Part shown: one piece after another, positions 1 to 64,000 of the stretch | Layout of the letters: every line of letters begins with the position of its first letter | Position numbering within the stretch: position 1 is the stretch's first letter | Source of the DNA: an uncultured Geobacter sp. | GTDB taxonomy: Bacteria; Myxococcota_A; UBA9160; JADFDR01 | Direction: 5' to 3' | Assembly: GCA_964424225.1 (NCBI GenBank) | Contig: CAYRID010000002.1 | Coordinates: forward strand, 2,254-66,253 | DNA: 64,000 bases | Made by a program: the position numbers and the translations under genes | The notes under the pieces: generated by a model | Databases searched by the model: none | What the model saw: the letters and a program-made list of their open reading frames with translations, nothing else | What the model was told of the DNA's origin: nothing

Positions 1-1038
1 CTGCATGAAAATTGTCGCGAGATCGCATCGCATCTCGAGCTGGTGAAACGCATCTCGAAACCGCTTGGCATTATTTGGATCGGGCTTGGTATCAATCCGC
101 TGCATTCCGTTGCTGAGGTGCCGCAAATGCCCAAGCAACGCTATCGCATCATGACCGAGTATTTGCCGACGCGTGGCCAGCTCGCGCTCGAGATGATGTA
201 TACCACGGCCACGATTCAAGCGAATTTTGATTATATGAGCGAACGCGATATGGCTGACAAAATGCGTACCGCTTTTGGTGTCACTTCGATCGTTTCGGCG
301 ATTTATGCCAATTCAACGATTGCGCAAAAGAAGGCTACGGGATTTGCGTCGCGCCGAATGCATATTTGGACTGACACCGATTCGGATCGGTCAGGGTTCT
401 TACCGTTTGTTTTTGAAGATGGATTTGGTTACGAGCGTTATATCGAATGGGCACTCGACGTGCCGATGTTTTTTTTGGTTCGCGACGGACAGTATCTACC
501 GATCTGCGGCAAGACGACTTTTCGAAAATTCATGCAACAGGGATACGAAGGTCAGCACGCGACGTTCAAAGATTTTGAAGTTCATCTTACGACTTTGTTT
601 CCCGAAGTTCGTTTGAAGCGATATATCGAAGTGCGCGGTAGCGACGCGCAACCCGCTTCGCTGACTTGTTCGGTGCCTGCAATTTGGAAGGGAATTTTGT
701 ACGACAAAGATTCGTGTCAAGCGGCTTATGATCTGACGCGGCATTGGACCTTCGAAGAACGTCTCGAAGCGCACCGCGCGGCGGCGCGCTGTGGCCTTGC
801 CGGAAAAATGGGAAAATATGCGCTTGCGGATCTCGCACGAGAACTTGTCGAAATTTCCGCAGAAGGGTTACGCCGCCTTAGTCACAAAAATGCAGCAGGC
901 GATGATGAGCGAGTTTTTTTGGATGTACCGCGCGAGTTTGTCGCGCAAGGCAAAAGCCCTGGCGTTTTGTTGCTTGAACTCTGGCAACATAAATGGGCTC
1001 ATTCACCGGAGCGTTTGGTGGAATATGCGCAATATTAG
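1..1038 (+). CDS. gshA: Glutamate-cysteine ligase, plant/proteobacterial GCS2 type; 5' end cut by window edge
   Basis: Frame 1 is open from base 1 into listed ORF 43..1038. Stretches such as HIWTDTDSDRSGFLPFVFEDGFGYERYIEWALDVPMFF and HLTTLFPEVRLKRYIEVRG closely parallel plant GSH1-type gamma-glutamylcysteine synthetase as I remember it. Confidence 0.85.
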   Translation: MHENCREIASHLELVKRISKPLGIIWIGLGINPLHSVAEVPQMPKQRYRIMTEYLPTRGQLALEMMYTTATIQANFDYMSERDMADKMRTAFGVTSIVSAIYANSTIAQKKATGFASRRMHIWTDTDSDRSGFLPFVFEDGFGYERYIEWALDVPMFFLVRDGQYLPICGKTTFRKFMQQGYEGQHATFKDFEVHLTTLFPEVRLKRYIEVRGSDAQPASLTCSVPAIWKGILYDKDSCQAAYDLTRHWTFEERLEAHRAAARCGLAGKMGKYALADLARELVEISAEGLRRLSHKNAAGDDERVFLDVPREFVAQGKSPGVLLLELWQHKWAHSPERLVEYAQY

Positions 1039-1148
1039 AGGCGCTTCTTTTTACGCGTTTGCGCGAGAAAAACCGTTCATAGAATCAAAAAAGCGCGCGT
1101 CTAAAAAAATCCAAATTGGAAAAAGAAAACTCGAAACGAGGAGTTCGC

Positions 1149-2345
1149 ATGCCTGCGATTACGATCTATACGAAGACACATTGTCCTTATTGCTCGATGG
1201 CAAAACGTTTGCTCGAATCCAAAGGTCAGACTTGGACAGAAATTAACATTGAAGATTATCCCGAGCGCAAAGCCGAGATGATGGAGCGCTCCGGTCGAAA
1301 AACGGTGCCGCAAATTTGGATCGGCGATCGGCATGTCGGCGGCTTCGATGATCTTTCTGCACTCGATGCGTCGGGCGAACTCACCTCCTTGCTGGGGATC
1401 GAGGAAAAGCACAGCACCGCCCATGCACGAGTCGTGATCGTCGGAAGTGGTCCTGCGGGCTACACCGCAGCGATTTATGCAGCGCGCGCGGAACTTAAAC
1501 CCGTGGTTTTTGCGGGCTTGATGTCGGGTGGTCAGCTGATGCTTACGACGGAGATCGAAAATTATCCCGGTTTCTCGGAAGGCATCAAAGGCCCAGAATT
1601 GATGGAGCTTTTGCAAAAACAAGCCGAGCGATTTGGCACGCAGATTTTTCTCGAGGACGTCGAGTCGATCGACTGCTCGAAACGACCGTTTCAAGTTCGC
1701 GGCAGCGAACATACTTACACGGCCGATGCCGTGATCGTGGCGACCGGCGCATCGGCACGCTGGCTTGGTATTGAATCCGAGCAGAAGTTTTTGAATCGCG
1801 GTGTGTCGGCTTGCGCGACTTGCGACGGAGCTTTTTTCAAGGACAAGCCCGTGGCTATCGTCGGTGGCGGCGATACTGCACTGGAAGAGGCCCTTTTTCT
1901 TACGCGTTATGCAACCAAAGTGACATTGATTCATCGTCGCGATCAGTTGCGTGCATCGAAAATTATGCAAGAGCGTGCTGCGGCCAACAAAAAGATCGAA
2001 TTCGTGTGGGACAGCGCGATCGATGAAATTTTTGGTGAGAAGGCCGTGCAAGGCATCAAAATTCGCAATGTGAAGACGGGTGCGCTGCGAGAACTTGCCG
2101 TCGAGGGTGTGTTCATTGCGATTGGGCACAAGCCAAATACGGAATTCTTAAAGGGACAACTCGCACTTGATCCGGCGGGTTACATTCAAGCCAAGCCGGG
2201 CACGAGTCGTGCGTCGATCGAAGGTGTGTTCGCGTGTGGTGATGTGATGGATCCGACGTACCGCCAAGCGATCACTGCTGCGGGCAGCGGTTGTATGGCG
2301 GCGATTGATGTGGAGCGCTGGCTTGCAGAAAAAGGCTTCGAGTAG
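1149..2345 (+). CDS. trxB: Glutaredoxin-thioredoxin reductase fusion (N-terminal CPYC glutaredoxin domain + low-Mr TrxB)
   Basis: ATG at 1149 follows GAGGAG. The N-terminus ITIYTKTHCPYCSMAKRLL...TVPQIWIGDRHVGGFDDL is a classic Grx. It is followed by VVIVGSGPAGYTAAIYAARA (FAD), CATCDG (redox disulfide) and VAIVGGGDTALEEALFLTRYATKVTLIHRRD (NADPH). Confidence 0.85.
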   Translation: MPAITIYTKTHCPYCSMAKRLLESKGQTWTEINIEDYPERKAEMMERSGRKTVPQIWIGDRHVGGFDDLSALDASGELTSLLGIEEKHSTAHARVVIVGSGPAGYTAAIYAARAELKPVVFAGLMSGGQLMLTTEIENYPGFSEGIKGPELMELLQKQAERFGTQIFLEDVESIDCSKRPFQVRGSEHTYTADAVIVATGASARWLGIESEQKFLNRGVSACATCDGAFFKDKPVAIVGGGDTALEEALFLTRYATKVTLIHRRDQLRASKIMQERAAANKKIEFVWDSAIDEIFGEKAVQGIKIRNVKTGALRELAVEGVFIAIGHKPNTEFLKGQLALDPAGYIQAKPGTSRASIEGVFACGDVMDPTYRQAITAAGSGCMAAIDVERWLAEKGFE

Positions 2346-2423
2346 CGCGAAGTTTTTGCTTTTGATTTTGCTTTTACCGAGAAACAAAGCGCGAATCATT
2401 GGGAATCGCTGGGAGCGGTAGAA

Positions 2424-3542
2424 ATGTCGCTTAGCCCGGAAAGCTTTCAGCAGCTGGTGGCACAATCGAGCGACATTGTGGTCGCGACGAATCGTCAAGG
2501 CATCGTGACGTATTGCAACGACGGTGCAAAACGCGTGCTTGGCTATAACCCCGAAGAAATTCTCGGCCACTTCGTTGTCGAGTTGTATCCAAATCTCGAC
2601 GAAGCGCGCCGTGTGATGTCCGCAATGCGCAGTGATGAAATCGGAAATGCGGGCGGTCTCGATGCATTTCAAACTGTTTTCGTGAGTAAATCTGGCGAAC
2701 AAATCCCGGTAGCGATTTCGGGAACAATCTTGCGCGACGCCGCGCGAAATGAAGTGGGCACGATCGGCTTTGCGAAAGATTTGCGAGAAATTTTGCGCCG
2801 TGATCAGCTGGCTACACTCGGCGAAGTGGCAATCGGTTTGAGCCACGAGATCAATACGCCCCTCGCTGTCATCTTGAATCAAATCGAACTTCTTGAACGC
2901 GATGTCGAGGTGCTCGCTGGCGAGAAAGATTGCTCCGTGCCTTTGGAACGCTTGGATTCGATCCGCCGCGAAATTGGACGTTTGTCAGACATTGTTGATC
3001 GCTTAAGTGAAATGGTTGAAGCCGAGCGTTATGAGACGGTGACATACATTGGACCCGCAAAAATGCTTGATCTTCGACACAAAATTGCGTATTCCAAAAA
3101 AAGCGATCCGCGAATGCGAGGTCTACGCATTTTAGTAGTGGATGACGATCTTGGAATTTGTGAAACCTTGCGCGAGCTTCTCGAACATCATGGCTGCTGC
3201 GTTACGACTGCCAATGACGGCGAGGAGGCACTCGCAAAATTACGAAGCGCCGAGTTCGATGTACTGCTTTCAGACGTTGCGATGCCGAAGATGGATGGAT
3301 TTGATCTTTACTGTGTCGCAGAAAAAGAATTTCCAAAATTACCGGTACTGATGATGACCGGCTTTTATTACGACAAAGACCACGTCATCAAACGCAGCCG
3401 ATTTCGCGGCCTTCGAGGCGTGGTTTTTAAAAAACCTGTTGATCCCGATCGCTTACAACAGGTTATTTTGGAATCGGTGTATGGCTCTGTGGAAAACACG
3501 ACACCGTGCAGTGTTCCGAATGCTGCCAAACGTGGATCTTAA
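2424..3542 (+). CDS. PAS-DHp(HisKA)-receiver protein with no recognisable HATPase domain
   Basis: PAS-like N-terminus (IVVATNRQGIVTYCNDGAKRVLGYNPEEILG). H-box LSHEINTPLAVILNQIELLE. About 90 aa later a receiver domain starts directly (LRILVVDDD...DVLLSDVAMPKMDG...FKKP). I found no N/G1/G2 ATP-binding boxes. Confidence 0.75.
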   Translation: MSLSPESFQQLVAQSSDIVVATNRQGIVTYCNDGAKRVLGYNPEEILGHFVVELYPNLDEARRVMSAMRSDEIGNAGGLDAFQTVFVSKSGEQIPVAISGTILRDAARNEVGTIGFAKDLREILRRDQLATLGEVAIGLSHEINTPLAVILNQIELLERDVEVLAGEKDCSVPLERLDSIRREIGRLSDIVDRLSEMVEAERYETVTYIGPAKMLDLRHKIAYSKKSDPRMRGLRILVVDDDLGICETLRELLEHHGCCVTTANDGEEALAKLRSAEFDVLLSDVAMPKMDGFDLYCVAEKEFPKLPVLMMTGFYYDKDHVIKRSRFRGLRGVVFKKPVDPDRLQQVILESVYGSVENTTPCSVPNAAKRGS

Positions 3543-3724
3543 TCTTCTTCAATCAGTGATTTTTCAATATTGAAGAGTTTTCCGTCGCTATTTTTGGCCA
3601 AATAGAAATCGGTCCATTCCTTGAGGACCGTTACTTCCTCACCTTTCTCAAAGGCAACTTCTTCTGTCTCCGAGCCCGCGCTCGCAGTGTGCTTGAGGGT
3701 GATGGCTTGCTTGAGTTTTGCCAT
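3539..3724 (-). CDS. Small hypothetical protein (61 aa, MAKLKQAITLKH...KSLIEED)
   Basis: ATG at 3724 inside listed ORF 3539..4180. The longer N-terminal extension overlaps comF in another frame. I recognise no homology. The stop is shared in a TTAA with the convergent gene. Confidence 0.35.
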   Translation of the reverse strand: MAKLKQAITLKHTASAGSETEEVAFEKGEEVTVLKEWTDFYLAKNSDGKLFNIEKSLIEED

Positions 3725-3770
3725 TTGCAGACTCCTTGATCGTGTTGCGCAGCAACGTTTGAAGCGGTTT

Positions 3771-4496
3771 TTAGCTGTTCGCCGAACTCTTTTCAACCAA
3801 ACTCGGAGTGCGGGCGATCGAGATTCCAAAAATTTCACGAATCCCGCTGCGTTGGAGTTCGTGTGCAGCTTCGTTGAGCGTGCTTCCCGTCGTGATGACG
3901 TCATCGACGAGCCAGACGCGCGCGCTAGACAGAGATTTTGCCTCTGTCGCTCGAAATGCACCGCGTACATTTGCAGCGCGATCTGCCATTTTGAGTGCAG
4001 TTTGCGTCGGTGTGTTGCGCACGCGAGTGAGCGCATTGGGCACGAGTTGAATGCGATGCGCTCTTGCAAGATTTTGCGCAAGCAAGAGTGCAGGATTAAA
4101 ACCGCGCTTTTGTAAGCGCTCCGGATGCAGTGGAATCGGCACGATGGCGTCGGCACGCGGCGCTGCAAGGCTCGCCTCAAGCATCAAGGAAGAAAGAAAA
4201 CGCAGTGGCCCCGGATCAAGACCGAGCAGGCCTGGCGACGGATACTTAAAACGATGGATCCATTGGCTCACGGGCATTTCAAAAGTCGTTGCAGCAAAGC
4301 AGCGTAGCGTTCCAGCGTTTGGTGAAAAAGCGATCTCGGTTTGCGAAACGCGCAGTACTGAAAAATTGGCCGTGCATTGAGCGCAAATTGCATGGGATGT
4401 GCGAACCAACGGTGCGCGACATGCAAAGCAAACGCCGGGCAAAATTTGCTCGAAGAATTCGCCGGCAGCTTGTTGCAGCGAATGAAAAAGCGACAA
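3771..4496 (-). CDS. comF: ComF-family phosphoribosyltransferase-domain protein
   Basis: N-terminal Cys pairs (CFACRAP...CAQC) and a C-terminal PRTase motif VWLVDDVITTGSTLNEAA. TTG start is preceded by GAGGAGAGAAGGGG. Confidence 0.75.
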   Translation of the reverse strand: MSLFHSLQQAAGEFFEQILPGVCFACRAPLVRTSHAICAQCTANFSVLRVSQTEIAFSPNAGTLRCFAATTFEMPVSQWIHRFKYPSPGLLGLDPGPLRFLSSLMLEASLAAPRADAIVPIPLHPERLQKRGFNPALLLAQNLARAHRIQLVPNALTRVRNTPTQTALKMADRAANVRGAFRATEAKSLSSARVWLVDDVITTGSTLNEAAHELQRSGIREIFGISIARTPSLVEKSSANS

Positions 4497-4569
4497 CCCC
4501 TTCTCTCCTCGGGACCGATTCGAGATTTGGTTTTGCGTACACCAATGCGCACGCAGCGAACGGAGAAAA

Positions 4570-6099
4570 TTACACGATCAAGTTTTTGCCCGTCATTTCT
4601 TGAGGAACTTTGAGTCCGAGCAAATTCAAAATCGTCGGCGCAAGATCGGAAAGGCCACCGTCATTTAATCTACATCCTTTTGTGTCAGACGCAATCCACC
4701 AAAGAGGAACGGGATTCGTCGTATGTGCGGTGTGCGGTTCGCCGGTTTCGGGATCCACCATCAATTCACAGTTTCCGTGGTCGGCCGTGATCAAGAGCGT
4801 TCCGTTTTTTGCAAGCACCGCTTGCGTAATTTGATCGAGGCAATAATCGATGGTTTCGACGGCGCTGATCGCGGCGGAGAGTTTTCCCGTGTGCCCCACC
4901 ATGTCGGGATTGGCAAAATTCACCAAGATGAATGCGTAATCTTCGCGTGCAATTTCTTGCAGTAGCTCTTGGGTGACCAAGTTCGCACTCATCTCGGGCT
5001 TTTGATCGTATGTTGTGACGTCGCGCGGCGAAGGCACCAAGATGCGTTTTTCGCCCGGAAAAGGTGCCTCGCGGCCGTTATTGAAGAAGAAGGTGACGTG
5101 CGCGTATTTCTCGGTTTCGGCGATTCGTAGTTGGCGCAAGCCTTCGCGCGCTACCAAATCGCCGAGGATGTTTTCGGCGCGCTGATTTTCAAAGACAACC
5201 GGCAGTTTGAACTCGGCGTCGTATTCGCTGAAGCAGCAGTACGCCGCGAGTGTGACGACTTTGCGTTGCTTGAGCTCACCTTCAAATTGGCTTGGCAATA
5301 CACCGGTGAGTGCATTGGTGATTTCGCGCGCACGATCCGCACGAAAGTTGAAACACAAAACTGCGTCACCGCTTTCGATGCGTGCAGTCTTGGCAATGAT
5401 GGTCGGCTTGATGAACTCGTCGGTTTCGCCGCGGGCATAGGCTTCGCGCACCGCCGTCAGTGCGTCCACGGCTTGTTCGCCTTCGCCCAGGACGAGTGCA
5501 TGGTAGGCGGCAGAAATTCGATCCCACCGTTTGTCGCGATCCATGGCATAGAAACGTCCACAAACCGTTGCGATTTGGCCATGCACTGCAGCCACTTTTG
5601 GTGCGAGTGCCTCAATGTAGCCGAGTGCGGATTGGGGTGGCGTGTCGCGACCATCCAGGAAGGCGTGCACTATGGGGGAGAGACCAAGGCGCCCAAAATA
5701 TTCGAGCAACGCATAAAGGTGTTGTTGATGGCTATGCACGCCACCGTCGGAAACGAGACCGATCAAATGCAGCTTTCCTCCGCTGCGTTGAAGTGCCGCC
5801 AGCAAATCGCGAATAGCGGGTAAGCGGTCCAGTTCGCCTTGCGAGAGGGCTTTTGAAATTCGCGTTAAATCTTGATCGATAATTCGTCCGGCACCCATCG
5901 TCATATGTCCAACTTCCGAATTGCCCATTTGTCCGTCGGGAAGTCCGACAGCGGCTCCGGAGGTTTCCAGTGCCGAGTGCGGATAGTTTGCAGTGATCTG
6001 ATCAAAGAATGGTGTATGCGCCAGTGCCGTAGCATCGCTGGCGCCGCGATCGCCGATTCCAAAACCATCGAGGACGATGAGCATCACTGGCTGCGTCAT
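4570..6099 (-). CDS. gpmI: 2,3-bisphosphoglycerate-independent phosphoglycerate mutase
   Basis: VMLIVLDGFGIG...MGNSEVGHMTMGAGR...SDGGVHSH...ADHGN motifs. ATG at 6099 forms an ATGA overlap with the upstream gene's stop. The listed ORF extends 21 codons further with no support. Confidence 0.9.
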   Translation of the reverse strand: MTQPVMLIVLDGFGIGDRGASDATALAHTPFFDQITANYPHSALETSGAAVGLPDGQMGNSEVGHMTMGAGRIIDQDLTRISKALSQGELDRLPAIRDLLAALQRSGGKLHLIGLVSDGGVHSHQQHLYALLEYFGRLGLSPIVHAFLDGRDTPPQSALGYIEALAPKVAAVHGQIATVCGRFYAMDRDKRWDRISAAYHALVLGEGEQAVDALTAVREAYARGETDEFIKPTIIAKTARIESGDAVLCFNFRADRAREITNALTGVLPSQFEGELKQRKVVTLAAYCCFSEYDAEFKLPVVFENQRAENILGDLVAREGLRQLRIAETEKYAHVTFFFNNGREAPFPGEKRILVPSPRDVTTYDQKPEMSANLVTQELLQEIAREDYAFILVNFANPDMVGHTGKLSAAISAVETIDYCLDQITQAVLAKNGTLLITADHGNCELMVDPETGEPHTAHTTNPVPLWWIASDTKGCRLNDGGLSDLAPTILNLLGLKVPQEMTGKNLIV

Positions 6100-7247
6100 T
6101 GCACTTGGCTCCGTCGGGATTCGTCTTCGAGATTCAGCGCCACCACGGGAGCATCGTTCCACAGGCGCTCAAGGTCGTAGTGTTTGCGTACTTCGTCTTG
6201 AAAGATATGCGCAATCACGTCGCCGAAATCGACCAAAATCCAGCGCCCCTCTTCGTAACCTTCGATGCCGAGCGGTTTTTCTCCGACGGCAGAGAGGGCT
6301 TCACGAATGGCATCGGCAATGGCGCGTGCGTGGCGATCCGAGGTGCTGGTAACGAACAAGAATCGGTCGGCGATGGATGAAAGCTTATGTACATCCAGCG
6401 CGACGAGATCAAGACCGCGTTTGTCGGCAGCTGCCTGCGCGATGTACTGGGTTTTTGTGGCAGAAGAAATTTGTGTTTTGGCCAATCGTTTTCCCTTTGG
6501 CTTGCGCTTGTGATTTGTCTCCAAGTCGGTCGAATTCGCTTCGCGGTACAATGCGCTTTGCACGACGGCGTCGCAAATATTTTCGGGAAGCAGCGCGCGC
6601 ACCGCTCCGATGTCATTCGTACGGAGTTTCTCTCGAATTTCGGTAGCCGAAATTTCCAGAGCTGCAATTTCGAGCAATATAATTTTTGCTTGTGTTCGTC
6701 GGTGCAAAGCAGTTTTTCCGTCGCTTGACAATTCGAGTGCATCAAGAAGGCAGTGCGGCAGATTGTCTGCAAGCGTAGCGTGAGAGTTGGGTGGACGTGT
6801 CATGACAGCGAAGTCTGCAAACTCGAACAAGCGATCGGGTGTCTTCCAAGTGTCGAGTTCGCGAAACGCATCGAGCCCAATTAGAAAGACCAGTCGCGCA
6901 TTGGGAAATTTCTGATGCAAAATCTCTAGCGTATCGACGGAGTAAGAGGGGCCTGTTCGCTTGAGTTCGAGATCATCGACGTCAAAGCGCGGATCGTTTT
7001 CGATTGCTTTTTGAAGCCAAGCAAGTCGCGCTTGCGCCGGAGCGATCGGAGCTTCTTCTTTGTGCGGCGGAACTGCGCACGGAATGAAGAGGACTTTTCC
7101 GAGGCCAAGACATTGAGCCGCTTCGCGTGCAGCATGTAAATGGCCGCGGTGCACAGGATTGAAGGTTCCGCCAAACACTCCAATGCGTCGAACAAAATCT
7201 TCTTGTCTGCGCTCACTTGCGCAACCCGCTTGCGAGAGATCGCTCAT
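6096..7247 (-). CDS. nadD: Nicotinate-nucleotide adenylyltransferase fused in frame to ribosomal silencing factor RsfS
   Basis: N-terminal GVFGGTFNPVHRGHL (NadD). A basic linker follows, then the C-terminal RsfS-like ...KRGLDLVALDVHKLSSIADRFLFVTSTSDRHARAIADAI...RWILVDFGDVIAHIF...YDLERLW. It is one uninterrupted ORF. Confidence 0.85.
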   Translation of the reverse strand: MSDLSQAGCASERRQEDFVRRIGVFGGTFNPVHRGHLHAAREAAQCLGLGKVLFIPCAVPPHKEEAPIAPAQARLAWLQKAIENDPRFDVDDLELKRTGPSYSVDTLEILHQKFPNARLVFLIGLDAFRELDTWKTPDRLFEFADFAVMTRPPNSHATLADNLPHCLLDALELSSDGKTALHRRTQAKIILLEIAALEISATEIREKLRTNDIGAVRALLPENICDAVVQSALYREANSTDLETNHKRKPKGKRLAKTQISSATKTQYIAQAAADKRGLDLVALDVHKLSSIADRFLFVTSTSDRHARAIADAIREALSAVGEKPLGIEGYEEGRWILVDFGDVIAHIFQDEVRKHYDLERLWNDAPVVALNLEDESRRSQVQ

Positions 7248-8521
7248 TCTCGAACTTGACCTTCCCCGTAAAGGATGAATTTGAGCGTGGTCAAACCCTC
7301 AAGGCCCATGGGCCCGTAGGCGTGTAGTTTTGAAGTCGAGACGCCAATTTCTGCACCAAGCCCAAGTTGAAAACCGTCGGAAAACCCGGTGGCGCAGTTT
7401 ACTCCGACGGTGGAGGAGTTCACTCGCTGGAGCCATCTCTGCGCCGAAGCATAGTTTTCCGTCACAATATTGTCGGTGTGATTCGAGCCATAGCGTTCGA
7501 TGTGGGCGACGGCCGCATCCAGGTCATCGACGACGCGCACCGCGAGAATACGATCGAGATACTCAGCGGCCCAGTCGCTTTCCTTTGCAGGTTTTGCGGG
7601 CGTGAAAATTTTGCAAGTCGTGGAGCAGCCACGAATCTCGACATCCTCTTCGTGAAGGTCCTGCAAAACTTGTGGGAGCAAACGCTGCGCTGCTTCGCGG
7701 TGCACGAGCAGTGTTTCGAGGCCGTTGCAGTAGGCCATCTGACGAATTTTTGAATTGCGTACGAGTTTGCGCGACATGGCGAGATCGGCCGAGGCATCAA
7801 GAAACAAGTGACACACTCCTGCGTCATGTTTGATGACGGGGATGCGCGAGTCTTGCGAGACTTTTCGAATCAACTCGGGCCCGCCGCGTGGAATGATTAA
7901 ATCGATGTAGGCATCGGCCTTGAGGAGCACGTCGATGGCTGCGCGTTCCGTTGTTGGAATGAGCGTGACGGAGGCTTTTGGGATGCCGACCTCGCGGGCC
8001 GCGGCACGCAGCGCTTCCGCGAGGGCGCGATTGGCGCGAATCGCTTCGGAGCCACCGCGCAGGATCACGGCGTTGCCGGCTTTGAGGCAGAGCGCCGCTG
8101 CATCGACGGTAACATTTGGACGCGATTCGTAGATGATGCCGATCACGCCGAGCGGAATCCGCATTTGTCCGACGCGCAGACCATTGGGACGTACACGCAT
8201 TCCTGTCACCTGGCCAATTGGATCGGGGAATGCGGCAACGTCGCGAAGTCCGTTCAACATGTCGCGCCAACGCGCATCGGAGAGTTCGAGTCGTTTCAAA
8301 AGCGGTGCTGCAGTGCCGCGCTTTTGTGCGTCAGCGATGTCTTCGCGATTGGCGGCCAAAATTTTTTCGCGTGCAGCTTCGAGTTTATCGATGGCTGCGA
8401 AACACCAGCTTTGTTTTTGTGCAGAGGAAAGATTTGCTGTTGCGCGCGAAGCTTCGCGGGCATTCCGCGCGAGTTCTAAAATTTCATTTTCGAGATCTTC
8501 GTTTTCGGGATGGGTATTCAT
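7244..8521 (-). CDS. proA: Glutamate-5-semialdehyde dehydrogenase
   Basis: Full-length similarity to ProA (IPLGVIGIIYESRPNVTVDAAALCLKAGNAVILRGG...CNGLETLLVH...HTDNIVT). ATGA overlap with nadD. Confidence 0.9.
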   Translation of the reverse strand: MNTHPENEDLENEILELARNAREASRATANLSSAQKQSWCFAAIDKLEAAREKILAANREDIADAQKRGTAAPLLKRLELSDARWRDMLNGLRDVAAFPDPIGQVTGMRVRPNGLRVGQMRIPLGVIGIIYESRPNVTVDAAALCLKAGNAVILRGGSEAIRANRALAEALRAAAREVGIPKASVTLIPTTERAAIDVLLKADAYIDLIIPRGGPELIRKVSQDSRIPVIKHDAGVCHLFLDASADLAMSRKLVRNSKIRQMAYCNGLETLLVHREAAQRLLPQVLQDLHEEDVEIRGCSTTCKIFTPAKPAKESDWAAEYLDRILAVRVVDDLDAAVAHIERYGSNHTDNIVTENYASAQRWLQRVNSSTVGVNCATGFSDGFQLGLGAEIGVSTSKLHAYGPMGLEGLTTLKFILYGEGQVRE

Positions 8522-8563
8522 TGAGATTTCCGCCGTTGTATGACCTTCAAGGTGCTTTGGTTT

Positions 8564-9754
8564 TCATTCCGCGACAGTTTGCGTCGCAGCTTCGCTCTTT
8601 CCACTTTTTTGTGTTACCACGAGATCGTCGCGGTGGATGACTTCATCGCCGTTTGAATAGCCTAGCAGCTGAGCGATGGCTTCGGCTTTGACACCGCAGA
8701 GCTTAGCGACCTCGGTGCTTGAATAACTTGAAAGTCCGCGCGCGAGTTCTGTGCCGTGCGCGTCGACGCAGCTCACAGGATCGCCGATCCCAAATTGCCC
8801 TTCGATGCGTAGAATGCCGGCCGGGAGCAGACTGCGCCCGTTTTGGACGATGGCCCTTGCGGCGCCCGCGTCGACGACGATTTTACCGCGCGGCCGCGCA
8901 GTAAAAGCGAGCCAGTGTTTGCGGCTGCGCATTCGTTCGCCGTCGCGGATCAGTGTGCCGATGCGCTCGCCGGCGGCAACGCGCAGAAGTACTTGGGACA
9001 CGGCGCCGCTGCAGATCACCGTCGCAGCGCCAGAGTGGGCGGCCTTTGTGGCGGCCTCAAGTTTCGTGATCATGCCGCCACGCCCGTAAGCGCTTCCCGA
9101 ATCGCAGGCCACAGCGCGAATCTCATCGTCGATTTTTACAATTTCGTCGAAAAGGGGTGGCTTGGCTTTGCCGGGCTCAGGTTTGGCGTGGTAGAGCCCT
9201 TCGACATCGGTCATCAAAATGAGCAGGTCAGCACCGACGACACTGACGATGGCCGCCGAAAGGTTGTCGTTGTCGCCAAAGCGAATTTCCTCGGTGGCGA
9301 CCGTGTCGTTCTCATTCACGATCGGAATGACACCAAGTTTCAAGAGTTCAAGAAAAGTGTGCCGCGCATTGATGAAGCGCTCGCGATTTTCAAGATCAGT
9401 GCGCGTGACAAGAATTTGTGACACGTGGCGATCGTAGTCGGCGAAGCTTCGTCGATAGAGCTGCATCACTTCGATTTGTCCGACGGAGGCGGCGGCTTGC
9501 TTTTCGGGCATCGAGCGGCCTGGGTGCGACCAACCGAGAACATGGCTACCTGCAGCAACGGCTCCCGACGAGACGATAACGATTTCGCGTCCTTCACAAA
9601 GAAGTTGATTTGTTTGCGCGGCGATTTCTGCAAAAAAGTCTTGGCGAAGTTTTCCACGATCCGTGAGTACGCTGCTTCCAATTTTTACGACGATGCGGCG
9701 TGCATTGCGTGCGAGCATGCGCGTTTCGGTTTGCTTCGTTTCGTGGTTGTCCAC
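8564..9754 (-). CDS. proB: Glutamate 5-kinase with C-terminal PUA domain
   Basis: IVVKIGSSVLT...IVSSGAVAAG...NENDTVA...FGDNDNLSA motifs. GTG start at 9754 sits behind AAAGGAAACC. ATG at 9718 is an alternative start. Confidence 0.9.
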   Translation of the reverse strand: MDNHETKQTETRMLARNARRIVVKIGSSVLTDRGKLRQDFFAEIAAQTNQLLCEGREIVIVSSGAVAAGSHVLGWSHPGRSMPEKQAAASVGQIEVMQLYRRSFADYDRHVSQILVTRTDLENRERFINARHTFLELLKLGVIPIVNENDTVATEEIRFGDNDNLSAAIVSVVGADLLILMTDVEGLYHAKPEPGKAKPPLFDEIVKIDDEIRAVACDSGSAYGRGGMITKLEAATKAAHSGAATVICSGAVSQVLLRVAAGERIGTLIRDGERMRSRKHWLAFTARPRGKIVVDAGAARAIVQNGRSLLPAGILRIEGQFGIGDPVSCVDAHGTELARGLSSYSSTEVAKLCGVKAEAIAQLLGYSNGDEVIHRDDLVVTQKSGKSEAATQTVAE

Positions 9755-9834
9755 ACGGTTTCCTTTTTTCCCTTTTGCACTATCGGCGTGGGAGATGAAC
9801 TTCGCTGCAGCGTGTATTGCGGTGCGAGATCCGT

Positions 9835-10932
<1,098 letters not shown>

Positions 10933-11056
10933 TTACGGAATTCGCCTGCGGCCTCCAAAGTGTAAGCCGGACAAAAGGCAAACGAGAAGCGCCGCCCAGA
11001 GCGCGCCCGCGACAAAAATCGAAAAGAGAAATTTTGATAAAAACGCAAAAGGGTGG

Positions 11057-11314
11057 CTAAGCGTCGAAACTCTTTATGTTCGCAACGACGCGTCCCTTGG
11101 AGCGTCCATAGTCCACGACGCCATCACAAAGTGCAAAGAGCGTAAAGTCACGTCCGAGGCCTACGTTACGACCCGGAAAAATTTTGGTTCCGAGTTGGCG
11201 CACAAGGATCGAACCCGCCGAGACAGCTTGTCCGCCATACACCTTCATTCCGCGGCGCTGGCCGTGACTGTCGCGACCGTTTCGTGAACTACCTTGACCT
11301 TTTTTATGTGCCAT
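11057..11314 (-). CDS. rpmA: 50S ribosomal protein L27
   Basis: [29 protein letters not shown]... is the canonical L27 N-terminus. Confidence 0.95.
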
Positions 11315-11322
11315 GACGAATC

Positions 11323-11634
11323 CTAGCCTTCAATTTTGTCGATTCGAATTTCCGTGAAGTACTGCCGATGACCTTGGCGACGGCGATATCCCTTGCGGCG
11401 CTTCTTTTTGAAGATCGTCACCTTCGGTGCGCGTGCTTGCTTGGTGATGGTTGCCAAAACCTTGGCGCCATCGACGAGCGGCATGCCCACGCGCGGGTTG
11501 CCTTCGTTCGAGATCAACAACACATCGGAAAGCTCGATACGCCCTCCGACTTCACCTTCAATTTTTTCGATTCGGACGGACTGTTCCGGTTCAACCCGAA
11601 CTTGTTTTCCGCCGGTGCGAACTACCGCGTACAT
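11323..11634 (-). CDS. rplU: 50S ribosomal protein L21
   Basis: [18 protein letters not shown]...[10 protein letters not shown] is typical L21. It lies immediately upstream of rpmA. Confidence 0.95.
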
Positions 11635-11642
11635 GGAAACCC

Positions 11643-13502
11643 CTATTGCTTTTCAGGAGCGGGCAGTATCGGAGATTCCGCTTGAACGTCAAGCGTCTCC
11701 GCTGCGGATTCGTCTTCTTTTTGAGTCACCGCTGCTTCGAGGCCCGTGGAAACGCTTTCTGCCGCGGTAGAAGGCTCGTCGCCATGATTTTCTCTCTGCG
11801 CAACAAAGGCGTCGAGGCCGTTGTCGACGGGTGCGTTGCCATGGCTCGCGGTTTGTTCGTCGTCGGTGCGGGCTTGATCGCTTGCAGGGTCTTCGCTCGT
11901 CGTGCTTTGGCGCCGAGTTTCGTTTTGGGTGTTGCCTCGCTTGTCTCGGTTTCCTTTGGTCTTGCGGTCTTGTAGCCACGAGATTTCGAGTTTTACGGGC
12001 TCGCCACCATCGACGGCAGCGACCTCAAAGTGCTCTTGATGCAACTCAGACTGCGCATGGATTTCGATGCTGCGGCCATAGAGCTGGCAAAAGCCATCGA
12101 GCACTGCTTTTTCTTGCGTAAGCAAAATCGCGGCGACATCGGGATGCACCGAGACGACGATTTTTCGCCCGCAAAAGCGCATGAGGTCTTTGCGGATCTC
12201 ACGCAATACTTTGTAGGCCACGGTTTCACGCGACTGCACGAAGCCGCGACCTTCGCAGTGACTGCATGGCTCGCAAAGCGATTGCACGAGATTTTCGCGC
12301 GTGCGCTTGCGCGTCATTTCCACAAGCCCAAGCTCAGAAATTTTTAAGATGTTCGTCTTCTGCTTGTCTTGGCGCAGAGATTCTTGCAGCGCGCGATACA
12401 CTTTTTCGCGATTGGCCGCGCTTTCCATGTCGATCAAGTCGATGATGATGAGTCCGCCGATATTGCGAAAGCGAAGCTGGTGCACGACCTCTTTCACAGC
12501 CTCGAGGTTTGTCTTCAAGACCGTATCTTCAAGATCGCGTTTTCCGACGAAACGGCCGGTGTTGACGTCGATGGCGGTGAGTGCTTCGCACTGATCGATG
12601 ATGAGATAGCCACCCGATTTGAGAAGTGCCTTCTTGCCGAGGTTGGCGTCGATTTGATGCTCGAGTGTGAAGTGATCAAAGATCGGTGTTGATCCGTCGT
12701 AAAATTCGATTTTCGGCTTGGGTTCGGCAACGAAGTTTTCGACAAATCCGGTCATCTCGTTGTAGACCTCTTTCGAATCGACGACGATGCGTGAAGTCTT
12801 GCTGTCTGCAAAATCGCGCACGATGCGTAGCGGCAAAGAAAGTTCGGTGTAGAGCACGCTGGGTGCCGGAGCCTCTTTGCGCTTTTCTTGGATACGATTC
12901 CACACCGTCGAGAGGTAGCGTACGTCGGCTTCGATATCGGCATCGCGTGCGGTTTCACCGGCCGTGCGAATGATGAAGCCAAGGTCATCGGGGCGAAGCC
13001 GTGCCACGATTTCTTTGAGTCGTCGTCGCTCGCGTTCAGAATCAATGCGGCGCGAAACGCCTACACGGCGTCCCCATGGTGTCAGCACCAAGTGCCGCCC
13101 AGCAATCGAAATGTTCGAAGTAATGCGTGCACCTTTGGTGCCGATCGGCTCTTTTGCGACTTGCACCACGATTTCTTGGCCTTCGCGAAGCAAGTTCTCG
13201 ATTTTGGGCATGTGATACGAAGAAGCGCGACCGCGTCGGCGTCCGTTCTTGCCGCCGCCGTTCTGCATCATTTTTTCGTCGATGTAATCACCGACGTAAA
13301 GGAAGGCAGCTTTTTCGAGCCCAATATCGACGAAGGCGGCCTGCATTCCGGGCAGTACGCGAGTCACGCGACCCTTCACTACATTGCCGACGACCGTGCG
13401 ATCGTGCGTGCGCTCAATGTGTAACTCGTCGAAAGAATTTTTCTGGATGAGTGCTGCGCGGGTTTCTCCCGACGCAGCATTGATGATGATTTCATTTTGC
13501 AT
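11643..13502 (-). CDS. rng: Ribonuclease E/G family endoribonuclease with about 109-aa disordered acidic C-terminal tail
   Basis: S1 domain (GNVVKGRVTRVLPGMQAAFVDIG), a DNase-I-like/5' sensor region, and a Zn-link-like CEPCSHCEGRG. ATG at 13502 is preceded by GAGGA at 8-nt spacing. Conserved position upstream of rplU. Confidence 0.85.
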   Translation of the reverse strand: MQNEIIINAASGETRAALIQKNSFDELHIERTHDRTVVGNVVKGRVTRVLPGMQAAFVDIGLEKAAFLYVGDYIDEKMMQNGGGKNGRRRGRASSYHMPKIENLLREGQEIVVQVAKEPIGTKGARITSNISIAGRHLVLTPWGRRVGVSRRIDSERERRRLKEIVARLRPDDLGFIIRTAGETARDADIEADVRYLSTVWNRIQEKRKEAPAPSVLYTELSLPLRIVRDFADSKTSRIVVDSKEVYNEMTGFVENFVAEPKPKIEFYDGSTPIFDHFTLEHQIDANLGKKALLKSGGYLIIDQCEALTAIDVNTGRFVGKRDLEDTVLKTNLEAVKEVVHQLRFRNIGGLIIIDLIDMESAANREKVYRALQESLRQDKQKTNILKISELGLVEMTRKRTRENLVQSLCEPCSHCEGRGFVQSRETVAYKVLREIRKDLMRFCGRKIVVSVHPDVAAILLTQEKAVLDGFCQLYGRSIEIHAQSELHQEHFEVAAVDGGEPVKLEISWLQDRKTKGNRDKRGNTQNETRRQSTTSEDPASDQARTDDEQTASHGNAPVDNGLDAFVAQRENHGDEPSTAAESVSTGLEAAVTQKEDESAAETLDVQAESPILPAPEKQ

Positions 13503-14308
13503 TGCCAATGTCCTCAAGCTTGCGCTTGTCTCGCCTTGCCCTTACGTGCGGCACCGATGGAACTGTGTGGGCTCAAAAGGCAGACAGTCCGCGTTCGTGC
13601 ACCGCAGCGTAAGCGGCGAGCCGAAAGATCAGATCGTGAGAAACTGCGGGGGACGAGCGTCAGTTCGCCTCGGGTTCGGGCGTACGGATGCTCAAGGGGG
13701 TACCCGTCGAAAAAAATCTTTCGACGGAGGGATGAAAATTTCTCGTTTGATGATTCCGGCTCATGATTTGTGAGATCAAGCTCGCTTAAAATTGTTTTTG
13801 TTTTTATGCGGAAGTCGCTCGCACTGCGCTGAGAAGAAGGGCTCCCGTGCAAATCCCGTTCACCTGGAACGCCCCTTGATTTGGCCCTGCTTTTTGACTC
13901 AGCTTTTCCTCGACTGTTCAATCCAAATTCGAATTCATAATTTGGGTTGAACTCACAAGTTGATTCAACTCGATTTCAACTCACTCGATGAAGTTCAATG
14001 CTTACGGCTTCCGCCGGATTTTCCGTTTTACTTTTTCTAACTCGTACCTTGCTCAAGCCTTTTGAAAGCGGAAAGGCAGAACCGCAAAAACTTCAAATTC
14101 TCTGCGAAACTTTGGTGATCCTTTCCTTGGTCGCAGAATATGGCTTCCGATCCTATCGGATTTATTGCCAAGTGGGTTGACTTCTTACGCACAAAATATT
14201 CAGCACGACAAAAAAACCTGTTTCGTTCGCGTAGCGGCCTCTTCGCGCAAAGGCGCATCAAGTTTCTTGATCTGAATGCCTGGATTCGAATAGTCTTTTG
14301 TCACGGTT

Positions 14309-14929
14309 GTGATGATTCACTCGAACGTTCTCGTCTTGAATCGGTCTTATCTGCCGGTGCATTTGACATCGGTGAAGCGAGCTTTTGTCTTGCTTTACCG
14401 GGGTGTTGCCAAGGCGCTCGGCGAGGATTTCCAGACCTTCGAATTTTCAGAATTATGCGTGCCGTCGGACGCGGCCACGGGCAGCGAAGAAGATGTGATT
14501 GGCACGGTGCAAGGCTTCATTCGCGTGCCGCGGATCATCGTGCTTGCCAATTATGATCACCTGCCGAAGCGGCATGTTCGCTTTAGCCGCCAAAACGTAT
14601 TGATGCGGGATGGATTTACTTGCCAATACTGTGGTGTGAGGCTCCCCAAGTCGGAACTCAATCTCGACCATGTCGTACCGCGCGCGCTCGGTGGAAAAAC
14701 GACATGGGAGAACATTGTTGCGAGTTGTTTCGAGTGCAATCGCAGCAAAGGCAGTCGCACGCTTGCTCAAGCGCGCCTTGCGTTGCGAAAGAAACCCGTC
14801 CGTCCGCGTTGGACTCATTGGACGCATTCCTTTCATGGAAAAGTGCGCTACAAGGAGTGGCAACCCTTCCTTCATGTCGTCGAACAGCGCAGAATGAGCG
14901 ACGGAAGTTTTGAATCGCCGAGCGTGTAG
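14309..14929 (+). CDS. HNH endonuclease-family protein
   Basis: CQYCGVRLPKSELNLDHVVPRALGGKTTWENIVASCFECNRSKGS has CX2C...H-N-H...CX2C. ATG at 14312 is an alternative start. Confidence 0.7.
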   Translation: MMIHSNVLVLNRSYLPVHLTSVKRAFVLLYRGVAKALGEDFQTFEFSELCVPSDAATGSEEDVIGTVQGFIRVPRIIVLANYDHLPKRHVRFSRQNVLMRDGFTCQYCGVRLPKSELNLDHVVPRALGGKTTWENIVASCFECNRSKGSRTLAQARLALRKKPVRPRWTHWTHSFHGKVRYKEWQPFLHVVEQRRMSDGSFESPSV

Positions 14930-15023
14930 TGCCGCTCGCGCAAACCAGTGCAGCGATGCATCGACCCTACAGAGAGGTGTTTTGGTGGACCACGACGAGC
15001 AAGAGAGTTTGCCGTTTTGTGCG

Positions 15024-15995
15024 ATGGAAACGGCACCGCGAATTCTTGCCGTCGGTGGCGGAAAGGGTGGTGTCGGCAAGACGTTCTTTGTCGTGAACCT
15101 AGCCGTTGCGCTTGCGCGGCTCGGGCACGAAGTCGTCTTGGTCGATGCCGATCTCGACGGAGCCAATCTGCATACCGTTCTTGGTGTCGGGAATCCTTCT
15201 AAGAGTCTCGCGGACTTCATTGCGTACCGTGAAAAAGATCTTGCGAAATTGGTTTTGGATACGGCGATTCCGCGCTTGCATTTCATTGCGGCAACGCATG
15301 CGAATCTTGCCTCGGCACAGCCCGGGCATTTTCAGCGTGTGCGGTTTTTGAAAGATCTGCGTAAGTTACGCGCCGACGTCGTTCTGCTCGATCTTGGTGC
15401 GGGGATGCAGCCGGCATTGATGGATTATTTTCTTGCGGCCGACGACGGCATCATCGTCATGACTCCCGAGCCGACCTCGATTGAGAATGCGTACGGTTTT
15501 TTGCGTGCTGCTTTTTATCGCTGCATTCGTTCGGCGGTGAGTAGCGAAACCATACGCACTTTAGTGACGGACGCTATGGATCAACGCAACGACCTTGGCA
15601 TCCGCAGTCCTTACGATTTATTGCGCGAGATCGTTGCCAAAGAGCCGCAAGAAGCAGAAAAAATTGAAGAGGCGCAGCAGGCTTTTCGACCGCGCATCGT
15701 TGTCAATCATGTGCTTTCGGCGGAAGAAGTTCGGCTCGGTTTTGCCGTGCGCAGTGCTTGTCAAAAATATTTTGGAATCGAGGCCGACTACCTGGGCTAC
15801 ATCAACGAAGATTCGTCGGTGCGCAAGGCCGTGACGGCGGGTCGTCCCTTTGTCGAGGCGTTTCCGCGTTCGGACGCCGCAGTTTGTATTGGGCGCATGG
15901 CGCGCAAGATTGCCGCCGTGTTGGAACTGCACACGACCCTTGCACCGACGTTGCCAAAAATGCAGCGAGTAGAGAATTATGAAAGCACTGAGTGA
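15024..15995 (+). CDS. ParA/MinD-family P-loop ATPase
   Basis: Deviant Walker A ILAVGGGKGGVGKTFFVVNLA, followed by VVLVDADLDGANLH and VLLDLGAG. I chose the ATG at 15024. The listed ORF starts at 14910, inside the HNH gene's 3' end. Confidence 0.7.
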   Translation: METAPRILAVGGGKGGVGKTFFVVNLAVALARLGHEVVLVDADLDGANLHTVLGVGNPSKSLADFIAYREKDLAKLVLDTAIPRLHFIAATHANLASAQPGHFQRVRFLKDLRKLRADVVLLDLGAGMQPALMDYFLAADDGIIVMTPEPTSIENAYGFLRAAFYRCIRSAVSSETIRTLVTDAMDQRNDLGIRSPYDLLREIVAKEPQEAEKIEEAQQAFRPRIVVNHVLSAEEVRLGFAVRSACQKYFGIEADYLGYINEDSSVRKAVTAGRPFVEAFPRSDAAVCIGRMARKIAAVLELHTTLAPTLPKMQRVENYESTE

Positions 15996-16617
15996 GCAGA
16001 CACACTACGAAGTGTTGGAAGTGTCGCGACATGCGTCGTCGGCTGAGATTGAGCGTGCGTATTCGCTTGCGAAGATGGCTTACGCCGACGGATCAGTAGC
16101 GATGTATTCACTTTTCGACGAAAAAGAATTGCAAGAGCAGCGCACACGCATTGAGCGCGCCTACAACGTTTTGTCGGATGCCGTGGTGCGCGCGGAATAC
16201 GATCAAACTCTGCCTGCGCAGTCGGAGTCGCCAGAGCAAAATTTGCGCACTTTCGGGCTGCGCCCCTCGGCGCTTGTTTCGTCGCTCTCGACGGCGGAGG
16301 CCAGTTCAAACCTTGATGAACTTGTGCATTTCGATGATGCAGATGACTCGGTGTGGGACGGTCCGCGCTTGCGGCGCAATCGCATCGGTCGCGGCATCGA
16401 GCTTGGAGACGTCGCTGCGCTCACAAAAATCAGTCCTGCGATGCTGCGCTTTCTCGAAGAAGATCGATTCGATGCATTACCTGCAAATGTGTACCTGCGT
16501 GGTTTTGTCGACGCGTATGCGCGCTGCATCGGCCTCGACGCGCAGAGAGTTGTTCCTAGCTATATGCAGCGCTGTGAGAGCGCGCGTCGCGGTGTGCCGA
16601 TCCTACGCAAAACTTGA
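15979..16617 (+). CDS. J-domain-like (no HPD) protein with C-terminal RodZ-type helix-turn-helix
   Basis: N-terminal HYEVLEVSRHASSAEIERAYSLAKMAYADGS...RIERAYNVLSDAVVRAEYD is a J-like fold, with ADG where HPD is expected. The C-terminus is GIELGDVAALTKISPAMLRFLEEDRFDALPANVYLRGFVDAYARCIGLD. The start overlaps the ParA-like gene by 17 nt. Confidence 0.6.
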   Translation: MKALSEQTHYEVLEVSRHASSAEIERAYSLAKMAYADGSVAMYSLFDEKELQEQRTRIERAYNVLSDAVVRAEYDQTLPAQSESPEQNLRTFGLRPSALVSSLSTAEASSNLDELVHFDDADDSVWDGPRLRRNRIGRGIELGDVAALTKISPAMLRFLEEDRFDALPANVYLRGFVDAYARCIGLDAQRVVPSYMQRCESARRGVPILRKT

Positions 16618-16660
16618 TCCAACTTAAAAAAGTGTCATTTGAGTCGAAGGCGATTTGCGC

Positions 16661-17584
16661 ATGCGATATGAAATTACGCAAAACGAGCAAGGCCAACGTC
16701 TTGATGCGGCATGTGCAGGTTTTGCTCAAGTGCCACGCGCGCAAGTGCAGCGCTGGATCGAGAAAGGACAAGTTCTTCTCAACGGGGCGCCGGAACGAGC
16801 GAGCAAGCGCGTACAAGTGGGCGACGTGATTCAAATTCAACACTTTGAAGTGTCAACGTCCGCCGTTGAGGCCGAAGCGATTTCGCTTCGCATTTTGTAC
16901 GAAGACGAAGTCTTGCTCGTCATTGACAAGCCTGCGGGGATCGTCGTACATCCGGCACCGGGGCATGCGCAGGGCACACTCGTGAATGCACTTTTGCATC
17001 ACTGCGGATCGAAACTTTCTAGTGTTGGAGGGGCACAGCGTCCGGGGATCGTGCATCGCTTGGATCGTGGGACTTCCGGCGTGCTTGTCATCGCCAAAAA
17101 TGATTTTGCACACCAATCTTTGTCGGATCAATTTCGCGAACATTCGATCGAACGTATTTATTGGGCTCTTGTGCGCGGCGTGCCGCAAGCCGATCGAGGA
17201 GAGGTTGATCGACCGATTGGTCGCCATTTGCGCGAGCGCAAAAAAATGTCCGTGCGTACGCGTTCTGGGCGAGAGGCTCGCACGACGTGGAAAGTGAAAC
17301 AGCGCTTTTTGAAGAGCGAAATCAGCTTGATCGAAATTCGGCCGCAAACGGGACGGACGCATCAGATCCGCGTGCATCTTGCGTCGGCAGGTTTGCCGCT
17401 GGTCGGAGACACTGTGTACGGACGCGCCAGTGCGAAGAATAGTTTGCTGACGCGCCCAGCTCTACATGCGAAAGTGTTGGGATTCACACATCCGCAAACG
17501 GGCGAGCGGCAGCGCTTCGAGACGCCGCCGCCGGAAGATTTTCAAATGTTGCTCGAAGTGCTGGCACAAAAAGAGGAGAGATGA
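16661..17584 (+). CDS. rluD: RluD-type 23S rRNA pseudouridine synthase (S4 domain + RluA-family catalytic domain)
   Basis: S4-like N-terminus (QRLDAACAGFAQVPRAQVQRWIEKGQVLLNG), catalytic HRLDRGTSGVLVIAK, and GRTHQIRVH. Confidence 0.85.
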   Translation: MRYEITQNEQGQRLDAACAGFAQVPRAQVQRWIEKGQVLLNGAPERASKRVQVGDVIQIQHFEVSTSAVEAEAISLRILYEDEVLLVIDKPAGIVVHPAPGHAQGTLVNALLHHCGSKLSSVGGAQRPGIVHRLDRGTSGVLVIAKNDFAHQSLSDQFREHSIERIYWALVRGVPQADRGEVDRPIGRHLRERKKMSVRTRSGREARTTWKVKQRFLKSEISLIEIRPQTGRTHQIRVHLASAGLPLVGDTVYGRASAKNSLLTRPALHAKVLGFTHPQTGERQRFETPPPEDFQMLLEVLAQKEER

Positions 17585-18273
17585 GCGGTTTTCTAACGCA
17601 TCCACTTCTGGAAGAAATTGGTATTGTGCATGGTTTTGGAACCCGCGCTGCGCATGCACCGTCGGGATTGCTGCGTCCGCGTCAAGTTCATGGCACGGAG
17701 GTTGTGGTCGTCACGTCTCGCGTCGCACGCGATCTGGGTGACGCTGACGCAATCATTTCGACACTTTCCGGTGTTTATGTAGGTGTGATTACGGCAGATT
17801 GTGTTCCGATATTGGTCGCTGAGGCATCCGGCAAGGTGGTTGCTGCGATCCACGCAGGTTGGCGCGGGCTTGCGGCAGGCGTCATTGAGCGAGCTTTGCA
17901 GGCGCTTTCGCACCTCGGGACAGATGCGAAAAGGTTGCGGGCAGTGATTGGTCCGCATATTGGGCCGTGTTGTTATGAGGTGGACACGCCGGTACTTAAT
18001 GCCATGCGCAAGCATTTTCCAAACTTGCAACAGGCTGTGACGCAGCGCAGGACGGCGCGCATCGGCGAAGAGATGCCGATTAAAAATGCACAACTCGATT
18101 TGGGGCTTTTGGCCGCGCAAGAACTTTTGCACTGTGGACTTGTCGCAAAACACGTCGCGAAAATTCCGGATTCGTGTACGGCTTGCGATGCTGCGCGGTT
18201 TTATTCTTATCGCCGCGATGGTGCGGGAACGGGTCGGCTGGTGCATTTCATTGCCGCCACAAACGAGGCTTGA
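17581..18273 (+). CDS. pgeF: YfiH/PgeF-family purine nucleoside phosphorylase / peptidoglycan editing factor (laccase-domain protein)
   Basis: Motifs HG...VH..E...ADA...TADCVPIL...HAGWRG...GP.I..CCYEV...CT.C....FYSYRRDG are typical of DUF152/YfiH. Confidence 0.85.
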   Translation: MSGFLTHPLLEEIGIVHGFGTRAAHAPSGLLRPRQVHGTEVVVVTSRVARDLGDADAIISTLSGVYVGVITADCVPILVAEASGKVVAAIHAGWRGLAAGVIERALQALSHLGTDAKRLRAVIGPHIGPCCYEVDTPVLNAMRKHFPNLQQAVTQRRTARIGEEMPIKNAQLDLGLLAAQELLHCGLVAKHVAKIPDSCTACDAARFYSYRRDGAGTGRLVHFIAATNEA

Positions 18274-18692
18274 CACGACGCGCGACTCCGCATAGGTTAG
18301 GTCTCGTGCCGGTTCGATCTTTTCGGGCACAACTCCCCATCGCGAATCAGCTCCTTCGTTTGCAATCGTGAGCGACAAGGCTTCGAGTGTGTTGCAGGGG
18401 CGGAGAGTTCCCGGGAATTTTGTGTGTACCCCGTTGCCGGTGCGTCCGAAGTTTTATTTAGCATTTCATTTTTAAGTCCAAGGGCGGAAGGACTTCGGTC
18501 CGAGTAGCGAGTAACTAGCGAGAAACGAACAACCACTGGGCGCGACCCAATTCAAATCGAAACCAAATTTCGCATTTCGTTCGGCATTTGCATCGATCGG
18601 GCGCTTCGCGCGACACGGCGAATTTCGGCCGACCCATTGATCCAAAACATTTTAGTGTGTAACCCCAAATCAACGTAGGAAGAGAGGCCAAA

Positions 18693-20132
18693 TTGAGTCC
18701 TAGACGAGGAAGTGATTCCAACAACGAGAACCCAATGAATCGAGGTGGTCGCCGCAACGGCGGACGTCGCCGCAGCGGTGGACGCGGTGGCAATATGAAT
18801 CGCCAAGATCGCGGTCCGGAGATGTATGACATTTCCGACGAAGAAATCGGTAGTGACGACGAAGTCGATCCGAGCAAACGCGTTTATGTCCGTGATCTCA
18901 AGAACAAGTCAATGGAAGAACTCACCGAGCTTGCCGAACGCCTCAACATCGAGGGCGCGGCGGGGATGCGCAAACAAGATCTGATCTTCAATGTCCTCAA
19001 AGCCAAAAGTGAGAGCAGCGACGAGCGCGTGTACGCCGAAGGCGTGCTCGAATGTTTGCCCGATGGTTTTGGGTTTTTGCGTGCGCCGGATCAAAACTAT
19101 TTGCCCGGCCCCGATGACATCTATGTTTCTCCGTCGCAGATTCGCCGTTTTGGTTTGCGCACGGGTGATTCCGTGCAAGGACAAATCCGTTCGCCGAAAG
19201 AAGGCGAGCGATATTTTGCGCTGCTCAAAGTAGGTTCGATCAATTTTGAGCCGCCGCTTGCGAGCCGACGCAAAATTTTCTTCGACAATCTCACGCCGTT
19301 ATATCCGCAAGAGAAGTTCAACTTGGCGTATGACGGGGCAGGACTGACGACGCGGATCATCGATTTGGTGGCACCGATCGGCAAAGGTCAGCGTGCCTTG
19401 ATTCCGTCGCCGCCCAAGGCCGGCAAGACGATGCTTTTGAAGGACATCGCGAATGCGATCAGCACCGCGCATCCCGAGGTCTTCTTGATCGTGCTCTTGA
19501 TCGACGAACGGCCCGAGGAAGTGACGGACATGCTGCGCACCGTGAAGGCGGAAGTGATTTCGTCGACCTTCGATGAACCGGCCACCCGACACGTTCAAGT
19601 GGCGGAGATGGTGATCGAGAAAGCGAAGCGTCTCGTTGAGCACAAGCGAGACGTGGTGATTTTGCTCGATTCGATTACGCGACTTGCGCGCGCATACAAT
19701 ACGGTCGTGCCGCACTCCGGAAAAATTCTTTCGGGTGGTGTCGATTCGAACGCGCTTCACAAGCCGAAGCGTTTCTTTGGTGCAGCGCGCAATGTCGAAG
19801 AAGGTGGCAGTCTCACGATTGTGGGCACGGCACTGATCGATACCGGTTCGCGCATGGACGAAGTGATCTTCGAAGAGTTCAAGGGCACCGGCAATTCGGA
19901 AATCGTGCTCGATCGCAAACTCGCCGAACGCCGCACCTATCCGGCGATCGACATCAGCAAATCGGCGACGCGCCGCGAGGATTTGCTTTTGGATGACAAC
20001 ACGCTCAGCCGCATGTACATCCTGCGCAAAGTGCTCGCGCCGCTCAACCCGGTCGACTCCATGGAATTCTTGCTCGAAAAGATCAAGGCCACGGCCAATA
20101 ACGAAGACTTCTTGAAGTCGATGAACTCGTAA
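18693..20132 (+). CDS. rho: Transcription termination factor Rho with about 65-aa RG-rich/acidic N-terminal extension
   Basis: The core matches Rho ([57 protein letters not shown]). TTG at 18693 follows AGGAAGAGAGG. ATG at 18735 is an alternative start. Confidence 0.9.
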
Positions 20133-20214
20133 CCAACTCTTTGCAACCAACTGCTTTGCCGAACGGATTTTATCTTGTCGAAGCAGGGCGAATGAGCTAT
20201 CAGAAGGCCCCATT

Positions 20215-20415
20215 ATGAAGCCCGAAATTCATCCTCAATATCAAACCGTGCAGGTTCACTGTGCATGCGGCCAGCAGTGGGAGACACGTTCCACATTGCC
20301 GGAAATCCGCGTCGAAATTTGTTCCTCTTGCCATCCGTTTTTCACCGGCAAACAAAAGCTGGTCGATACGGCAGGCAAGGTGGAGAAATTCAAGCGCCGC
20401 TACACGAAGAAGTAA
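20215..20415 (+). CDS. rpmE: 50S ribosomal protein L31 (Zn-ribbon, Cys-containing form)
   Basis: MKPEIHPQY...CACG...[13 protein letters not shown]. Confidence 0.95.
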
Positions 20416-20495
20416 GCAGCGGCGGTTTTGCACCGACGTTCTCTTTCCTGTTTCGAGATTTTTCTCTCCGGGCGTGGACCGGTGTGAGATGACCT

Positions 20496-21572
20496 ATGTC
20501 GACGCTACTCGAACGCCTTGCTGAAATCGAAGCACGTGCGCGTGCCCTCGAAGAGCAACTTGCGGATCCCTCGCTTGCGGGCGGTTTTGCAGATTTTGCA
20601 AAGGTTGGAAAAAGTCTCGCCGAGTTGCGTCCAATTCTTGATGCAAGCGAACGCTATCGCGCTTTGCACACGGAACTCGAGGGCGCAAAAGCGATGCTCG
20701 ACGAGTCGGACGACGAGCTGCGCGAACTCGCGAAAAGCGAAGCGCAGCGTTTGTCGACGGAGCTCGAAGCGCTCGAAGCGCAAATTGAACAATTGCTGAT
20801 TCCCAAAGATCCGACGGACGCGCGCGACGTCATTCTTGAAATTCGCGCCGGTGCTGGCGGTGAAGAAGCAGCGCTCTTCGCAGCAGAACTCATGCGCATG
20901 TATTCGCGCTACGCCGAGCGCAAAGGTTGGCGCACCGAAATCCTTTCGCTCAGCGAAGCCGATGCGGGCGGTACGAAAGAAGCCATTCTCTCGATTAAGG
21001 GCAGTGGTGTATTTGGCCAGATGAAGCATGAGCGCGGTGTGCATCGCGTGCAGCGCGTGCCTGCGACGGAAGCACAAGGCCGCATTCACACTTCGACGGT
21101 GACGGTGGCGGTTTTGCCGGAAGCCGAAGAAGTCGACATCGAGATCAAGCCCGAAGACCTACGCATTGATGTGTTTCGCGCTTCAGGCCCTGGCGGACAA
21201 AGCGTGAACACGACGGATTCGGCGGTGCGCATCAAGCATCTCCCGACAGGCGTCGAAGTGCAGTGCCAAGACGAAAAATCGCAGCACAAGAACAAGGCGA
21301 AGGCTTTGCGCGTGTTGCGTTCGCGGCTTCTCGAAGCCGAACAAGCCCGCGCCGATGCCGAACGCGCAAGCGAGCGACGCTCGCAGGTAGGCACTGGTGA
21401 TCGCAGCGAACGAATTCGAACATATAATTTTCCACAATCGCGTGTCACAGATCATCGCGCGGGCATTACATTGCATTGCTTGGAAGATTGCATGGCCGGC
21501 GATCTTGATGAGCTCCTGACGGGAATTGCGAGTTATTTTGCCGCCGAAGTGCGGAAAAAGGCGCAGTTGTGA
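20496..21572 (+). CDS. prfA: Peptide chain release factor 1
   Basis: PAT tripeptide (RVPATE) and GGQ motif ([23 protein letters not shown]). Confidence 0.95.
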
Positions 21573-22501
21573 GTGACCAACACGATAAAGTGTCATCCGC
21601 TCAGCAAGGTCTCAATACCAAATCGAGAGAAGAGCCAAAGGTCGCAAAAAACTGGACGGTGCTCGAGCTTCTGCGCTGGACCACGAAGTATTTTCAAGAG
21701 CATGAACTCGAAAATTCGCGGCTCGATGCGGAATGCCTCTTGGCGCACGCACTCGGTTGTGATCGTCTTCGTGTGTATCTTGATTTTGAAAAACCGGTGA
21801 CGGATGCCGAGCGCGCACGCTTTCGCGAACTCGTACAGCGCCGCGCAAAAGAACGCGTGCCGGTGGCGCTGCTTACGAGTCACAAAGAATTTTGGTCGTT
21901 GCCGCTGCGCGTGACTTCGTTGGTGCTGACACCGCGTCCCGACACTGAAACGCTCGTGGCGTCGGCCCTCGATTTTTTGCGCGAGCGCGACAAAGCTTAT
22001 CGTGTGCTTGATCTTGGCACGGGCAGTGGCGCTGTGGCATTGGCAATAGCAAGCGAACGTCCGCATGCAAGCGTAACGGCGACGGATGTTTCGTCGGCTG
22101 CACTCGCCGTAGCGCGCGCCAATGTTGAGGCGCTCGGTCTGCAAGATCGCGTGCGTTGCATTGAGAGCGATTGGTTCGCTGCGCTCGCCGACGAAGTTTT
22201 CGATTTGATTGTTTCCAATCCGCCGTACTTGGCTGATGCAGAAGCCGCGACGCTTGCACCGGAACTCGCGCACGAGCCCGAAATTGCTCTTTTTGCAGGC
22301 CCGACGGGCTTTGAGGCGTTGCAGCAAATTGGCACGCAGGCGCAGCAGCACTTGCACGCAGGCGGTCTGCTTGCACTTGAAATCGCACCGAGCCAAGCCA
22401 AAACCGTGCAAGAGCACTTGCAGAGCGCCGGTTTTGTAGACGTCAAAATTTTGAAAGATTTGGCCGGGCGCGCGCGGGTTGTAGAAGCACGAAGCCCGTA
22501 A
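21569..22501 (+). CDS. prmC: Release factor glutamine N5-methyltransferase PrmC/HemK
   Basis: [14 protein letters not shown] and IVSNPPY motifs. GTGA overlap with prfA. Confidence 0.9.
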
Positions 22502-22588
22502 TCGGTGTAGGCTAGAGGTGTTTTCCCGAAGGGAGTCGCCCACTCGCCTCAAAAAAGTGTAATTCAGAACCATGAAAGCAGAGAAAGC

Positions 22589-23848
22589 ATGGATCGCATC
22601 ATCGTGAATGGAGGCCGTCGCTTGAGCGGCGAAGTGGCCATTTCTGGATCGAAAAATTCGACGCTTGCGTTGATGGCGGCTGCACTCCTCACCGACGAAG
22701 AAGTTGTGTTGCGCAATGTTCCACGCGTACGCGATGTGGACGGCATGCTTGCAATTTTCGAAGCGCTGGGGGCGAAGGCAAGCTGGGATTCGCAAGATCC
22801 GCACGCGGTGCGGATCAATGCCTCAAATTTGTGTCATTTCGAGGCGCCTTACGATCTCGTGCGAAAGATGCGCGCTTCTTTCATGGTGATGGGCCCCCTC
22901 GTGACGCGCTTTGGACAAGCGCGTGTGTCGGAGCCGGGTGGTTGTGCGATCGGCGTGCGTCCGATTGATCAACACTTGAAAGGCATTGAAGCACTCGGCG
23001 GCAAAGTGCGCCTCGATCACGGTTATGTGGAAGTGACGGGTGCACCGCTCGTCGGTGCAAATTTTTCGTTCGACATCACGACCGTCAACGGAACGCAGAA
23101 TGTGATGATGGCTGCGACCCTTGCGAAGGGTGAGACCGTGCTTGAAAACGCTGCGCGCGAGCCGGAAGTCGTTGAGCTTGCGGAAGTCTTGCGCAAAATG
23201 GGTGCGGATATCGAAGGCGAAGGCACGGACCGAATCGTGATTCGTGGAGTGACACATTTGCGTGGCATCGAGCACCGCGTTGCGGGCGATCGCATTGAGG
23301 CGGGTACTTTGCTCTGCGCAGCGGCCATCACTAAGGGTGATGTTTGGATTCGCGGTGTGCTGCCGGAGACGATGGGTGCCACGCTCGAAAAGTTACGCGA
23401 AATCGGCGTTGAGATTACGGTGCAAGGCGATTCGATTCGAGCGTGCGTGCCCGACGGCTTGCACGGCATTCATGTCACGACGGCGCCGTATCCAGGTTTT
23501 GCGACGGATATGCAGGCACAGATCATGGCGCTCTTACTCGTCGCCGAAGGCTCGAGCGTGGTGACCGAGAAAGTTTTTGAGAATCGCTTCATGCATGTGC
23601 CCGAGTTGCAACGCTTGGGTGCAGACATCACGCTCGACGGTCGCTCGGCACATCTTCGTGGCAATGCGCGTTTAATGGGAGCGCCGGTCATGGCCACAGA
23701 CTTGCGTGCATCGGCTGGGCTCTTGGTGGCGGCGCTTGCAGCCGAGGGCGAGACAACGGTGCATCGCGTCTATCACATTGATCGCGGTTATGAACGCATC
23801 GAAGAAAAATTAAAGAGCCTGGGTGCGGAAATCCGCCGGGAGGGATGA
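22589..23848 (+). CDS. murA: UDP-N-acetylglucosamine 1-carboxyvinyltransferase
   Basis: MDRIIVNGGRRLSGEVAISGSKNSTLALMAAALL..., active-site region PGGCAIGVRPIDQHL, and full-length similarity. Confidence 0.95.
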   Translation: MDRIIVNGGRRLSGEVAISGSKNSTLALMAAALLTDEEVVLRNVPRVRDVDGMLAIFEALGAKASWDSQDPHAVRINASNLCHFEAPYDLVRKMRASFMVMGPLVTRFGQARVSEPGGCAIGVRPIDQHLKGIEALGGKVRLDHGYVEVTGAPLVGANFSFDITTVNGTQNVMMAATLAKGETVLENAAREPEVVELAEVLRKMGADIEGEGTDRIVIRGVTHLRGIEHRVAGDRIEAGTLLCAAAITKGDVWIRGVLPETMGATLEKLREIGVEITVQGDSIRACVPDGLHGIHVTTAPYPGFATDMQAQIMALLLVAEGSSVVTEKVFENRFMHVPELQRLGADITLDGRSAHLRGNARLMGAPVMATDLRASAGLLVAALAAEGETTVHRVYHIDRGYERIEEKLKSLGAEIRREG

Positions 23849-25227
23849 CGATGGCGAGTCGGGCAGGGTCAAAAGAGTTGCTCTCCGTCTTGAAAACGGA
23901 AGATTCAAAATTTGAAGCCGCCTTTAAAAAGTTGGTAGAGCGCCGCTTTCGCGACGACGACAGCGTCGAGAAAACAGTACGCAAAATTCTTGCAAGCGTG
24001 CGTGAACGTGGCGACACCGAGTTGTTGGCGTTGACCGAAAAATATGATGGCGCGACACTGAAAAGTTTAGAGGTGACAAAACGCGAATGGGACGATGCGG
24101 TCGCAAGCGTCGATCCTGCAAATCGCGCGGCGATTGGTAAAGCTGCGATGCGCGTACGCGAATTTCATCGTAAACGTATTCCGTCGAGCTGGGAGATGCG
24201 TGAAGAAGGAGGCGCTTTCATGGGGCAGCGCCTGCGCCCGCTTGAGCGCGTTGGCATTTATGTTCCGGGTGGCAAGGCCTCGTATCCGTCGAGCGTGATC
24301 ATGAATGCAGTGCCGGCCTCGGTGGTTGAAGTTCCGGAAATCGTGATGGTGACGCCACCCGATGCCGAGGGACGAATTCGTCCGGAAGTGTTGATGGCGG
24401 CGCGCGTGGCGGGAGTACATCGCGTATTCAAGATTGGTGGCGCGCAAGCCGTGGCAGCGCTTGCTTACGGTACGCAGAGTGTGCCGCGCGTCGATAAGAT
24501 CGTGGGACCCGGAAATGTGTATGTTGCGACGGCAAAGCGGCTTGTGTTTGGTGAAGTAGGGATCGATCTCGAAGCCGGCCCGAGCGAGATTTTGATTATT
24601 GCCGACAAAACGGCGACACCGGCGTGGATCGCGGCGGATTTGCTCTCTCAAGCGGAACACGATGAGATGGCGTGTCCGATCTTGGTGACGCACGTGAAAC
24701 CGCTTGCTGCACGCGTGCAAGAACAGCTCGAAAAACAGCTTGCTGATCTCAAGCGCGCCAAAATTGCACGCGAGTCGCTTTCGAAACACGGCGCGATCAT
24801 CGTGACGAAGAATCTCGAAGAATCGATTGCAATTTCGAATCGCTATGCACCCGAACATTTGGTGCTGGCGCTGGAAGACGCCGACGTGGTGTCCAAGAAA
24901 ATTACGAATGCTGGGGCATTGTTTTTAGGGCACTACACGCCCGAAGCGGTCGGAGATTATTTGGCAGGACCAAGTCATGTGCTTCCGACGGGTGGAACGG
25001 CGCGCTTTTTCTCACCGCTTGGTGTAGAGGACTTCTTGAAACGAATGAGTGTTATACGTTTTGAGCCGGCAAAACTGCGTGAACTCGGGGTCGATGTCAT
25101 TCGGTTGGCGGAGATTGAAGGCCTTGCGGGACACGGTATGGCCGTGGAGTTGCGTTTGCAAAAAATTCGGCGCGCTCGTCGTGAACGCGATGCATCACGC
25201 GACGGTGGCGACGCAGAGGAGGCATGA
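23845..25227 (+). CDS. hisD: Histidinol dehydrogenase
   Basis: GIYVPGGKASYPSSVIMNAVPA...GPGNVYVATAKR...QAEHDE...APEHL. ATGA overlap with murA. Confidence 0.9.
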   Translation: MTMASRAGSKELLSVLKTEDSKFEAAFKKLVERRFRDDDSVEKTVRKILASVRERGDTELLALTEKYDGATLKSLEVTKREWDDAVASVDPANRAAIGKAAMRVREFHRKRIPSSWEMREEGGAFMGQRLRPLERVGIYVPGGKASYPSSVIMNAVPASVVEVPEIVMVTPPDAEGRIRPEVLMAARVAGVHRVFKIGGAQAVAALAYGTQSVPRVDKIVGPGNVYVATAKRLVFGEVGIDLEAGPSEILIIADKTATPAWIAADLLSQAEHDEMACPILVTHVKPLAARVQEQLEKQLADLKRAKIARESLSKHGAIIVTKNLEESIAISNRYAPEHLVLALEDADVVSKKITNAGALFLGHYTPEAVGDYLAGPSHVLPTGGTARFFSPLGVEDFLKRMSVIRFEPAKLRELGVDVIRLAEIEGLAGHGMAVELRLQKIRRARRERDASRDGGDAEEA

Positions 25228-25829
25228 ACACAATGCAAAAATTAACGCGAAAAAGTGTAATCGAACGAAAAACGCGTGAGACGGAAATTCGATTGGAGCT
25301 CGATCTCGACGGATCGGGTCGATACGACATCGAGACGGGAATCGGTTTTTTCAATCACATGCTGGAATCGTTCGCCAAACACGCACTCTTCGATTTGACA
25401 TTGCGCGCAAAGGGTGATTTGCAAGTCGATGACCATCATGCCGTGGAAGACGTCGGCATTTGCCTTGGGCAAGCGATCCGCCAGGCTCTTGGCAGCGCCG
25501 AGGGTTTGCGCCGTTTCGGTTTCTTTGTCTTACCGATGGGGGAAGCGAAGGCAGAGTCTGTCGTCGATGTGTCAAATCGACCTTTTTTTGTGTATAACGT
25601 CGAAGTTCAAAACTTGCGTGCGGGTGATTTCGATATTTCACTTGTCGAAGAATTCTTTGGCGCGCTTTCGCAGAGTGCGGGACTCGATTTGCACATCGAG
25701 CTTCGTTACGGAAAGAACCCGCACCATGTGGCGGAAGTGATTTTTAAAGCGACGGCTCGTGCACTCAAGATGGCACTTGAGATTGATCCGCGTGTGCAAG
25801 GTGTTCCGTCGGTGAAGGGCACTCTCTAA
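25224..25829 (+). CDS. hisB: Imidazoleglycerol-phosphate dehydratase
   Basis: RKTRETEIRLELDLDG...GIGFFNHMLE...DDHHAVEDVGI...GKNPHHVAEVIFKA. Confidence 0.92.
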   Translation: MNTMQKLTRKSVIERKTRETEIRLELDLDGSGRYDIETGIGFFNHMLESFAKHALFDLTLRAKGDLQVDDHHAVEDVGICLGQAIRQALGSAEGLRRFGFFVLPMGEAKAESVVDVSNRPFFVYNVEVQNLRAGDFDISLVEEFFGALSQSAGLDLHIELRYGKNPHHVAEVIFKATARALKMALEIDPRVQGVPSVKGTL

Positions 25830-25856
25830 CATTACAAACAGGGTGAGTGGATTTTC

Positions 25857-26501
25857 ATGGCGCGCAAGCTTCGCATTGCTTTGATCGACTACGGTGCTGG
25901 CAATCTCCGCAGTGTCGCCAAAGCTTTGCTGCGCTCGGGCATGGATCCGGAAGTGACGAATCGCCCGGAAGCGCTGCGCTTGGCGGATGCAATCGTTTTA
26001 CCGGGTGTCGGTGCCTTTGCCGATGCCGTGAGGAGTTTGCGCGCACAACACTTCGACGAGGCGCTGCTGGAAGCAATCCGGATGGGAAAACCGTATCTCG
26101 GGTTTTGCTTGGGTTTGCAGATGCTCTTTGAAGAAGGTGCTGAGCACGGACCGAGTACGGGACTTGGAATTTTCAAAGGTCGTGTCGAGCGCTTTCCTGT
26201 GTGTGGTGCGTCGGGTGCGCCGCTACGCGTGCCACATATTGGTTGGAACGAGGTCGTTTTCGACGGTGCGCACCCACTACTTGCCCAAATGCCGAAGCGC
26301 GATTTCTTCTATTTCGTGCATTCGTATCGAGTTGTTGAGACGGATGCCGATGTTGTTGTCGGACGCACGGACTACGGCGGTGTTTTTGCGTCAGCAGTCG
26401 CGAAAGACAATTTGTTCGCAGTGCAATTTCATCCGGAAAAAAGTCAACGCGCAGGCAAGCGTTTGCTCGATGCCTTTGCGCAATGGATTCAAAAATGTTG
26501 A
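25857..26501 (+). CDS. hisH: Imidazole glycerol phosphate synthase, glutamine amidotransferase subunit
   Basis: IALIDYGAGNLRSV...LPGVGAF...GFCLGLQML...HSY...QFHPEKS (Cys-His-Glu triad context). Confidence 0.92.
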   Translation: MARKLRIALIDYGAGNLRSVAKALLRSGMDPEVTNRPEALRLADAIVLPGVGAFADAVRSLRAQHFDEALLEAIRMGKPYLGFCLGLQMLFEEGAEHGPSTGLGIFKGRVERFPVCGASGAPLRVPHIGWNEVVFDGAHPLLAQMPKRDFFYFVHSYRVVETDADVVVGRTDYGGVFASAVAKDNLFAVQFHPEKSQRAGKRLLDAFAQWIQKC

Positions 26502-27121
26502 AGCGCAGTTTTCGCGTTTTGGTGTTTGCCAGTGTCGCTTGTTTTGCCACGGCTTGTTTTCATTCGTTTGCAAGAGTGCAGACAACTCCTTTGTTGCAAT
26601 CCAAGCAGTCAACATTAAATCGTGTAGCAGTGCTGCCCTTCTCGGAGGGTTCCAGTGTGCCGCACGGTCAAAGTATTGGCGTACTCGTGGCGCGCTACAT
26701 GGCCGAGGCACTTGTTGCGCAAGGTTTTCAAGTCATTCCCGCCAGTGACGTGCAAAGTGTGCTTGCTGATACTTCTGTGCCGGTGGAGGAAATCAGCCAG
26801 CGCTTACAAGAAAAATTTGGCGTGGACAGCATTTTGACGGGTGAAGTTCAACATTATGAAGTGTTGAAGGGCAGTGCTGCGGGGGCAACGAGACCGGCTC
26901 GGGTAGGGTTTCGGACGACGCTATATCGCGCACAAGATGCCGAAAAGTTACTCGACGCCGCCTTCGATGAGCGGCAAGTTGCGCTCTCGGAAAATCTCTT
27001 GGTGGCGACGCGTTATCCCGGCGGTGGTAGTTACTGGCTTTCTGCGGAGGAGCTTGCGCGTTGGGGCAGCGAAAAAGTGGCGAAGGCGCTCATGAAAATA
27101 CGCAAGGAGCAGGCGAAGTGA
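26495..27121 (+). CDS. Putative lipoprotein of unknown function inserted between hisH and hisA
   Basis: N-terminal MLKRSFRVLVFASVACFATAC is a signal peptide with a lipobox-like Cys. It overlaps the hisH stop, and its own stop overlaps the hisA GTG (GTGA). I recognise no catalytic motif. Confidence 0.55.
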   Translation: MLKRSFRVLVFASVACFATACFHSFARVQTTPLLQSKQSTLNRVAVLPFSEGSSVPHGQSIGVLVARYMAEALVAQGFQVIPASDVQSVLADTSVPVEEISQRLQEKFGVDSILTGEVQHYEVLKGSAAGATRPARVGFRTTLYRAQDAEKLLDAAFDERQVALSENLLVATRYPGGGSYWLSAEELARWGSEKVAKALMKIRKEQAK

Positions 27122-27858
27122 GTGCGTTTGAACTCATTCCAGCGATTGATCTTCTTGACGGGCAGTGCGTGCGGCTTTCGCAAGGACGCTATGACGCTGC
27201 AACGGTGTATGCCGCAGATCCCGCACAAGCAGCGCAGAATTTTTTGAAGCATGCGATTCGTCGTTTGCATGTCGTCGATCTCGATGGTGCGAAAAGGGGT
27301 ACACCGCAAAATCAAGCGGCAATTCGCGACATCGTGGCGGCCGCAGGTGATGTGCCTGTGCAGCTTGGCGGTGGCATTCGCACGCTCGCGGTCGTGGAAG
27401 AAATGCTCGAACTCGGCGTGCAACGTGTGATCCTTGGCACGATCGCGCTTACGGATCCCGATCTCGTGCGGCAAGCGGCAAAGCGTTTCGCAGGTCGAGT
27501 GGCGGTGGGGCTCGATGCGCGCGATGGCCGTGTCGCCGTCCAAGGCTGGCTCGAAACGAGTGATGTGCTTGCGGTCGATTTGGCAAAACGCTTTGAAGAC
27601 GTTGGCGTCGCTGCCTTGATTTACACCGATATTTCGCGCGATGGAATGTTGAGCGGACCAAATTTAGAAGCCACCGTGAAGCTTGCGCAAGCAGTACACA
27701 TTCCTGTGATTGCATCGGGCGGCGTGGGTTCGCAGGCCGATATCCAAAACGCTGCCGCATTGCATGCGCAAGGCATTGCCGGAGTGATCGTCGGTCGCGC
27801 TCTGTATACCGGTGCCGTCGATTTGGCGCGTGCTTTGAAAGGCATTGCATGTTGCTAA
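27118..27858 (+). CDS. hisA: 1-(5-phosphoribosyl)-5-[(5-phosphoribosylamino)methylideneamino]imidazole-4-carboxamide isomerase
   Basis: [20 protein letters not shown]...HVVDLDGA...QLGGGIR...[12 protein letters not shown]...ASGGV. GTG at 27118 is in frame with listed ORF 27061..27858. Confidence 0.87.
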
Positions 27859-28646
27859 AGAGAATTATTCCTTGCCTGGATGTCGATCGCGGCCGTGTTG
27901 TGAAGGGCGTGCAATACATCGATCATGTCGATGCCGGCGATCCCGTCGAAGTCGCACGGATGTATGACGAGCAAGGTGCCGACGAAGTGACGTTTCTCGA
28001 CATTACGGCAAGTCACGAAGAGCGCCGTACGATTTTCGATGTCGTGACGCGCACAGCAGAGAGCGTGTTTATGCCGCTTACCGTCGGTGGAGGCGTGCGC
28101 ACATTGCAAGACATTCGCGATCTCCTCAATGCGGGCGCCGACAAGGTTTCGATCATGACGGCTGCCGTCAACAACCCCGACCTCGTCGGTGAAGCGGCTG
28201 TGAAGATTGGCAGTGCGAACCTCGTGCTTGCGATTGATGCGCGGTGCGTGGAGGGTTCGCGCGAAGCGGGTGAGCTGAGCTGGGAAGTTTGCACGCACGG
28301 GGGGCGGCGCTCGACGGGAATTGATGCCGTCGGCTGGGCGCGGCGCATGGCACAGGCCGGAGCCGGCGAGATTTTGCTGACGAGCATGGACGGCGATGGA
28401 ACCAAGGCGGGATACGACCTCGCACTCGTGCGCGCCGTTGCCGACGCAGTGACGATTCCGGTGATCGCGTCGGGCGGCGCCGGTAGCGCCGAGGACATGG
28501 CGGCCGCCCTCGACGATGGTCCTCGTGGCGGCCACGCGCAGGCCGCCCTGGCCGCCTCGATTTTTCACTTCAAAGAGACGACCGTGCCCAAGGTCAAGCG
28601 CCGTTTGCTTGAACTCGGCATTCCGGTTCGTCCGCCGGAGTGTTGA
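27849..28646 (+). CDS. hisF: Imidazole glycerol phosphate synthase, cyclase subunit
   Basis: [16 protein letters not shown]...[11 protein letters not shown]...PLTVGGGVR...[13 protein letters not shown]...IASGGAG. Confidence 0.92.
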
Positions 28647-28838
28647 CTGGCGTCGAAGTGGCTGGCGCTTGGTTCTGGGCGGCGAGTTTTCGCGAGTTGA
28701 TCGGGGAAAATCGCTTCGCTAGCATGCGACCTTCGCGACGCAGGGGCGTCGAAACAAATTTCTAGTCGATTTCAAACCGAGTCGATTTTCGCATTGTGAA
28801 ATAACCGGTTTTTGTGTTGCACGAAGGAGTGTTCAAGG

Positions 28839-29036
28839 ATGTCCGTCATCAAACTCAAAGACAACGAATCTTTCGAATCGGCGATGCGCCGCTTCAAGAA
28901 GCAAGTCGAGAAGACGGGTATTCTGTCGGATCTCCGTCGGCGCGAGTTCTATGATAAACCCAGTGTGCGTCGCAAGAAGAAAGACGTCGCGGCGCGCAAG
29001 CGCGCGCTCAAGAAGATCAAGCGACAGGTGCAATAG
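28839..29036 (+). CDS. rpsU: 30S ribosomal protein S21
   Basis: [42 protein letters not shown]... ATG follows GAAGGAG. It is the first gene of an rpsU-dnaG-rpoD array. Confidence 0.92.
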
Positions 29037-29056
29037 CACGGAGGCGCTGGCCGGAT

Positions 29057-30862
29057 GTGAGCCGAATTTCCGACGAGACGATTCAGCTAGTTCGGGATCG
29101 CGTGGATATCGTCGAACTCATCGGGCGGTACGTCACTCTTCGCCAGGCCGGTCGCAACTTCAAAGGGCTTTGCCCGTTCCATAACGAAAAAACTCCGTCG
29201 TTCAACGTCAACGTCGATCGCCAAATTTTTCACTGCTTTGGTTGTGGCGAGGGCGGCAACGCCATCACGTTTTTGATGCGCCACGACAATTTGAGTTTTC
29301 CCGAGGCTGTGCGGCAGCTCGCCGACGAATACGGAATCGTGATTCCGGAAGCATCGAACGTCGAGGCGGGCCTCGTCGAACCGCTGTTCAAGCTCAATCG
29401 CTTTGCCCAAGACGTCTATTCGAAGATTTTGCGTTCGCCTCAGGGGAGTGTAGCTCGCGAGTATCTCGTGCAACGTGAGATCGCCGACGAAACGATCGAC
29501 AAGTTTGGACTCGGCTTTGCGCCAGACAGTTGGGACACGCTCGCCAAGGCAATTGAGCGCGCGAAGTTTTCCGTCGCTGACGCAGAGCGAGCGGGTTTGC
29601 TCGCCCGCAGTGAGAAAGGTCGCGTGTATGACCGACTTCGAGGGAGGATCACGTTTCCGATTCAGGATGTACGCGGACGCGTGATTGGCTTTGGCGGTCG
29701 CACCCTCGGAAAGTCCGACGGAGCAAAATATTTGAATTCTCCTGAAACACCTATTTACCGAAAGCGAGAAGCGTTCTACGGTTTTCCCCATGCGCTTGAA
29801 GCGATTCGCCGGGGGGAAAGAGTCGTTCTCGTTGAAGGTTACTTCGATTTGATTGCGATGCACTGCGCAGGTGTTGTCGAGGCGTTGGCAACTTGTGGTA
29901 CGGCTTTAGCAACGGAGCATGCTCAGGATTTGCGTCGGCGAGCGAAGGAAGTAGTTCTCGTTTTCGACGGAGACGAAGCCGGACAACGTGCGATGCACAA
30001 GGGGCTCGAAGTGTTGCTTCCACAGAGTTTGCGCGTTCGCGCGGTCTTACTTCCAGATGCTCTGGATCCGGACGATTTTCGAAAGAAGCGAGGTGACGCA
30101 GAATTGCGTCGATTGATTGAGGAGGCGCCGATGGCCCTCGACCTCGTAACGCGGCGCGCACTTGCTCAAGGTTGTGCGACTCCATGGCAAAAAGCCGATG
30201 TCGCCAAGCAAGTCACACCGCTCTTGGCTCTGATTCCCAATTCGATCGAGCGCGATGAATTTATGCGTCGCCTGGCGTTGCAGCTCGATACCAAACAGGA
30301 ATTGCTCGCGGCGGAAGTGCGCACGTTGCGCGGCGCGGACGGCGATGATGTGTCGTCGGTGACTACGGCGCGTGCACCACGTCAAACTGCGTCGCGTGCG
30401 GAGCGCTACGCGCAGGAGCTCGTCACTTATCTCGTGGCCCAGCCAGCCGAAGCGCGACAACTCGAATCCGTCGATTTGGATTTGCTTCTCGATGATGGAC
30501 CGTGGAAATCCATTTTGCGGGCCATGGAATGTTGGCAGATGGAAGGTGAAGGCAGTTTGCTTGACATGGCGGACCGCCTCGACGATGCAGCGAAGAAAAT
30601 TTTTCGCGAAGTGGTTGCCCATCCTTCGCCGCTCCTCGACGCAGAGAGGATTGCCGTCGCGGTTCACGATGTAATTGAACGGCTTCAGGAACGTCGGGTG
30701 CAAGAAGAACGTCGCGCAGAAACCCGAAAGTTTCTTGAAGATCCGAGTCATGATGTTGCGTTGCTCCTGGAAAAAAAGCAGAAACAGCTCGAAGAAAAGC
30801 GTGCGCTACTTGGTTTAGGGGGACGTTCTCACCGACGGAACGGTGAAACGGAGCAAGACTGA
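29057..30862 (+). CDS. dnaG: DNA primase
   Basis: Zn-ribbon [34 protein letters not shown] and TOPRIM region [14 protein letters not shown]...[13 protein letters not shown]. Confidence 0.92.
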
Positions 30863-30891
30863 ATTGCGATTGCGTCATCAAAGGGGGGCAT

Positions 30892-32748
30892 ATGGCAACT
30901 GTCAATCCGTCAGCAAATTCAAAGGGGCTTGTACGCAGAACAGCCGCTACAAACAAAAGTATGAAAATTGAAAAAGCCAAGCAGCTCAAAGTTTCCAACG
31001 ATACGCTTGAAAGTGTTGCGATGACGCACTTGGCTGAAGTGCAAGAACTCGTTGCGCTGGGGCTTCGTAAGGGCGGGCTTACATATGACGAGATCAACAA
31101 TGGGCTTCCACGGCAAATTGTGCAGGCCGGTGCGATCGAAGCCGTTTTTGAGTTTCTAACGGAAAAGGGCGTGAACATCGTCGATGAAAAGCGCGTGCTA
31201 CGCAAACCGGTGCCGCGCAAACGAAATGGCGCAGCGGAGTCGCACGAAGACAACGAGCACCATACGAATGATCCGGTTCGTGTGTACCTGCGTGAAATGG
31301 GTCAAGTAGCGCTTTTGACGCGCAGTGGAGAGGTGGAGATTGCGCAGCGTATCGAAGCGGGCCAAGAGCGACAAAATCGCTTGATGATCGGCACGCCCTT
31401 TGGCATGCGCGAGTTGCTACGTATTTTTGAGTCGTATCGAAATGGACAAATCGAGTTGCGCGAGTTGTTGATGGGCCTTGATGAGGAGGAGCCGGTGCTT
31501 GACCTCGAAGAGCGTCGTGCACAGTTCGAGGCTGTGATCGAACAAATCAAGACTCTCGAGGGTGAAGTAGCGCGGCGCCTCAGCGCGATGGCGAATTCGC
31601 GAACCAGCGATGCGACGCGTGTACGGTTGCAGCGCGAGATGGAAGAGCGTTATGGCGAGACGCTTACACTTCTTGGTGATATTCGTTTTAAGAATGTTCA
31701 GATTCAGCGTATGACGGAGCGCTTGGAAGCAATCGATCAGGAGGCGCGGCGCATCGAGCGATTTGCGCGTAAGGCGATCGAAGGTTATGCGGTTTCAGGA
31801 ATTGCAGAATTTCAGAAGCTCGCACTTCTCGCCACGCGGCGCAGTAAGCCGGGTAAAGAGGCGCTGACGAAATTGGGTGGCGATTTGGCGCGGGTCGAGC
31901 GTAGCGTCGGTGAACTAGACGGAATTTTGCGCGCACTCGATAAAATTGAATCCGATACACGGATGAGTGTCTCGGCGATTCGTACGACAGTTTCCGAGTA
32001 CAAAGATGCGGCGCGCGTAACGCATCAAGCCAAATGTGAATTGATCGAGGCCAACTTGCGACTCGTGGTATCGATTGCAAAGAAGTACACGAGCCGCGGT
32101 TTGCAATTTTTGGATTTGATTCAAGAGGGCAATATCGGCTTGATGAAAGCCGTTGAAAAATTTGAGTGGCGGCGTGGTTATAAATTTTCGACGTATGCAA
32201 CGTGGTGGATCCGTCAAGCCATCACGCGTGCGATCGCGGATCAAGCACGCACGATTCGCATTCCGGTGCACATGATCGAAACGATCAACAAGCTTGCGCG
32301 GGCAAGTCGTCAACTCGTACAGGTGCTCGGGCGCGAGCCTACGCCTGAGGAGTTGACCGAGAAACTCGATCTGCCGATCGAAAAAGTGCAGATGGTTTTG
32401 AAAATTGCGAAGGAGCCGATCAGTCTGGAGTCGCCGGTGGGCGAAGATGAGGACAGCACTCTGGGCGATTTCATCGAGGACAAGAATGTGCTGAATCCCC
32501 ACGATACGGTTCTCGAAGAAAATCTTGCCGATCAAACGCGCAAGGTGCTGGCGACGCTCGGTCCGCGCGAAGAGCGCGTGCTCAAGATGCGCTTTGGTAT
32601 CGGAGAGCGATCCAACCATACACTTGAAGAGGTGGGGCAAGATTTCGATGTTACGCGTGAGCGCATACGCCAAATTGAGGCGAAGGCCTTGCGTAAACTT
32701 CGCCATCCAAGTCGTAGTCGTTTGCTCAAAGCCTTTATCGAAAATTAA
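30892..32748 (+). CDS. rpoD: RNA polymerase primary sigma factor (sigma-70)
   Basis: Regions 1.2 ([11 protein letters not shown]), 2 ([65 protein letters not shown]), 3 and 4 ([30 protein letters not shown]). Confidence 0.95.
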
Positions 32749-32796
32749 CGTTAGTGGTGCAAGCCAAAGGAATACTTGGCGTCCAGTATCGAGAAA

Positions 32797-34149
32797 TTAT
32801 TCGAGATCGGGCGGCGTTACCTTTTTGATCCATTCTGCAAAATCGCCTGTGTAGCCGACGGCGAGTTGGCGATTTTCTACACGATCCAAAATTGTGTCGA
32901 GGGTTGCTTTGGATACGCCTGGACTTTTGGCGATTTGTTCGGCGAGTTTGCGTGCGGGTGCGGACGTGACAGCCTTGGCTTCTTCGGGCAGGGGTTTGCC
33001 GTCGTCGATACCGAGATATTTTTCGATGATGAATTGACTGACCTCGGTGCTGTGTTTGCGGGAAGCGACGATATTGCCTTTGCCGGTAACGACGTTGCCT
33101 GCACCAAACACCGTCGGAAATTCCTTAAGTCGCCCTAAGCTAAAGTCTGAGAAATCGAAAAGGTCGCCACGCATGGGGATGCCCGGAATTGGATCCGGCA
33201 CGCTACCGATAGAACTGACAACATACGGTGCACGCACTTCGAAAGTTTGGTCTGTCGCAGAGAGTTTTCCATTTTCAAATTTATTGCGGCGAAAGACGAG
33301 CCCAACCATTTTTCCATTTTCTTCGAGTATGGATTCGGGTGCAGCCAGGGGTTCGATGCGAAAGCAGAATTTTTCCATGGCTTTTTCGGCCATTCGTTTG
33401 CGGCCGGTTTCGGCCTTTGCAGTTTGCTCGGGCGTAGCATTGTCGGGGGTGCCCATAAGCGGCATGTCCTCAATGCGCCGACGGTAAAACACGGTACAAC
33501 CCTGCATTCCCAAATCCTGCCATGAAAGATTTGCCGCCGAGAGTGCTTTGGGGATGCCTTGGTGCTCGAGATCCGGAATTGAAATTTCAACACCTTTGGC
33601 TGCGAGCGCGCGGCGTGCGATTTCGAGCGTATGAATTTTTGCCATGTCGATCGAGGCGAGACCGCCACCAATCACGATGGCTCCATCCTGTAGTGCGTAA
33701 CTCTTTCCGGTGTAGTTTTTTTCATTGCAGTGGTTGAACCAGTATACGAAGGGATTTTGATAGAACAGAGATTGACCTTCGTATTTTTCGATCCCTGGGA
33801 GATCGAGTTTTCGATCGGCCCATGCGCCACAAGCGAGCACGACTGCGCTAAAGCCCCATTGGTTTGCGAGATCGGCGAAATCGATATCGGTTCCGATTTT
33901 TGTGTTGGGGACGAAGTGCACGCGATCGTGTACGAGTTTGTTACAGATCGTTTCGTATTCTTTTTGGCGTTGACTGTCATGCCAGCGCGGAAGGCCGTCC
34001 TCAATTTTTCCGTAGGGACGCAAATTTTTTTCGAAGACGACGACGTCGATGTCACGGTCTGCCAGCTGCTTTGCTACTTCCGCACCGGCGGTCGCTCCCC
34101 CAATGATCGCCACAATATGTTTTTGATTTTTGTCGGTCATGCCGGGCAT
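32797..34149 (-). CDS. FAD/NAD(P)-binding oxidoreductase (GltD / adrenodoxin-reductase-like)
   Basis: Two Rossmann dinucleotide motifs (IVAIIGGATAGAEVA; AIVIGGGLASIDMA) and a C-terminal GAGNVVTG. ATG at 34149 was chosen. The specific substrate is not inferable. Confidence 0.65.
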   Translation of the reverse strand: MPGMTDKNQKHIVAIIGGATAGAEVAKQLADRDIDVVVFEKNLRPYGKIEDGLPRWHDSQRQKEYETICNKLVHDRVHFVPNTKIGTDIDFADLANQWGFSAVVLACGAWADRKLDLPGIEKYEGQSLFYQNPFVYWFNHCNEKNYTGKSYALQDGAIVIGGGLASIDMAKIHTLEIARRALAAKGVEISIPDLEHQGIPKALSAANLSWQDLGMQGCTVFYRRRIEDMPLMGTPDNATPEQTAKAETGRKRMAEKAMEKFCFRIEPLAAPESILEENGKMVGLVFRRNKFENGKLSATDQTFEVRAPYVVSSIGSVPDPIPGIPMRGDLFDFSDFSLGRLKEFPTVFGAGNVVTGKGNIVASRKHSTEVSQFIIEKYLGIDDGKPLPEEAKAVTSAPARKLAEQIAKSPGVSKATLDTILDRVENRQLAVGYTGDFAEWIKKVTPPDLE

Positions 34150-34391
34150 GTTGACAGGTTTCAGATCACGCGGCAATTGTGCGTTTTGACACGTGGCGGT
34201 GCAAAAAAGCACATGCCTTACACAGAAAAAATTGATCTCTTACAGGGGAGATTCTTCGGCTTTTCGCACGACCGATATGCTTCGCGAGCAGTTCACTGCG
34301 GGGTGTTGCAACGGATACATCAAAAATCACGATCTCATTTCCAGTGCGAGCCCCTGCATCCCGTAAGGCGCGTGGTAAGCTAGCGGCTGCC

Positions 34392-34468
34392 GGGCCCTTA
34401 GCTCAGTCGGTCAGAGCATCCGGCTCATAACCGGACAGTCCCAGGTTCAATCCCTGGAGGGCCCACCA
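34392..34468 (+). tRNA. tRNA with CAU anticodon (elongator type; resembles lysidine-modified tRNA-Ile2 more than tRNA-Met; not an initiator), CCA encoded
   Basis: The cloverleaf folds by hand: acceptor GGGCCCT/AGGGCCC, D arm GCTC/GAGC, anticodon arm TCCGG-CTCATAA-CCGGA, T arm CCAGG-TTCAATC-CCTGG, then ACCA. G1-C72 is paired and the anticodon stem lacks the 3 GC pairs of initiators. C4-G69 and C5-G68 match E. coli ileX as I recall it. Confidence 0.9.
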
Positions 34469-34840
34469 TCCATTTCGGTTACGCCTCGATTTTCGTCGGT
34501 GGGAGAAATGAGTTTCGTTTCGCACTTTGTGTTCCTGCTCACATTTTCCACGTAAAGATTTGGCATTCTTCCGTAACTGTTTGAAAACAAAGAGCTTCTG
34601 CGAAAGAAAACTCGTATCTCGGTTGATCCAAGTTTCGCGAGTGATATTTTCGCGATGAGAATTTGAGTCTAGGGACCGCAAAATCTCGAAGTCATTCAAA
34701 TCAGAGACCAAGATGCCTACACGAATTTGTGTCTGGCGCCTCACAACATGGACTTGGCGGCATTGGGGATAACTCGATGGGCTTTGCCGCAGTGCGTGTG
34801 GTGAGCAAACAAAAAAACTAAGAATGAGGAAAGGTAAAAA

Positions 34841-35452
34841 ATGGGGCAAGAAGTGCGTCGTATGGGGCAATCGGAGTTACGCAATAAAATTTTGGAAGAG
34901 GCCATTGGAATCGTTTATCGGGAAGGCCCAGAGCGCGTCACGATGCGCTCGCTTGCCGAGAAACTTGGTTACTCCGCAGCGACGATCTATTTGCATTTTG
35001 AGAATAAAGAAGAGCTGCTGCAAGAGATTGCGTTGCACGGGTTCGGGCGCTTATCGGAAGCGATGGAAGGAATTGCAGAGATCACGGATCTCTTTGCGGC
35101 CCTTCAAGAGGCGGGGCGTCGTTACATACAGTTTGGCCTTGAGCATCCGGAGCTATATCGCTTGATGTTCCGTGAAAATACGCTGTCTGCATTTTCTACA
35201 CGGTACAGTGTTGAAGTTTTACGGGATACGCTGCGCGCTTGGCATTTGGTGCGTGCGATCTATGTTCGCGGAATTGACTCGCGCGTATTTCGATCCAGTG
35301 ATCCAGATCGTGAAATGGCGACGAGTTGGGCCGCTTTGCATGGGTATGTGCAACTCGTGACGAGTGAGCGGATTGCGGCGGATCGTGTTGCCTGGACGGC
35401 CGAGGTTGCAGAGGCGCTCGTTGCCGACCGCGTGCGCGCGATGCAGCCCTGA
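34841..35452 (+). CDS. TetR/AcrR-family transcriptional regulator
   Basis: N-terminal HTH (LRNKILEEAIGIVYREGPERVTMRSLAEKLGYSAATIYLHFENKEELL). AGGAAAGG RBS. Confidence 0.85.
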   Translation: MGQEVRRMGQSELRNKILEEAIGIVYREGPERVTMRSLAEKLGYSAATIYLHFENKEELLQEIALHGFGRLSEAMEGIAEITDLFAALQEAGRRYIQFGLEHPELYRLMFRENTLSAFSTRYSVEVLRDTLRAWHLVRAIYVRGIDSRVFRSSDPDREMATSWAALHGYVQLVTSERIAADRVAWTAEVAEALVADRVRAMQP

Positions 35453-35461
35453 GCACCTCGG

Positions 35462-35518
35462 AACCTACTTTTTCATTGACCGGTGAAAGAAATATGGAAA
35501 AGTAGGTTTTCTTTTTTC
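35462..35518 (+). terminator. Rho-independent terminator after the TetR gene
   Basis: AACCTACTTTTTCAT (35462-35476) pairs with ATGGAAAAGTAGGTT (35494-35508) as a 15-bp stem with one G-U. It is followed by TTCTTTTTT. Confidence 0.75.
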
Positions 35519-35661
35519 ACAATAAAAATCAATCAATTCAAATAGTTATGTCTTCTTTCCCTCGGAAGTGGGGAGTCCGCAGTGGCGAAGAGCTTCTGCT
35601 ATGCTGCGCCCGTAGCATCGTTCGGTGCTCGTTAATTTGGACACAAGGGAAGCGCAAGCGG

Positions 35662-36726
35662 ATGAAAGACAAAGATCGATATTGGGATTGCCTTGATCAG
35701 GCGATGGAAGCTTCACACGGCGGTCGTACCGACGAGGCGCTCGCTTGGCTGGATGAGGCGCTCAAGGCGCAGCCCGACGGTGCCGAGGCACACAACGGTC
35801 GCGGCGAAATTCTTTGGGATGCCGGCCAGATTGAGGAAGCCCTCCACGAGTTCGATTTGGCTGTGCTCGCGGATCCGAAGTTTATCGCTGCTCATTTGAA
35901 TCGTGCGGAACTTTTGATTGAAGAATTTGGCGAGCATGAGCAGGCGCTGCAACGCTGTGATGCCTTGCTCGAAGGTTCGCCGGATTTGCCGCAGCTCGAT
36001 CGAGTTCTCGAGGCGGAAGTTCATTACCTCAAGTCAAAGGCCCTCTTCTATCTCGATAATTTGCCGGGTGCGCTTTTCTTGGTGCGGCGCGCCTTGCATG
36101 CAGCTGGTGATGTTGGGATTTATCGCGCATTTGAAGGGCAAATCCTCTTTGAGCTAAGCGACTTTGAAGCTGCGAAGCGATGTCTCGAGCGCGCGATTGC
36201 GCTCGACTCAGATTCTGGTCATGCCTTGTATCATCTCGGGTTGGTGCTCGAACGAATGAGCTTGGAAGAGGCTGCAGCGGATGCATTTGCGCGTGCGGAT
36301 GCGCTCGACCCTGATCATTATCCGCGTCCGCTTGCGATTGACGTCGCGCGGTTCGAGAAAACAGTGTGCGACGCGATCGAAAATTTACCGCGTTCGATTC
36401 GCGAAGTGTTGGGTGATTCGGAAGTCGAAATACAAGATTTTCCGTCGGCAGAATTGATTGCACAGGAAAAAGTGTCGCCGCAGCTTCTCGGTATTTATGC
36501 CGGTCCGCCTTCGGTGCCAAACGAAGTGCCAGGAAAACTCGGTTTTCGTTTCGGGCGCAAAACGCCGCGTGGCAATGGTCGTTTGACATTGTTCAAGAAG
36601 AATCTCGAAAAAGTTTGTCGCAGCGAAGCGGATCTCGCGGCGCAGATTCAGCTTACGATTAAGCATGAAGTTGGGCATTACCTCGGGCTCGACACCGAAG
36701 ATCTCGAACGCCTCGGACTTATTTGA
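35662..36726 (+). CDS. TPR-repeat protein with C-terminal zincin-like metallopeptidase domain
   Basis: TPR-like helices (ALAWLDEALKAQPDGAEAHNGRGEILWDAGQIEEALHEFDLAV...). The C-terminal HEVGHYLGL is an HExxH motif in the small 'possible Zn metallopeptidase' context. ATG at 35662 was chosen over listed 35548. Confidence 0.65.
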   Translation: MKDKDRYWDCLDQAMEASHGGRTDEALAWLDEALKAQPDGAEAHNGRGEILWDAGQIEEALHEFDLAVLADPKFIAAHLNRAELLIEEFGEHEQALQRCDALLEGSPDLPQLDRVLEAEVHYLKSKALFYLDNLPGALFLVRRALHAAGDVGIYRAFEGQILFELSDFEAAKRCLERAIALDSDSGHALYHLGLVLERMSLEEAAADAFARADALDPDHYPRPLAIDVARFEKTVCDAIENLPRSIREVLGDSEVEIQDFPSAELIAQEKVSPQLLGIYAGPPSVPNEVPGKLGFRFGRKTPRGNGRLTLFKKNLEKVCRSEADLAAQIQLTIKHEVGHYLGLDTEDLERLGLI

Positions 36727-36734
36727 GTGTCATA

Positions 36735-36784
36735 AAACACGCGAAGCACTCAACACTTTATGATGTGGAGTGCTTCGCGTGTTT
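36735..36784. terminator. Bidirectional terminator hairpin between convergent genes
   Basis: Perfect 17-bp inverted repeat: AAACACGCGAAGCACTC (36735-36751) and GAGTGCTTCGCGTGTTT (36768-36784). It is flanked by an A-run upstream and T-rich sequence downstream. Confidence 0.65.
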
Positions 36785-36821
36785 CTTATGCAAAATCGTA
36801 GTTTTCTTTTGTGCTCCGAGT

Positions 36822-39800
36822 TCATCCCAAATTGAGTCGGAACCAAGCCTCGCGGCGTATTCCATTCTTGTCTTCACCGATCACGCGAATCGTCCAGACT
36901 TTTGCGCCCGAAAGCTCGCTGGTTGGGATGCTTCCGAGAGCACCTCTTTCGATGGCGTTGCGAATGTCTGTGCCGATTTTCTTCCACGTCGTCGGTGCCT
37001 CGCCGGCTCCAATCTCAATCCAGCCGCGCGCGAGTGAACTGCCTTGTAGCGAGCCGTGGACTTCCACGACGGTGTTTCCGTCACGCTGTGCTGCGGCGAC
37101 ACGATCGATCCTCGCCACTAAGAAGAAGTTTGGATCTGCGACGAGTGCAGCTCTGGCGTCGAGTAACCCATAGCCCGTAAGCTGATCGACCCCTGGCGTT
37201 TCGATGTCCTTCGCTGAGTGGAGCAAGATTTGTTTCACTTGCTCAGCGCTTAGACTCGGATTCTTCGAGAGCAAGAGCGACGCTGTGCCGGCGACGATCG
37301 GCGCCGCAAACGAAGTTCCTGAAGCACGGAAGTAACGCTTGTCGCCTCCGACGAAAGCGGAGTCGGGTTGATAATCCGTGCCGGGAAGGTCACGCATCAA
37401 ATCTGTGCGCCGTGCGCGCAGCGAAAGGATGTCCATGCCGGGCGCGGCAATATCAACGCCAGCACCCCAGTTCGAGAACATTGCGCGCTTGTTGCTTGGG
37501 TCGGTTGCAGCGACCGTAATGACACCTTCGAGTGACGCAGGGCCAAACTCTGCAACGTCGACGCCTTCGTTGCCGGCAGCGACGACGACCACGATGCCCT
37601 TTGACAGCGCATAGGCAATTGCTCGTTCTTCGGCGCGTGTACGATTTTTCCCTCCGACGGACAGATTGATTACTTGGGCACCGTGATTGGCCGCATACAA
37701 CACGGCTTCGGCGATGAATGAAGCGCGCGTATGGCCAAAACTATTGAGTGCTTTCAAAATCATGATCTTGGCGTTGGGATTGATCCCAGCAATTCCAATG
37801 CCATTGTTTTGTGTTGCCGCGATGACACCAGTTACAAACGTGCCGTGACCATCGTAGTCCCACGGTTTTTTCGAGCCGGTGAAGAAATCCCAACCGATCA
37901 CATCGTCGATGTAACCATTTCCGTCGTCATCGATATCGTTGTCCGGAATTTCGCCCGGATTGTGCCAGATGTTGTTCCAAGAAAAATCTTTGTGGTTCCA
38001 ATCGAGCCCCGAGTCGATCACAGCCACGACAACAGGAGTACCTTTTTTTGTGTCGAAAATGTTCCACGCTGAGTCGCTATCTGCGGAAAATCCAACGCGC
38101 TGAATGCCCCATTGATCGGCGTAGTTTTGCTTCCAGCTTTGCGCCGATCGCAAGTAAGGATCATTGGGAACGCCTTCTTTTTCGCGGCAATAGTTGATTT
38201 CCGAGTGAAGGACATTGGCCGATTCGCGGATCAGGCGCGCGACGGTCTGCCCCATCTCTTGTGGGTAGAACAAAACGGCGACGACTTGACCATCGAGCAA
38301 GAAGGAGCGCGTCCAGTATTTATGCAAATCGGGATGTAGTGCGGCGCGCGGATTGTTTCCGCCAAGCGTTACCATCATGCTCGACTGAGGAGAGAGGTCG
38401 ATATTGACCTCTCTCGGTGTATCACTTTTTAGTATACTAGATCCAAGTTTGGCTTGGCCGTCGGGCCCCGTGACGCCTTGCATCGGAGATTCATTGAATC
38501 CAGCGTCCGGTGCGGCATTGCCGGCGAGCGGTAGTGCAGGGGCAGGAGTTTCAATCTTCAACAATGCGCCTTGCACGGCAACGGCTTGTGCACCGGTTGC
38601 GATTGCGATTTTGCTCGCTTTCACGATGACAGGCGGCGGTGTAGGTGGAGTGTCGTCGCCATCGCGTGGGTCGTCACCGTTTGGTTTTGGGGTCGTCCCG
38701 GTGGGAGGCGTGGTTGTGCCAGATCCCTCTGGTTTCGTTGGAGGGCCGCCGGGAATTGTGGGTGTGCCACCGGGGGTGGTGGGTGTGCCTCCACCGTCGG
38801 TGGGAATCCCAATGCCGCCGCCGGGTCCACTTGTGGGCGGTGGCGCGCTTGTGCCCCCACCATCGGGCGTTGGTATTGGCGTGGATCCTCCACCGAAGTT
38901 GCACCACACGGGAGTGTCAAAGCCAATTTTAGCCCGCGTGTCCGTTCTGCCGGCACTTGGAATGAATCCGACACTTTTCTCTGTAGGATCGCAAGGTACG
39001 CGCTCTTTAATGCTCGGGAACGAGTCGGGTGTAAGGGAGGAGAGGGCTTCGTTGTAGTATCGAAGCGCTGCACCCCAGTTTTTCTTGACCGTACCTTGAG
39101 TGCCTGGAACTGTTGTATCGAAGTTTGGAAGTTGTGGGCGCACCAGACTAAAAGATCCGCAACCCGCCTTTTCTGCGCAGGCCGCAAACGAACGCAATGC
39201 TGCGCGAACGGCTTCGAGGGTGTCTTCCGTCATGAAGCGGCGCGCTTGTACTTTTTGTAAGGCACGAAATGATTGTGCTTGGGCAATGTCCGAAGCCGCG
39301 AGATCACGATTGAGGCTGGCGATAGCTTCCATTCGTTCTTGTATTTGACTGGCCGAATAGGCTTTTAAGTATCGACCTGCAATTTGTCCAACGGCTGCGG
39401 CGGGGCCACCCGGCTTCTTGAAGGCTTCGCGTACATCGCCGCCTTTTTCCTGAACTTCCTTGAGTGTTGCAACAGCATCGGAAAGCGTGCTTTTGAAGTC
39501 GTTTAATTCTCCGCTTTCGAAGCCCAGCACGTTGGGGGTGAGTTCTCCGACGGGTCCTTCAATTTTTTGTCCTGTGAGACTGCTACTCAAAGTTGTGACG
39601 GCACTCTCGTAGTCTTTGATGGCTTCATAAAAGTTGTCGAGATTTTCGATGATTTGGGCAGGGCTTTTGCTCGCAAGCTTGCTTGGATCTTCTGCAATCT
39701 CATTGAAAAAACTTGTGATGCTTGCAAGGTCGAGGAGTGCGCTCCCCATGTTGTGCAGAAACTCTTGGACACCGAGCGCAAAAATTGTTTTACCAAGTTG

Positions 39801-40151
39801 TTCATTCGTGAGTTTGCCCTGTTCAGCGAGAGATTTGAAATGCGCCATAGAATCCGCGTTCGCATCTTGCAAGGCCGAGAGCATCCCCTCGAGATAGCCT
39901 TGGAGATCGGCCAAATTTTGCAAGACACGATGCGCTTCGTCGCAGTTGATTTCGGGACAGACACATTTTTGTGATTGCAAACGCTTCGCGAAATCTTGAA
40001 TTTTTTCGAGGTCGCGATTGTCCGGTGGAACATCGGGCTTGGTGTAGTCGATATGAATTCCGTCTTCTGCTATTGCGGGAAAGGCGAGAGGGTCAGTGAG
40101 TAGAAGAAAAAAAGTCAAAGCTTTAAAAAATCGTAAAGAAATTTTTTGCAT
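36822..40151 (-). CDS. Secreted multidomain subtilisin-family (S8) serine protease, about 1110 aa
   Basis: Signal peptide MQKISLRFFKALTFFLLLTDPLAFPAIA. Catalytic triad contexts VVVAVIDSGLD, DYDGHGTFVTGVIAA and SGTSFAAPIVAG, plus AAGNEG. An N-terminal region of about 400 aa has no motif I recognise. Confidence 0.85.
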   Translation of the reverse strand: MQKISLRFFKALTFFLLLTDPLAFPAIAEDGIHIDYTKPDVPPDNRDLEKIQDFAKRLQSQKCVCPEINCDEAHRVLQNLADLQGYLEGMLSALQDANADSMAHFKSLAEQGKLTNEQLGKTIFALGVQEFLHNMGSALLDLASITSFFNEIAEDPSKLASKSPAQIIENLDNFYEAIKDYESAVTTLSSSLTGQKIEGPVGELTPNVLGFESGELNDFKSTLSDAVATLKEVQEKGGDVREAFKKPGGPAAAVGQIAGRYLKAYSASQIQERMEAIASLNRDLAASDIAQAQSFRALQKVQARRFMTEDTLEAVRAALRSFAACAEKAGCGSFSLVRPQLPNFDTTVPGTQGTVKKNWGAALRYYNEALSSLTPDSFPSIKERVPCDPTEKSVGFIPSAGRTDTRAKIGFDTPVWCNFGGGSTPIPTPDGGGTSAPPPTSGPGGGIGIPTDGGGTPTTPGGTPTIPGGPPTKPEGSGTTTPPTGTTPKPNGDDPRDGDDTPPTPPPVIVKASKIAIATGAQAVAVQGALLKIETPAPALPLAGNAAPDAGFNESPMQGVTGPDGQAKLGSSILKSDTPREVNIDLSPQSSMMVTLGGNNPRAALHPDLHKYWTRSFLLDGQVVAVLFYPQEMGQTVARLIRESANVLHSEINYCREKEGVPNDPYLRSAQSWKQNYADQWGIQRVGFSADSDSAWNIFDTKKGTPVVVAVIDSGLDWNHKDFSWNNIWHNPGEIPDNDIDDDGNGYIDDVIGWDFFTGSKKPWDYDGHGTFVTGVIAATQNNGIGIAGINPNAKIMILKALNSFGHTRASFIAEAVLYAANHGAQVINLSVGGKNRTRAEERAIAYALSKGIVVVVAAGNEGVDVAEFGPASLEGVITVAATDPSNKRAMFSNWGAGVDIAAPGMDILSLRARRTDLMRDLPGTDYQPDSAFVGGDKRYFRASGTSFAAPIVAGTASLLLSKNPSLSAEQVKQILLHSAKDIETPGVDQLTGYGLLDARAALVADPNFFLVARIDRVAAAQRDGNTVVEVHGSLQGSSLARGWIEIGAGEAPTTWKKIGTDIRNAIERGALGSIPTSELSGAKVWTIRVIGEDKNGIRREAWFRLNLG
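38631..38894 (-). repeat. Low-complexity Pro/Thr/Gly-rich linker coding region inside the S8 protease gene
   Basis: Translates to GGGSTPIPTPDGGGTSAPPPTSGPGGGIGIPTDGGGTPTTPGGTPTIPGGPPTKPEGSGTTTPPTGTTPKPNGDDPRDGDDTPPTPPP, with imperfect GGTPT(T/I)P repeats. Confidence 0.8.
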
Positions 40152-40259
40152 TGAGCACTCCCTGAAACGGTTCGCAAAAATTGAAAACTTTTTTGTGTAT
40201 AAAAATAGAAGGAGGCATTCGCGTCGTTGTGTCGCGAATGCCTCCATTTTAAGTTGCAA

Positions 40260-41318
40260 CTAAAAGCGCTTCATGATGCCCAGCATGCCGCCATATTGAA
40301 TTCCGCCCTCGGCTTCACCTCGGTAATGAGCTCCGGTGAAGGGCGATCGACCGCGTGCCACGACGCTCGGCATATGCATGGCTTCTGCGCGCACGAAGAA
40401 GTCGAGGTTGGGCACACGTAAGACTTGTTGCAGCAACAAGGGGAACATCAAGTCCACTGCAAAGTACGGTCCCCAGACGGTCTTTGATGTGCTGAAGTTA
40501 TTGCGCGGGCCACCTCCGCCTGTTTCATCACTGAGCATGCGCACATCCACGCGAGTGGCATGTGCACCAACAAGGAACGCCATCATAACTTGTTGTGTGA
40601 GTAAAAACTGCGAACCGACGGCCAGCCGCAAAGAGCGAAGTTCTTCGAGACTCATTCCTGTGTCTTTTGATGCGCCAGGATGTGCATTGATGAAGCGATT
40701 CGTGCGACCTCCACCGAGGTATTCTAAATACATAGCGGCGAGAAAAAGACGAGCACGACACGTTTGCAGCGCTTCAAAATTTGGCAGGTAGTAGCGTCCC
40801 TCGATGCCCAACATACCGATCGTATCGTCGAGGTCATCGTCTTCATCAATGCCCCACGCAGCAGCTTGTACTTGTGCTTCGTAGGGCGTGCGCTTTACAC
40901 CACCGAGGATTGCTAATCCAAAGCGCGTATCATCTTGCGCGTTAATGGCGTCGGGATCGTGTTCATCGGTTTTCGTGACAGTGAGAGCGGAACTATCTAC
41001 GCGAAATACACTCGTTTTTCCGTCGGTAAGTGTGATGCGTTCGCGCGCCTCGGCTTTTCCAGGCTGACGAATCACCAAAGTGTAGTTTCCGGCGGGCGTA
41101 TCACGCCACCACCAAAGTCCGACAGCGCGATTGCTGTCCTCATCTTCCTGGACGGGTTGGTCCTTCTCATCGAGAAGTTGAAGGGTGGTTTCGTTGATGG
41201 CTTGCCCGACAACACTAATCTGTGTGGTTGCAACGGCCTTGGCTTCGGTCGATGCAAAAAACACCGCGGTCATCGTCATTGAAAAAAGAGTGCATAGTAA
41301 ACGGAATCGCTTGTGCAT
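40260..41318 (-). CDS. Secreted hypothetical protein, possible outer-membrane beta-barrel
   Basis: Signal peptide MHKRFRLLCTLFSMTMTAVFFASTEAKA. The N-terminal roughly 100 aa is Ig/carboxypeptidase-regulatory-like (YTLVIRQPGKAEARERITLTDGKTSVFRV). The protein ends in ...GGMLGIMKRF (terminal Phe). No homolog recalled. Confidence 0.5.
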   Translation of the reverse strand: MHKRFRLLCTLFSMTMTAVFFASTEAKAVATTQISVVGQAINETTLQLLDEKDQPVQEDEDSNRAVGLWWWRDTPAGNYTLVIRQPGKAEARERITLTDGKTSVFRVDSSALTVTKTDEHDPDAINAQDDTRFGLAILGGVKRTPYEAQVQAAAWGIDEDDDLDDTIGMLGIEGRYYLPNFEALQTCRARLFLAAMYLEYLGGGRTNRFINAHPGASKDTGMSLEELRSLRLAVGSQFLLTQQVMMAFLVGAHATRVDVRMLSDETGGGGPRNNFSTSKTVWGPYFAVDLMFPLLLQQVLRVPNLDFFVRAEAMHMPSVVARGRSPFTGAHYRGEAEGGIQYGGMLGIMKRF

Positions 41319-41663
41319 GTACTTCCCTCCGCACGTTGCTGAGAATGAAAACTTTTGTGTACTCGTTGGGTTACGGCTGCGAAATCAAAAAAGGAGCGAG
41401 AGCGGGCAAGAAGAAAAACGAGCTGTTTGCATGAAGTGTGCAATCGGAGTTGCGCGCCACGCAAAGCTTAGTTTAGGCAGCCTATCGGGCGCAGTGCAGG
41501 GAATATTGATATTTTTCGAAAGGCTTTCGCGAAATTTTTCAATTGTCGGGTTGATGCGGCGTGTCTTCGATCGGGCAGTGTCAATCCTGGGAATCAATCA
41601 GCACATTACGGAGGAAGAGCAAGTTTTCCTCAGTGTGACGCAAAAAAGTGGTGCAAGGATTTG

Positions 41664-44024
41664 CTACTCAAAGAAAATTGAATCTCGGGTTTTCTTCGGT
41701 TCCTTGATGCGAGGAAAAGCGCCAAAACTGAGGTCACTGGCAGAACCTTGCAGCACGAGTTCAACGGGCAAAATAGATTCTCGACCACGTACAAGACCGT
41801 ATTTTTCACGCAGGCTAAGGAAGGCGAAGCTCGATCGTGCAGCGTGCCGTGGTGCATTTTCTGTGGCTACGCCGAGACGTGCACGTTCAAAGAAAAGATC
41901 GCGCTGTGCATCGGGCGCGTACTCGTAGTCACGATCCGTTAGCGTGAGTGCAAGAGATTGCTCTTCGAGTTGAGCCACGATCTTTGCAAGGCGCTCCGGA
42001 GAAATTGCTTGGCGTGCGGTGACGGGCGCCTTTTTCTTTTCGCCGCGTTCATTGAGGTAATGCACGGCGAGCACGGTGCCACCTTCAAACGTGACGCCTT
42101 GCGGATGCAACTCCCCATTATTGGGATTTCCGTCGAGAAGCTCCGGTCGAAGGCCAAGACCATTCGGGCCTGCGAATTCGGGATTTTCTTCGAGATATCC
42201 GCGCGAAACGCGAATGGCCTGCGGTGCGAGCTCGAGAACTTCCGCACGCACTTGCAGGCCTGCTTCGCGACCAGCTCGAGTTTTGGGATAGCGACGCACA
42301 ATTTCTTGGAGCATCGGAATGCGCACTTCGAGACGCGGTTGTTTTTGCGTTGCCTGCAAGGCTTGCTTCGCCGCTTTTTCTTCGAGGCGCAGCAATTTTT
42401 TTGAAGGCTTGACGTTTGTTGGTGTATGGCGATTTGCAATTTCATGCGCTGCAATCCAGTTGCCCCGCAGTTTTTCGTAGTCCTTCAGCCAGTTTTCGAC
42501 GGAGGAGATTTCTTTTCCGTCGGGGTAGCGCGTTCGGTAGAGGCCTGCGAAGTAATAAGGAGTGCGCCCAAAGGGCCACGGAGAAAGCCAGGGATAATGT
42601 AAAATTCGCTCGGGCATTCCGACGAGGACATCAGCGAAATAGGGAGCGTCGAGGATCCATTCCAGCATGCGCGGCAAGTCGCGATCTCTTGCACCCGAAG
42701 CGAGCGGCCCAAGTAAAATCCAGCGTGTTTGCAGCCAGCGATCGCTGCTGCGGGATCGCTTGAAAAAGGCAAATGGATTTTGGATGGGATTGTTGAGTAA
42801 CGCTTTAGAGTGTATAGTCATGTTTTCATTGCGATGACGTCGTTGCTCTGCTTGCTGCAAAATCTTCCAACTCGTCGTGTCGTTGCCGCGTTCCATCTCG
42901 CGCATGGCGAGTGCGAAACGAACTTCATCGGCCCATTGACTTTGCTCGCGCGGATCGTCGGTGCGCAGTTGTTGCACAATTGTGTCAGTCTCTGTATCGG
43001 AGCGCAGCAGCGCCACCGCCAGATGTTGCTCTGTCGCATCGGGTGTTGGCAGTTGATTCGGAGCTTCGAGGCTTCGCGCACGCTTTGCATTTTGCTCTTC
43101 GACTTGCTGTAAGGCCTTTTCCCCAAGCACTTGAGCTTTTGCGTCTTCAGGGCTTGTGCGCATCGCTTGCTCGGAAAAGGCAAGTGCAAGCTGTGGCTCG
43201 CCGCCGCGCAAGGCGCGGCGGGCTTTGCGCAGTAGCTGATCGCGGCGAGTTTTTTGCAACTCGATATTGGCCTCGTCAATTTTGCGCGCGAGTTCGGGAG
43301 CTTCGTCGCTGTCAGGATGGCGACGCAATTCTTCGCGCCAGTAGTACAGAGCCTGCCGCTCATAGATCGAAAAATCATCATCGAGATGTCGCGTTGATGT
43401 CCACTCGACGAGTGAGCGTACAAAACCCACGATGGGAGTGCCTCCCGATAGCATGCTGCGTCCGACGGGTTCGGCGAGCATATTGAATACTTGCCCAAAG
43501 GAGTGTTGATGATCATCGCGCATTCGCGCTTTGCTGAGCAGGAGAGGATCGTCGGCGACTTCATGTTCGAGCCGCGTGCGCAAGGGTTTTGGAAGATGGC
43601 CTTGTTTTAGGAGTGCACGCGTTGCGCTGCGATATTTGCGTGGATCCGCATGCATGGAGTCGACGAGATTTTGTGCGTAGGCCGAAAGATCGCTACTCGA
43701 TTTTGTGTTGGGCCACCAATTCATTTTTTTCTGTTGAAAAGTTGCGTTGCTTTGGGTTTCGATTTTGCGGAGTGAAACCAACAATTCTTCGGCTCGTGCA
43801 CGATCCTTCAAGAGCGCTGCAGAAAGTAAATCGCGCGTGGCCAAGTCGGTCTCGTCGGGCAGTCGTACGGGTTGAAGCGGTGCGGCCTCCAGCGGTGCAT
43901 AGGCGGGGATCGCGGTGGTGCGTGCGCACCCACTAACGGCACTCATCATCCCAAGATAGATCAACACAAAAAAGAGTCGTGTCCAATTTTTCTGTGTTGT
44001 AGTTTTAGGGCGTAAAGCGATCAC
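41664..44024 (-). CDS. Large hypothetical lipoprotein (786 aa), mostly helical
   Basis: Signal peptide plus lipobox (FFVLIYLGMMSAVSGC). Long, uninterrupted and co-directional with neighbours, with a 20-nt overlap with the upstream gene. No motif recognised. Confidence 0.55.
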   Translation of the reverse strand: MIALRPKTTTQKNWTRLFFVLIYLGMMSAVSGCARTTAIPAYAPLEAAPLQPVRLPDETDLATRDLLSAALLKDRARAEELLVSLRKIETQSNATFQQKKMNWWPNTKSSSDLSAYAQNLVDSMHADPRKYRSATRALLKQGHLPKPLRTRLEHEVADDPLLLSKARMRDDHQHSFGQVFNMLAEPVGRSMLSGGTPIVGFVRSLVEWTSTRHLDDDFSIYERQALYYWREELRRHPDSDEAPELARKIDEANIELQKTRRDQLLRKARRALRGGEPQLALAFSEQAMRTSPEDAKAQVLGEKALQQVEEQNAKRARSLEAPNQLPTPDATEQHLAVALLRSDTETDTIVQQLRTDDPREQSQWADEVRFALAMREMERGNDTTSWKILQQAEQRRHRNENMTIHSKALLNNPIQNPFAFFKRSRSSDRWLQTRWILLGPLASGARDRDLPRMLEWILDAPYFADVLVGMPERILHYPWLSPWPFGRTPYYFAGLYRTRYPDGKEISSVENWLKDYEKLRGNWIAAHEIANRHTPTNVKPSKKLLRLEEKAAKQALQATQKQPRLEVRIPMLQEIVRRYPKTRAGREAGLQVRAEVLELAPQAIRVSRGYLEENPEFAGPNGLGLRPELLDGNPNNGELHPQGVTFEGGTVLAVHYLNERGEKKKAPVTARQAISPERLAKIVAQLEEQSLALTLTDRDYEYAPDAQRDLFFERARLGVATENAPRHAARSSFAFLSLREKYGLVRGRESILPVELVLQGSASDLSFGAFPRIKEPKKTRDSIFFE

Positions 44025-44979
44025 GATCGATCCTCAAAGTAAACGCGAGAAGTTCTTCGAGTTTGCGCGCCGCTTCAATTTTTTCGGGTGAACCATCCTG
44101 ACTCGAAACATTTTGATAAATCTGTGTTGCCGCATCGATGAGTTCACGAAAAGAAACCGGATCAAATTGCAGCGATTCAGGAGCATTGCGATCAACGTAT
44201 TCACGTGCGATTTCTGCATAGAGGTCAGCGAGTGCGATCAAATGGCGTCGCGAATTTTTGCTGTTGTGGTGCTTCATGGCAAGTTGTTGATATTCGGCGA
44301 GCGCACGCGGATTTCCGTCTGGATCCGCATGACGCAGACTGGCGTAGTAGAGTGCTCTCGACATGTCCATATGCTCGACTTCTTCTTGAATAACGAAACG
44401 ATAATGTGTCGATGAATTAGCGCTGAGTAGAGCTTCGAGTAGCGCGCTGCGCTTTGCAAAAATTCCTTCGGCTTGCTCGCTGGTTTTTGGAAATGGTGTC
44501 GACGCTTCGTTGGAGAACGGAGCACTGCGGAAGAATTCGAACTGCAGGGCTTCGTCGAGCGCATCGCAAACGGCTGCGCCTTCGAGCGCCTCTTGGCGCA
44601 GTGGAGAGTTCTCGTATTGGGCTACTTTGCGATAGTTTTCCGCGGCCAGATCAAAAGCGCGCAAGCGTTCGAGTGCGCGAGCCTTTGAAAATGCGAGCAC
44701 GGGATCCATGTGCCCGGCGCGCAGTGCATCCGCATGAACGCGCTCAATGTTTTCAAGGCGCAGCAAGGAAGCGCGATATACGTTCCTTCCCGTGAAGTCT
44801 CGCGCGGGATCGAAACGGTAGGTGTCGTCGGGAATATGGCGCCGCAGCACGGAGACGACTTCAAGAAGATTTTCCGGTGCGCGATACTGTGCGTCGGCTT
44901 GAAGCGAAGATCCAATGCAGCCCACAAGGCTACTTGCGCAAAGAACACAAAAAAGAGTTATTGAACAAACGTATTTCAC
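44005..44979 (-). CDS. Hypothetical lipoprotein (324 aa), TPR-like helical
   Basis: GTG at 44979 gives MKYVCSITLFCVLCASSLVGC, which carries a lipobox. This start forms a GTGA overlap with the cimA stop. The listed ORF's extra 99 N-terminal codons overlap cimA and are Arg/Cys-rich nonsense. Confidence 0.55.
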   Translation of the reverse strand: MKYVCSITLFCVLCASSLVGCIGSSLQADAQYRAPENLLEVVSVLRRHIPDDTYRFDPARDFTGRNVYRASLLRLENIERVHADALRAGHMDPVLAFSKARALERLRAFDLAAENYRKVAQYENSPLRQEALEGAAVCDALDEALQFEFFRSAPFSNEASTPFPKTSEQAEGIFAKRSALLEALLSANSSTHYRFVIQEEVEHMDMSRALYYASLRHADPDGNPRALAEYQQLAMKHHNSKNSRRHLIALADLYAEIAREYVDRNAPESLQFDPVSFRELIDAATQIYQNVSSQDGSPEKIEAARKLEELLAFTLRIDRDRFTP

Positions 44980-46589
44980 GAGCTGCGTAGCCTCGACTTT
45001 TTTCCTGCTGTCGTGGTCTTCGTCTCTTTGGTCAATTTCGCACCGGTCGTTGCACGACTTGGCGCAACGATGTTGAGCATTTTTTCGGTGGCAGTTACGG
45101 CTGCAGCCAGTTGATCGCGCGCAACACCGAGAGTTGAAAATCCCCCCTCTTCTTCCTCCTTGCCCCAGCTGATTCGTGTCTCGACGAGCGCCTCCGTACG
45201 TCCGCCTGGAGGAATTCGTACACGAAAGTCGGTAAGCTGAGGAAGTTCGACACCGAGCGGCTGTACGGCTTTGCACAGCGCTTTCATAAAGGCGTCATAG
45301 CCGCCGTCGCCGCTAGCCGATGCCGTTTCGAGTTTTCCCGCAAAGCGTACTGCGATTTCGGCTGTCGGTGTTTCATTCGAACCTACACAGACGCGATACG
45401 ATTCAATGCGGATTACGCTGCGCCCCGGTGCGTCGAGTACATCGGCGATGATCATCGGCAGGTCTTCAAGCATGACGGTGTGCTTCTTGTCGCCAAGCTC
45501 GATGATGCGACGTAACACTTTTTCGTGATCTTCGACAGAAAGCGTGATGCCGAGATTTTTTAAGTTGTGATCGAGGGAAGCTTTGCCGGAAAGTTTTCCG
45601 AGGGCATAGCGTCGTTTGCGACCAAAGCGATCGGGTGCCAAGCGGCTCGCGTAGAGTTCACCCTTGGCATCACCGTCGGCGTGTACGCCGGCTGTTTGTG
45701 TGAATACGTCGCGTCCGACGATCGGAGCGTTGGGCGGAACGTTTTTGCCGGTGAAAGTCTCGACAAGGCGCGACAGTGCAGTTAGGCGCTCTTCGTTCAC
45801 GCGCGTTCGAAAGGGCGAATGATCGTGCAAGGCCGCAACGACTTCGGCGAGTCGACTGTTGCCCGCACGCTCACCAAGGCCATTCACGCTTGTGTGTATA
45901 CCGCGCGCGCCAACGCGTACGGCCGCCAAGCAGTTGGCTGTGGCGAGCCCGTAATCGTTGTGTCCGTGATATTCGAAGTGAGCTTGTGGCCAAGCGGTGA
46001 CCATGGCGCCGAGGTATCGCTCGATGTCGCTTGGTGCGAAAATTCCGAGGGTGTCCGGCAGGTAGATGCGCTCGACTTCCAAGCGCATCAAAGCGCGCAC
46101 GAGGTCGGCAACGTAATCGAAGCTCTGGCGTACGCCGTTGGACCAATCTTCGAGATATACATTGACTTTCACTTTTTTGTGTTTGGCGTAGCGCACGACC
46201 TCGTCGATTTTTTGCAGGTGAGCTTCGGGCGTTAAGCGTAGCTGCGTGCGGCAGTGGTGTTCGGAGCCTTTGGTCAACAGGTTGAGTGTCATTCCACCAA
46301 CTTGTGTAATCCAATCGACGGATTTTTTTCCGTCACAAAAACCAAGAATCTCGATCTGCGCCAAGCGATCCGTTTTGCGCGCCCAATCGGTGATCAAGCG
46401 AGCAGCCTCGGCTTCGCCTTGAGAAACTCGCGTCGAGGCGATCTCAATGCGATCGACGGTGACTTCCGCAAGTAGCATTCGTGCGATCTGCAATTTTTCT
46501 GCAGGAGTGTAAGAGATATCCGGTGTTTGTTCGCCATCGCGAAGCGTGGTGTCCATGATGGAAACGAGTTGTTCCGAGTCTTTGCCCAT
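44976..46589 (-). CDS. cimA: (R)-citramalate synthase (LeuA/CimA family, Leptospira/Geobacter CimA-like)
   Basis: MDTTLRDGEQTPDISYTPAEKLQIARMLLAEVTVDRIEIAS...HGHNDYGLATAN...GLGERAGN...TQTAGVHADGDAKGELY...GDGGYDAFMKAL...IPPGGRTEALVETRISW tracks the Leptospira CimA sequence closely, as I recall it. Confidence 0.85.
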   Translation of the reverse strand: MGKDSEQLVSIMDTTLRDGEQTPDISYTPAEKLQIARMLLAEVTVDRIEIASTRVSQGEAEAARLITDWARKTDRLAQIEILGFCDGKKSVDWITQVGGMTLNLLTKGSEHHCRTQLRLTPEAHLQKIDEVVRYAKHKKVKVNVYLEDWSNGVRQSFDYVADLVRALMRLEVERIYLPDTLGIFAPSDIERYLGAMVTAWPQAHFEYHGHNDYGLATANCLAAVRVGARGIHTSVNGLGERAGNSRLAEVVAALHDHSPFRTRVNEERLTALSRLVETFTGKNVPPNAPIVGRDVFTQTAGVHADGDAKGELYASRLAPDRFGRKRRYALGKLSGKASLDHNLKNLGITLSVEDHEKVLRRIIELGDKKHTVMLEDLPMIIADVLDAPGRSVIRIESYRVCVGSNETPTAEIAVRFAGKLETASASGDGGYDAFMKALCKAVQPLGVELPQLTDFRVRIPPGGRTEALVETRISWGKEEEEGGFSTLGVARDQLAAAVTATEKMLNIVAPSRATTGAKLTKETKTTTAGKKSRLRSS

Positions 46590-46657
46590 TTTGATTCATC
46601 TCATTTGCGAGCTGTTGTGCGAGCTCAATTTTTGCAGAGCATCGTATAGCGTTTGCT

Positions 46658-46904
46658 GAAAAATACGAAGGCCGCGGTGACTTGCCGCGGCCCCAAAGGC
46701 GTTCTCGTGACCGCGACCGTCACCGCTCCATAATTTTTTCAATAATCGGAATCACGCGAAGAGAGTGCAAAATTTTTTCTGCGGCGGACGAGACAAGTGC
46801 TCTGCGCGACGACTCGCAAGATACGCGCGGTGGAAAAGATGTTTTTGCGGTGGGAGCGAAACAAGGCATGAAGTCGAGCTTATCGGCGTGCCTCCCTCTG
46901 TCAA
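46658..46904 (-). promoter_or_regulatory. Candidate cimA leader: promoter, Ile-codon-rich leader ORF, antiterminator/terminator
   Basis: On the minus strand: TTGACA (46904-46899), 16 nt, TAAGCT (46882-46877). A 49-codon ORF (46869-46720) ends ...LRVIPIIEKIMER. TCGCGGTC (46716-46709) can pair with GGCCGCGG (46692-46685), which otherwise pairs with CCGCGGCC (46677-46670). That hairpin is followed by TTCGTATTTTT. Confidence 0.4.
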
Positions 46905-46928
46905 GCAAGGCGGTTACACTGGACTGCC

Positions 46929-47891
46929 ATGAGTTCATCCAAAGTCGATTCGTCGGCGCATATTTTTGAAATGAAAACTTCGCCTTCAGAAGTGAAGCCA
47001 CTGCGCCTTGATGTTTTTCTCGGCCGTGAACTTGCGCTTTCGCGTGCACAAGTTCGGCGCTTGCTCGTCGGTGGTCGTGTGCGTATTGCGGGGCGTATTG
47101 CGAGCGAGCGCGACAAGGGGCGGGTGTTGCTTCCCGGAACGCAAATCGAGGTCGACGCTTTTGTCGGTGGAGCTGCGCAGCAAATTTTGCCCGAACCTGC
47201 GCGCGAGCTTCAAATTTTGGCGCAAGGAAGCGGTTGGGTCGCCTGTGCAAAGCCGGCGGGGATGTCCGTTCATCCCTTGGACGCCGCTGAGCGGGGTTCG
47301 CTGGCGGGAGCAGTCGTTGCGCGTTTTCCGCAAATGCAGGGTGTGGGCGAGGGGGGCCTCCGAAGTGGAGTTTTGCACCGTCTTGATTTGCCGACTTCGG
47401 GCGTAGTGATCTTTGCCACCGAGGAGGGCGCTTGGCAGTGTTTGCGTCGCGCTTTTGCGGAGCATCGAATTGTGAAGCGTTATCTCGCATTGGTTTGGGG
47501 CCGCGTTGAAGGGGAAGGATGCGAGGAACACTGGCTCAAGGTTGCGCAGCATCGGCCCGCGCGCGTGCGCGTTGTGCCAAAGGAACGTGCGAGCGAAAGC
47601 GGTGTGCGCAGGACACGGCTTGAGTGGAAGGTGATTGAAAATTTTCGCGATGCGACATTGCTCGAGGTGATGCTCGAAACAGGCTTCTTGCACCAAATTC
47701 GCGCGGTTTTTTCGCATCGAGGCTATCCGGTCGTCGGCGATGCGACGTATGGTTCGCTTGAGCGCGATTGCGAAGTCGGCACGCCGCGCTTGATGCTCCA
47801 TGCGGAACGACTTGCTTTTGAAGAGATCGAAGCCACGTGCGCGATGCCTGCCGACTTTTGTGCGGTTCGAGATTATTTCCAGAGAAGATGA
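46929..47891 (+). CDS. RluA-family pseudouridine synthase with S4-like N-terminus
   Basis: LRLDVFLGRELALSRAQVRRLL (S4-like), catalytic HRLDLPTSGVVIFA, and GFLHQIRAV. Confidence 0.8.
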   Translation: MSSSKVDSSAHIFEMKTSPSEVKPLRLDVFLGRELALSRAQVRRLLVGGRVRIAGRIASERDKGRVLLPGTQIEVDAFVGGAAQQILPEPARELQILAQGSGWVACAKPAGMSVHPLDAAERGSLAGAVVARFPQMQGVGEGGLRSGVLHRLDLPTSGVVIFATEEGAWQCLRRAFAEHRIVKRYLALVWGRVEGEGCEEHWLKVAQHRPARVRVVPKERASESGVRRTRLEWKVIENFRDATLLEVMLETGFLHQIRAVFSHRGYPVVGDATYGSLERDCEVGTPRLMLHAERLAFEEIEATCAMPADFCAVRDYFQRR

Positions 47892-47964
47892 GCGCCGAGC
47901 GAAGCGGTGCAGAGACGTGCAGTTTGTGTGAGCAAGTTAGTCTGTATGTCGGAGAAACAAAAAA

Positions 47965-48702
47965 GTGTCGGAGCAAGAAAAAATTCTTACGGGACGAACG
48001 GCGATCGTCACGGGAGCCGGGACGGGGATTGGCGCAGCGGTGTCCAAGGCTTTTGCGGCACAGGGTGCGCACGTTGTGCTCGTGGGGCGACGGCGTATGC
48101 CACTCAATCAGACCGCGAAAGAGATTCACGCTTGTGGCGGTGCTTGTGATGTAGTGCGCGCGGATGTCAGTGACCTCGGTGATGTGCGAAGTCTCTTTAA
48201 AGCAGCAAAGCGGCTCGGTACGGGGCGCGTTGACATCGTCGTGAACAATGCAGGAATTTTGGGGCCGCGTGCGCCGCTCGTGCGTTATCCGCTACGTGCT
48301 TGGGACGAAGTGATGCGTATCAACGCGCGCGGTGCTTTTTTGGTTTTGCAAGAGGCTTTGAAGGCCATGCAGCCCGGTGGTGGTTCAATCGTGAATGTGT
48401 CGTCGAGCGTGGGGCGCCGTGGCCGTGCCGAATGGGGTGCTTATTCAGCATCGAAGTTTGCGATCGAGGCACTCACGCAAATTGCGGCAGAAGAAAATCA
48501 AGGTACAGGAATTCGTGTCAATGCGGTAAATCCGGGAGCTACGCGTACGGCGATGCGGGCGCGGGCGTATCCAAAGGAAAATCCAGTTGCACTTCCGACT
48601 CCGGAAAGTGTTATTCCGGTTTTTTTGTTTCTGGCGAGTGATGAATCGAAAGAAATAAACGGGCAATCGCTTGCTGCGCGTGAGTTTGTTTGGCCAAAGT
48701 AG
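47965..48702 (+). CDS. Short-chain dehydrogenase/reductase (YciK-like)
   Basis: TAIVTGAGTGIGAAV, NNAG, and S...YSASK catalytic motifs. Confidence 0.75.
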   Translation: MSEQEKILTGRTAIVTGAGTGIGAAVSKAFAAQGAHVVLVGRRRMPLNQTAKEIHACGGACDVVRADVSDLGDVRSLFKAAKRLGTGRVDIVVNNAGILGPRAPLVRYPLRAWDEVMRINARGAFLVLQEALKAMQPGGGSIVNVSSSVGRRGRAEWGAYSASKFAIEALTQIAAEENQGTGIRVNAVNPGATRTAMRARAYPKENPVALPTPESVIPVFLFLASDESKEINGQSLAAREFVWPK

Positions 48703-48792
48703 CAGCGACATCCATTCGTGTTGGTTAGTCAGTTCGTGTGTTGTGTGGAAATGCGACTGAAAAAATGCAATGCAGCAAAAGTGGAGAAAAGA

Positions 48793-50532
48793 ATGAAATC
48801 GTTTTGGCGTGTTTTGATCATCTTGGGCTTGCTGCTACTTGGATGGAGCTGGCTTCGAATGCAGTCGCGTGTCGTTGTGGATCCCGGGTCGGTGTTGATC
48901 GTTGAGCTTGGCGGTGTGTACGTCGATGCGCCGGATCCCCCAGTGCTTGCACGTGTGCTGGGTCATGGCTTCGTACCGTTTGCACGCGTGCGCGATCTTT
49001 TTGTCAAGGCGGAGCGCGATTCGCGCATTGAGCGCGTCGTCGTCAAAATTACTCCTCTTGAAATTGGGTGGGCGAAGGCGCAAGAGCTGCGCACGCTCAT
49101 TACACTTCTTCGTGACGCCGGGAGGCATCCCGTTGCATATCTTGAAGTAGAGAGCTTTGGTTCGAACCTTGAATACTATGTGGCGTCGGCGGCAGAAGAA
49201 ATTTATGTCGCACCGGCGACGCGAATGCCTTTCCTTGGTTTGGCCTCGGAGTTTTTGTTTCTCGGTGGCTTGTGGGAAAAACTAGGTATCGAAGTTGAAG
49301 CCGAGCGAATTGGAGAGTACAAGACAGCGGTGGATTCTTTGACGGGCAAAAGTATGTCCGAGGCTCACCGCGAAGTCGCCAATGCAATTCTCGATTCGAT
49401 GGAAGAGCAATTTGTGCAGGCAATCTCGACGTCCAGAAGTGTTACACAAAACGATGTTCGTGATGCTATGCAAGAAGGTCTTGTGACGCTTTCTGCATTG
49501 CAAGAGCGGCATTTGATTGATGGCATTTTGTCTTTCGAGGCATTGCTTGAAAAGTATGGTCAAAATTTACAACAGCTTGAAGAGAGTCAGATCGTTTTTG
49601 ATCATGAATATGCGTCGGTGTCCGCGGAGGAAGTGGGTTGGAATCCGAAGGCGAAGTTTGCGCTGATTTACGCATCGGGCAATGTCGTAACGGGCGAAGC
49701 ACCCAATTCGCTTTCTGGCGAACCGGTGGCGGCGGCGGATACAATCGTCGAGGCGATTCAAGCTGCGGTTGAGGATTCCGAGATCAAAGCGATCGTGCTG
49801 CGCGTCGATAGTCCCGGCGGTTCTCCTCTTGCTTCGGATTTGATTTGGCAAGCGGTCGAGGCCGCGAAAAAAGCGGGCAAACCGGTTGTGGCTTCGTTCT
49901 CTGATCTCGCGGCTTCGGGCGGTTATTACTTGGCGTGCGGTGCCGATCGGATCGTGGTTGAACCCGGCACGTTGACCGGTTCCATCGGTGTTTTTGTCTT
50001 GCGTCCGGTGATTGCAGGCTTGCTCGACAAGCTTGGCATTGCTCACGAAACGCTAACGCGTGGTCAACACGCAGGAATGTTGCTTTCGACTCAAAAGCTT
50101 TCTCCGGCATCGCGTCATAAGCTACAAGAAGATGTGTCGAGTGTGTATGAACAATTTTTGGAGCGCGTAGCGAGTGGGCGCTCCATGTCGCCGCAAGCCG
50201 TCGATGTGCTCGCGCGCGGCCGAGTTTGGACGGGAGTGCAGGCTGTAGAAAAAGGACTTGCCGATCAAGTGGGAGGACTTCGCGAAGCGATGCGCGAAGC
50301 GAAGAAGCTTGCGTCGATTCCGGAGACCGATGACGTTTCGCTCGTGATTTATCCGCCGCACAAGCCGCTGTCCGTACAAATTGCAGAGGCGTTGAATGGT
50401 CAGATGGCGTTTGCTTCCCAGGCGGAGATTTTGCCGCTTCCGCCGCTTCTCAAGAAAGCTGCGCGAGCGGTCGAAACTTGGCCAGAGCCCACGCCGCTCC
50501 TTGTGCTGCCGTTCGTAATCGAAATTCGCTGA
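48793..50532 (+). CDS. sppA: Signal peptide peptidase SppA, 67K (two-domain) type
   Basis: N-terminal TM segment (FWRVLIILGLLLLGWSW). Two ClpP/crotonase-like halves, the second with VASFSDLAASGGYYLACGADRIV. ATG at 48793 follows GGAGAAAAGA. Confidence 0.85.
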   Translation: MKSFWRVLIILGLLLLGWSWLRMQSRVVVDPGSVLIVELGGVYVDAPDPPVLARVLGHGFVPFARVRDLFVKAERDSRIERVVVKITPLEIGWAKAQELRTLITLLRDAGRHPVAYLEVESFGSNLEYYVASAAEEIYVAPATRMPFLGLASEFLFLGGLWEKLGIEVEAERIGEYKTAVDSLTGKSMSEAHREVANAILDSMEEQFVQAISTSRSVTQNDVRDAMQEGLVTLSALQERHLIDGILSFEALLEKYGQNLQQLEESQIVFDHEYASVSAEEVGWNPKAKFALIYASGNVVTGEAPNSLSGEPVAAADTIVEAIQAAVEDSEIKAIVLRVDSPGGSPLASDLIWQAVEAAKKAGKPVVASFSDLAASGGYYLACGADRIVVEPGTLTGSIGVFVLRPVIAGLLDKLGIAHETLTRGQHAGMLLSTQKLSPASRHKLQEDVSSVYEQFLERVASGRSMSPQAVDVLARGRVWTGVQAVEKGLADQVGGLREAMREAKKLASIPETDDVSLVIYPPHKPLSVQIAEALNGQMAFASQAEILPLPPLLKKAARAVETWPEPTPLLVLPFVIEIR

Positions 50533-50562
50533 AGCAAGCGTGAGGCAATCAAAGGAACGAAA

Positions 50563-51012
50563 ATGCGTTTAGAAAAATCATTTCGCGTCGCGCGACCCAT
50601 TGAAGATGTCAGGCTTTTGGTGCGACACGATAATGCGTTGATTGAGCTTTTTCCGAACGCAGAGACTTCGATCGTCGCCAAGCGCGGTACGAGGAAGACG
50701 ACACAAACGCATTACCGCGCGCTTGGACGTGAAGGCGTCGCGACGTTTCATTTTGAATTTGCAAATGACAGTGTCGTGCGCTTTGAAAAAGTTTGCGACG
50801 GTCGCGTTTGGGGGGAATTGCGCGGCGAAGTTTTGCTTGCGCGCAGTGGTGATGATGAAACGCGCGTGACGCTCTCGCTGGAAGGGCGCACGAAAGCGTT
50901 TATTCCCGAATTTACGATCCGCGTACCGATGCAAGAGCAAATCGATGAAATGACGGCATCGCTTCGCAGCTATCTCGAAGAAGTAGAATTCGAAGAAGAT
51001 GCGCCGGCTTAA
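50563..51012 (+). CDS. Hypothetical protein, SRPBCC-like fold suspected
   Basis: 149 aa. The start MRLEKSFRVARPIEDV... and the length are typical of the CoxG/polyketide-cyclase-like SRPBCC family. No functional motif. Confidence 0.45.
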   Translation: MRLEKSFRVARPIEDVRLLVRHDNALIELFPNAETSIVAKRGTRKTTQTHYRALGREGVATFHFEFANDSVVRFEKVCDGRVWGELRGEVLLARSGDDETRVTLSLEGRTKAFIPEFTIRVPMQEQIDEMTASLRSYLEEVEFEEDAPA

Positions 51013-51116
51013 ACATGGTCTCGGATATTCACCCAAGGCCAAAGAGACTATAAACTTTATAGTGTTAGTAAAAGATTCATTGGTTCTGAGTGCGCTTGGC
51101 GTGAGCAATTTTGCCG

Positions 51117-52607
51117 TTAGGCATTGGATTTCTGTGCATGCGCGAAAAGCGCTTTGAATCCGCCTGCAAAGTGGAATGCCTTGAATCCGGCTTTGCGCAT
51201 AAGCTCCGTGAGTTGCGCGCTCTTGAGTCCGATTTCGCAAACGAGCAAATACGTCTTTGCAGGGTCGAAGGCGCGAAAGGCGCGCAACGCGTCTTCGAAT
51301 TCCAGGTGCAACGCGCTCGGATAATGCCAGTTTTGATAAGCTGCCTTTGAACGCAAGTCGAGCACGATGCTTCCGTCGGGAATTTTCTCAATTGCAAGAT
51401 CTGTGCGTGTCGAGAGATCGAGTTCGCGGAGAGGGAGGACGGTGCGAGTTGCCACGGCGTGATCCAAAACTCGCAAATCGAGCTTGGTCTCTTCGGTAAG
51501 AATGACAGGAAGCTTGGCGGCGGTGGCAGGTTTGGTGGGAACCATGGCGCAGTGTTCTGCTACGACGGCGGAAAGATCGTGGACGCCGATCGTACGTGCG
51601 AGTGCAAGGATTTCGTCTTTGTTCATGCCGACGACGGGACGCAAAATGGGCAGTGAGGTGGCTTGTGAAATGACGGCGAGATTTTGCAAAGTCTGCGACG
51701 AAACTTGGCCGACGGCTTCGCCCGTGATGAGGGCCAAAGCTTTGCGTTCGTGTGCGATTTTCTCGGCGGCGCGCAGCATCAAACGCTTGAGCAAAACTTG
51801 CCAGTAGCGTTGTATTGTTTTCTCGCGAAGTTCGCGCATGACGGGTTCGAAGTCGATGGCGTGCAGTACGGGGCGCGTACCGTAGGACCATCGATCGGCG
51901 AGAAATTTTGCGACGCGCAACACAGTTTCTTGATGTTCGCTGCCGCCCATATTGCAGAACACATAATCGAGTAACACACCGCGTTTCAGCATTTGCCACG
52001 CCGCTACTGGCGAATCGAATCCACCCGAAAGCAGTGCCACGGCGCGACCTTCAACACCGAGCGGCAGACCTGCTGGCCCCGCTTGTGATTCGCGAAAGAA
52101 GAATGCACGCCCGGCGTGGAACTCCACATGCACTTCGACTTCGGGATTTTCGAGGTCGACACCGGATGCAAAGGGGAGCAGGGCGGCACCGAGCGCGCGG
52201 GCGACTTCGATCGACTTGAAAAGAGCGTGGCTTTTTTCGCCGACGCGCCGTGCACGTACAGCAAATTTTTTATGGGCAACGAGATCACGAAAAAGTGTTA
52301 CTCCGTTTTCTGTGATGGTGGCGAGCGAGTCACCCGGTGTTTCGATCGTGAGCGCGAGCGACTGGATGCCGAAGACTCGACTGAGTGAGGCCACGGTTTC
52401 GGTTCGCGTTACTTGGGCAAAGATTCGATTGCGTTCGGCGCGGAGCGGTTTGCTGCCGGGGGGAGGCGTTTCGCAGGTCAGAAGTGCGTCGCGAAGATTG
52501 TGTAGTAAGCGATCCGTAAACTGTCGGCGCGTGGGCGGAGCCTTGATGCAAAGCTCTCCTGAAAGCCGCAGGGCAACTTGCGAATTTGCAGTTTCCGTTT
52601 GATGCAC
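51117..52607 (-). CDS. thiI: tRNA 4-thiouridine(8) synthase ThiI with C-terminal rhodanese domain
   Basis: THUMP region, PP-loop ALLSGGFDSPVAAW, and a C-terminal rhodanese with CEIGLKS. GTG at 52607 lies 6 nt after GGAGGA. The listed ORF starts 25 codons earlier. Confidence 0.85.
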   Translation of the reverse strand: MHQTETANSQVALRLSGELCIKAPPTRRQFTDRLLHNLRDALLTCETPPPGSKPLRAERNRIFAQVTRTETVASLSRVFGIQSLALTIETPGDSLATITENGVTLFRDLVAHKKFAVRARRVGEKSHALFKSIEVARALGAALLPFASGVDLENPEVEVHVEFHAGRAFFFRESQAGPAGLPLGVEGRAVALLSGGFDSPVAAWQMLKRGVLLDYVFCNMGGSEHQETVLRVAKFLADRWSYGTRPVLHAIDFEPVMRELREKTIQRYWQVLLKRLMLRAAEKIAHERKALALITGEAVGQVSSQTLQNLAVISQATSLPILRPVVGMNKDEILALARTIGVHDLSAVVAEHCAMVPTKPATAAKLPVILTEETKLDLRVLDHAVATRTVLPLRELDLSTRTDLAIEKIPDGSIVLDLRSKAAYQNWHYPSALHLEFEDALRAFRAFDPAKTYLLVCEIGLKSAQLTELMRKAGFKAFHFAGGFKALFAHAQKSNA

Positions 52608-52734
52608 GGACTTTCCTCCAGTTTTTATCTTTCCGATTTGCGGCCTACGATAGAGCTTTTGCACGACTGCACGCAGGGACATTTCGCAACCATTCAGAGG
52701 GAGATGGAGACTTTCGAAAGTTCATGCGTAGAGG

Positions 52735-52765
52735 TTGACACGAATTTGCAATGGGATTTGCAATG
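52735..52765 (+). promoter_or_regulatory. Candidate sigma-70 promoter for pal overlapping a 10-nt direct repeat
   Basis: TTGACA (52735-52740), 18 nt, TGCAAT (52759-52764). ATTTGCAATG occurs twice (52744-52753 and 52756-52765). Confidence 0.3.
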
Positions 52766-52958
52766 CACGCGGTAGCGCATGGAATCGTTCTTCGAATATC
52801 GCAAGAAAAGTCGCGAAATTTCATTGGAACCTTGTTTTGCTTGTATTGTGTTCCAAGCGTTTTCTGCTAGAAAGATCGGACAGAACAGCGAGAACGGATA
52901 GGCCGTTTCCTGGCTCGGATTTTTCAAAGAACAGAACAAAGAATTGAAAGGGACCATC

Positions 52959-53465
52959 ATGGTTCGACAGAAAGTTTTGCGCTTGGTTTTTGCGTCGTTT
53001 GCCATTGCGTTGATTGCAACGGGTTGTAAGACGACGAAGGGCACTGGAGATGAAGCGGGTGCGGGTGCTGCAGGCGGAGAAGGAACTTCGGGTCGGCACG
53101 GCGTCAGTGTTGAAGACGTTGGTGTTCCGACGGAGCTTCTCAAAACGGTGTACTTTGACTACGACCGCTCGGAGATTCGCAGCGACGCGAAGGCGACGCT
53201 CAAGAACAACGCAGCGGCAATCAAAGAGAACACCACTTGGAAGCAGATCACGATTCAAGGTCACTGCGATGAGCGCGGTAGCGAAGAATACAACCTTGCT
53301 CTTGGTGAGCGCCGTGCGACAGCCGTGAAGAAGTATTTGCTGGCACTCGGTGTTCCCGAGACGCGTCTTGTGACGATCAGCTTCGGTGAGTCGGTGCCGG
53401 CCGTTGATGGTCACACGGAAGATGCTTGGTCGAAGAACCGCCGTGGCGAGTTCTCGGTGAAGTAG
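52959..53465 (+). CDS. pal: Peptidoglycan-associated lipoprotein (OmpA-C domain)
   Basis: Lipobox FAIALIATGC. OmpA-like YFDYDRSEIRSDAKATL...IQGHCDERGSEEYNLALGERRA...NRR. ATG at 52959 follows AAGGGA. Confidence 0.87.
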   Translation: MVRQKVLRLVFASFAIALIATGCKTTKGTGDEAGAGAAGGEGTSGRHGVSVEDVGVPTELLKTVYFDYDRSEIRSDAKATLKNNAAAIKENTTWKQITIQGHCDERGSEEYNLALGERRATAVKKYLLALGVPETRLVTISFGESVPAVDGHTEDAWSKNRRGEFSVK

Positions 53466-53488
53466 CGATTGCTTTGTGCAAGTTGAAA

Positions 53489-53522
53489 GGGGTGCTTCTT
53501 CGAAGCACCCCTTTTTCTTTTT
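53489..53522 (+). terminator. Rho-independent terminator after pal
   Basis: GGGGTGCTTC (53489-53498), loop TTC, GAAGCACCCC (53502-53511), then TTTTTCTTTTT. Confidence 0.85.
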
Positions 53523-53745
53523 CAGCTTTTGCCATTTTGCCCTCTACAATGCTTCGGCGTGTGTTTTTGCATATTTCGATTTGGCGTTCGCAAGGTTGCT
53601 GGCGCAAAACCGGTTATCTCAGTTTTTGCGAAGGGAAAACTGTCCTTTCAGGAAAGAAATTTCTTTGTCTAAGCCTTCCCTCAATCGTGAAACGATTTCC
53701 TTTGCGGACTTTGGTGCAAAGTGGAGTGTTGATCTCTTTGCGCTA

Positions 53746-56733
53746 ATGCTGTTTGTTGAACACATAGGGTCGCTCGCCGTGCTCGACTTTGAAACGACGG
53801 GCCTTGATCCGGCGCAGGGCGCTGAAATTCTCGAAATTGGCGCTGTCTTGCTTGATGCAAAAAGCACGCAGCTTACGACGGTGCATTCGCTAGTGCGGGT
53901 GCAAGGGGAAATTCCGCCGGGGATTACGCGCCTTACGGGGATTTGTCCGGACCACTTGCGCGAGGCACCGCGGATCGAGGAAGTGAAGCAAGAGATTGCA
54001 GATCTTTTACGCGGTCGCGTGATTCTTGCGCACAATGCCGAATTTGAGAAAAAGTTTTTGGGGCGGTGGATTGATTCTGATTTTCAATCCGACACTTTTT
54101 CGAGTAATAACGAAAAAATGCGTTATCTCGATACCCAAGATTTGCTTGCGGTGACTTATCCGGACACGCCAACGCTTCGGCTAGATTGGTTTACGGCGAA
54201 GTTACTTGGGCGCACCGAACAACACCGTGGCCTGGAAGATGCGATCGATACGCTTTGTGTACTGGCGCACATTGCTGAAGGCGCACACCGTGGAAGAGAA
54301 ACACGATACGGTGTTGTGCGAGAAGCGTTGCAAAATTATGCACCGCAGTCGCCATGGCTTGCATTGCTGGCCGACGCAAAGCTGCGCCTCGATTTTGCAT
54401 CGCATGCCGAGTTTATTGAAATTGATCCAACCAAAGAAGTGCCGGTGCCATTTGATGCGGATGCCATTGCAGCGGCGCTTCGCGACGTAGAGCGTGGTCG
54501 TCGTCACTTCGAGAACTATCAGTTTCGCGAAGGGCAAGTTGAGCTTGCACGCAAATTTGTGTTGGCTCTCTCGGGTGATAGCGAAGAAAAAATTACGCTT
54601 CTCGAGGGCGGTACGGGTATTGGGAAGTCCCTTGCCTATCTTGCAGCCGCCATTCCCTATGCGATGGAGACGGCGAAGTCTGGGGATCGCCGCCCCGTGG
54701 TGATTTCGACGCGTACGAAATTGCTCCAGGATCAGCTTCTTAAAAAAGATATTGCCGCCGCTGCACGCTTTTTGGGTTATCCCGATTTGCGCGCGATTGC
54801 CATGAAGGGTCGAGCCAACTATGCCTGCGCCCGACGTTTGCAGTCGGTGTTGGAGGAAGGTTGCGATCGTGGATCCGCTGCCGGCAAGCAAGGGCATCTA
54901 TTTTCCGACGAAGATATGGCATACGCCACGCTTTTTTCAGCGTCACAAATTCGCGTTTCGGGAGAACTTGGCAGTATTGCATCGGGCATTCGCCGTCGTT
55001 TCGTTCCGCTCTCAACTTTGTTGCGCCATTCGGTGTCCTATCGCTCCGATCAATGTACGCGCGAGCAATGCGCCGCGTCTTCGCCGTGTGCCTTTGGCAA
55101 GAAGCGTGCAGCACTTTCTCAGGCCCATTTGATCGTTGCGAATCATGATCTCTTGCTTCGCTGGCCTCCGGATTATCCCTCATTTACACATTTAATTGTC
55201 GATGAAGTGCATGAGCTTGCAGGTGTTGCTGACGAAGCGTATGCACAAGAAGTTGCGCCGGAAGCATTGCTCGATGATTTCGATGAAGCTTTTGGCAATT
55301 TGGGAAAAGGCAAGAAAACGCGTGCGCTCGTGACGAAGAAGCAATTGCAAGTGCTTGGTGAGGAGGAAGTCAGGCGCTGGCGCAGAGAGCTGGATCAAGA
55401 TTCAAAAGCATTGGGTCGGCTTCTGGGGGCGGCGAGCACGGGTTGCGCCGATGAATACGGAGGCGTTCCCGTCTCGGCGTTTCTTCGCCCGGTTGATCCG
55501 ACGGAAAAACGCACCCAGGAAGCGCAAGGAAGGGCTGTGCGTTTCCATAAAAATTTACCAAAGCTGCGAGAGCATGCGGAAATCTTGTCGGGTCGCTTGC
55601 AAAAAATCGCACAAGAATTAGATAAAATTTGCGAAAAAAATACGCAAGATGAGTGCGAGGTTACGACGCTCAATCGTGTCGTATCGAATTTCAAACAAGC
55701 TGCAGAAAATTTGAGTATTGCCTTTTTGGATTCAACACAAAATCATGTCATTTCCTTTGAAGACCTGCGATCTTCGTTCGATCGCTGGCGCTTAGTTTTG
55801 CGCCCTGTTCTACTTGAGGAGCGATTTCGGGAAGAACTTTTATCGAAGCTTGAGTGCTTTGTAGGTGTTTCGGCGAGTCTTTTCGTCGGTGCAAAACGTG
55901 CGAACGGAAATCAGGTCTTGGCACAACATAGTTTTGCCGCGCTCGGTGAAATTGGAATTAGCGCGCAAGAGGTGCAGGTTTTTGCGGTTCCAAGCCCTTT
56001 TCCGTATGTCGAGCAAATGCGTGTCGTCGCGCTCAGGCCCTCCGACGGCATACGCGATTTCTCAGTGCCTGACACCGCCAACGTGGTCAAGTCAAACTCT
56101 ACGCGCGGCTTTGTACAAAACGGTTTTTCCGGTGATGAACTGCTCAAGCGCGAAACGGTGGCGGTGCTTGCGGATCTCGCGCGTACCCTCGACGGCCGCA
56201 CACTGGGTTTGTTTACGAATCTAAAACGCATGAATGAAGTGGCCGATTTGCTCGCCGAAACACTTCGTGAGGATGGGATTGAGATTTTGACACCGCGCGC
56301 GGCGGGGGATGATCCGGCGCAGCTCGTCGAGCGTTTTCGCAAAGGCCGATGCGTACTTTTGGGTGCGCGTTCGTTTTGGCAAGGACTCGATATTGCGGGC
56401 GATGCCTTGCAAGCCGTAGTGATCGAGAAATATCCCTTCGAAGTTCCGACGGAGCTTCGCAAGCGCCGTGAAGCCAGACTAAAAGAGACGGGGATGAACA
56501 CTTTTGAGATCTACACACTGGCGAAGATGATGCTTTATCTCAAGCAGATGGTGGGGCGTTTGATTCGGAGCGAGAATGATCGCGGCATCGTCGTCATCGT
56601 CGAAGGACGTACCGACAAAGGTTATTTCAAAAAACTTGATCGCGCGCTGCCAGCGGGATCAAAAATTTGTGTTGCGCAGCGTTCGGAACTCGGGAAATTT
56701 TTGCGAGAATTAGGAATCGGCAAAAAGCAATGA
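53746..56733 (+). CDS. dinG: DinG-family ATP-dependent helicase with N-terminal DnaQ-like 3'-5' exonuclease domain
   Basis: Exo I LAVLDFETTGLDP, Exo II ILAHNAEFEKKFL, and HRGLEDA. The helicase has Walker A EGGTGIGKSLAYL, DEVH (LIVDEVHEL), and C-terminal QMVGRLIRSENDRG. ATG at 53746 was chosen because the listed ORF start would run across the pal terminator. Confidence 0.8.
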   Translation: MLFVEHIGSLAVLDFETTGLDPAQGAEILEIGAVLLDAKSTQLTTVHSLVRVQGEIPPGITRLTGICPDHLREAPRIEEVKQEIADLLRGRVILAHNAEFEKKFLGRWIDSDFQSDTFSSNNEKMRYLDTQDLLAVTYPDTPTLRLDWFTAKLLGRTEQHRGLEDAIDTLCVLAHIAEGAHRGRETRYGVVREALQNYAPQSPWLALLADAKLRLDFASHAEFIEIDPTKEVPVPFDADAIAAALRDVERGRRHFENYQFREGQVELARKFVLALSGDSEEKITLLEGGTGIGKSLAYLAAAIPYAMETAKSGDRRPVVISTRTKLLQDQLLKKDIAAAARFLGYPDLRAIAMKGRANYACARRLQSVLEEGCDRGSAAGKQGHLFSDEDMAYATLFSASQIRVSGELGSIASGIRRRFVPLSTLLRHSVSYRSDQCTREQCAASSPCAFGKKRAALSQAHLIVANHDLLLRWPPDYPSFTHLIVDEVHELAGVADEAYAQEVAPEALLDDFDEAFGNLGKGKKTRALVTKKQLQVLGEEEVRRWRRELDQDSKALGRLLGAASTGCADEYGGVPVSAFLRPVDPTEKRTQEAQGRAVRFHKNLPKLREHAEILSGRLQKIAQELDKICEKNTQDECEVTTLNRVVSNFKQAAENLSIAFLDSTQNHVISFEDLRSSFDRWRLVLRPVLLEERFREELLSKLECFVGVSASLFVGAKRANGNQVLAQHSFAALGEIGISAQEVQVFAVPSPFPYVEQMRVVALRPSDGIRDFSVPDTANVVKSNSTRGFVQNGFSGDELLKRETVAVLADLARTLDGRTLGLFTNLKRMNEVADLLAETLREDGIEILTPRAAGDDPAQLVERFRKGRCVLLGARSFWQGLDIAGDALQAVVIEKYPFEVPTELRKRREARLKETGMNTFEIYTLAKMMLYLKQMVGRLIRSENDRGIVVIVEGRTDKGYFKKLDRALPAGSKICVAQRSELGKFLRELGIGKKQ

Positions 56734-56735
56734 AA

Positions 56736-56763
56736 AATAGGGAATAAGGAATAGGGAATAAGT
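56736..56763 (+). repeat. 14-nt tandem duplication inside a roughly 60-nt polypurine tract
   Basis: AATAGGGAATAAGG (56736-56749) is followed directly by AATAGGGAATAAGT (56750-56763). Positions 56733-56795 are almost entirely A/G on the plus strand. Confidence 0.8.
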
Positions 56764-56795
56764 AGAGAAGAAGGGCAGAGAGGGGGAGAGCAGGC

Positions 56796-57569
56796 ATGGC
56801 AAGCTTGCAAGGCCGAAACATTATTGTGACAGGGGCCGGTTCGGGAATTGGCAAAGCCATTGCGCGGCGCTTGGTGCACGAAGGTGCGCGCGTTGGCCTG
56901 CTCGGGCGTACGCGTGCCAAAATCGAGCATCTCCAAACGAGTCTTGGCAGCCAAGCACTTGCGGTCGAGGCCGATGTGCGAAGCCGCGATTCGCTCGAAC
57001 GCGCTTTTCAGGTCGTGGCCAAGAAATTTGGCCCCCTGCATGCCGTGATCGCGAGCGCAGGCATTGCGGGCTCGAATACGTCGCAAGCACTGGTCGATCG
57101 TTGGGATGAGATCGTGCGCACGAATCTCGATGGCACGTATTTCACTTTTCGCGCTTTTGAAAAAATGATGGATCGTGCTGCGTCCGTGCGTCATGCGATT
57201 GCGATCTCGTCGTGCCTTGCGCGTTTTGGCGTGTCGGGCGGCACGGCTTATTGTGCAAGCAAGGCGGGAGTCCTCGGGCTTGTGCGCGCTTTTGCGGTGG
57301 AGTGGGCTTCGCGGCAGCCGGTTTTGGTGAATGCGATTTGCCCAAGCTGGGTTGAAACGCCGATGATGGAGCATCGCATGCAAGAGATTGCCCAAGAGAC
57401 GAGCCAGTCCGTTTCGCAGACGATGCAAGAAATGGTGGATCAGACTCCCTTGCAGCGCATGACGGACCCCGATGAGATTGCCGATTTGGTGTTTTTCCTC
57501 CTCTCGCCGGGTGGACGTTCTTTTACGGGGCAAAGTTTCGATCCAAATAATGGAGTTTGGATGGGTTGA
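56796..57569 (+). CDS. Classical short-chain dehydrogenase/reductase
   Basis: IIVTGAGSGIGKAIA, a mid-region ASAG (variant of NNAG), and S...YCASK. Confidence 0.75.
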   Translation: MASLQGRNIIVTGAGSGIGKAIARRLVHEGARVGLLGRTRAKIEHLQTSLGSQALAVEADVRSRDSLERAFQVVAKKFGPLHAVIASAGIAGSNTSQALVDRWDEIVRTNLDGTYFTFRAFEKMMDRAASVRHAIAISSCLARFGVSGGTAYCASKAGVLGLVRAFAVEWASRQPVLVNAICPSWVETPMMEHRMQEIAQETSQSVSQTMQEMVDQTPLQRMTDPDEIADLVFFLLSPGGRSFTGQSFDPNNGVWMG

Positions 57570-57719
57570 GCGGCGTCGATTTGCACTTCCGCAATGGACT
57601 GAAATCGCGCCAAAGTTTTGCCCCCGCGCACTTGGATTCGTATACTCGCGACGCTTTTCTGCGGGCTTGGCGGTTTTTCAGAATTTCATTCGCAGTTTTT
57701 CGCGAAAAAGGAGAGATGA

Positions 57720-58667
57720 GTGGAGCGTGAATTCTCCAGGGATGCATGGGCTTTGATTCTTGGTGGCTCAAGTGGGTTTGGTTTGGCAACGGCTCAAAAA
57801 CTTGCCGCGCATGGAATGAACATCATTGCTGTGCATCGTGATCGACGCGGAGCCATGAAGAATATTGATCCGGAGTTTGACAAGATTCGCGCATCCGGCG
57901 TGCAGCTTCTTACTTTCAATGTTGATGCGCTCGATGCGTCGGTGCGCGCCGAGACGCTCGATGAAATTGCAAAGGCGCTTGGCGCCGGCGGCAAGATTCG
58001 CGTGCTTCTGCACTCCATTGCGTTTGGAAATCTCAAACTCATCGTGCCGGAAAAAGCAGCGGATCATTCTGCGATCAGCGCGCTGGCCAAGGCGCTTGGC
58101 CAAGATGCGCAAAGTTTGCAAGCCACCGTCGATCAACTCTTCGAACAAGGCCTCGATCACCTTGAAGGCATCGCTTCGGCGCCGCAGTACTCCAATGAAG
58201 TTTTCATCGACGAAGAAGATCTCGCACGCACGATCCATAGCATGGGGACGAGTCTTCTTGGTTGGACGCAAGAGATTCATCGCCGCGGTTTGTTTGCCAG
58301 TGATGCGCGGACCTTTGGGCTCACGAGCGAAGGCAATACGGTGGCGTGGAAGGGTTATGCGGCGGTGGCGGCGGCCAAAGTCGCGCTCGAATCGATTGCG
58401 CGCGCGATTGCGGTCGAATTTGCGCCGTACGGCCTGCGCTGCAACGTGATCCAAGCTGGTGTCACCGATACGCCCGCTTTGCGCTTGATCCCGGGTAGTT
58501 TGCAACTCAAGGCGAACGCGCGCTCGCGAAATCCGATGAAACGGCTCACGACACCGCAAGATGTTGCGGGCGTGATTTATCTTTTGGCAAAAGACGAAGC
58601 CGCTTGGATCAACGGCGAAGTGATTCGTGTCGACGGTGGAGAGCATATTTCGGGAGTAACACATTAA
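57720..58667 (+). CDS. Atypical SDR, enoyl-(ACP/CoA) reductase-like
   Basis: GTG at 57720 follows AAGGAG. The Gly motif ALILGGSSGFGLA is reminiscent of FabV/TER-type G(A/C)S(S/N)GYGLA. YAAVAAAK gives the Y-x6-K spacing used by FabI/FabL enoyl reductases. It is about 60 aa longer than classical SDRs. Confidence 0.55.
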   Translation: MEREFSRDAWALILGGSSGFGLATAQKLAAHGMNIIAVHRDRRGAMKNIDPEFDKIRASGVQLLTFNVDALDASVRAETLDEIAKALGAGGKIRVLLHSIAFGNLKLIVPEKAADHSAISALAKALGQDAQSLQATVDQLFEQGLDHLEGIASAPQYSNEVFIDEEDLARTIHSMGTSLLGWTQEIHRRGLFASDARTFGLTSEGNTVAWKGYAAVAAAKVALESIARAIAVEFAPYGLRCNVIQAGVTDTPALRLIPGSLQLKANARSRNPMKRLTTPQDVAGVIYLLAKDEAAWINGEVIRVDGGEHISGVTH

Positions 58668-59659
58668 TGTTGGAACTCCATGGTCTTGGCCATTTCCATC
58701 CCACGAACGAGATTACGAATCAGTTTCTTGAGGATCTCGATATTGGCACCAATGAGAAGTGGATCATGGAGCGCGTCGGGATTCGCTCGCGACGCACCGC
58801 GATGTCGCTCGATTACATTCGCACAACACGCAATCAGGATTTTCGTGCAGCGCTTGAGGCAACGGAATTTACGAATGCGTATGCCGGTGCGCGTGCGGCG
58901 GAGATGGCGATTGCCCGCGCAGGCATTGCAAAACAAGACATCGGACTCGTGATTGCCGGAACTTCGGCGGCAGACACCATGTCTCCGGCGGAAGCTTGCA
59001 ATGTGGCCCGCGAGCTTAACCTCGATGTGCCGGGCTTCGATATTAACTCGGCGTGTACGAGTTTTTATGCGGGAATGTATGCACTGAGTTTGATGCAACC
59101 GGACAAACTTCCGGCGTATGTGCTCTTGGTGACACCGGAACGTTTAACTACAACCGTCAACTACAACGATCGTTCTTCGGCGGTGCTTTGGGGGGATGCG
59201 GCGACGGCGGCTATCCTTTCGACCCAAGTGAAAGGTCGGGTGCAAGTTCTTGGCAACCGTCTGGAATCCAATCCGGCGGGCTCGGACAAAGTCGTCGTGC
59301 CGCGCGATGGTTTCTTTCACCAAGAAGGTCGCACGGTGCAGATGTTTGCGATCAAGAAGACGATACGCATGCTCGGACAGTTGCGTGACGAGTTCAGCGA
59401 CGGTGAGCGCACTTTGCATTTCGTCGGGCATCAAGCCAATTTGCGCATGCTTGAATCGGTTTGCCAGCAAATGAAGATCCCTCCCGAGCGTCATCACTAC
59501 AATGTCGATCGGTTTGGCAATACGGCATCGGCGGGTGCACCGTCGGTGATTTCGATGCTTTGGGATCAATGGACCGCGCACGACGATATTGCAGCGGCCG
59601 GTGTGGGTTCGGGTCTGACTTGGGGCGGTTTGTTGTTGCGTTTTCGAGGTGAAGCATGA
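58667..59659 (+). CDS. fabH: 3-oxoacyl-ACP synthase III (FabH-like)
   Basis: Cys in DINSACTSF, His in FVGHQAN, and Asn in FGNTASAG. The ATG shares an A with the preceding TAA. Confidence 0.8.
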   Translation: MLELHGLGHFHPTNEITNQFLEDLDIGTNEKWIMERVGIRSRRTAMSLDYIRTTRNQDFRAALEATEFTNAYAGARAAEMAIARAGIAKQDIGLVIAGTSAADTMSPAEACNVARELNLDVPGFDINSACTSFYAGMYALSLMQPDKLPAYVLLVTPERLTTTVNYNDRSSAVLWGDAATAAILSTQVKGRVQVLGNRLESNPAGSDKVVVPRDGFFHQEGRTVQMFAIKKTIRMLGQLRDEFSDGERTLHFVGHQANLRMLESVCQQMKIPPERHHYNVDRFGNTASAGAPSVISMLWDQWTAHDDIAAAGVGSGLTWGGLLLRFRGEA

Positions 59660-60252
59660 AGTACGAAGAATATCGTGCGCGAAACCATTTCACGCGTGAG
59701 GAAATTCTTGCGTTTGGACATGGCCGGTTGATCGAAGACGCACCGCCGGATTTTAAGACGAGGCTACCCGTGCCGCCGATGTTGATGCTTGATCGCGTGA
59801 CGCAAATCGAACGCAACAAACACCGCGGCAAGATCGTTGCGGAGCGCGATGTGCGTCTCGACGATTGGTTTTTCCAGTGTCACTTCCTCGGTGATCCGGT
59901 GCAGCCGGGCTGCCTTGGTGTCGACGCGATTTGGCAGATGATTGGGTTTTATTGCGCGTGGAACGGTGGTCTTGGTACCGGGCGCGCACTGGGTTGTGGC
60001 GAAGTTGAGTTCATGGGGCAGATTCGTCCGCGCGACGCAGTTGTGCGTTATGAGGTCGATATCGTGCGCTATGTCGATTTGCCGGCATCGGGTTCGTCGA
60101 TTGGTATCGGGGATGGTCGCGTGCTCGTGGACGATGAAGAGATTTATTTGGTCAAGCGTGCCAAGGTCGGAATTTTTCGCGATATCGATTATGCGGATTA
60201 TCCGTATCCCTCTGCGTTTTCGCGCGGCGGGAAAATGGACAAGAGCGAGTAA
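59656..60252 (+). CDS. fabA: 3-hydroxyacyl-ACP dehydratase / trans-2-cis-3-decenoyl-ACP isomerase family (FabA)
   Basis: LPVPPMLMLDRV...DDWFFQCHFLGDPVQPGCLGVDAIWQMIGFY...GRALGCGEVEFMGQIRP aligns almost motif for motif with E. coli FabA, including the catalytic His and Asp contexts. Confidence 0.9.
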   Translation: MKYEEYRARNHFTREEILAFGHGRLIEDAPPDFKTRLPVPPMLMLDRVTQIERNKHRGKIVAERDVRLDDWFFQCHFLGDPVQPGCLGVDAIWQMIGFYCAWNGGLGTGRALGCGEVEFMGQIRPRDAVVRYEVDIVRYVDLPASGSSIGIGDGRVLVDDEEIYLVKRAKVGIFRDIDYADYPYPSAFSRGGKMDKSE

Positions 60253-60417
60253 GTCGAACGGACTTGTTGGTCTTGCATGAAAATTCTCATGCGATTCGAA
60301 CGACTCCGAAGGGTGTCGCTCGAGTTCGAGCGAGGAGAATTTTGTGTACTGCAAACAAGAACGGGATTTGAATTGATTACGGCAAATCATGTGATGTGAG
60401 AAAGGGGCAAAAGAAGG

Positions 60418-61158
60418 ATGAGTGAAGAAGCGAATCACAAAAAATTCGCCCTCGTAACGGGCGGTGGCACGGGGATCGGCAGTGCCATTTGTCGTACGCT
60501 CGCAGCGAGCGGCTTTCGCGTGGCTGTGCATTATCGCTCAAGCGAAGCAGGAGCCAAGGCGCTGGCGGAGTCGCTGCCCGATGCGCTGACGATTCGTGCC
60601 GATATTTCAAATCCCGCTGAGATCGACAATATGATTGCCGAGTTGAAGGAGCACACGGAACACGTCGATGTGTTGGTGAACAACGCCGGCTACAACGTGA
60701 ACGCGCCGGTGATTCGTATGACACTCGAAGACTTCGATGCAGTGATGGGCGTCGAGCGCGGCACTTGGTATCTCACGAAGCTGATCTTGCGCCGCTTCAT
60801 GATGCGCAAGAACTCGGGTCGCATCATTAACATCTCAAGCGTGGTGGGGCACACCGGCAATCTTGGTCAAATGCCGTACACGATGGCCAAGGCTGGCATC
60901 GAGGCGATGACGAAGTCGCTCGCCAAGGAAGTGATGGATCGCGGAATTCTCGTCAATTCGATTGCTCCTGGTTTCATCGAGACAGAGATGACGAAGGTGC
61001 TCGCACCGGAAGTCCAGTCTGGAATTCTTGCGCAGATTCCACTGGGCCGGATGGGAAAGCCAGAAGAGGTAGCCGACGTCGTCGACTTTTTGGCGACGCG
61101 GGCAAGCTACATCACAGGCACGGTGATCCACGTTAACGGCGGCATGTACGGAGGCTGA
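60418..61158 (+). CDS. fabG: 3-oxoacyl-ACP reductase (FabG-like SDR)
   Basis: ALVTGGGTGIGSAI, LVNNAG, ISSVVG...YTMAKAG, and a C-terminal VNGGMY. Confidence 0.85.
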   Translation: MSEEANHKKFALVTGGGTGIGSAICRTLAASGFRVAVHYRSSEAGAKALAESLPDALTIRADISNPAEIDNMIAELKEHTEHVDVLVNNAGYNVNAPVIRMTLEDFDAVMGVERGTWYLTKLILRRFMMRKNSGRIINISSVVGHTGNLGQMPYTMAKAGIEAMTKSLAKEVMDRGILVNSIAPGFIETEMTKVLAPEVQSGILAQIPLGRMGKPEEVADVVDFLATRASYITGTVIHVNGGMYGG

Positions 61159-61163
61159 TCGCA

Positions 61164-61625
61164 ATGTCGGGGAAGGAACTAAGTCCAAAAGAAATTCTGG
61201 CGCTTTTGCCGCAGCAAGAACCATTTCGTTTTGTCGATGAGATTTTAGAAGTCGATGACGAGCATATCGTTGCAGCTTTTCGTTTTCGCCCGGAGATGGA
61301 TTTTTATCGCGGACATTTTCCAGGAAATCCTGTGACGCCTGGCGTCATTTTGATCGAGTCGATGGCGCAGGTCGGCGTGGTGGCCTTGGGCATTTATTTG
61401 CTTGGCAAAGAGTTGCCGCCCGAGGAGTTAAAAAAAATCGTGACTGTTTTCACCGATACGACGATGGAATTTACGGGAATGGTGAAACCCAAGGACCGCG
61501 TCATCATTACTGGCCGCAAACAGTTTTTCCGACGTCGAAAGCTGCGTTCAGAGGTTGAAATGCGTCTCGAAGATGGCAAAGTCGTTGCGTCGGGAACGGT
61601 TTCGGGAATGGGGATTGTGCAATGA
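61164..61625 (+). CDS. Hotdog-fold 3-hydroxyacyl-ACP dehydratase (FabZ-like)
   Basis: LPQQEPFRFVDEILEV...YRGHFPGNPVTPGVILIESMAQ (FabZ-type His and Glu contexts). Confidence 0.75.
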   Translation: MSGKELSPKEILALLPQQEPFRFVDEILEVDDEHIVAAFRFRPEMDFYRGHFPGNPVTPGVILIESMAQVGVVALGIYLLGKELPPEELKKIVTVFTDTTMEFTGMVKPKDRVIITGRKQFFRRRKLRSEVEMRLEDGKVVASGTVSGMGIVQ

Positions 61626-62899
61626 AACGGCGAGTCGTAATCACCGGGCTCGGAGTGGTCGCGCCGAATGCAAACGGCTTGCACAATTTCGAAGCTGCAT
61701 TACGCAAAGGCGTGTCAGGCATTCGCTTTCAGCCGAAATTGAAAGAGCTTGGGTTTGGTTGCCAAGTGGCGGGTGTTCCTCAGGGCATTGATGAGCTTGC
61801 ACCCACATATTTTGGCGAAGATGAACTTCTGGCGATGAATACGAGTCACCGTTTTGGTTGCATTGCGGCCGTCGATGCTTGGACGGATGCGGGTTTCGTG
61901 CGTCCGACACGAGAAAGTGACATCGTCGATTGGAGTGCGGGAGCGATTATTGGTACGGGCGTTGGTGGGCTCGATACTGCCGGCGAGAAGGTGATTCCGT
62001 ATACGGACGCGGGCAAAGTGCGTAGGCTCGGTAGCACTTCCGTCGAGCAAGTCATGGGGAGCGGTGTTTCAGCACGCGTGGCCGGGCTGCTCGCGCTTGG
62101 CAATCAAGTGACGAGCAATTCGAGTGCGTGCAGCACAGGTACCGAGGCGTTGGTCGAGGGGTATTATCGGATTCGCACGGGACTTGCCGAACGGATGCTT
62201 TGCGGTGGGAGTGAAGGTGCAAGTCACTATATTTGGGCGGGCTTCGATGCGATGCGCGTATTGTCACGCACCTTTAATGATGTGCCAGAGAAAGCTTCGC
62301 GCCCGATGAGTGCTTCGGCGGCAGGTTTTGTGCCTGGCTCGGGTGCGGGCGTACTTATGCTCGAAAGTTTGGAAAGTGCGCAGGCACGCGGAGCTCGAAT
62401 TTATGCAGAATTGCTCGGTGGCTTTCTTAATTGCGGTGGGCATCGCATGGGTGGCAGCATGACGGCGCCCAACCCGGTGAGTGTGCAGCGCTGCATCCAA
62501 GGTGCGCTTGCCGACGCGGGTTTGCGTTCGGAAGAAATCGATGCCATCGATGGGCATCTTACAGCGACTGGAGCAGACCCCAAGGAAGTTGCATCGTGGG
62601 CGAAGGCCCTCAATTGTACGCCGGAAAACTTCCCGGTGATTACGTCGACGAAATCCATGATTGGGCATGGTCTTGGTGCAGCCGGTGCGATTGAATCTGT
62701 CGCGACGGTATTGATGCTGCATGGTGGATTTGTGCATCCTTCGATCAATTGCGAAGATGTGCACCCGGAGATTGCGCCGTACGCAGCTTCGATTCCGCAT
62801 ACGCTGCGCGAGATGCCGAATCTTCGCATCATGATCAAAGCAGGGTTTGGTTTCGGGGATGTAAATTCCTGCGCTGTGTTCAAGAAATGGGAAGCCTGA
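61622..62899 (+). CDS. Beta-ketoacyl-ACP synthase I/II family (FabB/FabF-like)
   Basis: RVVITGLGVVAPNANG, active-site Cys in NSSACSTGTEAL, His in IDGHLTATG, and His in STKSMIGHGLGAAG. ATGA overlap with the dehydratase gene. Confidence 0.85.
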   Translation: MKRRVVITGLGVVAPNANGLHNFEAALRKGVSGIRFQPKLKELGFGCQVAGVPQGIDELAPTYFGEDELLAMNTSHRFGCIAAVDAWTDAGFVRPTRESDIVDWSAGAIIGTGVGGLDTAGEKVIPYTDAGKVRRLGSTSVEQVMGSGVSARVAGLLALGNQVTSNSSACSTGTEALVEGYYRIRTGLAERMLCGGSEGASHYIWAGFDAMRVLSRTFNDVPEKASRPMSASAAGFVPGSGAGVLMLESLESAQARGARIYAELLGGFLNCGGHRMGGSMTAPNPVSVQRCIQGALADAGLRSEEIDAIDGHLTATGADPKEVASWAKALNCTPENFPVITSTKSMIGHGLGAAGAIESVATVLMLHGGFVHPSINCEDVHPEIAPYAASIPHTLREMPNLRIMIKAGFGFGDVNSCAVFKKWEA

Positions 62900-63012
62900 G
62901 AAAACGCGCGTGTGCTTAGCGCGTTCGTAGCGAATGATCGCTGAATAACCGAAAAAAGTGTAAGAGAAGTTTTTGTAGCAGAAAAAGTCCAAAGGACACA
63001 AAGGAGACAGAA

Positions 63013-63261
63013 ATGGGTCAACAGGAGATTTTTAACAAGGTCGTCGAGATCTTGAAGCCTTATGCCAAGAATGAAGAAGCGCTCGCTTCGGTTTCGTTGC
63101 AAACGAATATCTTGGAAGATTTGAAAGTAAATTCGGCACGACTCGTCGATGTGGTGCTTGCGTTCGAAGATGCCTTCGATATCGAAATCGACGATGCGGA
63201 TGCCGATGCGGTGAATACCGTCGGTGATGCGGTGCGTTTGATTAGTGAAAAGGTTGGGTGA
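63013..63261 (+). CDS. Acyl carrier protein, atypical around the phosphopantetheine site
   Basis: 82 aa, acidic, with the helix pattern of ACPs. The putative attachment Ser lies in LEDLKVNSARLVDVVLAFEDAF rather than the housekeeping DLGxDSLD context. AAAGGAG RBS. Confidence 0.75.
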   Translation: MGQQEIFNKVVEILKPYAKNEEALASVSLQTNILEDLKVNSARLVDVVLAFEDAFDIEIDDADADAVNTVGDAVRLISEKVG

Positions 63262-63277
63262 GAAAGCACGCGCTGCC

Positions 63278-64000
63278 GTGACTGATCTTGCTTTTCGGAG
63301 CCGAACCGCACTTTACGTGCAGCGTGAGATTGGTCGGTTGCTCGGGCCGCTCTGGATTCCTGCGCTCGTTTCGATTATGCGCCTCAAGTTTCGCTGGAAG
63401 ATCAAGAACCGGCGTGAACTGAGGCGCAAGTTTCGTGAAATGGTGCGTGAGGAAAAGCGTCCCATTCTCATTTGCGCAAACCATCTTACGATGGTGGATT
63501 CGTTCTTGATTGCTTGGGCGATTGCACCGACGTGGTGGTACGTCCTGAATTTCTCGAAGCTCGCTTGGAATTTGCCAGAGCGACGCAATTTTGCGTCGAA
63601 TCCCGTGAACAGTTTTCTGGTTTATCTCATGAAGTGTTTGCCGGTAGTGCGTGGTGGTGCACGCGCGGATATTTCTGAAGTGTTGCGGCGTGTGATTTTC
63701 TTGCTTTCCCGCGGTGAGGTCGTGCTGATTTTTCCGGAAGGCGGGCGTAGCCGCACAGGGCGCGTTGAAGTGGAATCGGCGGCATACGGGGTCGGTCGCA
63801 TCGTGAATGCGGTGCCAGGTTGCCGTGTGCTTTGTGTGTATTTGCGTGGTGATCACCAGGAGAAACATTCGGATTATCCGATCGTTGGTGAAGAGTTCGA
63901 TGTAGTGTTGTCCTGGATTGAGCCGAAGACCGACAAAAAAGGTTTGCGTGCCACAGTAGAGATTTCGCAGCAAATTTTGGGGCATATCGCCGAGATGGAA
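63278..64000 (+). CDS. PlsC/LPLAT-family acyltransferase, 3' end beyond window (not in the ORF track)
   Basis: Hand translation of frame 2 gives VTDLAFRS...KRPILICANHLTMVDSFL (H-x4-D) ...VVLIFPEGGRSRTG... and is open to base 64000. There is an in-frame stop at 63239-63241. Possible starts are GTG 63245, TTG 63254 and GTG 63278. Confidence 0.75.
   Translation, partial: MTDLAFRSRTALYVQREIGRLLGPLWIPALVSIMRLKFRWKIKNRRELRRKFREMVREEKRPILICANHLTMVDSFLIAWAIAPTWWYVLNFSKLAWNLPERRNFASNPVNSFLVYLMKCLPVVRGGARADISEVLRRVIFLLSRGEVVLIFPEGGRSRTGRVEVESAAYGVGRIVNAVPGCRVLCVYLRGDHQEKHSDYPIVGEEFDVVLSWIEPKTDKKGLRATVEISQQILGHIAEME

Follow-up and report, generated by a model that had tools for sequence, protein, structure and literature searches.

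A putative isoleucine-responsive leader-peptide attenuator upstream of a cimA-like gene in an uncultured Myxococcota-affiliated lineage

CimA (citramalate synthase) catalyses the first step of an isoleucine pathway and is otherwise controlled by feedback inhibition. In the enterobacterial leaders of ilvGMEDA (ilvL), ilvBN (ivbL) and thr, isoleucine codons are among those that choose between an antiterminator and a terminator, and the 5' strand of the antiterminator is covered once a ribosome occupies the stop codon. These leaders are Shine-Dalgarno-led, 21-32 codons long and multivalent (Ile/Leu/Val or Thr/Ile), and they contain a 1:2 pause hairpin. Escherichia coli pyrBI has a leader ORF of 44 codons, in which the ribosome must keep up with the polymerase to control the terminator. 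T-box riboswitches sense tRNA charging and choose between terminator and antiterminator before branched-chain amino-acid genes (PMC12452182). In Streptomyces lividans, ilvL, leuL and trpL are leaderless leader ORFs of 12-29 codons that are followed by hairpins and U-rich stretches (PMC8079986), and ilvBNC of Corynebacterium glutamicum (IlvL) is preceded by a three-hairpin attenuator, an anti-antiterminator included, on a leaderless mRNA (PMC11857589).

A full-text literature search, which had incomplete coverage, found no leader-peptide attenuator on cimA and none in Myxococcus. Here we describe a cimA leader in a stretch of 64,000 nucleotides from an uncultured bacterium, referred to below as the window (Table 1). 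A preliminary description of this locus had read the leader as an isoleucine-sensing attenuator. Our computational analysis supports that reading, since all of its components are conserved in four lineages. On comparative and thermodynamic grounds, the leader probably adjusts the transcription of cimA to the supply of isoleucine, as a leader-peptide attenuator that works through the ribosome.

Table 1 Features of the cimA leader and its neighbours in the window
Feature	Coordinates	Strand	Basis
cimA-like gene, 537 aa (regulated gene)	44976-46589	-	NCBIfam profile match
Invariant post-terminator element, 34 nt	46639-46672	-	column identity in four lineages
Putative intrinsic terminator, GGGGCCGCGG-CAAGUCA-CCGCGGCCUU then CGUAUUUUU	46659-46694	-	terminator scans, conservation
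Antiterminator 3' arm (segment 3), made up of the left arm and loop of the terminator and the beginning of its right arm	46674-46692	-	folding
Antiterminator 5' arm (segment 2): GCGGUGAC (includes UGA stop), G, GUCGCGGUC	46709-46726	-	leader MFE
Ile cluster: ATT at codons -10, -8, -7 and -4 from the stop	46732-46752	-	enriched in each lineage
Leader ORF, 49 codons + TGA (ATG 46869-46867, TGA 46722-46720)	46720-46869	-	open in four lineages
P1 promoter -10 hexamer TAAGCT, 16 nt after -35	46877-46882	-	hexamer and spacing conserved
P1 promoter -35 hexamer TTGACA	46899-46904	-	invariant in four lineages
RluA-family pseudouridine synthase gene, divergent neighbour	46929-47891	+	family match; has common invariant promoter block

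Gene context, relatives and the leader ORF

Against NCBIfam, the regulated gene scored highest with the equivalog model for (R)-citramalate synthase CimA (664 bits, under the cutoff of 950), and the runner-up was an isopropylmalate synthase family (335 bits). The earlier placement of the gene in an isoleucine pathway agrees with its best family match. Because the upstream neighbour is a divergent plus-strand gene of the RluA family, there is no minus-strand gene upstream to terminate, as had also been noted before. A 256-aa ORF on the minus strand (46720-47490), in frame with the leader ORF, was rejected as a real gene because it has no family match and lies antisense to the well-supported RluA-family gene. 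Two ORFs that overlap the 3' end of cimA and are apparently co-transcribed with it resemble lipoproteins unrelated to isoleucine.

Closer relatives were retrieved via a protein database and the members of its clusters. Two loci (L014 and L015) belong to the same species as the window, and the CimA proteins of the others are 92% (L016), 87% (the group of L011, L012 and L017-L020) and 85% (L021, GCA_018262735.1) identical to that of the window. Four lineages carry the leader, namely window/L014/L015, L016, L011/L017 and L021. RpoD is 90% identical to that of the window in L016, 83% in L021 and about 62% in the next relatives, and its nearest named relatives come from Myxococcota MAGs. From the identities of CimA (85-92%) and RpoD (83-90%), the four are therefore well-separated lineages of a deep uncultured clade. 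Their leader alignment alternates invariant blocks with fully diverged sequence. The preliminary description had proposed that a genuine attenuator should recur in the cimA leaders of relatives as an Ile-rich mini-ORF with a hairpin, and both are kept in all four lineages.

More distant CimA homologues (64-71% identity), most of them from MAGs that bear the label Myxococcota or Deltaproteobacteria, retain the synteny of rluA, cimA, a ~320-aa ORF and a ~770-aa ORF. The leader is absent from seven genome loci and the metagenome loci L008 and L009 (CimA 64-66% identity), and also from three contigs at 69-71% CimA identity. The rluA-cimA intergenic DNA of these distant relatives is 82-109 nt long or otherwise different; a third metagenome locus (L010, 27%) was left out of the leader comparison. 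Since the leader is absent and the intergenic regions are short or different, the distant relatives added no covariation. The putative attenuator appears to be a recent, lineage-specific gain, because syntenic relatives lack the element.

Across the four lineages the promoter block reads GTGTAACCGCCTTGCTTGACA-N16-TAAKCT, the -10 hexamer being TAATCT in L016 and L021. The 16-nt spacer has diverged in L021 while the hexamers and their spacing are intact, so that the block carries the signature of a promoter. The 7-nt discriminator that follows is variable in sequence but fixed in length, which places the ATG exactly 7 nt past the invariant -10 element in all four lineages. The complete arrangement TTGACA-N16-TAAGCT-N7-ATG (46904-46867) was found a single time in the window, for an expectation of 0.00. 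Elsewhere in the window, a start codon at -10-N(6-8) is found only at the divergent rluA gene, where TACACT-N8-ATG is kept in the four lineages. Neither a conserved Shine-Dalgarno sequence nor an alternative in-frame start was found for the leader ORF among the four lineages, so a leaderless start is the sole conserved way to translate the frame. Judged from promoter geometry alone, transcription would start at or very near the ATG and the leader ORF would be leaderless. The promoter and ATG are present on the minus strand as first described, and the predicted leaderless peptide, formerly regarded as the most speculative point, is now among the best supported, given the fixed distance between -10 and ATG.

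The leader ORF, which exceeds the usual length of leader ORFs, has 49, 50, 51 or 54 codons in the four lineages, with indels that net to multiples of three. Its stop occupies the same aligned column throughout, as TAA in L016 and TGA in the others, and the swap to TAA costs one pair of the antiterminator. The other two frames of the leader are closed by stops. Openness of the frame was downgraded as strong evidence, because shuffles gave a P of about 0.3 per lineage and frames on the reverse strand are open too. The leader peptide is 22-46% identical among the lineages (20-33% in its N-terminal three quarters), as compared with 85-92% for CimA and 66-81% for the RluA-like neighbour in the same lineages. 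Together with a Pfam search of the peptide that returned no match, these identities led us to reject a functional small protein.

In the window, the ORF ends in ...LRVIPIIEKIMER, with ATT codons at 46752-46750, 46746-46744, 46743-46741 and 46734-46732 and an additional ATT at 46773-46771; the coordinates first given for the ORF, its Ile codons and its stop all match on the minus strand. Each lineage has three to four Ile within the eight codons from -10 to -3 (binomial P 4e-4 to 6e-3, with a background of 5.1% Ile in the window), and the window alone has four (P = 4e-4). At codon -10, ATT is found in all four lineages, whereas Ile is found in three of them at each of -8, -4 and -3, and in two at each of -7 and -13. 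The positions turn over between ATT and ATG, with one synonymous ATC, and it looks as if the count of Ile codons, and not the exact sequence, has been preserved. The last 13 codons align without gaps, and the alignment is gap-free from the Ile cluster through segment 2. This pattern, in which boundaries, spacing and Ile codons are kept and the peptide is not, is as expected for a regulatory ORF and supports such a role.

Two further observations concern these codons. The idea that ATT acts as a rare codon was ruled out, as it makes up 47% of the Ile codons in the genes of the window. On the plus strand, codons -4/-3 correspond to xATAAT in three lineages, which a scan picked out as a promoter-like -10.

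Terminator, antiterminator and the effect of a masking ribosome

A predicted terminator is placed between the leader ORF and the cimA-like gene. Its core consists of GGCCGCGG (46692-46685), the loop CAAGTCA (46684-46678) and CCGCGGCC (46677-46670), and is followed by TTCGTATTTTT (46669-46659), so that the GC-rich hairpin and U tract reported earlier were recovered at every coordinate. The hairpin has 10 pairs, 8 of them G-C, and was the best terminator-like site in a consensus scan of 44000-49000. In the entire 64 kb, a single other site combines a hairpin and a U tract of similar strength, and it sits 20 nt past the stop of a pal/ompA-like gene. Because that site follows the 3' end of a gene, such signals seem to serve as terminators in this genome. 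Hairpin and U tract are kept in the four lineages, and in the 8-bp core the sole difference is a compensatory change in L021, from C-G to U-A.

In the folded leader, GCGGUGAC (46726-46719) pairs with GUCACCGC (46681-46674), and GUCGCGGUC (46717-46709) pairs with GGCCGCGGC (46692-46684). The resulting antiterminator is a bipartite helix of 17 bp (46726-46709 with 46692-46674) that is mutually exclusive with the terminator. The preliminary description had assigned this role to an 8-nt segment, TCGCGGTC (46716-46709). The segment is present and is predicted to pair with the left arm of the terminator, but RNA folding, which recovered the alternative terminator and antiterminator folds, gave an antiterminator larger than the one proposed.

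In each lineage, the predicted free energy of the antiterminator is lower than that of the terminator (-32.2 versus -19.2 kcal/mol in the window, -23.9 versus -18.7 kcal/mol in L016, -26.5 versus -18.7 kcal/mol in L011, and -20.3 versus -16.3 kcal/mol in L021). Also in every lineage, the best leader-wide partner of the 5' half of the terminator is the segment that spans the stop codon, segment 2. Compared with 1000 dinucleotide shuffles, the antiterminator duplex had p values of <0.001, 0.009, 0.007 and 0.031 in the window, L016, L011 and L021, respectively; in the window, at -34.2 kcal/mol, it was stronger than all 1000 shuffles of the leader. Across six distinct sequences, 90% of the cells of the helix are paired. 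In L021, the pair at alignment position 55-95 shifts from G-C to A-U, and this change supports the antiterminator specifically because its 3' partner is a base of the terminator loop. It should be noted that covariation is thin, with one double change per helix among the six sequences and equal scores in 84-93 of 500 column shuffles.

The effect of a translating ribosome was modelled by computing partition functions with the RNA blocked up to 13 nt past base 1 of the A-site codon. When the A site was placed at Ile codon -10, -8 or -7, the probability of the antiterminator was 0.87-0.995 in the window, L016 and L011, and 0.27-0.63 in L021, where it was marginally competitive. With the A site on codons -4 or -3, the probability of the terminator was 0.5-0.99, and on the stop codon it was about 0.99 in all four lineages. 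Because the expected folds are favoured at the sensing codons as opposed to the stop, the modelled switch acts as attenuation requires. The masking model thereby backs the earlier proposal that a ribosome at the stop leads to the terminator and one stalled at Ile codons to the antiterminator. The sensing codons are predicted to be -10, -8 and -7 plus the Ile codons further upstream, while codon -4, which had been counted among the sensors, is predicted to be unproductive, as is -3.

Segment 2 is also predicted to pair with upstream sequence of the ORF. A 1:2 pause or anti-antiterminator pairing was no better than shuffles in three of the four lineages and exceeded them only in L016, which gives a classical 1:2 anti-antiterminator no general support. 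The default fold of the untranslated leader is the terminator in L016 and L011, a mixture in L021 and the antiterminator in the window.

We propose that transcription would begin at P1, at or a few nucleotides from the A of the ATG at 46869. As the start at P1 would coincide with this ATG, the 49-codon ORF would be translated with no 5' UTR before it. With an ample supply of Ile-tRNA, the ribosome would reach the UGA, and its footprint would cover 46726-46709, since the UGA is part of the antiterminator's 5' arm. With this arm masked, the terminator (46694-46668 plus the U tract) would fold and transcription would stop near 46660. When charged tRNA-Ile is scarce, the ribosome would stall at the ATT codons -10, -8 and -7 (46752-46741) or further upstream. 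The free 5' arm would then pair with 46692-46674 over 17 bp and sequester the left arm of the terminator, and with that arm removed RNA polymerase would proceed into cimA.

The post-terminator element and other readings of the locus

Nowhere is the leader more conserved than in a block immediately after the terminator, which the preliminary description had missed. Within it, GCAAACGCTATACGATGC (46656-46639) is invariant in all lineages, with 100% column identity across 46656-46642, and the block occurs once in the window. RNAalifold predicts a hairpin at 46672-46639 (GC..UCGUAU/AUACGA..GC, with the tip AGC-AAAC-GCU) that overlaps the right arm of the terminator and is compatible with the antiterminator. 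Its few variable positions lie in the internal loop, and one A/G change keeps the pair with U; since its pairs are otherwise invariant, the hairpin is without covariation evidence. This hairpin would arise too late to affect the termination decision. The block can also be read as a weak promoter, TTCGTA-N17-TACGAT (46669-46641), which matches the consensus at 7 of 12 positions and, if active, could bypass the attenuator. Its -10-like part resembles sequence upstream of cimA in distant relatives. However, the invariance of its 'spacer' makes the block unlike a simple promoter, and its conservation would also be compatible with a possible protein site. Neither the terminator nor the block nor the promoter pattern has a second copy in the window, so a REP-like repeated element was rejected.

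If the promoter of cimA lay in this block, then P1, the ORF and the hairpin could constitute an independent small gene, for a protein or an sRNA, and there would be no attenuation. Such an arrangement would suit the position of the block directly after the terminator, and the -10-like part of the block resembles CGCGATACGCTGC, which is found upstream of cimA in L002 and L004 with GTGGCA 17 nt before it. In addition, relatives with CimA at 69-71% identity do without the leader, their intergenic DNA being 82-109 nt long. We nevertheless consider a separate small gene unlikely. The leader peptide has no Pfam match and, beside the conservation of CimA, is far too diverged for a functional protein, its evolution being nearly neutral. 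The candidate promoter, with its 7 of 12 consensus positions, is absent from the output of the promoter scan, and its invariant 'spacer', unlike that of P1, argues for a base-specific function at the RNA or protein level. Furthermore, a plain terminator needs no conserved, stronger competing helix that spans a stop codon.

It is quite unlikely that the switch is real but takes its input from an RNA-binding protein, a small ligand or some other signal, with the ORF and its Ile codons being incidental. The two alternative helices are indeed the best-supported parts of the locus, the openness of the ORF is only modestly improbable, and the invariant block beside the terminator could be a protein-binding site. 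However, an input of this kind leaves unexplained why the ATG is fixed 7 nt from the -10, why the stop column is fixed despite a helix-weakening change from TGA to TAA, why the alignment has no gaps between the Ile codons and segment 2, and why the enriched codons match the pathway. The loop of the antiterminator is variable in both sequence and length, unlike an aptamer. No Rfam family, T-box included, matches the leader: there was no match at gathering thresholds in the whole window, and at E<=10 over 46400-47100 only noise was found (miRNA and snoRNA models), with RF00230 absent. The T-box and the known leader families (Leu, His, Thr and Trp leaders) were thus ruled out by the Rfam scans.

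That hairpin, ORF and Ile codons came together by chance in intergenic DNA rich in GC, and have no function, is highly improbable: although the whole-leader fold is no more stable than shuffles (z = -0.56) and open frames are common in this region, conservation is block-wise over four lineages beside fully diverged sequence, both helices carry compensatory changes, the antiterminator duplex exceeds shuffles in all four lineages, and strong terminators are rare in the window.

Leader-peptide attenuation by a translating ribosome is therefore the reading we prefer, and the locus may conceivably, if doubtfully, be more than a classical attenuator, with the 5' part of the ORF as a timer, the invariant block as a second module, and a leader RNA or peptide that possibly acts in trans. 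In such a design, the long, unconstrained and leaderless 5' part of the ORF would replace the pause or 1:2 hairpin, serving as both a timer and a non-specific anti-antiterminator. The block at 46672-46639, whether as a structured RNA, a protein site or an internal promoter, would provide a second control module that works independently of the attenuator, which would make cimA a two-input gene. An abundant terminated leader RNA or the peptide of roughly 50 aa might act in trans, by analogy with the rhizobial trp attenuator, whose RNA and peptide reportedly do so.

Significance and comparison with known attenuators

Should the mechanism be confirmed, the cimA leader would be, within the literature searched, the first described case of leader-peptide attenuation at the citramalate entry to isoleucine, and it would extend ribosome-mediated attenuation, along with the leaderless form known from Actinobacteria, to an uncultured Myxococcota-affiliated lineage. 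An Ile-codon leader would also provide independent evidence that an enzyme of the LeuA family serves the synthesis of isoleucine and not of leucine, which helps annotation here because the enzyme scores below the curated CimA cutoff. As the element is apparently a recent gain that is missing in syntenic relatives, the locus offers a case study of the origin of an attenuator.

Compared with T-box riboswitches of ilv, leu and ileS genes, the cimA leader lacks Stem I, the specifier loop and the T-box sequence, and the proposed sensor is the translating ribosome. It shares a long leader ORF with pyrBI. However, pyrBI senses UTP via polymerase pausing rather than through codons, and it has no antiterminator spanning the stop codon, unlike the cimA leader. 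The use of Ile codons and the masking by a ribosome at the stop codon in our model are like those of the enterobacterial leaders, whereas the cimA leader ORF is predicted to be leaderless, is long and essentially Ile only, and would control the citramalate entry.

As in the actinobacterial leaderless attenuators, the leader ORF of cimA is enriched in codons for the amino acid of the pathway and is followed by competing hairpins with a U-rich terminator, and like theirs it is predicted to begin at the transcription start, so that no 5' UTR would precede it. It differs from them in the length of the ORF (49-54 codons versus 12-29), in phylum (Myxococcota-affiliated) and in its target, which is cimA and not ilvB or leuA, and the two show no sequence similarity. 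The third hairpin, or anti-antiterminator, is supported in C. glutamicum but not in the cimA leader. Taken together, the conservation of the leader and the fold modelling support a mechanism for the cimA leader that would be textbook leader-peptide attenuation, placed on a new gene in an uncultured lineage.

Sequence elements flanking the cimA leader

A 34-nt element situated immediately 3' of the cimA leader terminator was identical in all four lineages compared, being more conserved than the leader terminator itself. This element could form an RNA hairpin overlapping the right arm of the terminator, could act as a weak promoter (TTCGTA-N17-TACGAT), or could serve as a protein site.

Apart from the leader terminator, only one strong intrinsic terminator was found in the whole 64 kb. 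It consists of a perfect 12-bp hairpin, AAAGGGGTGCTTC-TTC-GAAGCACCCCTTT, followed by TTTCTTTTT, and is located 20 nt past the stop codon of an ORF encoding a Pal/OmpA-like protein. The hairpin and the downstream TTTCTTTTT constitute a canonical intrinsic terminator.

Coordinates of features in the window and in the loci of two distant relatives
Feature	Location	Strand
Housekeeping genes	18693-25227; 30892-32748	+
324-aa and 786-aa ORFs	41664-44979	-
34-nt conserved element	46639-46672	-
Possible antisense promoter	46707-46734	+
GG(T/C)TACACT to ATG of the RluA-family gene	46905-46931	+
Pal/OmpA-like ORF	52944-53465	+
Second strong terminator	53485-53515	+
Inverted repeat	L002 ~1100-1170; L004 ~2860-2930	

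Predicted divergent and antisense promoters

The cimA leader and the divergent RluA-family gene share one invariant divergent promoter block of ~45 bp. On the RluA side, GG(T/C)TACACT, exactly eight variable nucleotides and the ATG of the gene were retained in 4/4 lineages, and no other long ORF of the window has such an arrangement at its first start codon. Like the cimA leader ORF, the RluA-family gene is probably leaderless or nearly so.

A promoter scan also detected GTGACC-N16-CATAAT within the leader, a possible antisense promoter directed towards rluA. Its -10 element corresponds to leader codons -4/-3 (ATTATG) read on the opposite strand, and the sequence at that position is AATAAT, GATAAT and AATCAT in the relatives' loci L011, L016 and L021, respectively. 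This predicted promoter might contribute to the retention of the "Ile" positions -4/-3.

Gene context and distant relatives

Two ORFs lie 3' of cimA, the 324-aa ORF overlapping the 3' end of cimA by 4 nt and the 786-aa ORF overlapping the 324-aa ORF by 20 nt. Neither matched any Pfam or NCBIfam entry. Both have lipoprotein-like N-termini (…LVGC and …VSGC, respectively), odd company for an amino-acid biosynthesis gene, and the synteny of the trio is kept even in the 69-71% relatives.

The window also carries the housekeeping genes rho, prfA, prmC, murA, hisD, rpoD, RNase E/G, obg and proBA. RpoD shows only ~58-62% identity to the nearest named sequences (Myxococcota or Deltaproteobacteria MAG), which places the source organism in a deep, uncultured lineage.

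Between rluA and cimA, two loci of distant relatives, L002 and L004, carry a long inverted repeat, TTGCGTTGGGGACGTA...TACGTCCCCAACGCAA, which is near-perfect and lacks a U tract. These Myxococcota MAGs have a leader element different from that of the window.

Follow-up and report, generated by a model that had tools for sequence, protein, structure and literature searches.

Gene content of the operon and its downstream extension

At the end of the window (the whole 64-kb stretch of DNA that we analyzed) nine co-directional open reading frames were found on the + strand at the coordinates claimed for them in an earlier note, and profile searches of each protein against Pfam and NCBIfam upheld all of the families that the note had assigned. 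A classical SDR (56796..57569, 257 aa, YxxxK; Pfam adh_short/adh_short_C2) is followed by an enoyl-ACP-reductase-like SDR, abbreviated ER (57720..58667, 315 aa; PF13561 and PF12241), a FabH-like KAS III (58667..59659, 330 aa; PF08545 and PF08541), a FabA-type 3-hydroxyacyl-ACP dehydratase/isomerase (59656..60252, 198 aa; NF003509), a FabG-like 3-oxoacyl-ACP reductase (60418..61158, 246 aa; TIGR01830 and NF009466), a FabZ-like dehydratase, DH2 (61164..61625, 153 aa; PF07977), a predicted elongating KAS (61622..62899, 425 aa; PF00109 and PF02801), a dedicated ACP (63013..63261, 82 aa; PF00550), and an LPLAT/GPAT-fold acyltransferase (63245/63278..64000; PF01553) that runs past the window and has start candidates at GTG 63245, TTG 63254, and GTG 63278. 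Each of the three start/stop overlaps described earlier was verified in the sequence: in TAATG at 58665-58669 the KAS III start and the ER stop have one base in common, and ATGA overlaps join the KAS III stop to the FabA start (59656-59659) and the FabZ-like stop to the KAS start (61622-61625). Co-transcription is plausible from this layout, and the proteins would form a type II fatty acid synthase (FAS II)-like module with its own ACP and PlsC/GPAT-fold acyltransferase, as the note proposed. The gene order differs from the canonical plsX-fabH-fabD-fabG-acpP-fabF layout.

Extending the contig past 64000, a check the note had suggested, was done with L001, a contig from Logan that is ~99% identical to the window, its cluster proteins showing 98-100% identity. 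On L001 the acyltransferase has a full length of 260 aa and its stop lies 27 nt past the window end; next come a gene for a 217-aa Sfp-type PPTase and then a gene for a 1876-aa single-chain acetyl-CoA carboxylase (ACC) with the architecture BC-BCCP-central-CT. The central domain of this carboxylase is of the eukaryote type, folding as AC1-AC5 of yeast and human ACC, and its CT most closely resembles those of eukaryotic ACCs. The reported lack of acc was therefore an edge artefact, with the carboxylase gene present just beyond the window, and because a carboxylase and a PPTase are also included, the cluster is more self-contained than had been thought. The absence of fabD and plsX, in contrast, held in the window and within ~10 kb on each side in ~90 loci.

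Relationship of the proteins to housekeeping families

As a housekeeping test, the score of each protein was set against the corresponding NCBIfam equivalog cut-off. The ACP, KAS, KAS III, FabZ-like protein, and ER all fell under these cut-offs, whereas FabA was above its own (NF003509, 211.9 bits versus 124). The alignment of FabA with the E. coli protein spans the full length, and the catalytic His (CHF) and Asp (GVDA) are in place, both of them kept in 74 orthologs. The FabG-like protein scored 266 against TIGR01830 (cut-off 297.75) and 223.4 against NF009466 (cut-off 222). The KAS III (NF006829, 199.5 versus 249) has a Cys-His-Asn triad, the motifs of which are kept in 71 orthologs, and its closest PDB matches were Aquifex FabH and V. 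cholerae FabH2. The FabZ-like protein (FabZ NF000582, 72 versus 113) has a His/Glu pair, with GHFPG and xxExxAQ kept in 78 orthologs, and its PDB matches were FabZ proteins, the anammox FabZ among them. For the ER, PF12241 was matched with 34.4 bits (cut-off 22.1) and the top NCBIfam match was FabL, at 112 bits (cut-off 328); among PDB sequences, B. subtilis FabL (3oic) ranked second behind the glucose/ribitol dehydrogenase 2hq1. Its nucleotide loop GGSSGFG is invariant and its Y-x6-K is kept in 59 of 59 orthologs.

The KAS scored 281.6 against FabF (TIGR03150, cut-off 493.75) and 242 against FabB (NF005935, cut-off 630), and was equally distant from FabF and FabB structures. It has a Cys-His-His triad with the variants HLTAT and GFGFGD, motifs that are kept in all 80 of 80 sequences, and is 70-79% identical to orthologs in four phyla. 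From its sequence we class it as a predicted elongating enzyme of a distinct clade, neither FabB nor FabF by the NCBIfam cut-offs. The ACP was under every NCBIfam ACP cut-off (the best being 58.3 versus 66) and shared 37% identity with AcpP of E. coli across 52 residues. The place of AcpP GADSLDTVE is occupied by DLKVNSARLVD, a motif shared unchanged by 70 of 79 orthologs (78 of the 79 have VNSARLVD), and the recognition helix reads Asn-Ser-Ala-Arg in place of the Asp-Ser-Leu-Asp of AcpP (Asp to Asn, Asp to Arg). The ACP belongs to a distinct, non-AcpP family.

The call of an H-x4-D acyltransferase was borne out by the presence of HLTMVD and FPEGGRS. The AF2 model of this protein (pLDDT 86.8) had a single significant PDB match, human GPAT1 (8e4y, E 1e-5), and its modeled fold is GPAT-like; the subfamily is narrow (588 of 1.84 billion representatives at E<=1e-3) and remote from bulk PlsC. 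The acyltransferase bears on the possibility that the operon supplies lipid A or an outer-membrane lipid with a very-long-chain or otherwise special acyl group, as in rhizobial acpXL-lpxXL. The genes for a dedicated ACP, a FabZ-like protein, and a KAS are as in acpXL clusters, and 8-9 delta-type loci have, a few genes downstream and after FolB, a gene for an acyltransferase of the LpxL family (HFGSWE motif; PF03279 in L089). However, unrelated genes stand between the operon and that gene, no LpxL-like gene was found downstream in L001 (the window lineage) or in Gemmatimonadota and Acidobacteriota loci, the conserved acyltransferase inside the operon is PF01553 with a GPAT-like fold and not PF03279, and there is a single KAS, not two. 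We regard this possibility as very improbable.

Distribution and variants of the operon

The syntenic order ER–KASIII–FabA–(FabG)–FabZ-like–KAS–ACP–acyltransferase–PPTase–(ACC) was seen in all 80 of the related genome loci inspected, all from MAGs, which represent at least four phylum-level groups (Gemmatimonadota, Myxococcota/'delta', Acidobacteriota, and Binatia). The flanks outside the operon differ between loci, while the operon order holds; the PPTase gene is usually next in the cluster after that for the acyltransferase, and catalytic motifs are kept in 59-80 orthologs per protein. The operon is real, tightly packed, and recurrent in many uncultured bacteria, and our literature search found no paper on it or its product.

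Of the nine genes that the earlier note had counted as the cluster, the first SDR is not a core member. It is a peripheral, lineage-specific neighbor with no ortholog in any of the 80 related genome loci, and only the window lineage and L089 have it (in L089 as a 53%-identical ortholog at the same position). FabA and ER, which had been presented as features of the cluster, are present in the window but are not universal in the family: FabA is missing in L089 and ER in L090, L044, L057, L060, and L069. The FabG-like gene is found in delta/Myxococcota type A and Vicinamibacteria loci and is absent from Gemmatimonadota loci, and the ACC gene occurs in Myxococcota/'delta'/Binatia variants and is likewise absent from those of Gemmatimonadota. 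Since the Gemmatimonadota variants have neither FabG nor ACC, and no FabD gene was found in any cluster variant, the module appears to rely on host enzymes.

This variation matters for the alternative that the operon is the main housekeeping FAS in an unusual all-in-one arrangement, with the only PPTase and only ACC of the cell, and with only FabD and PlsX/Y encoded elsewhere. The operon of the window lineage covers all FAS II functions but FabD, shows no anomaly in composition, and has stable core-chromosome surroundings (DinG upstream, FolB downstream, and dnaG-rpoD 25 kb away, the synteny with DinG and FolB being stable in ~10 related genomes), all of which we count against the accessory reading given below. 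Furthermore, neither the 64-kb window nor any of the locus flanks had a canonical fab gene, and the same kind of ACC is the essential housekeeping enzyme in Saccharopolyspora (PMC6491548). Set against a housekeeping role are the failure of five of the proteins to reach the housekeeping cut-offs, the altered ACP recognition helix, which is invariant across phyla, and the operons that have no FabG and ACC (Gemmatimonadota) or no ER or FabA (other variants). One MAG, OFTM107, has two divergent copies of the cluster (KAS 74% identical), and identity across phyla is unusually flat and high, that of the KAS being 68-75% between phyla and thus almost as high as within them (73-79%). The Polyangiaceae and Sandaracinaceae, families with cultured relatives, have canonical FAS II, which we also count against a housekeeping role, and we consider this explanation unlikely.

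Proposed function and comparison with known systems

Our best reading, to which we give a probability of roughly 60%, is that the operon encodes an orthogonal accessory type II FAS, the product of which would be a special, probably cis-unsaturated acyl chain that is handed to a glycerolipid. The gene content and order, their conservation, the intact catalytic motifs, the distinct ACP family, the carboxylase architecture, and the acyltransferase fold are observed; that the system is accessory and orthogonal to AcpP, that its product is cis-unsaturated, and which acceptor it serves are inferred, and we assume as the premise of this reading a separate canonical fab/acpP locus elsewhere in the genome. 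We also count in its favor the five scores under the cut-offs, the reliance on host enzymes, the two copies in OFTM107, and the high identity across phyla. Judging from the protein families, malonyl-CoA would come from the eukaryote-type single-chain carboxylase (in Myxococcota/Binatia variants) and would be put on the dedicated ACP, itself activated by the Sfp-type PPTase of the cluster; as FabD is never clustered, loading would presumably be via the cell's own FabD. KAS III would prime with acyl-CoA, the KAS would elongate, FabG or host FabG would reduce, and the FabZ-like enzyme would dehydrate, with FabA dehydrating and isomerizing at one chain length to give the cis double bond and the Y-x6-K reductase saturating the remaining cycles. 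The finished chain would then pass from the ACP to glycerol-3-phosphate or a lyso-glycerolipid via the GPAT/PlsC-fold acyltransferase. The note's idea of a cis-unsaturated or hydroxylated chain passed to a lyso-lipid would be in line with the intact catalytic residues of FabA and the GPAT-like fold of the acyltransferase. Neither the chain length nor the primer or acceptor can be read from the sequence, and the loci without FabA or ER mean that a chain with a cis double bond and full saturation elsewhere cannot be the product throughout the family.

That ER is optional in some variants would also fit a type II synthase for a 'secondary lipid' or a polyene, as a dissociated counterpart of PUFA synthase or of the aryl-polyene/flexirubin machinery, in which enoyl reduction may be selectively skipped and the polyunsaturated chain lipid-anchored by the acyltransferase. 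The two kinds of dehydratase, FabA type and FabZ type (the latter with precomputed ApeI-/ApeP-like Pfam matches), are consistent with such a synthase, as are the dedicated ACP, the Sfp-type PPTase (as PfaE), and the LPLAT (as ApeD); myxobacterial Pfa3 has an AGPAT domain, to which the cluster LPLAT can be likened. However, most variants have an ER with intact Y-x6-K, the proteins are all discrete with no Pfa-type multidomain protein, there is no chain-length-factor partner KS or second ACP, and no AMP-ligase, thioesterase, glycosyltransferase, LolA/MMPL exporter, or methyltransferase was conserved within ~10 kb in ~90 loci, making such a synthase improbable.

The cluster did not match the ladderane or pfa systems and, as the note had held, it matched neither an acpXL/lpxXL nor an aryl-polyene cluster. 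The accessory FAS that we favor would share the logic of E. coli-type FAS II with its FabA/FabB anaerobic unsaturated-fatty-acid branch (FabH, KAS, FabG, FabZ plus FabA, and a Y-x6-K SDR enoyl reductase), but it has a non-AcpP carrier (VNSARLVD), an Sfp-type PPTase and an acyltransferase of its own, one KAS only, which reaches the NCBIfam cut-offs of neither FabB nor FabF, and no FabD, and it is found in MAGs of Gemmatimonadota, Myxococcota, Acidobacteriota, and Binatia, not in alpha-/gamma-proteobacteria. The rhizobial acpXL-fabZXL-fabF2XL-fabF1XL-lpxXL cluster, for the very-long-chain fatty acid of lipid A, is, like the system proposed here, an accessory FAS II that brings a separate ACP, dehydratase, and KAS and a dedicated acyltransferase; in our cluster, however, the acyltransferase is PF01553/GPAT-fold and not of the LpxL family, there is one KAS versus two, and KAS III, FabA, ER, PPTase, and, in some lineages, ACC are extra. 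With the aryl-polyene/flexirubin/xanthomonadin type II systems (ApeC-R) the cluster shares a dedicated ACP, FabZ-like dehydratases (ApeI/ApeP-like Pfam), a KR, and an enzyme of the lysophospholipid-acyltransferase family, but it has an enoyl reductase and a true FabA, and is without the KS-CLF pair, AMP-ligase, thioesterase, glycosyltransferase, and LolA/MMPL exporter. Mycobacterial FAS-II (fabD-acpM-kasA-kasB-accD6, FabH, MabA, InhA, and HadABC) is, again like the proposed system, an additional elongation system that depends on ACP, with a special ACP and KAS, a FabH that connects it to acyl-CoA primers, an enoyl reductase of the SDR type, and, encoded nearby, a component of a carboxylase; in our cluster the dehydratases are FabA/FabZ-type and not MaoC-type Had, the operon is without FabD, the ACP is without the C-terminal extension of AcpM, and the carboxylase is a single-chain eukaryote-type ACC and not AccD6. 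This predicted carboxylase resembles SACE_4237, an actinobacterial eukaryote-type multidomain ACC (Livieri et al. 2019, PMC6491548), in being a ~200 kDa single chain with the order BC-BCCP-central-CT, and differs from it in occurring in Myxococcota/'delta'/Binatia MAGs and in being joined to a FAS operon, directly after the PPTase gene.

A contiguous operon and its carboxylase

The earlier note had described nine tightly packed plus-strand genes at 56796-64000 of the window, and we found all nine open reading frames there, the last of them (an acyltransferase) leaving the window in a frame holding CANHLTMVD and FPEGGRS. The three claimed overlaps were exact (TAATG at 58665-58669, ATGA at 59656-59659 and at 61622-61625), and Pfam and NCBIfam profile searches bore out every family call. 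The first gene encodes a classical SDR by both collections, and the second an SDR that also matched the FabV/TER "Enoyl_reductase" model and had FabL as its best NCBIfam match (ER, an enoyl-ACP-reductase-like SDR); the remaining genes encode a KAS III, FabA, a FabG-like reductase, a FabZ-like dehydratase (DH2), a KAS I/II-type synthase (KAS), an 82-aa ACP, and a PF01553 acyltransferase. FabA was the sole operon protein above an equivalog cut-off (NF003509, 211.9 vs. 124), and the catalytic His and Asp, present in an alignment to E. coli FabA, were kept in 74 orthologs. The ACP, KAS, KAS III, DH2 and ER all scored well under the NCBI curated cut-offs for AcpP, FabF/FabB, FabH, FabZ and FabL, e.g., the KAS III had 154.5 against FabH model TIGR00747 (cut-off 292.1), while the KAS was equally far from FabF (TIGR03150, 281.6 bits, cut-off 493.75) and FabB (NF005935, 242, cut-off 630). 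NCBIfam held a dedicated model for none of the operon components, and source annotations were generic.

The operon was followed past the window end on L001, an 87-kb Logan contig that encodes the exact KAS protein of the window and matches it at 98–100% identity across the cluster proteins. There the acyltransferase is 260 residues long, with its stop 27 nt past the window end, and its gene overlaps that of a 217-aa Sfp-type PPTase (PF01648), which in turn overlaps a gene for a 1876-aa protein with Pfam biotin carboxylase (BC), BCCP and carboxyltransferase (CT) domains (L001:13043-18673, starting ~670 nt past the window end). Farther on, the contig carries MoaA (molybdenum-cofactor biosynthesis), FolB and sulfite reductase, which are unrelated to the operon. 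The cluster had been said to lack fabD, acc and plsX. With a carboxylase just past the window, the missing acc merely reflected where the window stops, and eleven genes make up the operon. The absence of fabD stood, with no FabD match in the window or in ~90 related loci, and no PlsX domain was seen in the Pfam-annotated loci.

For the CT half of this carboxylase, the best PDB matches were CT domains of eukaryotic ACCs (Chaetomium, yeast, human), which ranked above any bacterial beta subunit. The stretch of 700 residues that joins BCCP to CT matched ACC_central (PF08326) weakly, and precomputed PF08326 assignments were present in many orthologs. Modelled with AlphaFold on an ortholog of 92% identity together with 9 homologs (pLDDT 81), this middle region matched no structures other than eukaryotic ACC ones; every one of the top 31 was an ACC (E-values down to 6e-21), among them 5i6e, the isolated yeast central domain. 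A FabD/MAT domain hidden in this middle was ruled out, the region being the ACC central domain. From these profiles and the model, the protein is predicted to be a eukaryote-type multidomain ACC with BC, BCCP, central and CT domains in a single chain. Such an enzyme has been described once in bacteria: SACE_4237, the essential ACC in Saccharopolyspora erythraea (PMC6491548). Enzymes of this type are homodimers that act on acetyl- and propionyl-CoA. In contrast to SACE_4237, the carboxylase here is welded to a FAS operon and occurs in Myxococcota, "Deltaproteobacteria" and Binatia MAGs, in which its orthologs have 57–60% identity. It takes the range of the central-domain-bearing eukaryote-type ACC beyond actinobacteria, into Myxococcota and Binatia, which bears on the origin of the eukaryotic enzyme.

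Conservation and surroundings

Relatives of the KAS number in the thousands; the best 120 were 74–100% identical, and the few of these with a source name were all labelled MAGs. Two clade-specific KAS peptides (GFGFGDVN and RMLCGG[STA]EG), searched for in a single genome from each GTDB species, gave at least 538 confirmed relatives, of which the best 80 were all from MAGs of Gemmatimonadota (mostly Longimicrobiales), Myxococcota/"Deltaproteobacteria", Vicinamibacteria plus Thermoanaerobaculia, and Binatia. There was no cultured carrier among the top matches for the KAS, acyltransferase or ACC. The nearest relatives in the genome collection were only 79% (KAS) or 60% (ACC) identical to the window lineage. 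An identical KAS protein was encoded on contigs L001-L006 from seven sequencing runs (SRR19071534, SRR12234141/43/44/45, SRR17578869), indicating that the window organism recurs across samples, and a 94% variant was found elsewhere.

When the eleven proteins were searched against these loci by tblastn, a single order emerged in all of them, ER-KASIII-FabA-(FabG)-DH2-KAS-ACP-AT-PPT-(ACC), where AT is the acyltransferase and PPT the PPTase. Variants in gene content track lineage: Gemmatimonadota have neither FabG nor ACC, Vicinamibacteria have FabG without ACC, one Myxococcota/Binatia form has ACC without FabG, and both are present in the window type, which is flanked by a DnaQ-DinG gene on its upstream side and by FolB on its downstream side. 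The locus L089, on a 5.83-Mb contig (L089:130-15589), reads SDR-ER-KASIII-FabG-DH2-KAS-ACP-AT-PPT-ACC and is without FabA, and L090 (L090:5023-15643) reads KASIII-FabA-DH2-KAS-ACP-AT-PPT-ACC and is without ER and FabG; ER is also absent in L044, L057, L060 and L069. Loci not broken by a contig end all shared KASIII-DH2-KAS-ACP-AT, in most cases with PPT next. Only the window lineage and L089 (53% identity) had the first SDR. Genes outside the operon varied by lineage, with no further gene family conserved across lineages.

Catalytic motifs, counted in 59–80 orthologs per protein, were kept. The ER retained GGSSGFG and Y-x6-K, the latter having enoyl-reductase spacing, unlike YxxxK; the KAS retained its full Cys-His-His triad along with clade-specific HLTAT and GFGFGD; and Cys/His/Asn of the KAS III, His/Glu of DH2 and HX4D of the acyltransferase were likewise kept.

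Directly upstream of the operon lies a 1085-aa gene product (53476-56733, plus strand) in which a DnaQ-like exonuclease (RNase_T) is fused to a DinG-type helicase. It also precedes the operon in ~10 Deltaproteobacteria/Myxococcota-type loci (41–47% identity), which places the window organism in that lineage; the GC content of the window (0.54) is far under that of the loci sharing this neighbour (0.66–0.72). An LpxL/HtrB-family lipid A acyltransferase gene (HFGSWE, PF03279) lies a few genes downstream, after FolB, in two such loci (L018:~19100-20028 and L089:19937-20905) and 7 others of this type; it was not present in L001 or the Gemmatimonadota loci, and its recurrence may be mere lineage synteny. 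Elsewhere in the window are a second FabG-like SDR (47965-48702, plus strand; 33% identical to the cluster FabG) immediately upstream of an SppA-type signal peptide peptidase gene (48718-50532), and a 786-aa minus-strand ORF (41664-44024) to which Pfam assigned no family at E ≤ 1e-5, adjoining a 1145-aa minus-strand protein that ends in a subtilase domain (36822-40259).

Plasmid carriage was rejected, as 0 of 72,556 plasmids had a KAS relative at >60% identity. So was a mobile element: there was no tRNA, the annotated loci had no integrase or transposase Pfam match, and annotated surrounding genes were core-chromosomal. For regulatory RNA in the gaps, the only Rfam match was a tRNA-Met at 34392; repeats in the gaps were at chance level, and promoter and terminator scans did not rise above shuffled sequence.

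Accessory or housekeeping role

The ACP was 37–46% identical to AcpPs and fell below the AcpP model (TIGR00517, 47.9 bits vs. a cut-off of 70.45) and its best ACP model (58.3 vs. 66). At the site of AcpP's DLGADSLDTVE it has DLKVNSARLVD, found in full in 70 of 79 orthologs and as the core VNSARLVD in 78 of 79. Relative to AcpP, the Asp before the Ser is replaced by Asn and the Asp two residues after it by Arg; in published work on E. coli AcpP, these two positions lie in its acidic helix II, by which AcpS and the Fab enzymes recognise the carrier. The altered helix fits the co-conserved private PPTase.

No solved structure was detectable for the acyltransferase by sequence search. Its confidently predicted model (pLDDT 86.8) had one significant PDB neighbour, human GPAT1, a fold that supports a probable transfer to glycerol-3-phosphate or a lyso-glycerolipid. 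Only 588 of 1.84 billion representative proteins matched at E ≤ 1e-3, with 108 of them reaching E ≤ 1e-30; with so few, the enzyme forms a minor, isolated offshoot of the very large PF01553 family and is not an ordinary PlsC.

We favour an accessory FAS, with a probability of roughly 0.6. Arguing indirectly for this are an ACP that is both divergent and invariant and is paired with a PPTase of its own, the failed housekeeping cut-offs, variants that have lost ER or FabA, and the need for host FabD everywhere and for host FabG and ACC in Gemmatimonadota. KAS identity between phyla (68–75%) is nearly that within phyla (73–79%), which points the same way. The MAG OFTM107 has two divergent operon copies (L048 and L077, on JAJDAN010000028.1 and JAJDAN010000030.1; KAS 74%, ACP 81.5% and acyltransferase 60% identical to each other). 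Unless the bin is mixed, these are true paralogous modules, and in a clean bin they too would favour an accessory role. It is unlikely that the operon is instead the housekeeping FAS of its organisms, a reading for which several observations speak: the window-type operon is functionally complete except for FabD; its GC content is not anomalous; it sits stably within the core chromosome, the window holding iPGM, RNase E/G, Rho, HisD, DnaG-RpoD, SppA, ThiI, Pal and DinG; and no canonical fab gene lay in the window or any flank (1.3 Mb of flanks), which is the chance expectation for such small samples. The same type of ACC is, moreover, a housekeeping enzyme in an actinomycete (PMC6491548). Were this the only FAS of these organisms, it would be just an unusual housekeeping layout.

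If the operon is accessory, few uncharacterised operons for lipid biosynthesis would be as widespread in uncultured Gemmatimonadota, Myxococcota, Acidobacteriota and Binatia, and its product could account for orphan membrane lipids or biomarkers. Its ACP, PPTase, KAS and acyltransferase, being naturally insulated, would in that case also give engineers an orthogonal FAS that needs no further design. A bolder and quite improbable reading is of a fully orthogonal lipid line, the dissociated counterpart of "secondary lipid" synthases, in which the charge-altered ACP/PPTase pair would insulate it from AcpP metabolism, the eukaryote-type ACC would feed it in some lineages, and the private GPAT-like enzyme would put an as yet unassigned chain, (poly)unsaturated or unusual in some other way, into membrane lipids in many uncultured bacteria from soil and the sea. 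An environmental lipid class would then have its source in this operon.

Comparison with known systems

Full-text searches of the literature turned up no account of the operon. Clusters of unknown function that antiSMASH labels "ladderane-like" have been noted in Myxococcota and other phyla (PMC9902471). As the earlier note had held, the order is not the canonical plsX-fabH-fabD-fabG-acpP-fabF one; the AcpP, FabF and FabH scores were below cut-off, and there was no adjacent fabD. The working logic is that of E. coli FAS II with its FabA branch, but the operon runs on a private carrier, and relative to the FabA/FabB anaerobic pathway it has a true FabA but a KAS below the FabB (KAS I) cut-off. 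Like the acpXL-lpxXL, aryl-polyene and mycobacterial FAS-II systems, it forms a second line that depends on an ACP and brings along enzymes of its own for off-loading or feeding. Its claimed distinctness from the first two held up, the defining features of both being absent: acpXL-lpxXL clusters have an LpxL-family (PF03279) transferase and two FabF-type KAS (FabF1XL/FabF2XL), whereas the operon has a PF01553 transferase and, in all loci, a single KAS plus KAS III. Aryl-polyene and flexirubin clusters were ruled out by absent hallmark genes; aryl-polyene (Ape) clusters have a KS-CLF pair and no enoyl reductase, in contrast to one full-triad KAS and, in most variants, the Y-x6-K ER, and the AMP-ligase, thioesterase, glycosyltransferase or LolA/MMPL exporter that might have lain past the cluster were not conserved in the flanking ORFs of 80 loci or in Pfam-annotated loci. 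Mycobacterial FAS-II has Had dehydratases, AcpM and FabD, none of them features of the operon. A ladderane-type (anammox) cluster was likewise excluded: ladderane clusters carry radical-SAM and desaturase-like genes with amxACP and amxFabZ and no FabA (Kuenenia is without FabA; PMC2649909), whereas the operon has FabA and no radical-SAM genes. PUFA synthases (pfaABCDE) have large multidomain PfaA/B/C, tandem ACPs and a FabK-type ER, while the corresponding operon proteins are discrete and single-domain, with an SDR as ER.

The operon is thus real, strongly conserved and apparently uncharacterised, on the known theme of an accessory type II FAS with a dedicated ACP and acyltransferase. What is notable beyond that theme is a true FabA outside Proteobacteria, an altered ACP recognition helix accompanied by its own PPTase, and a predicted eukaryote-type ACC.
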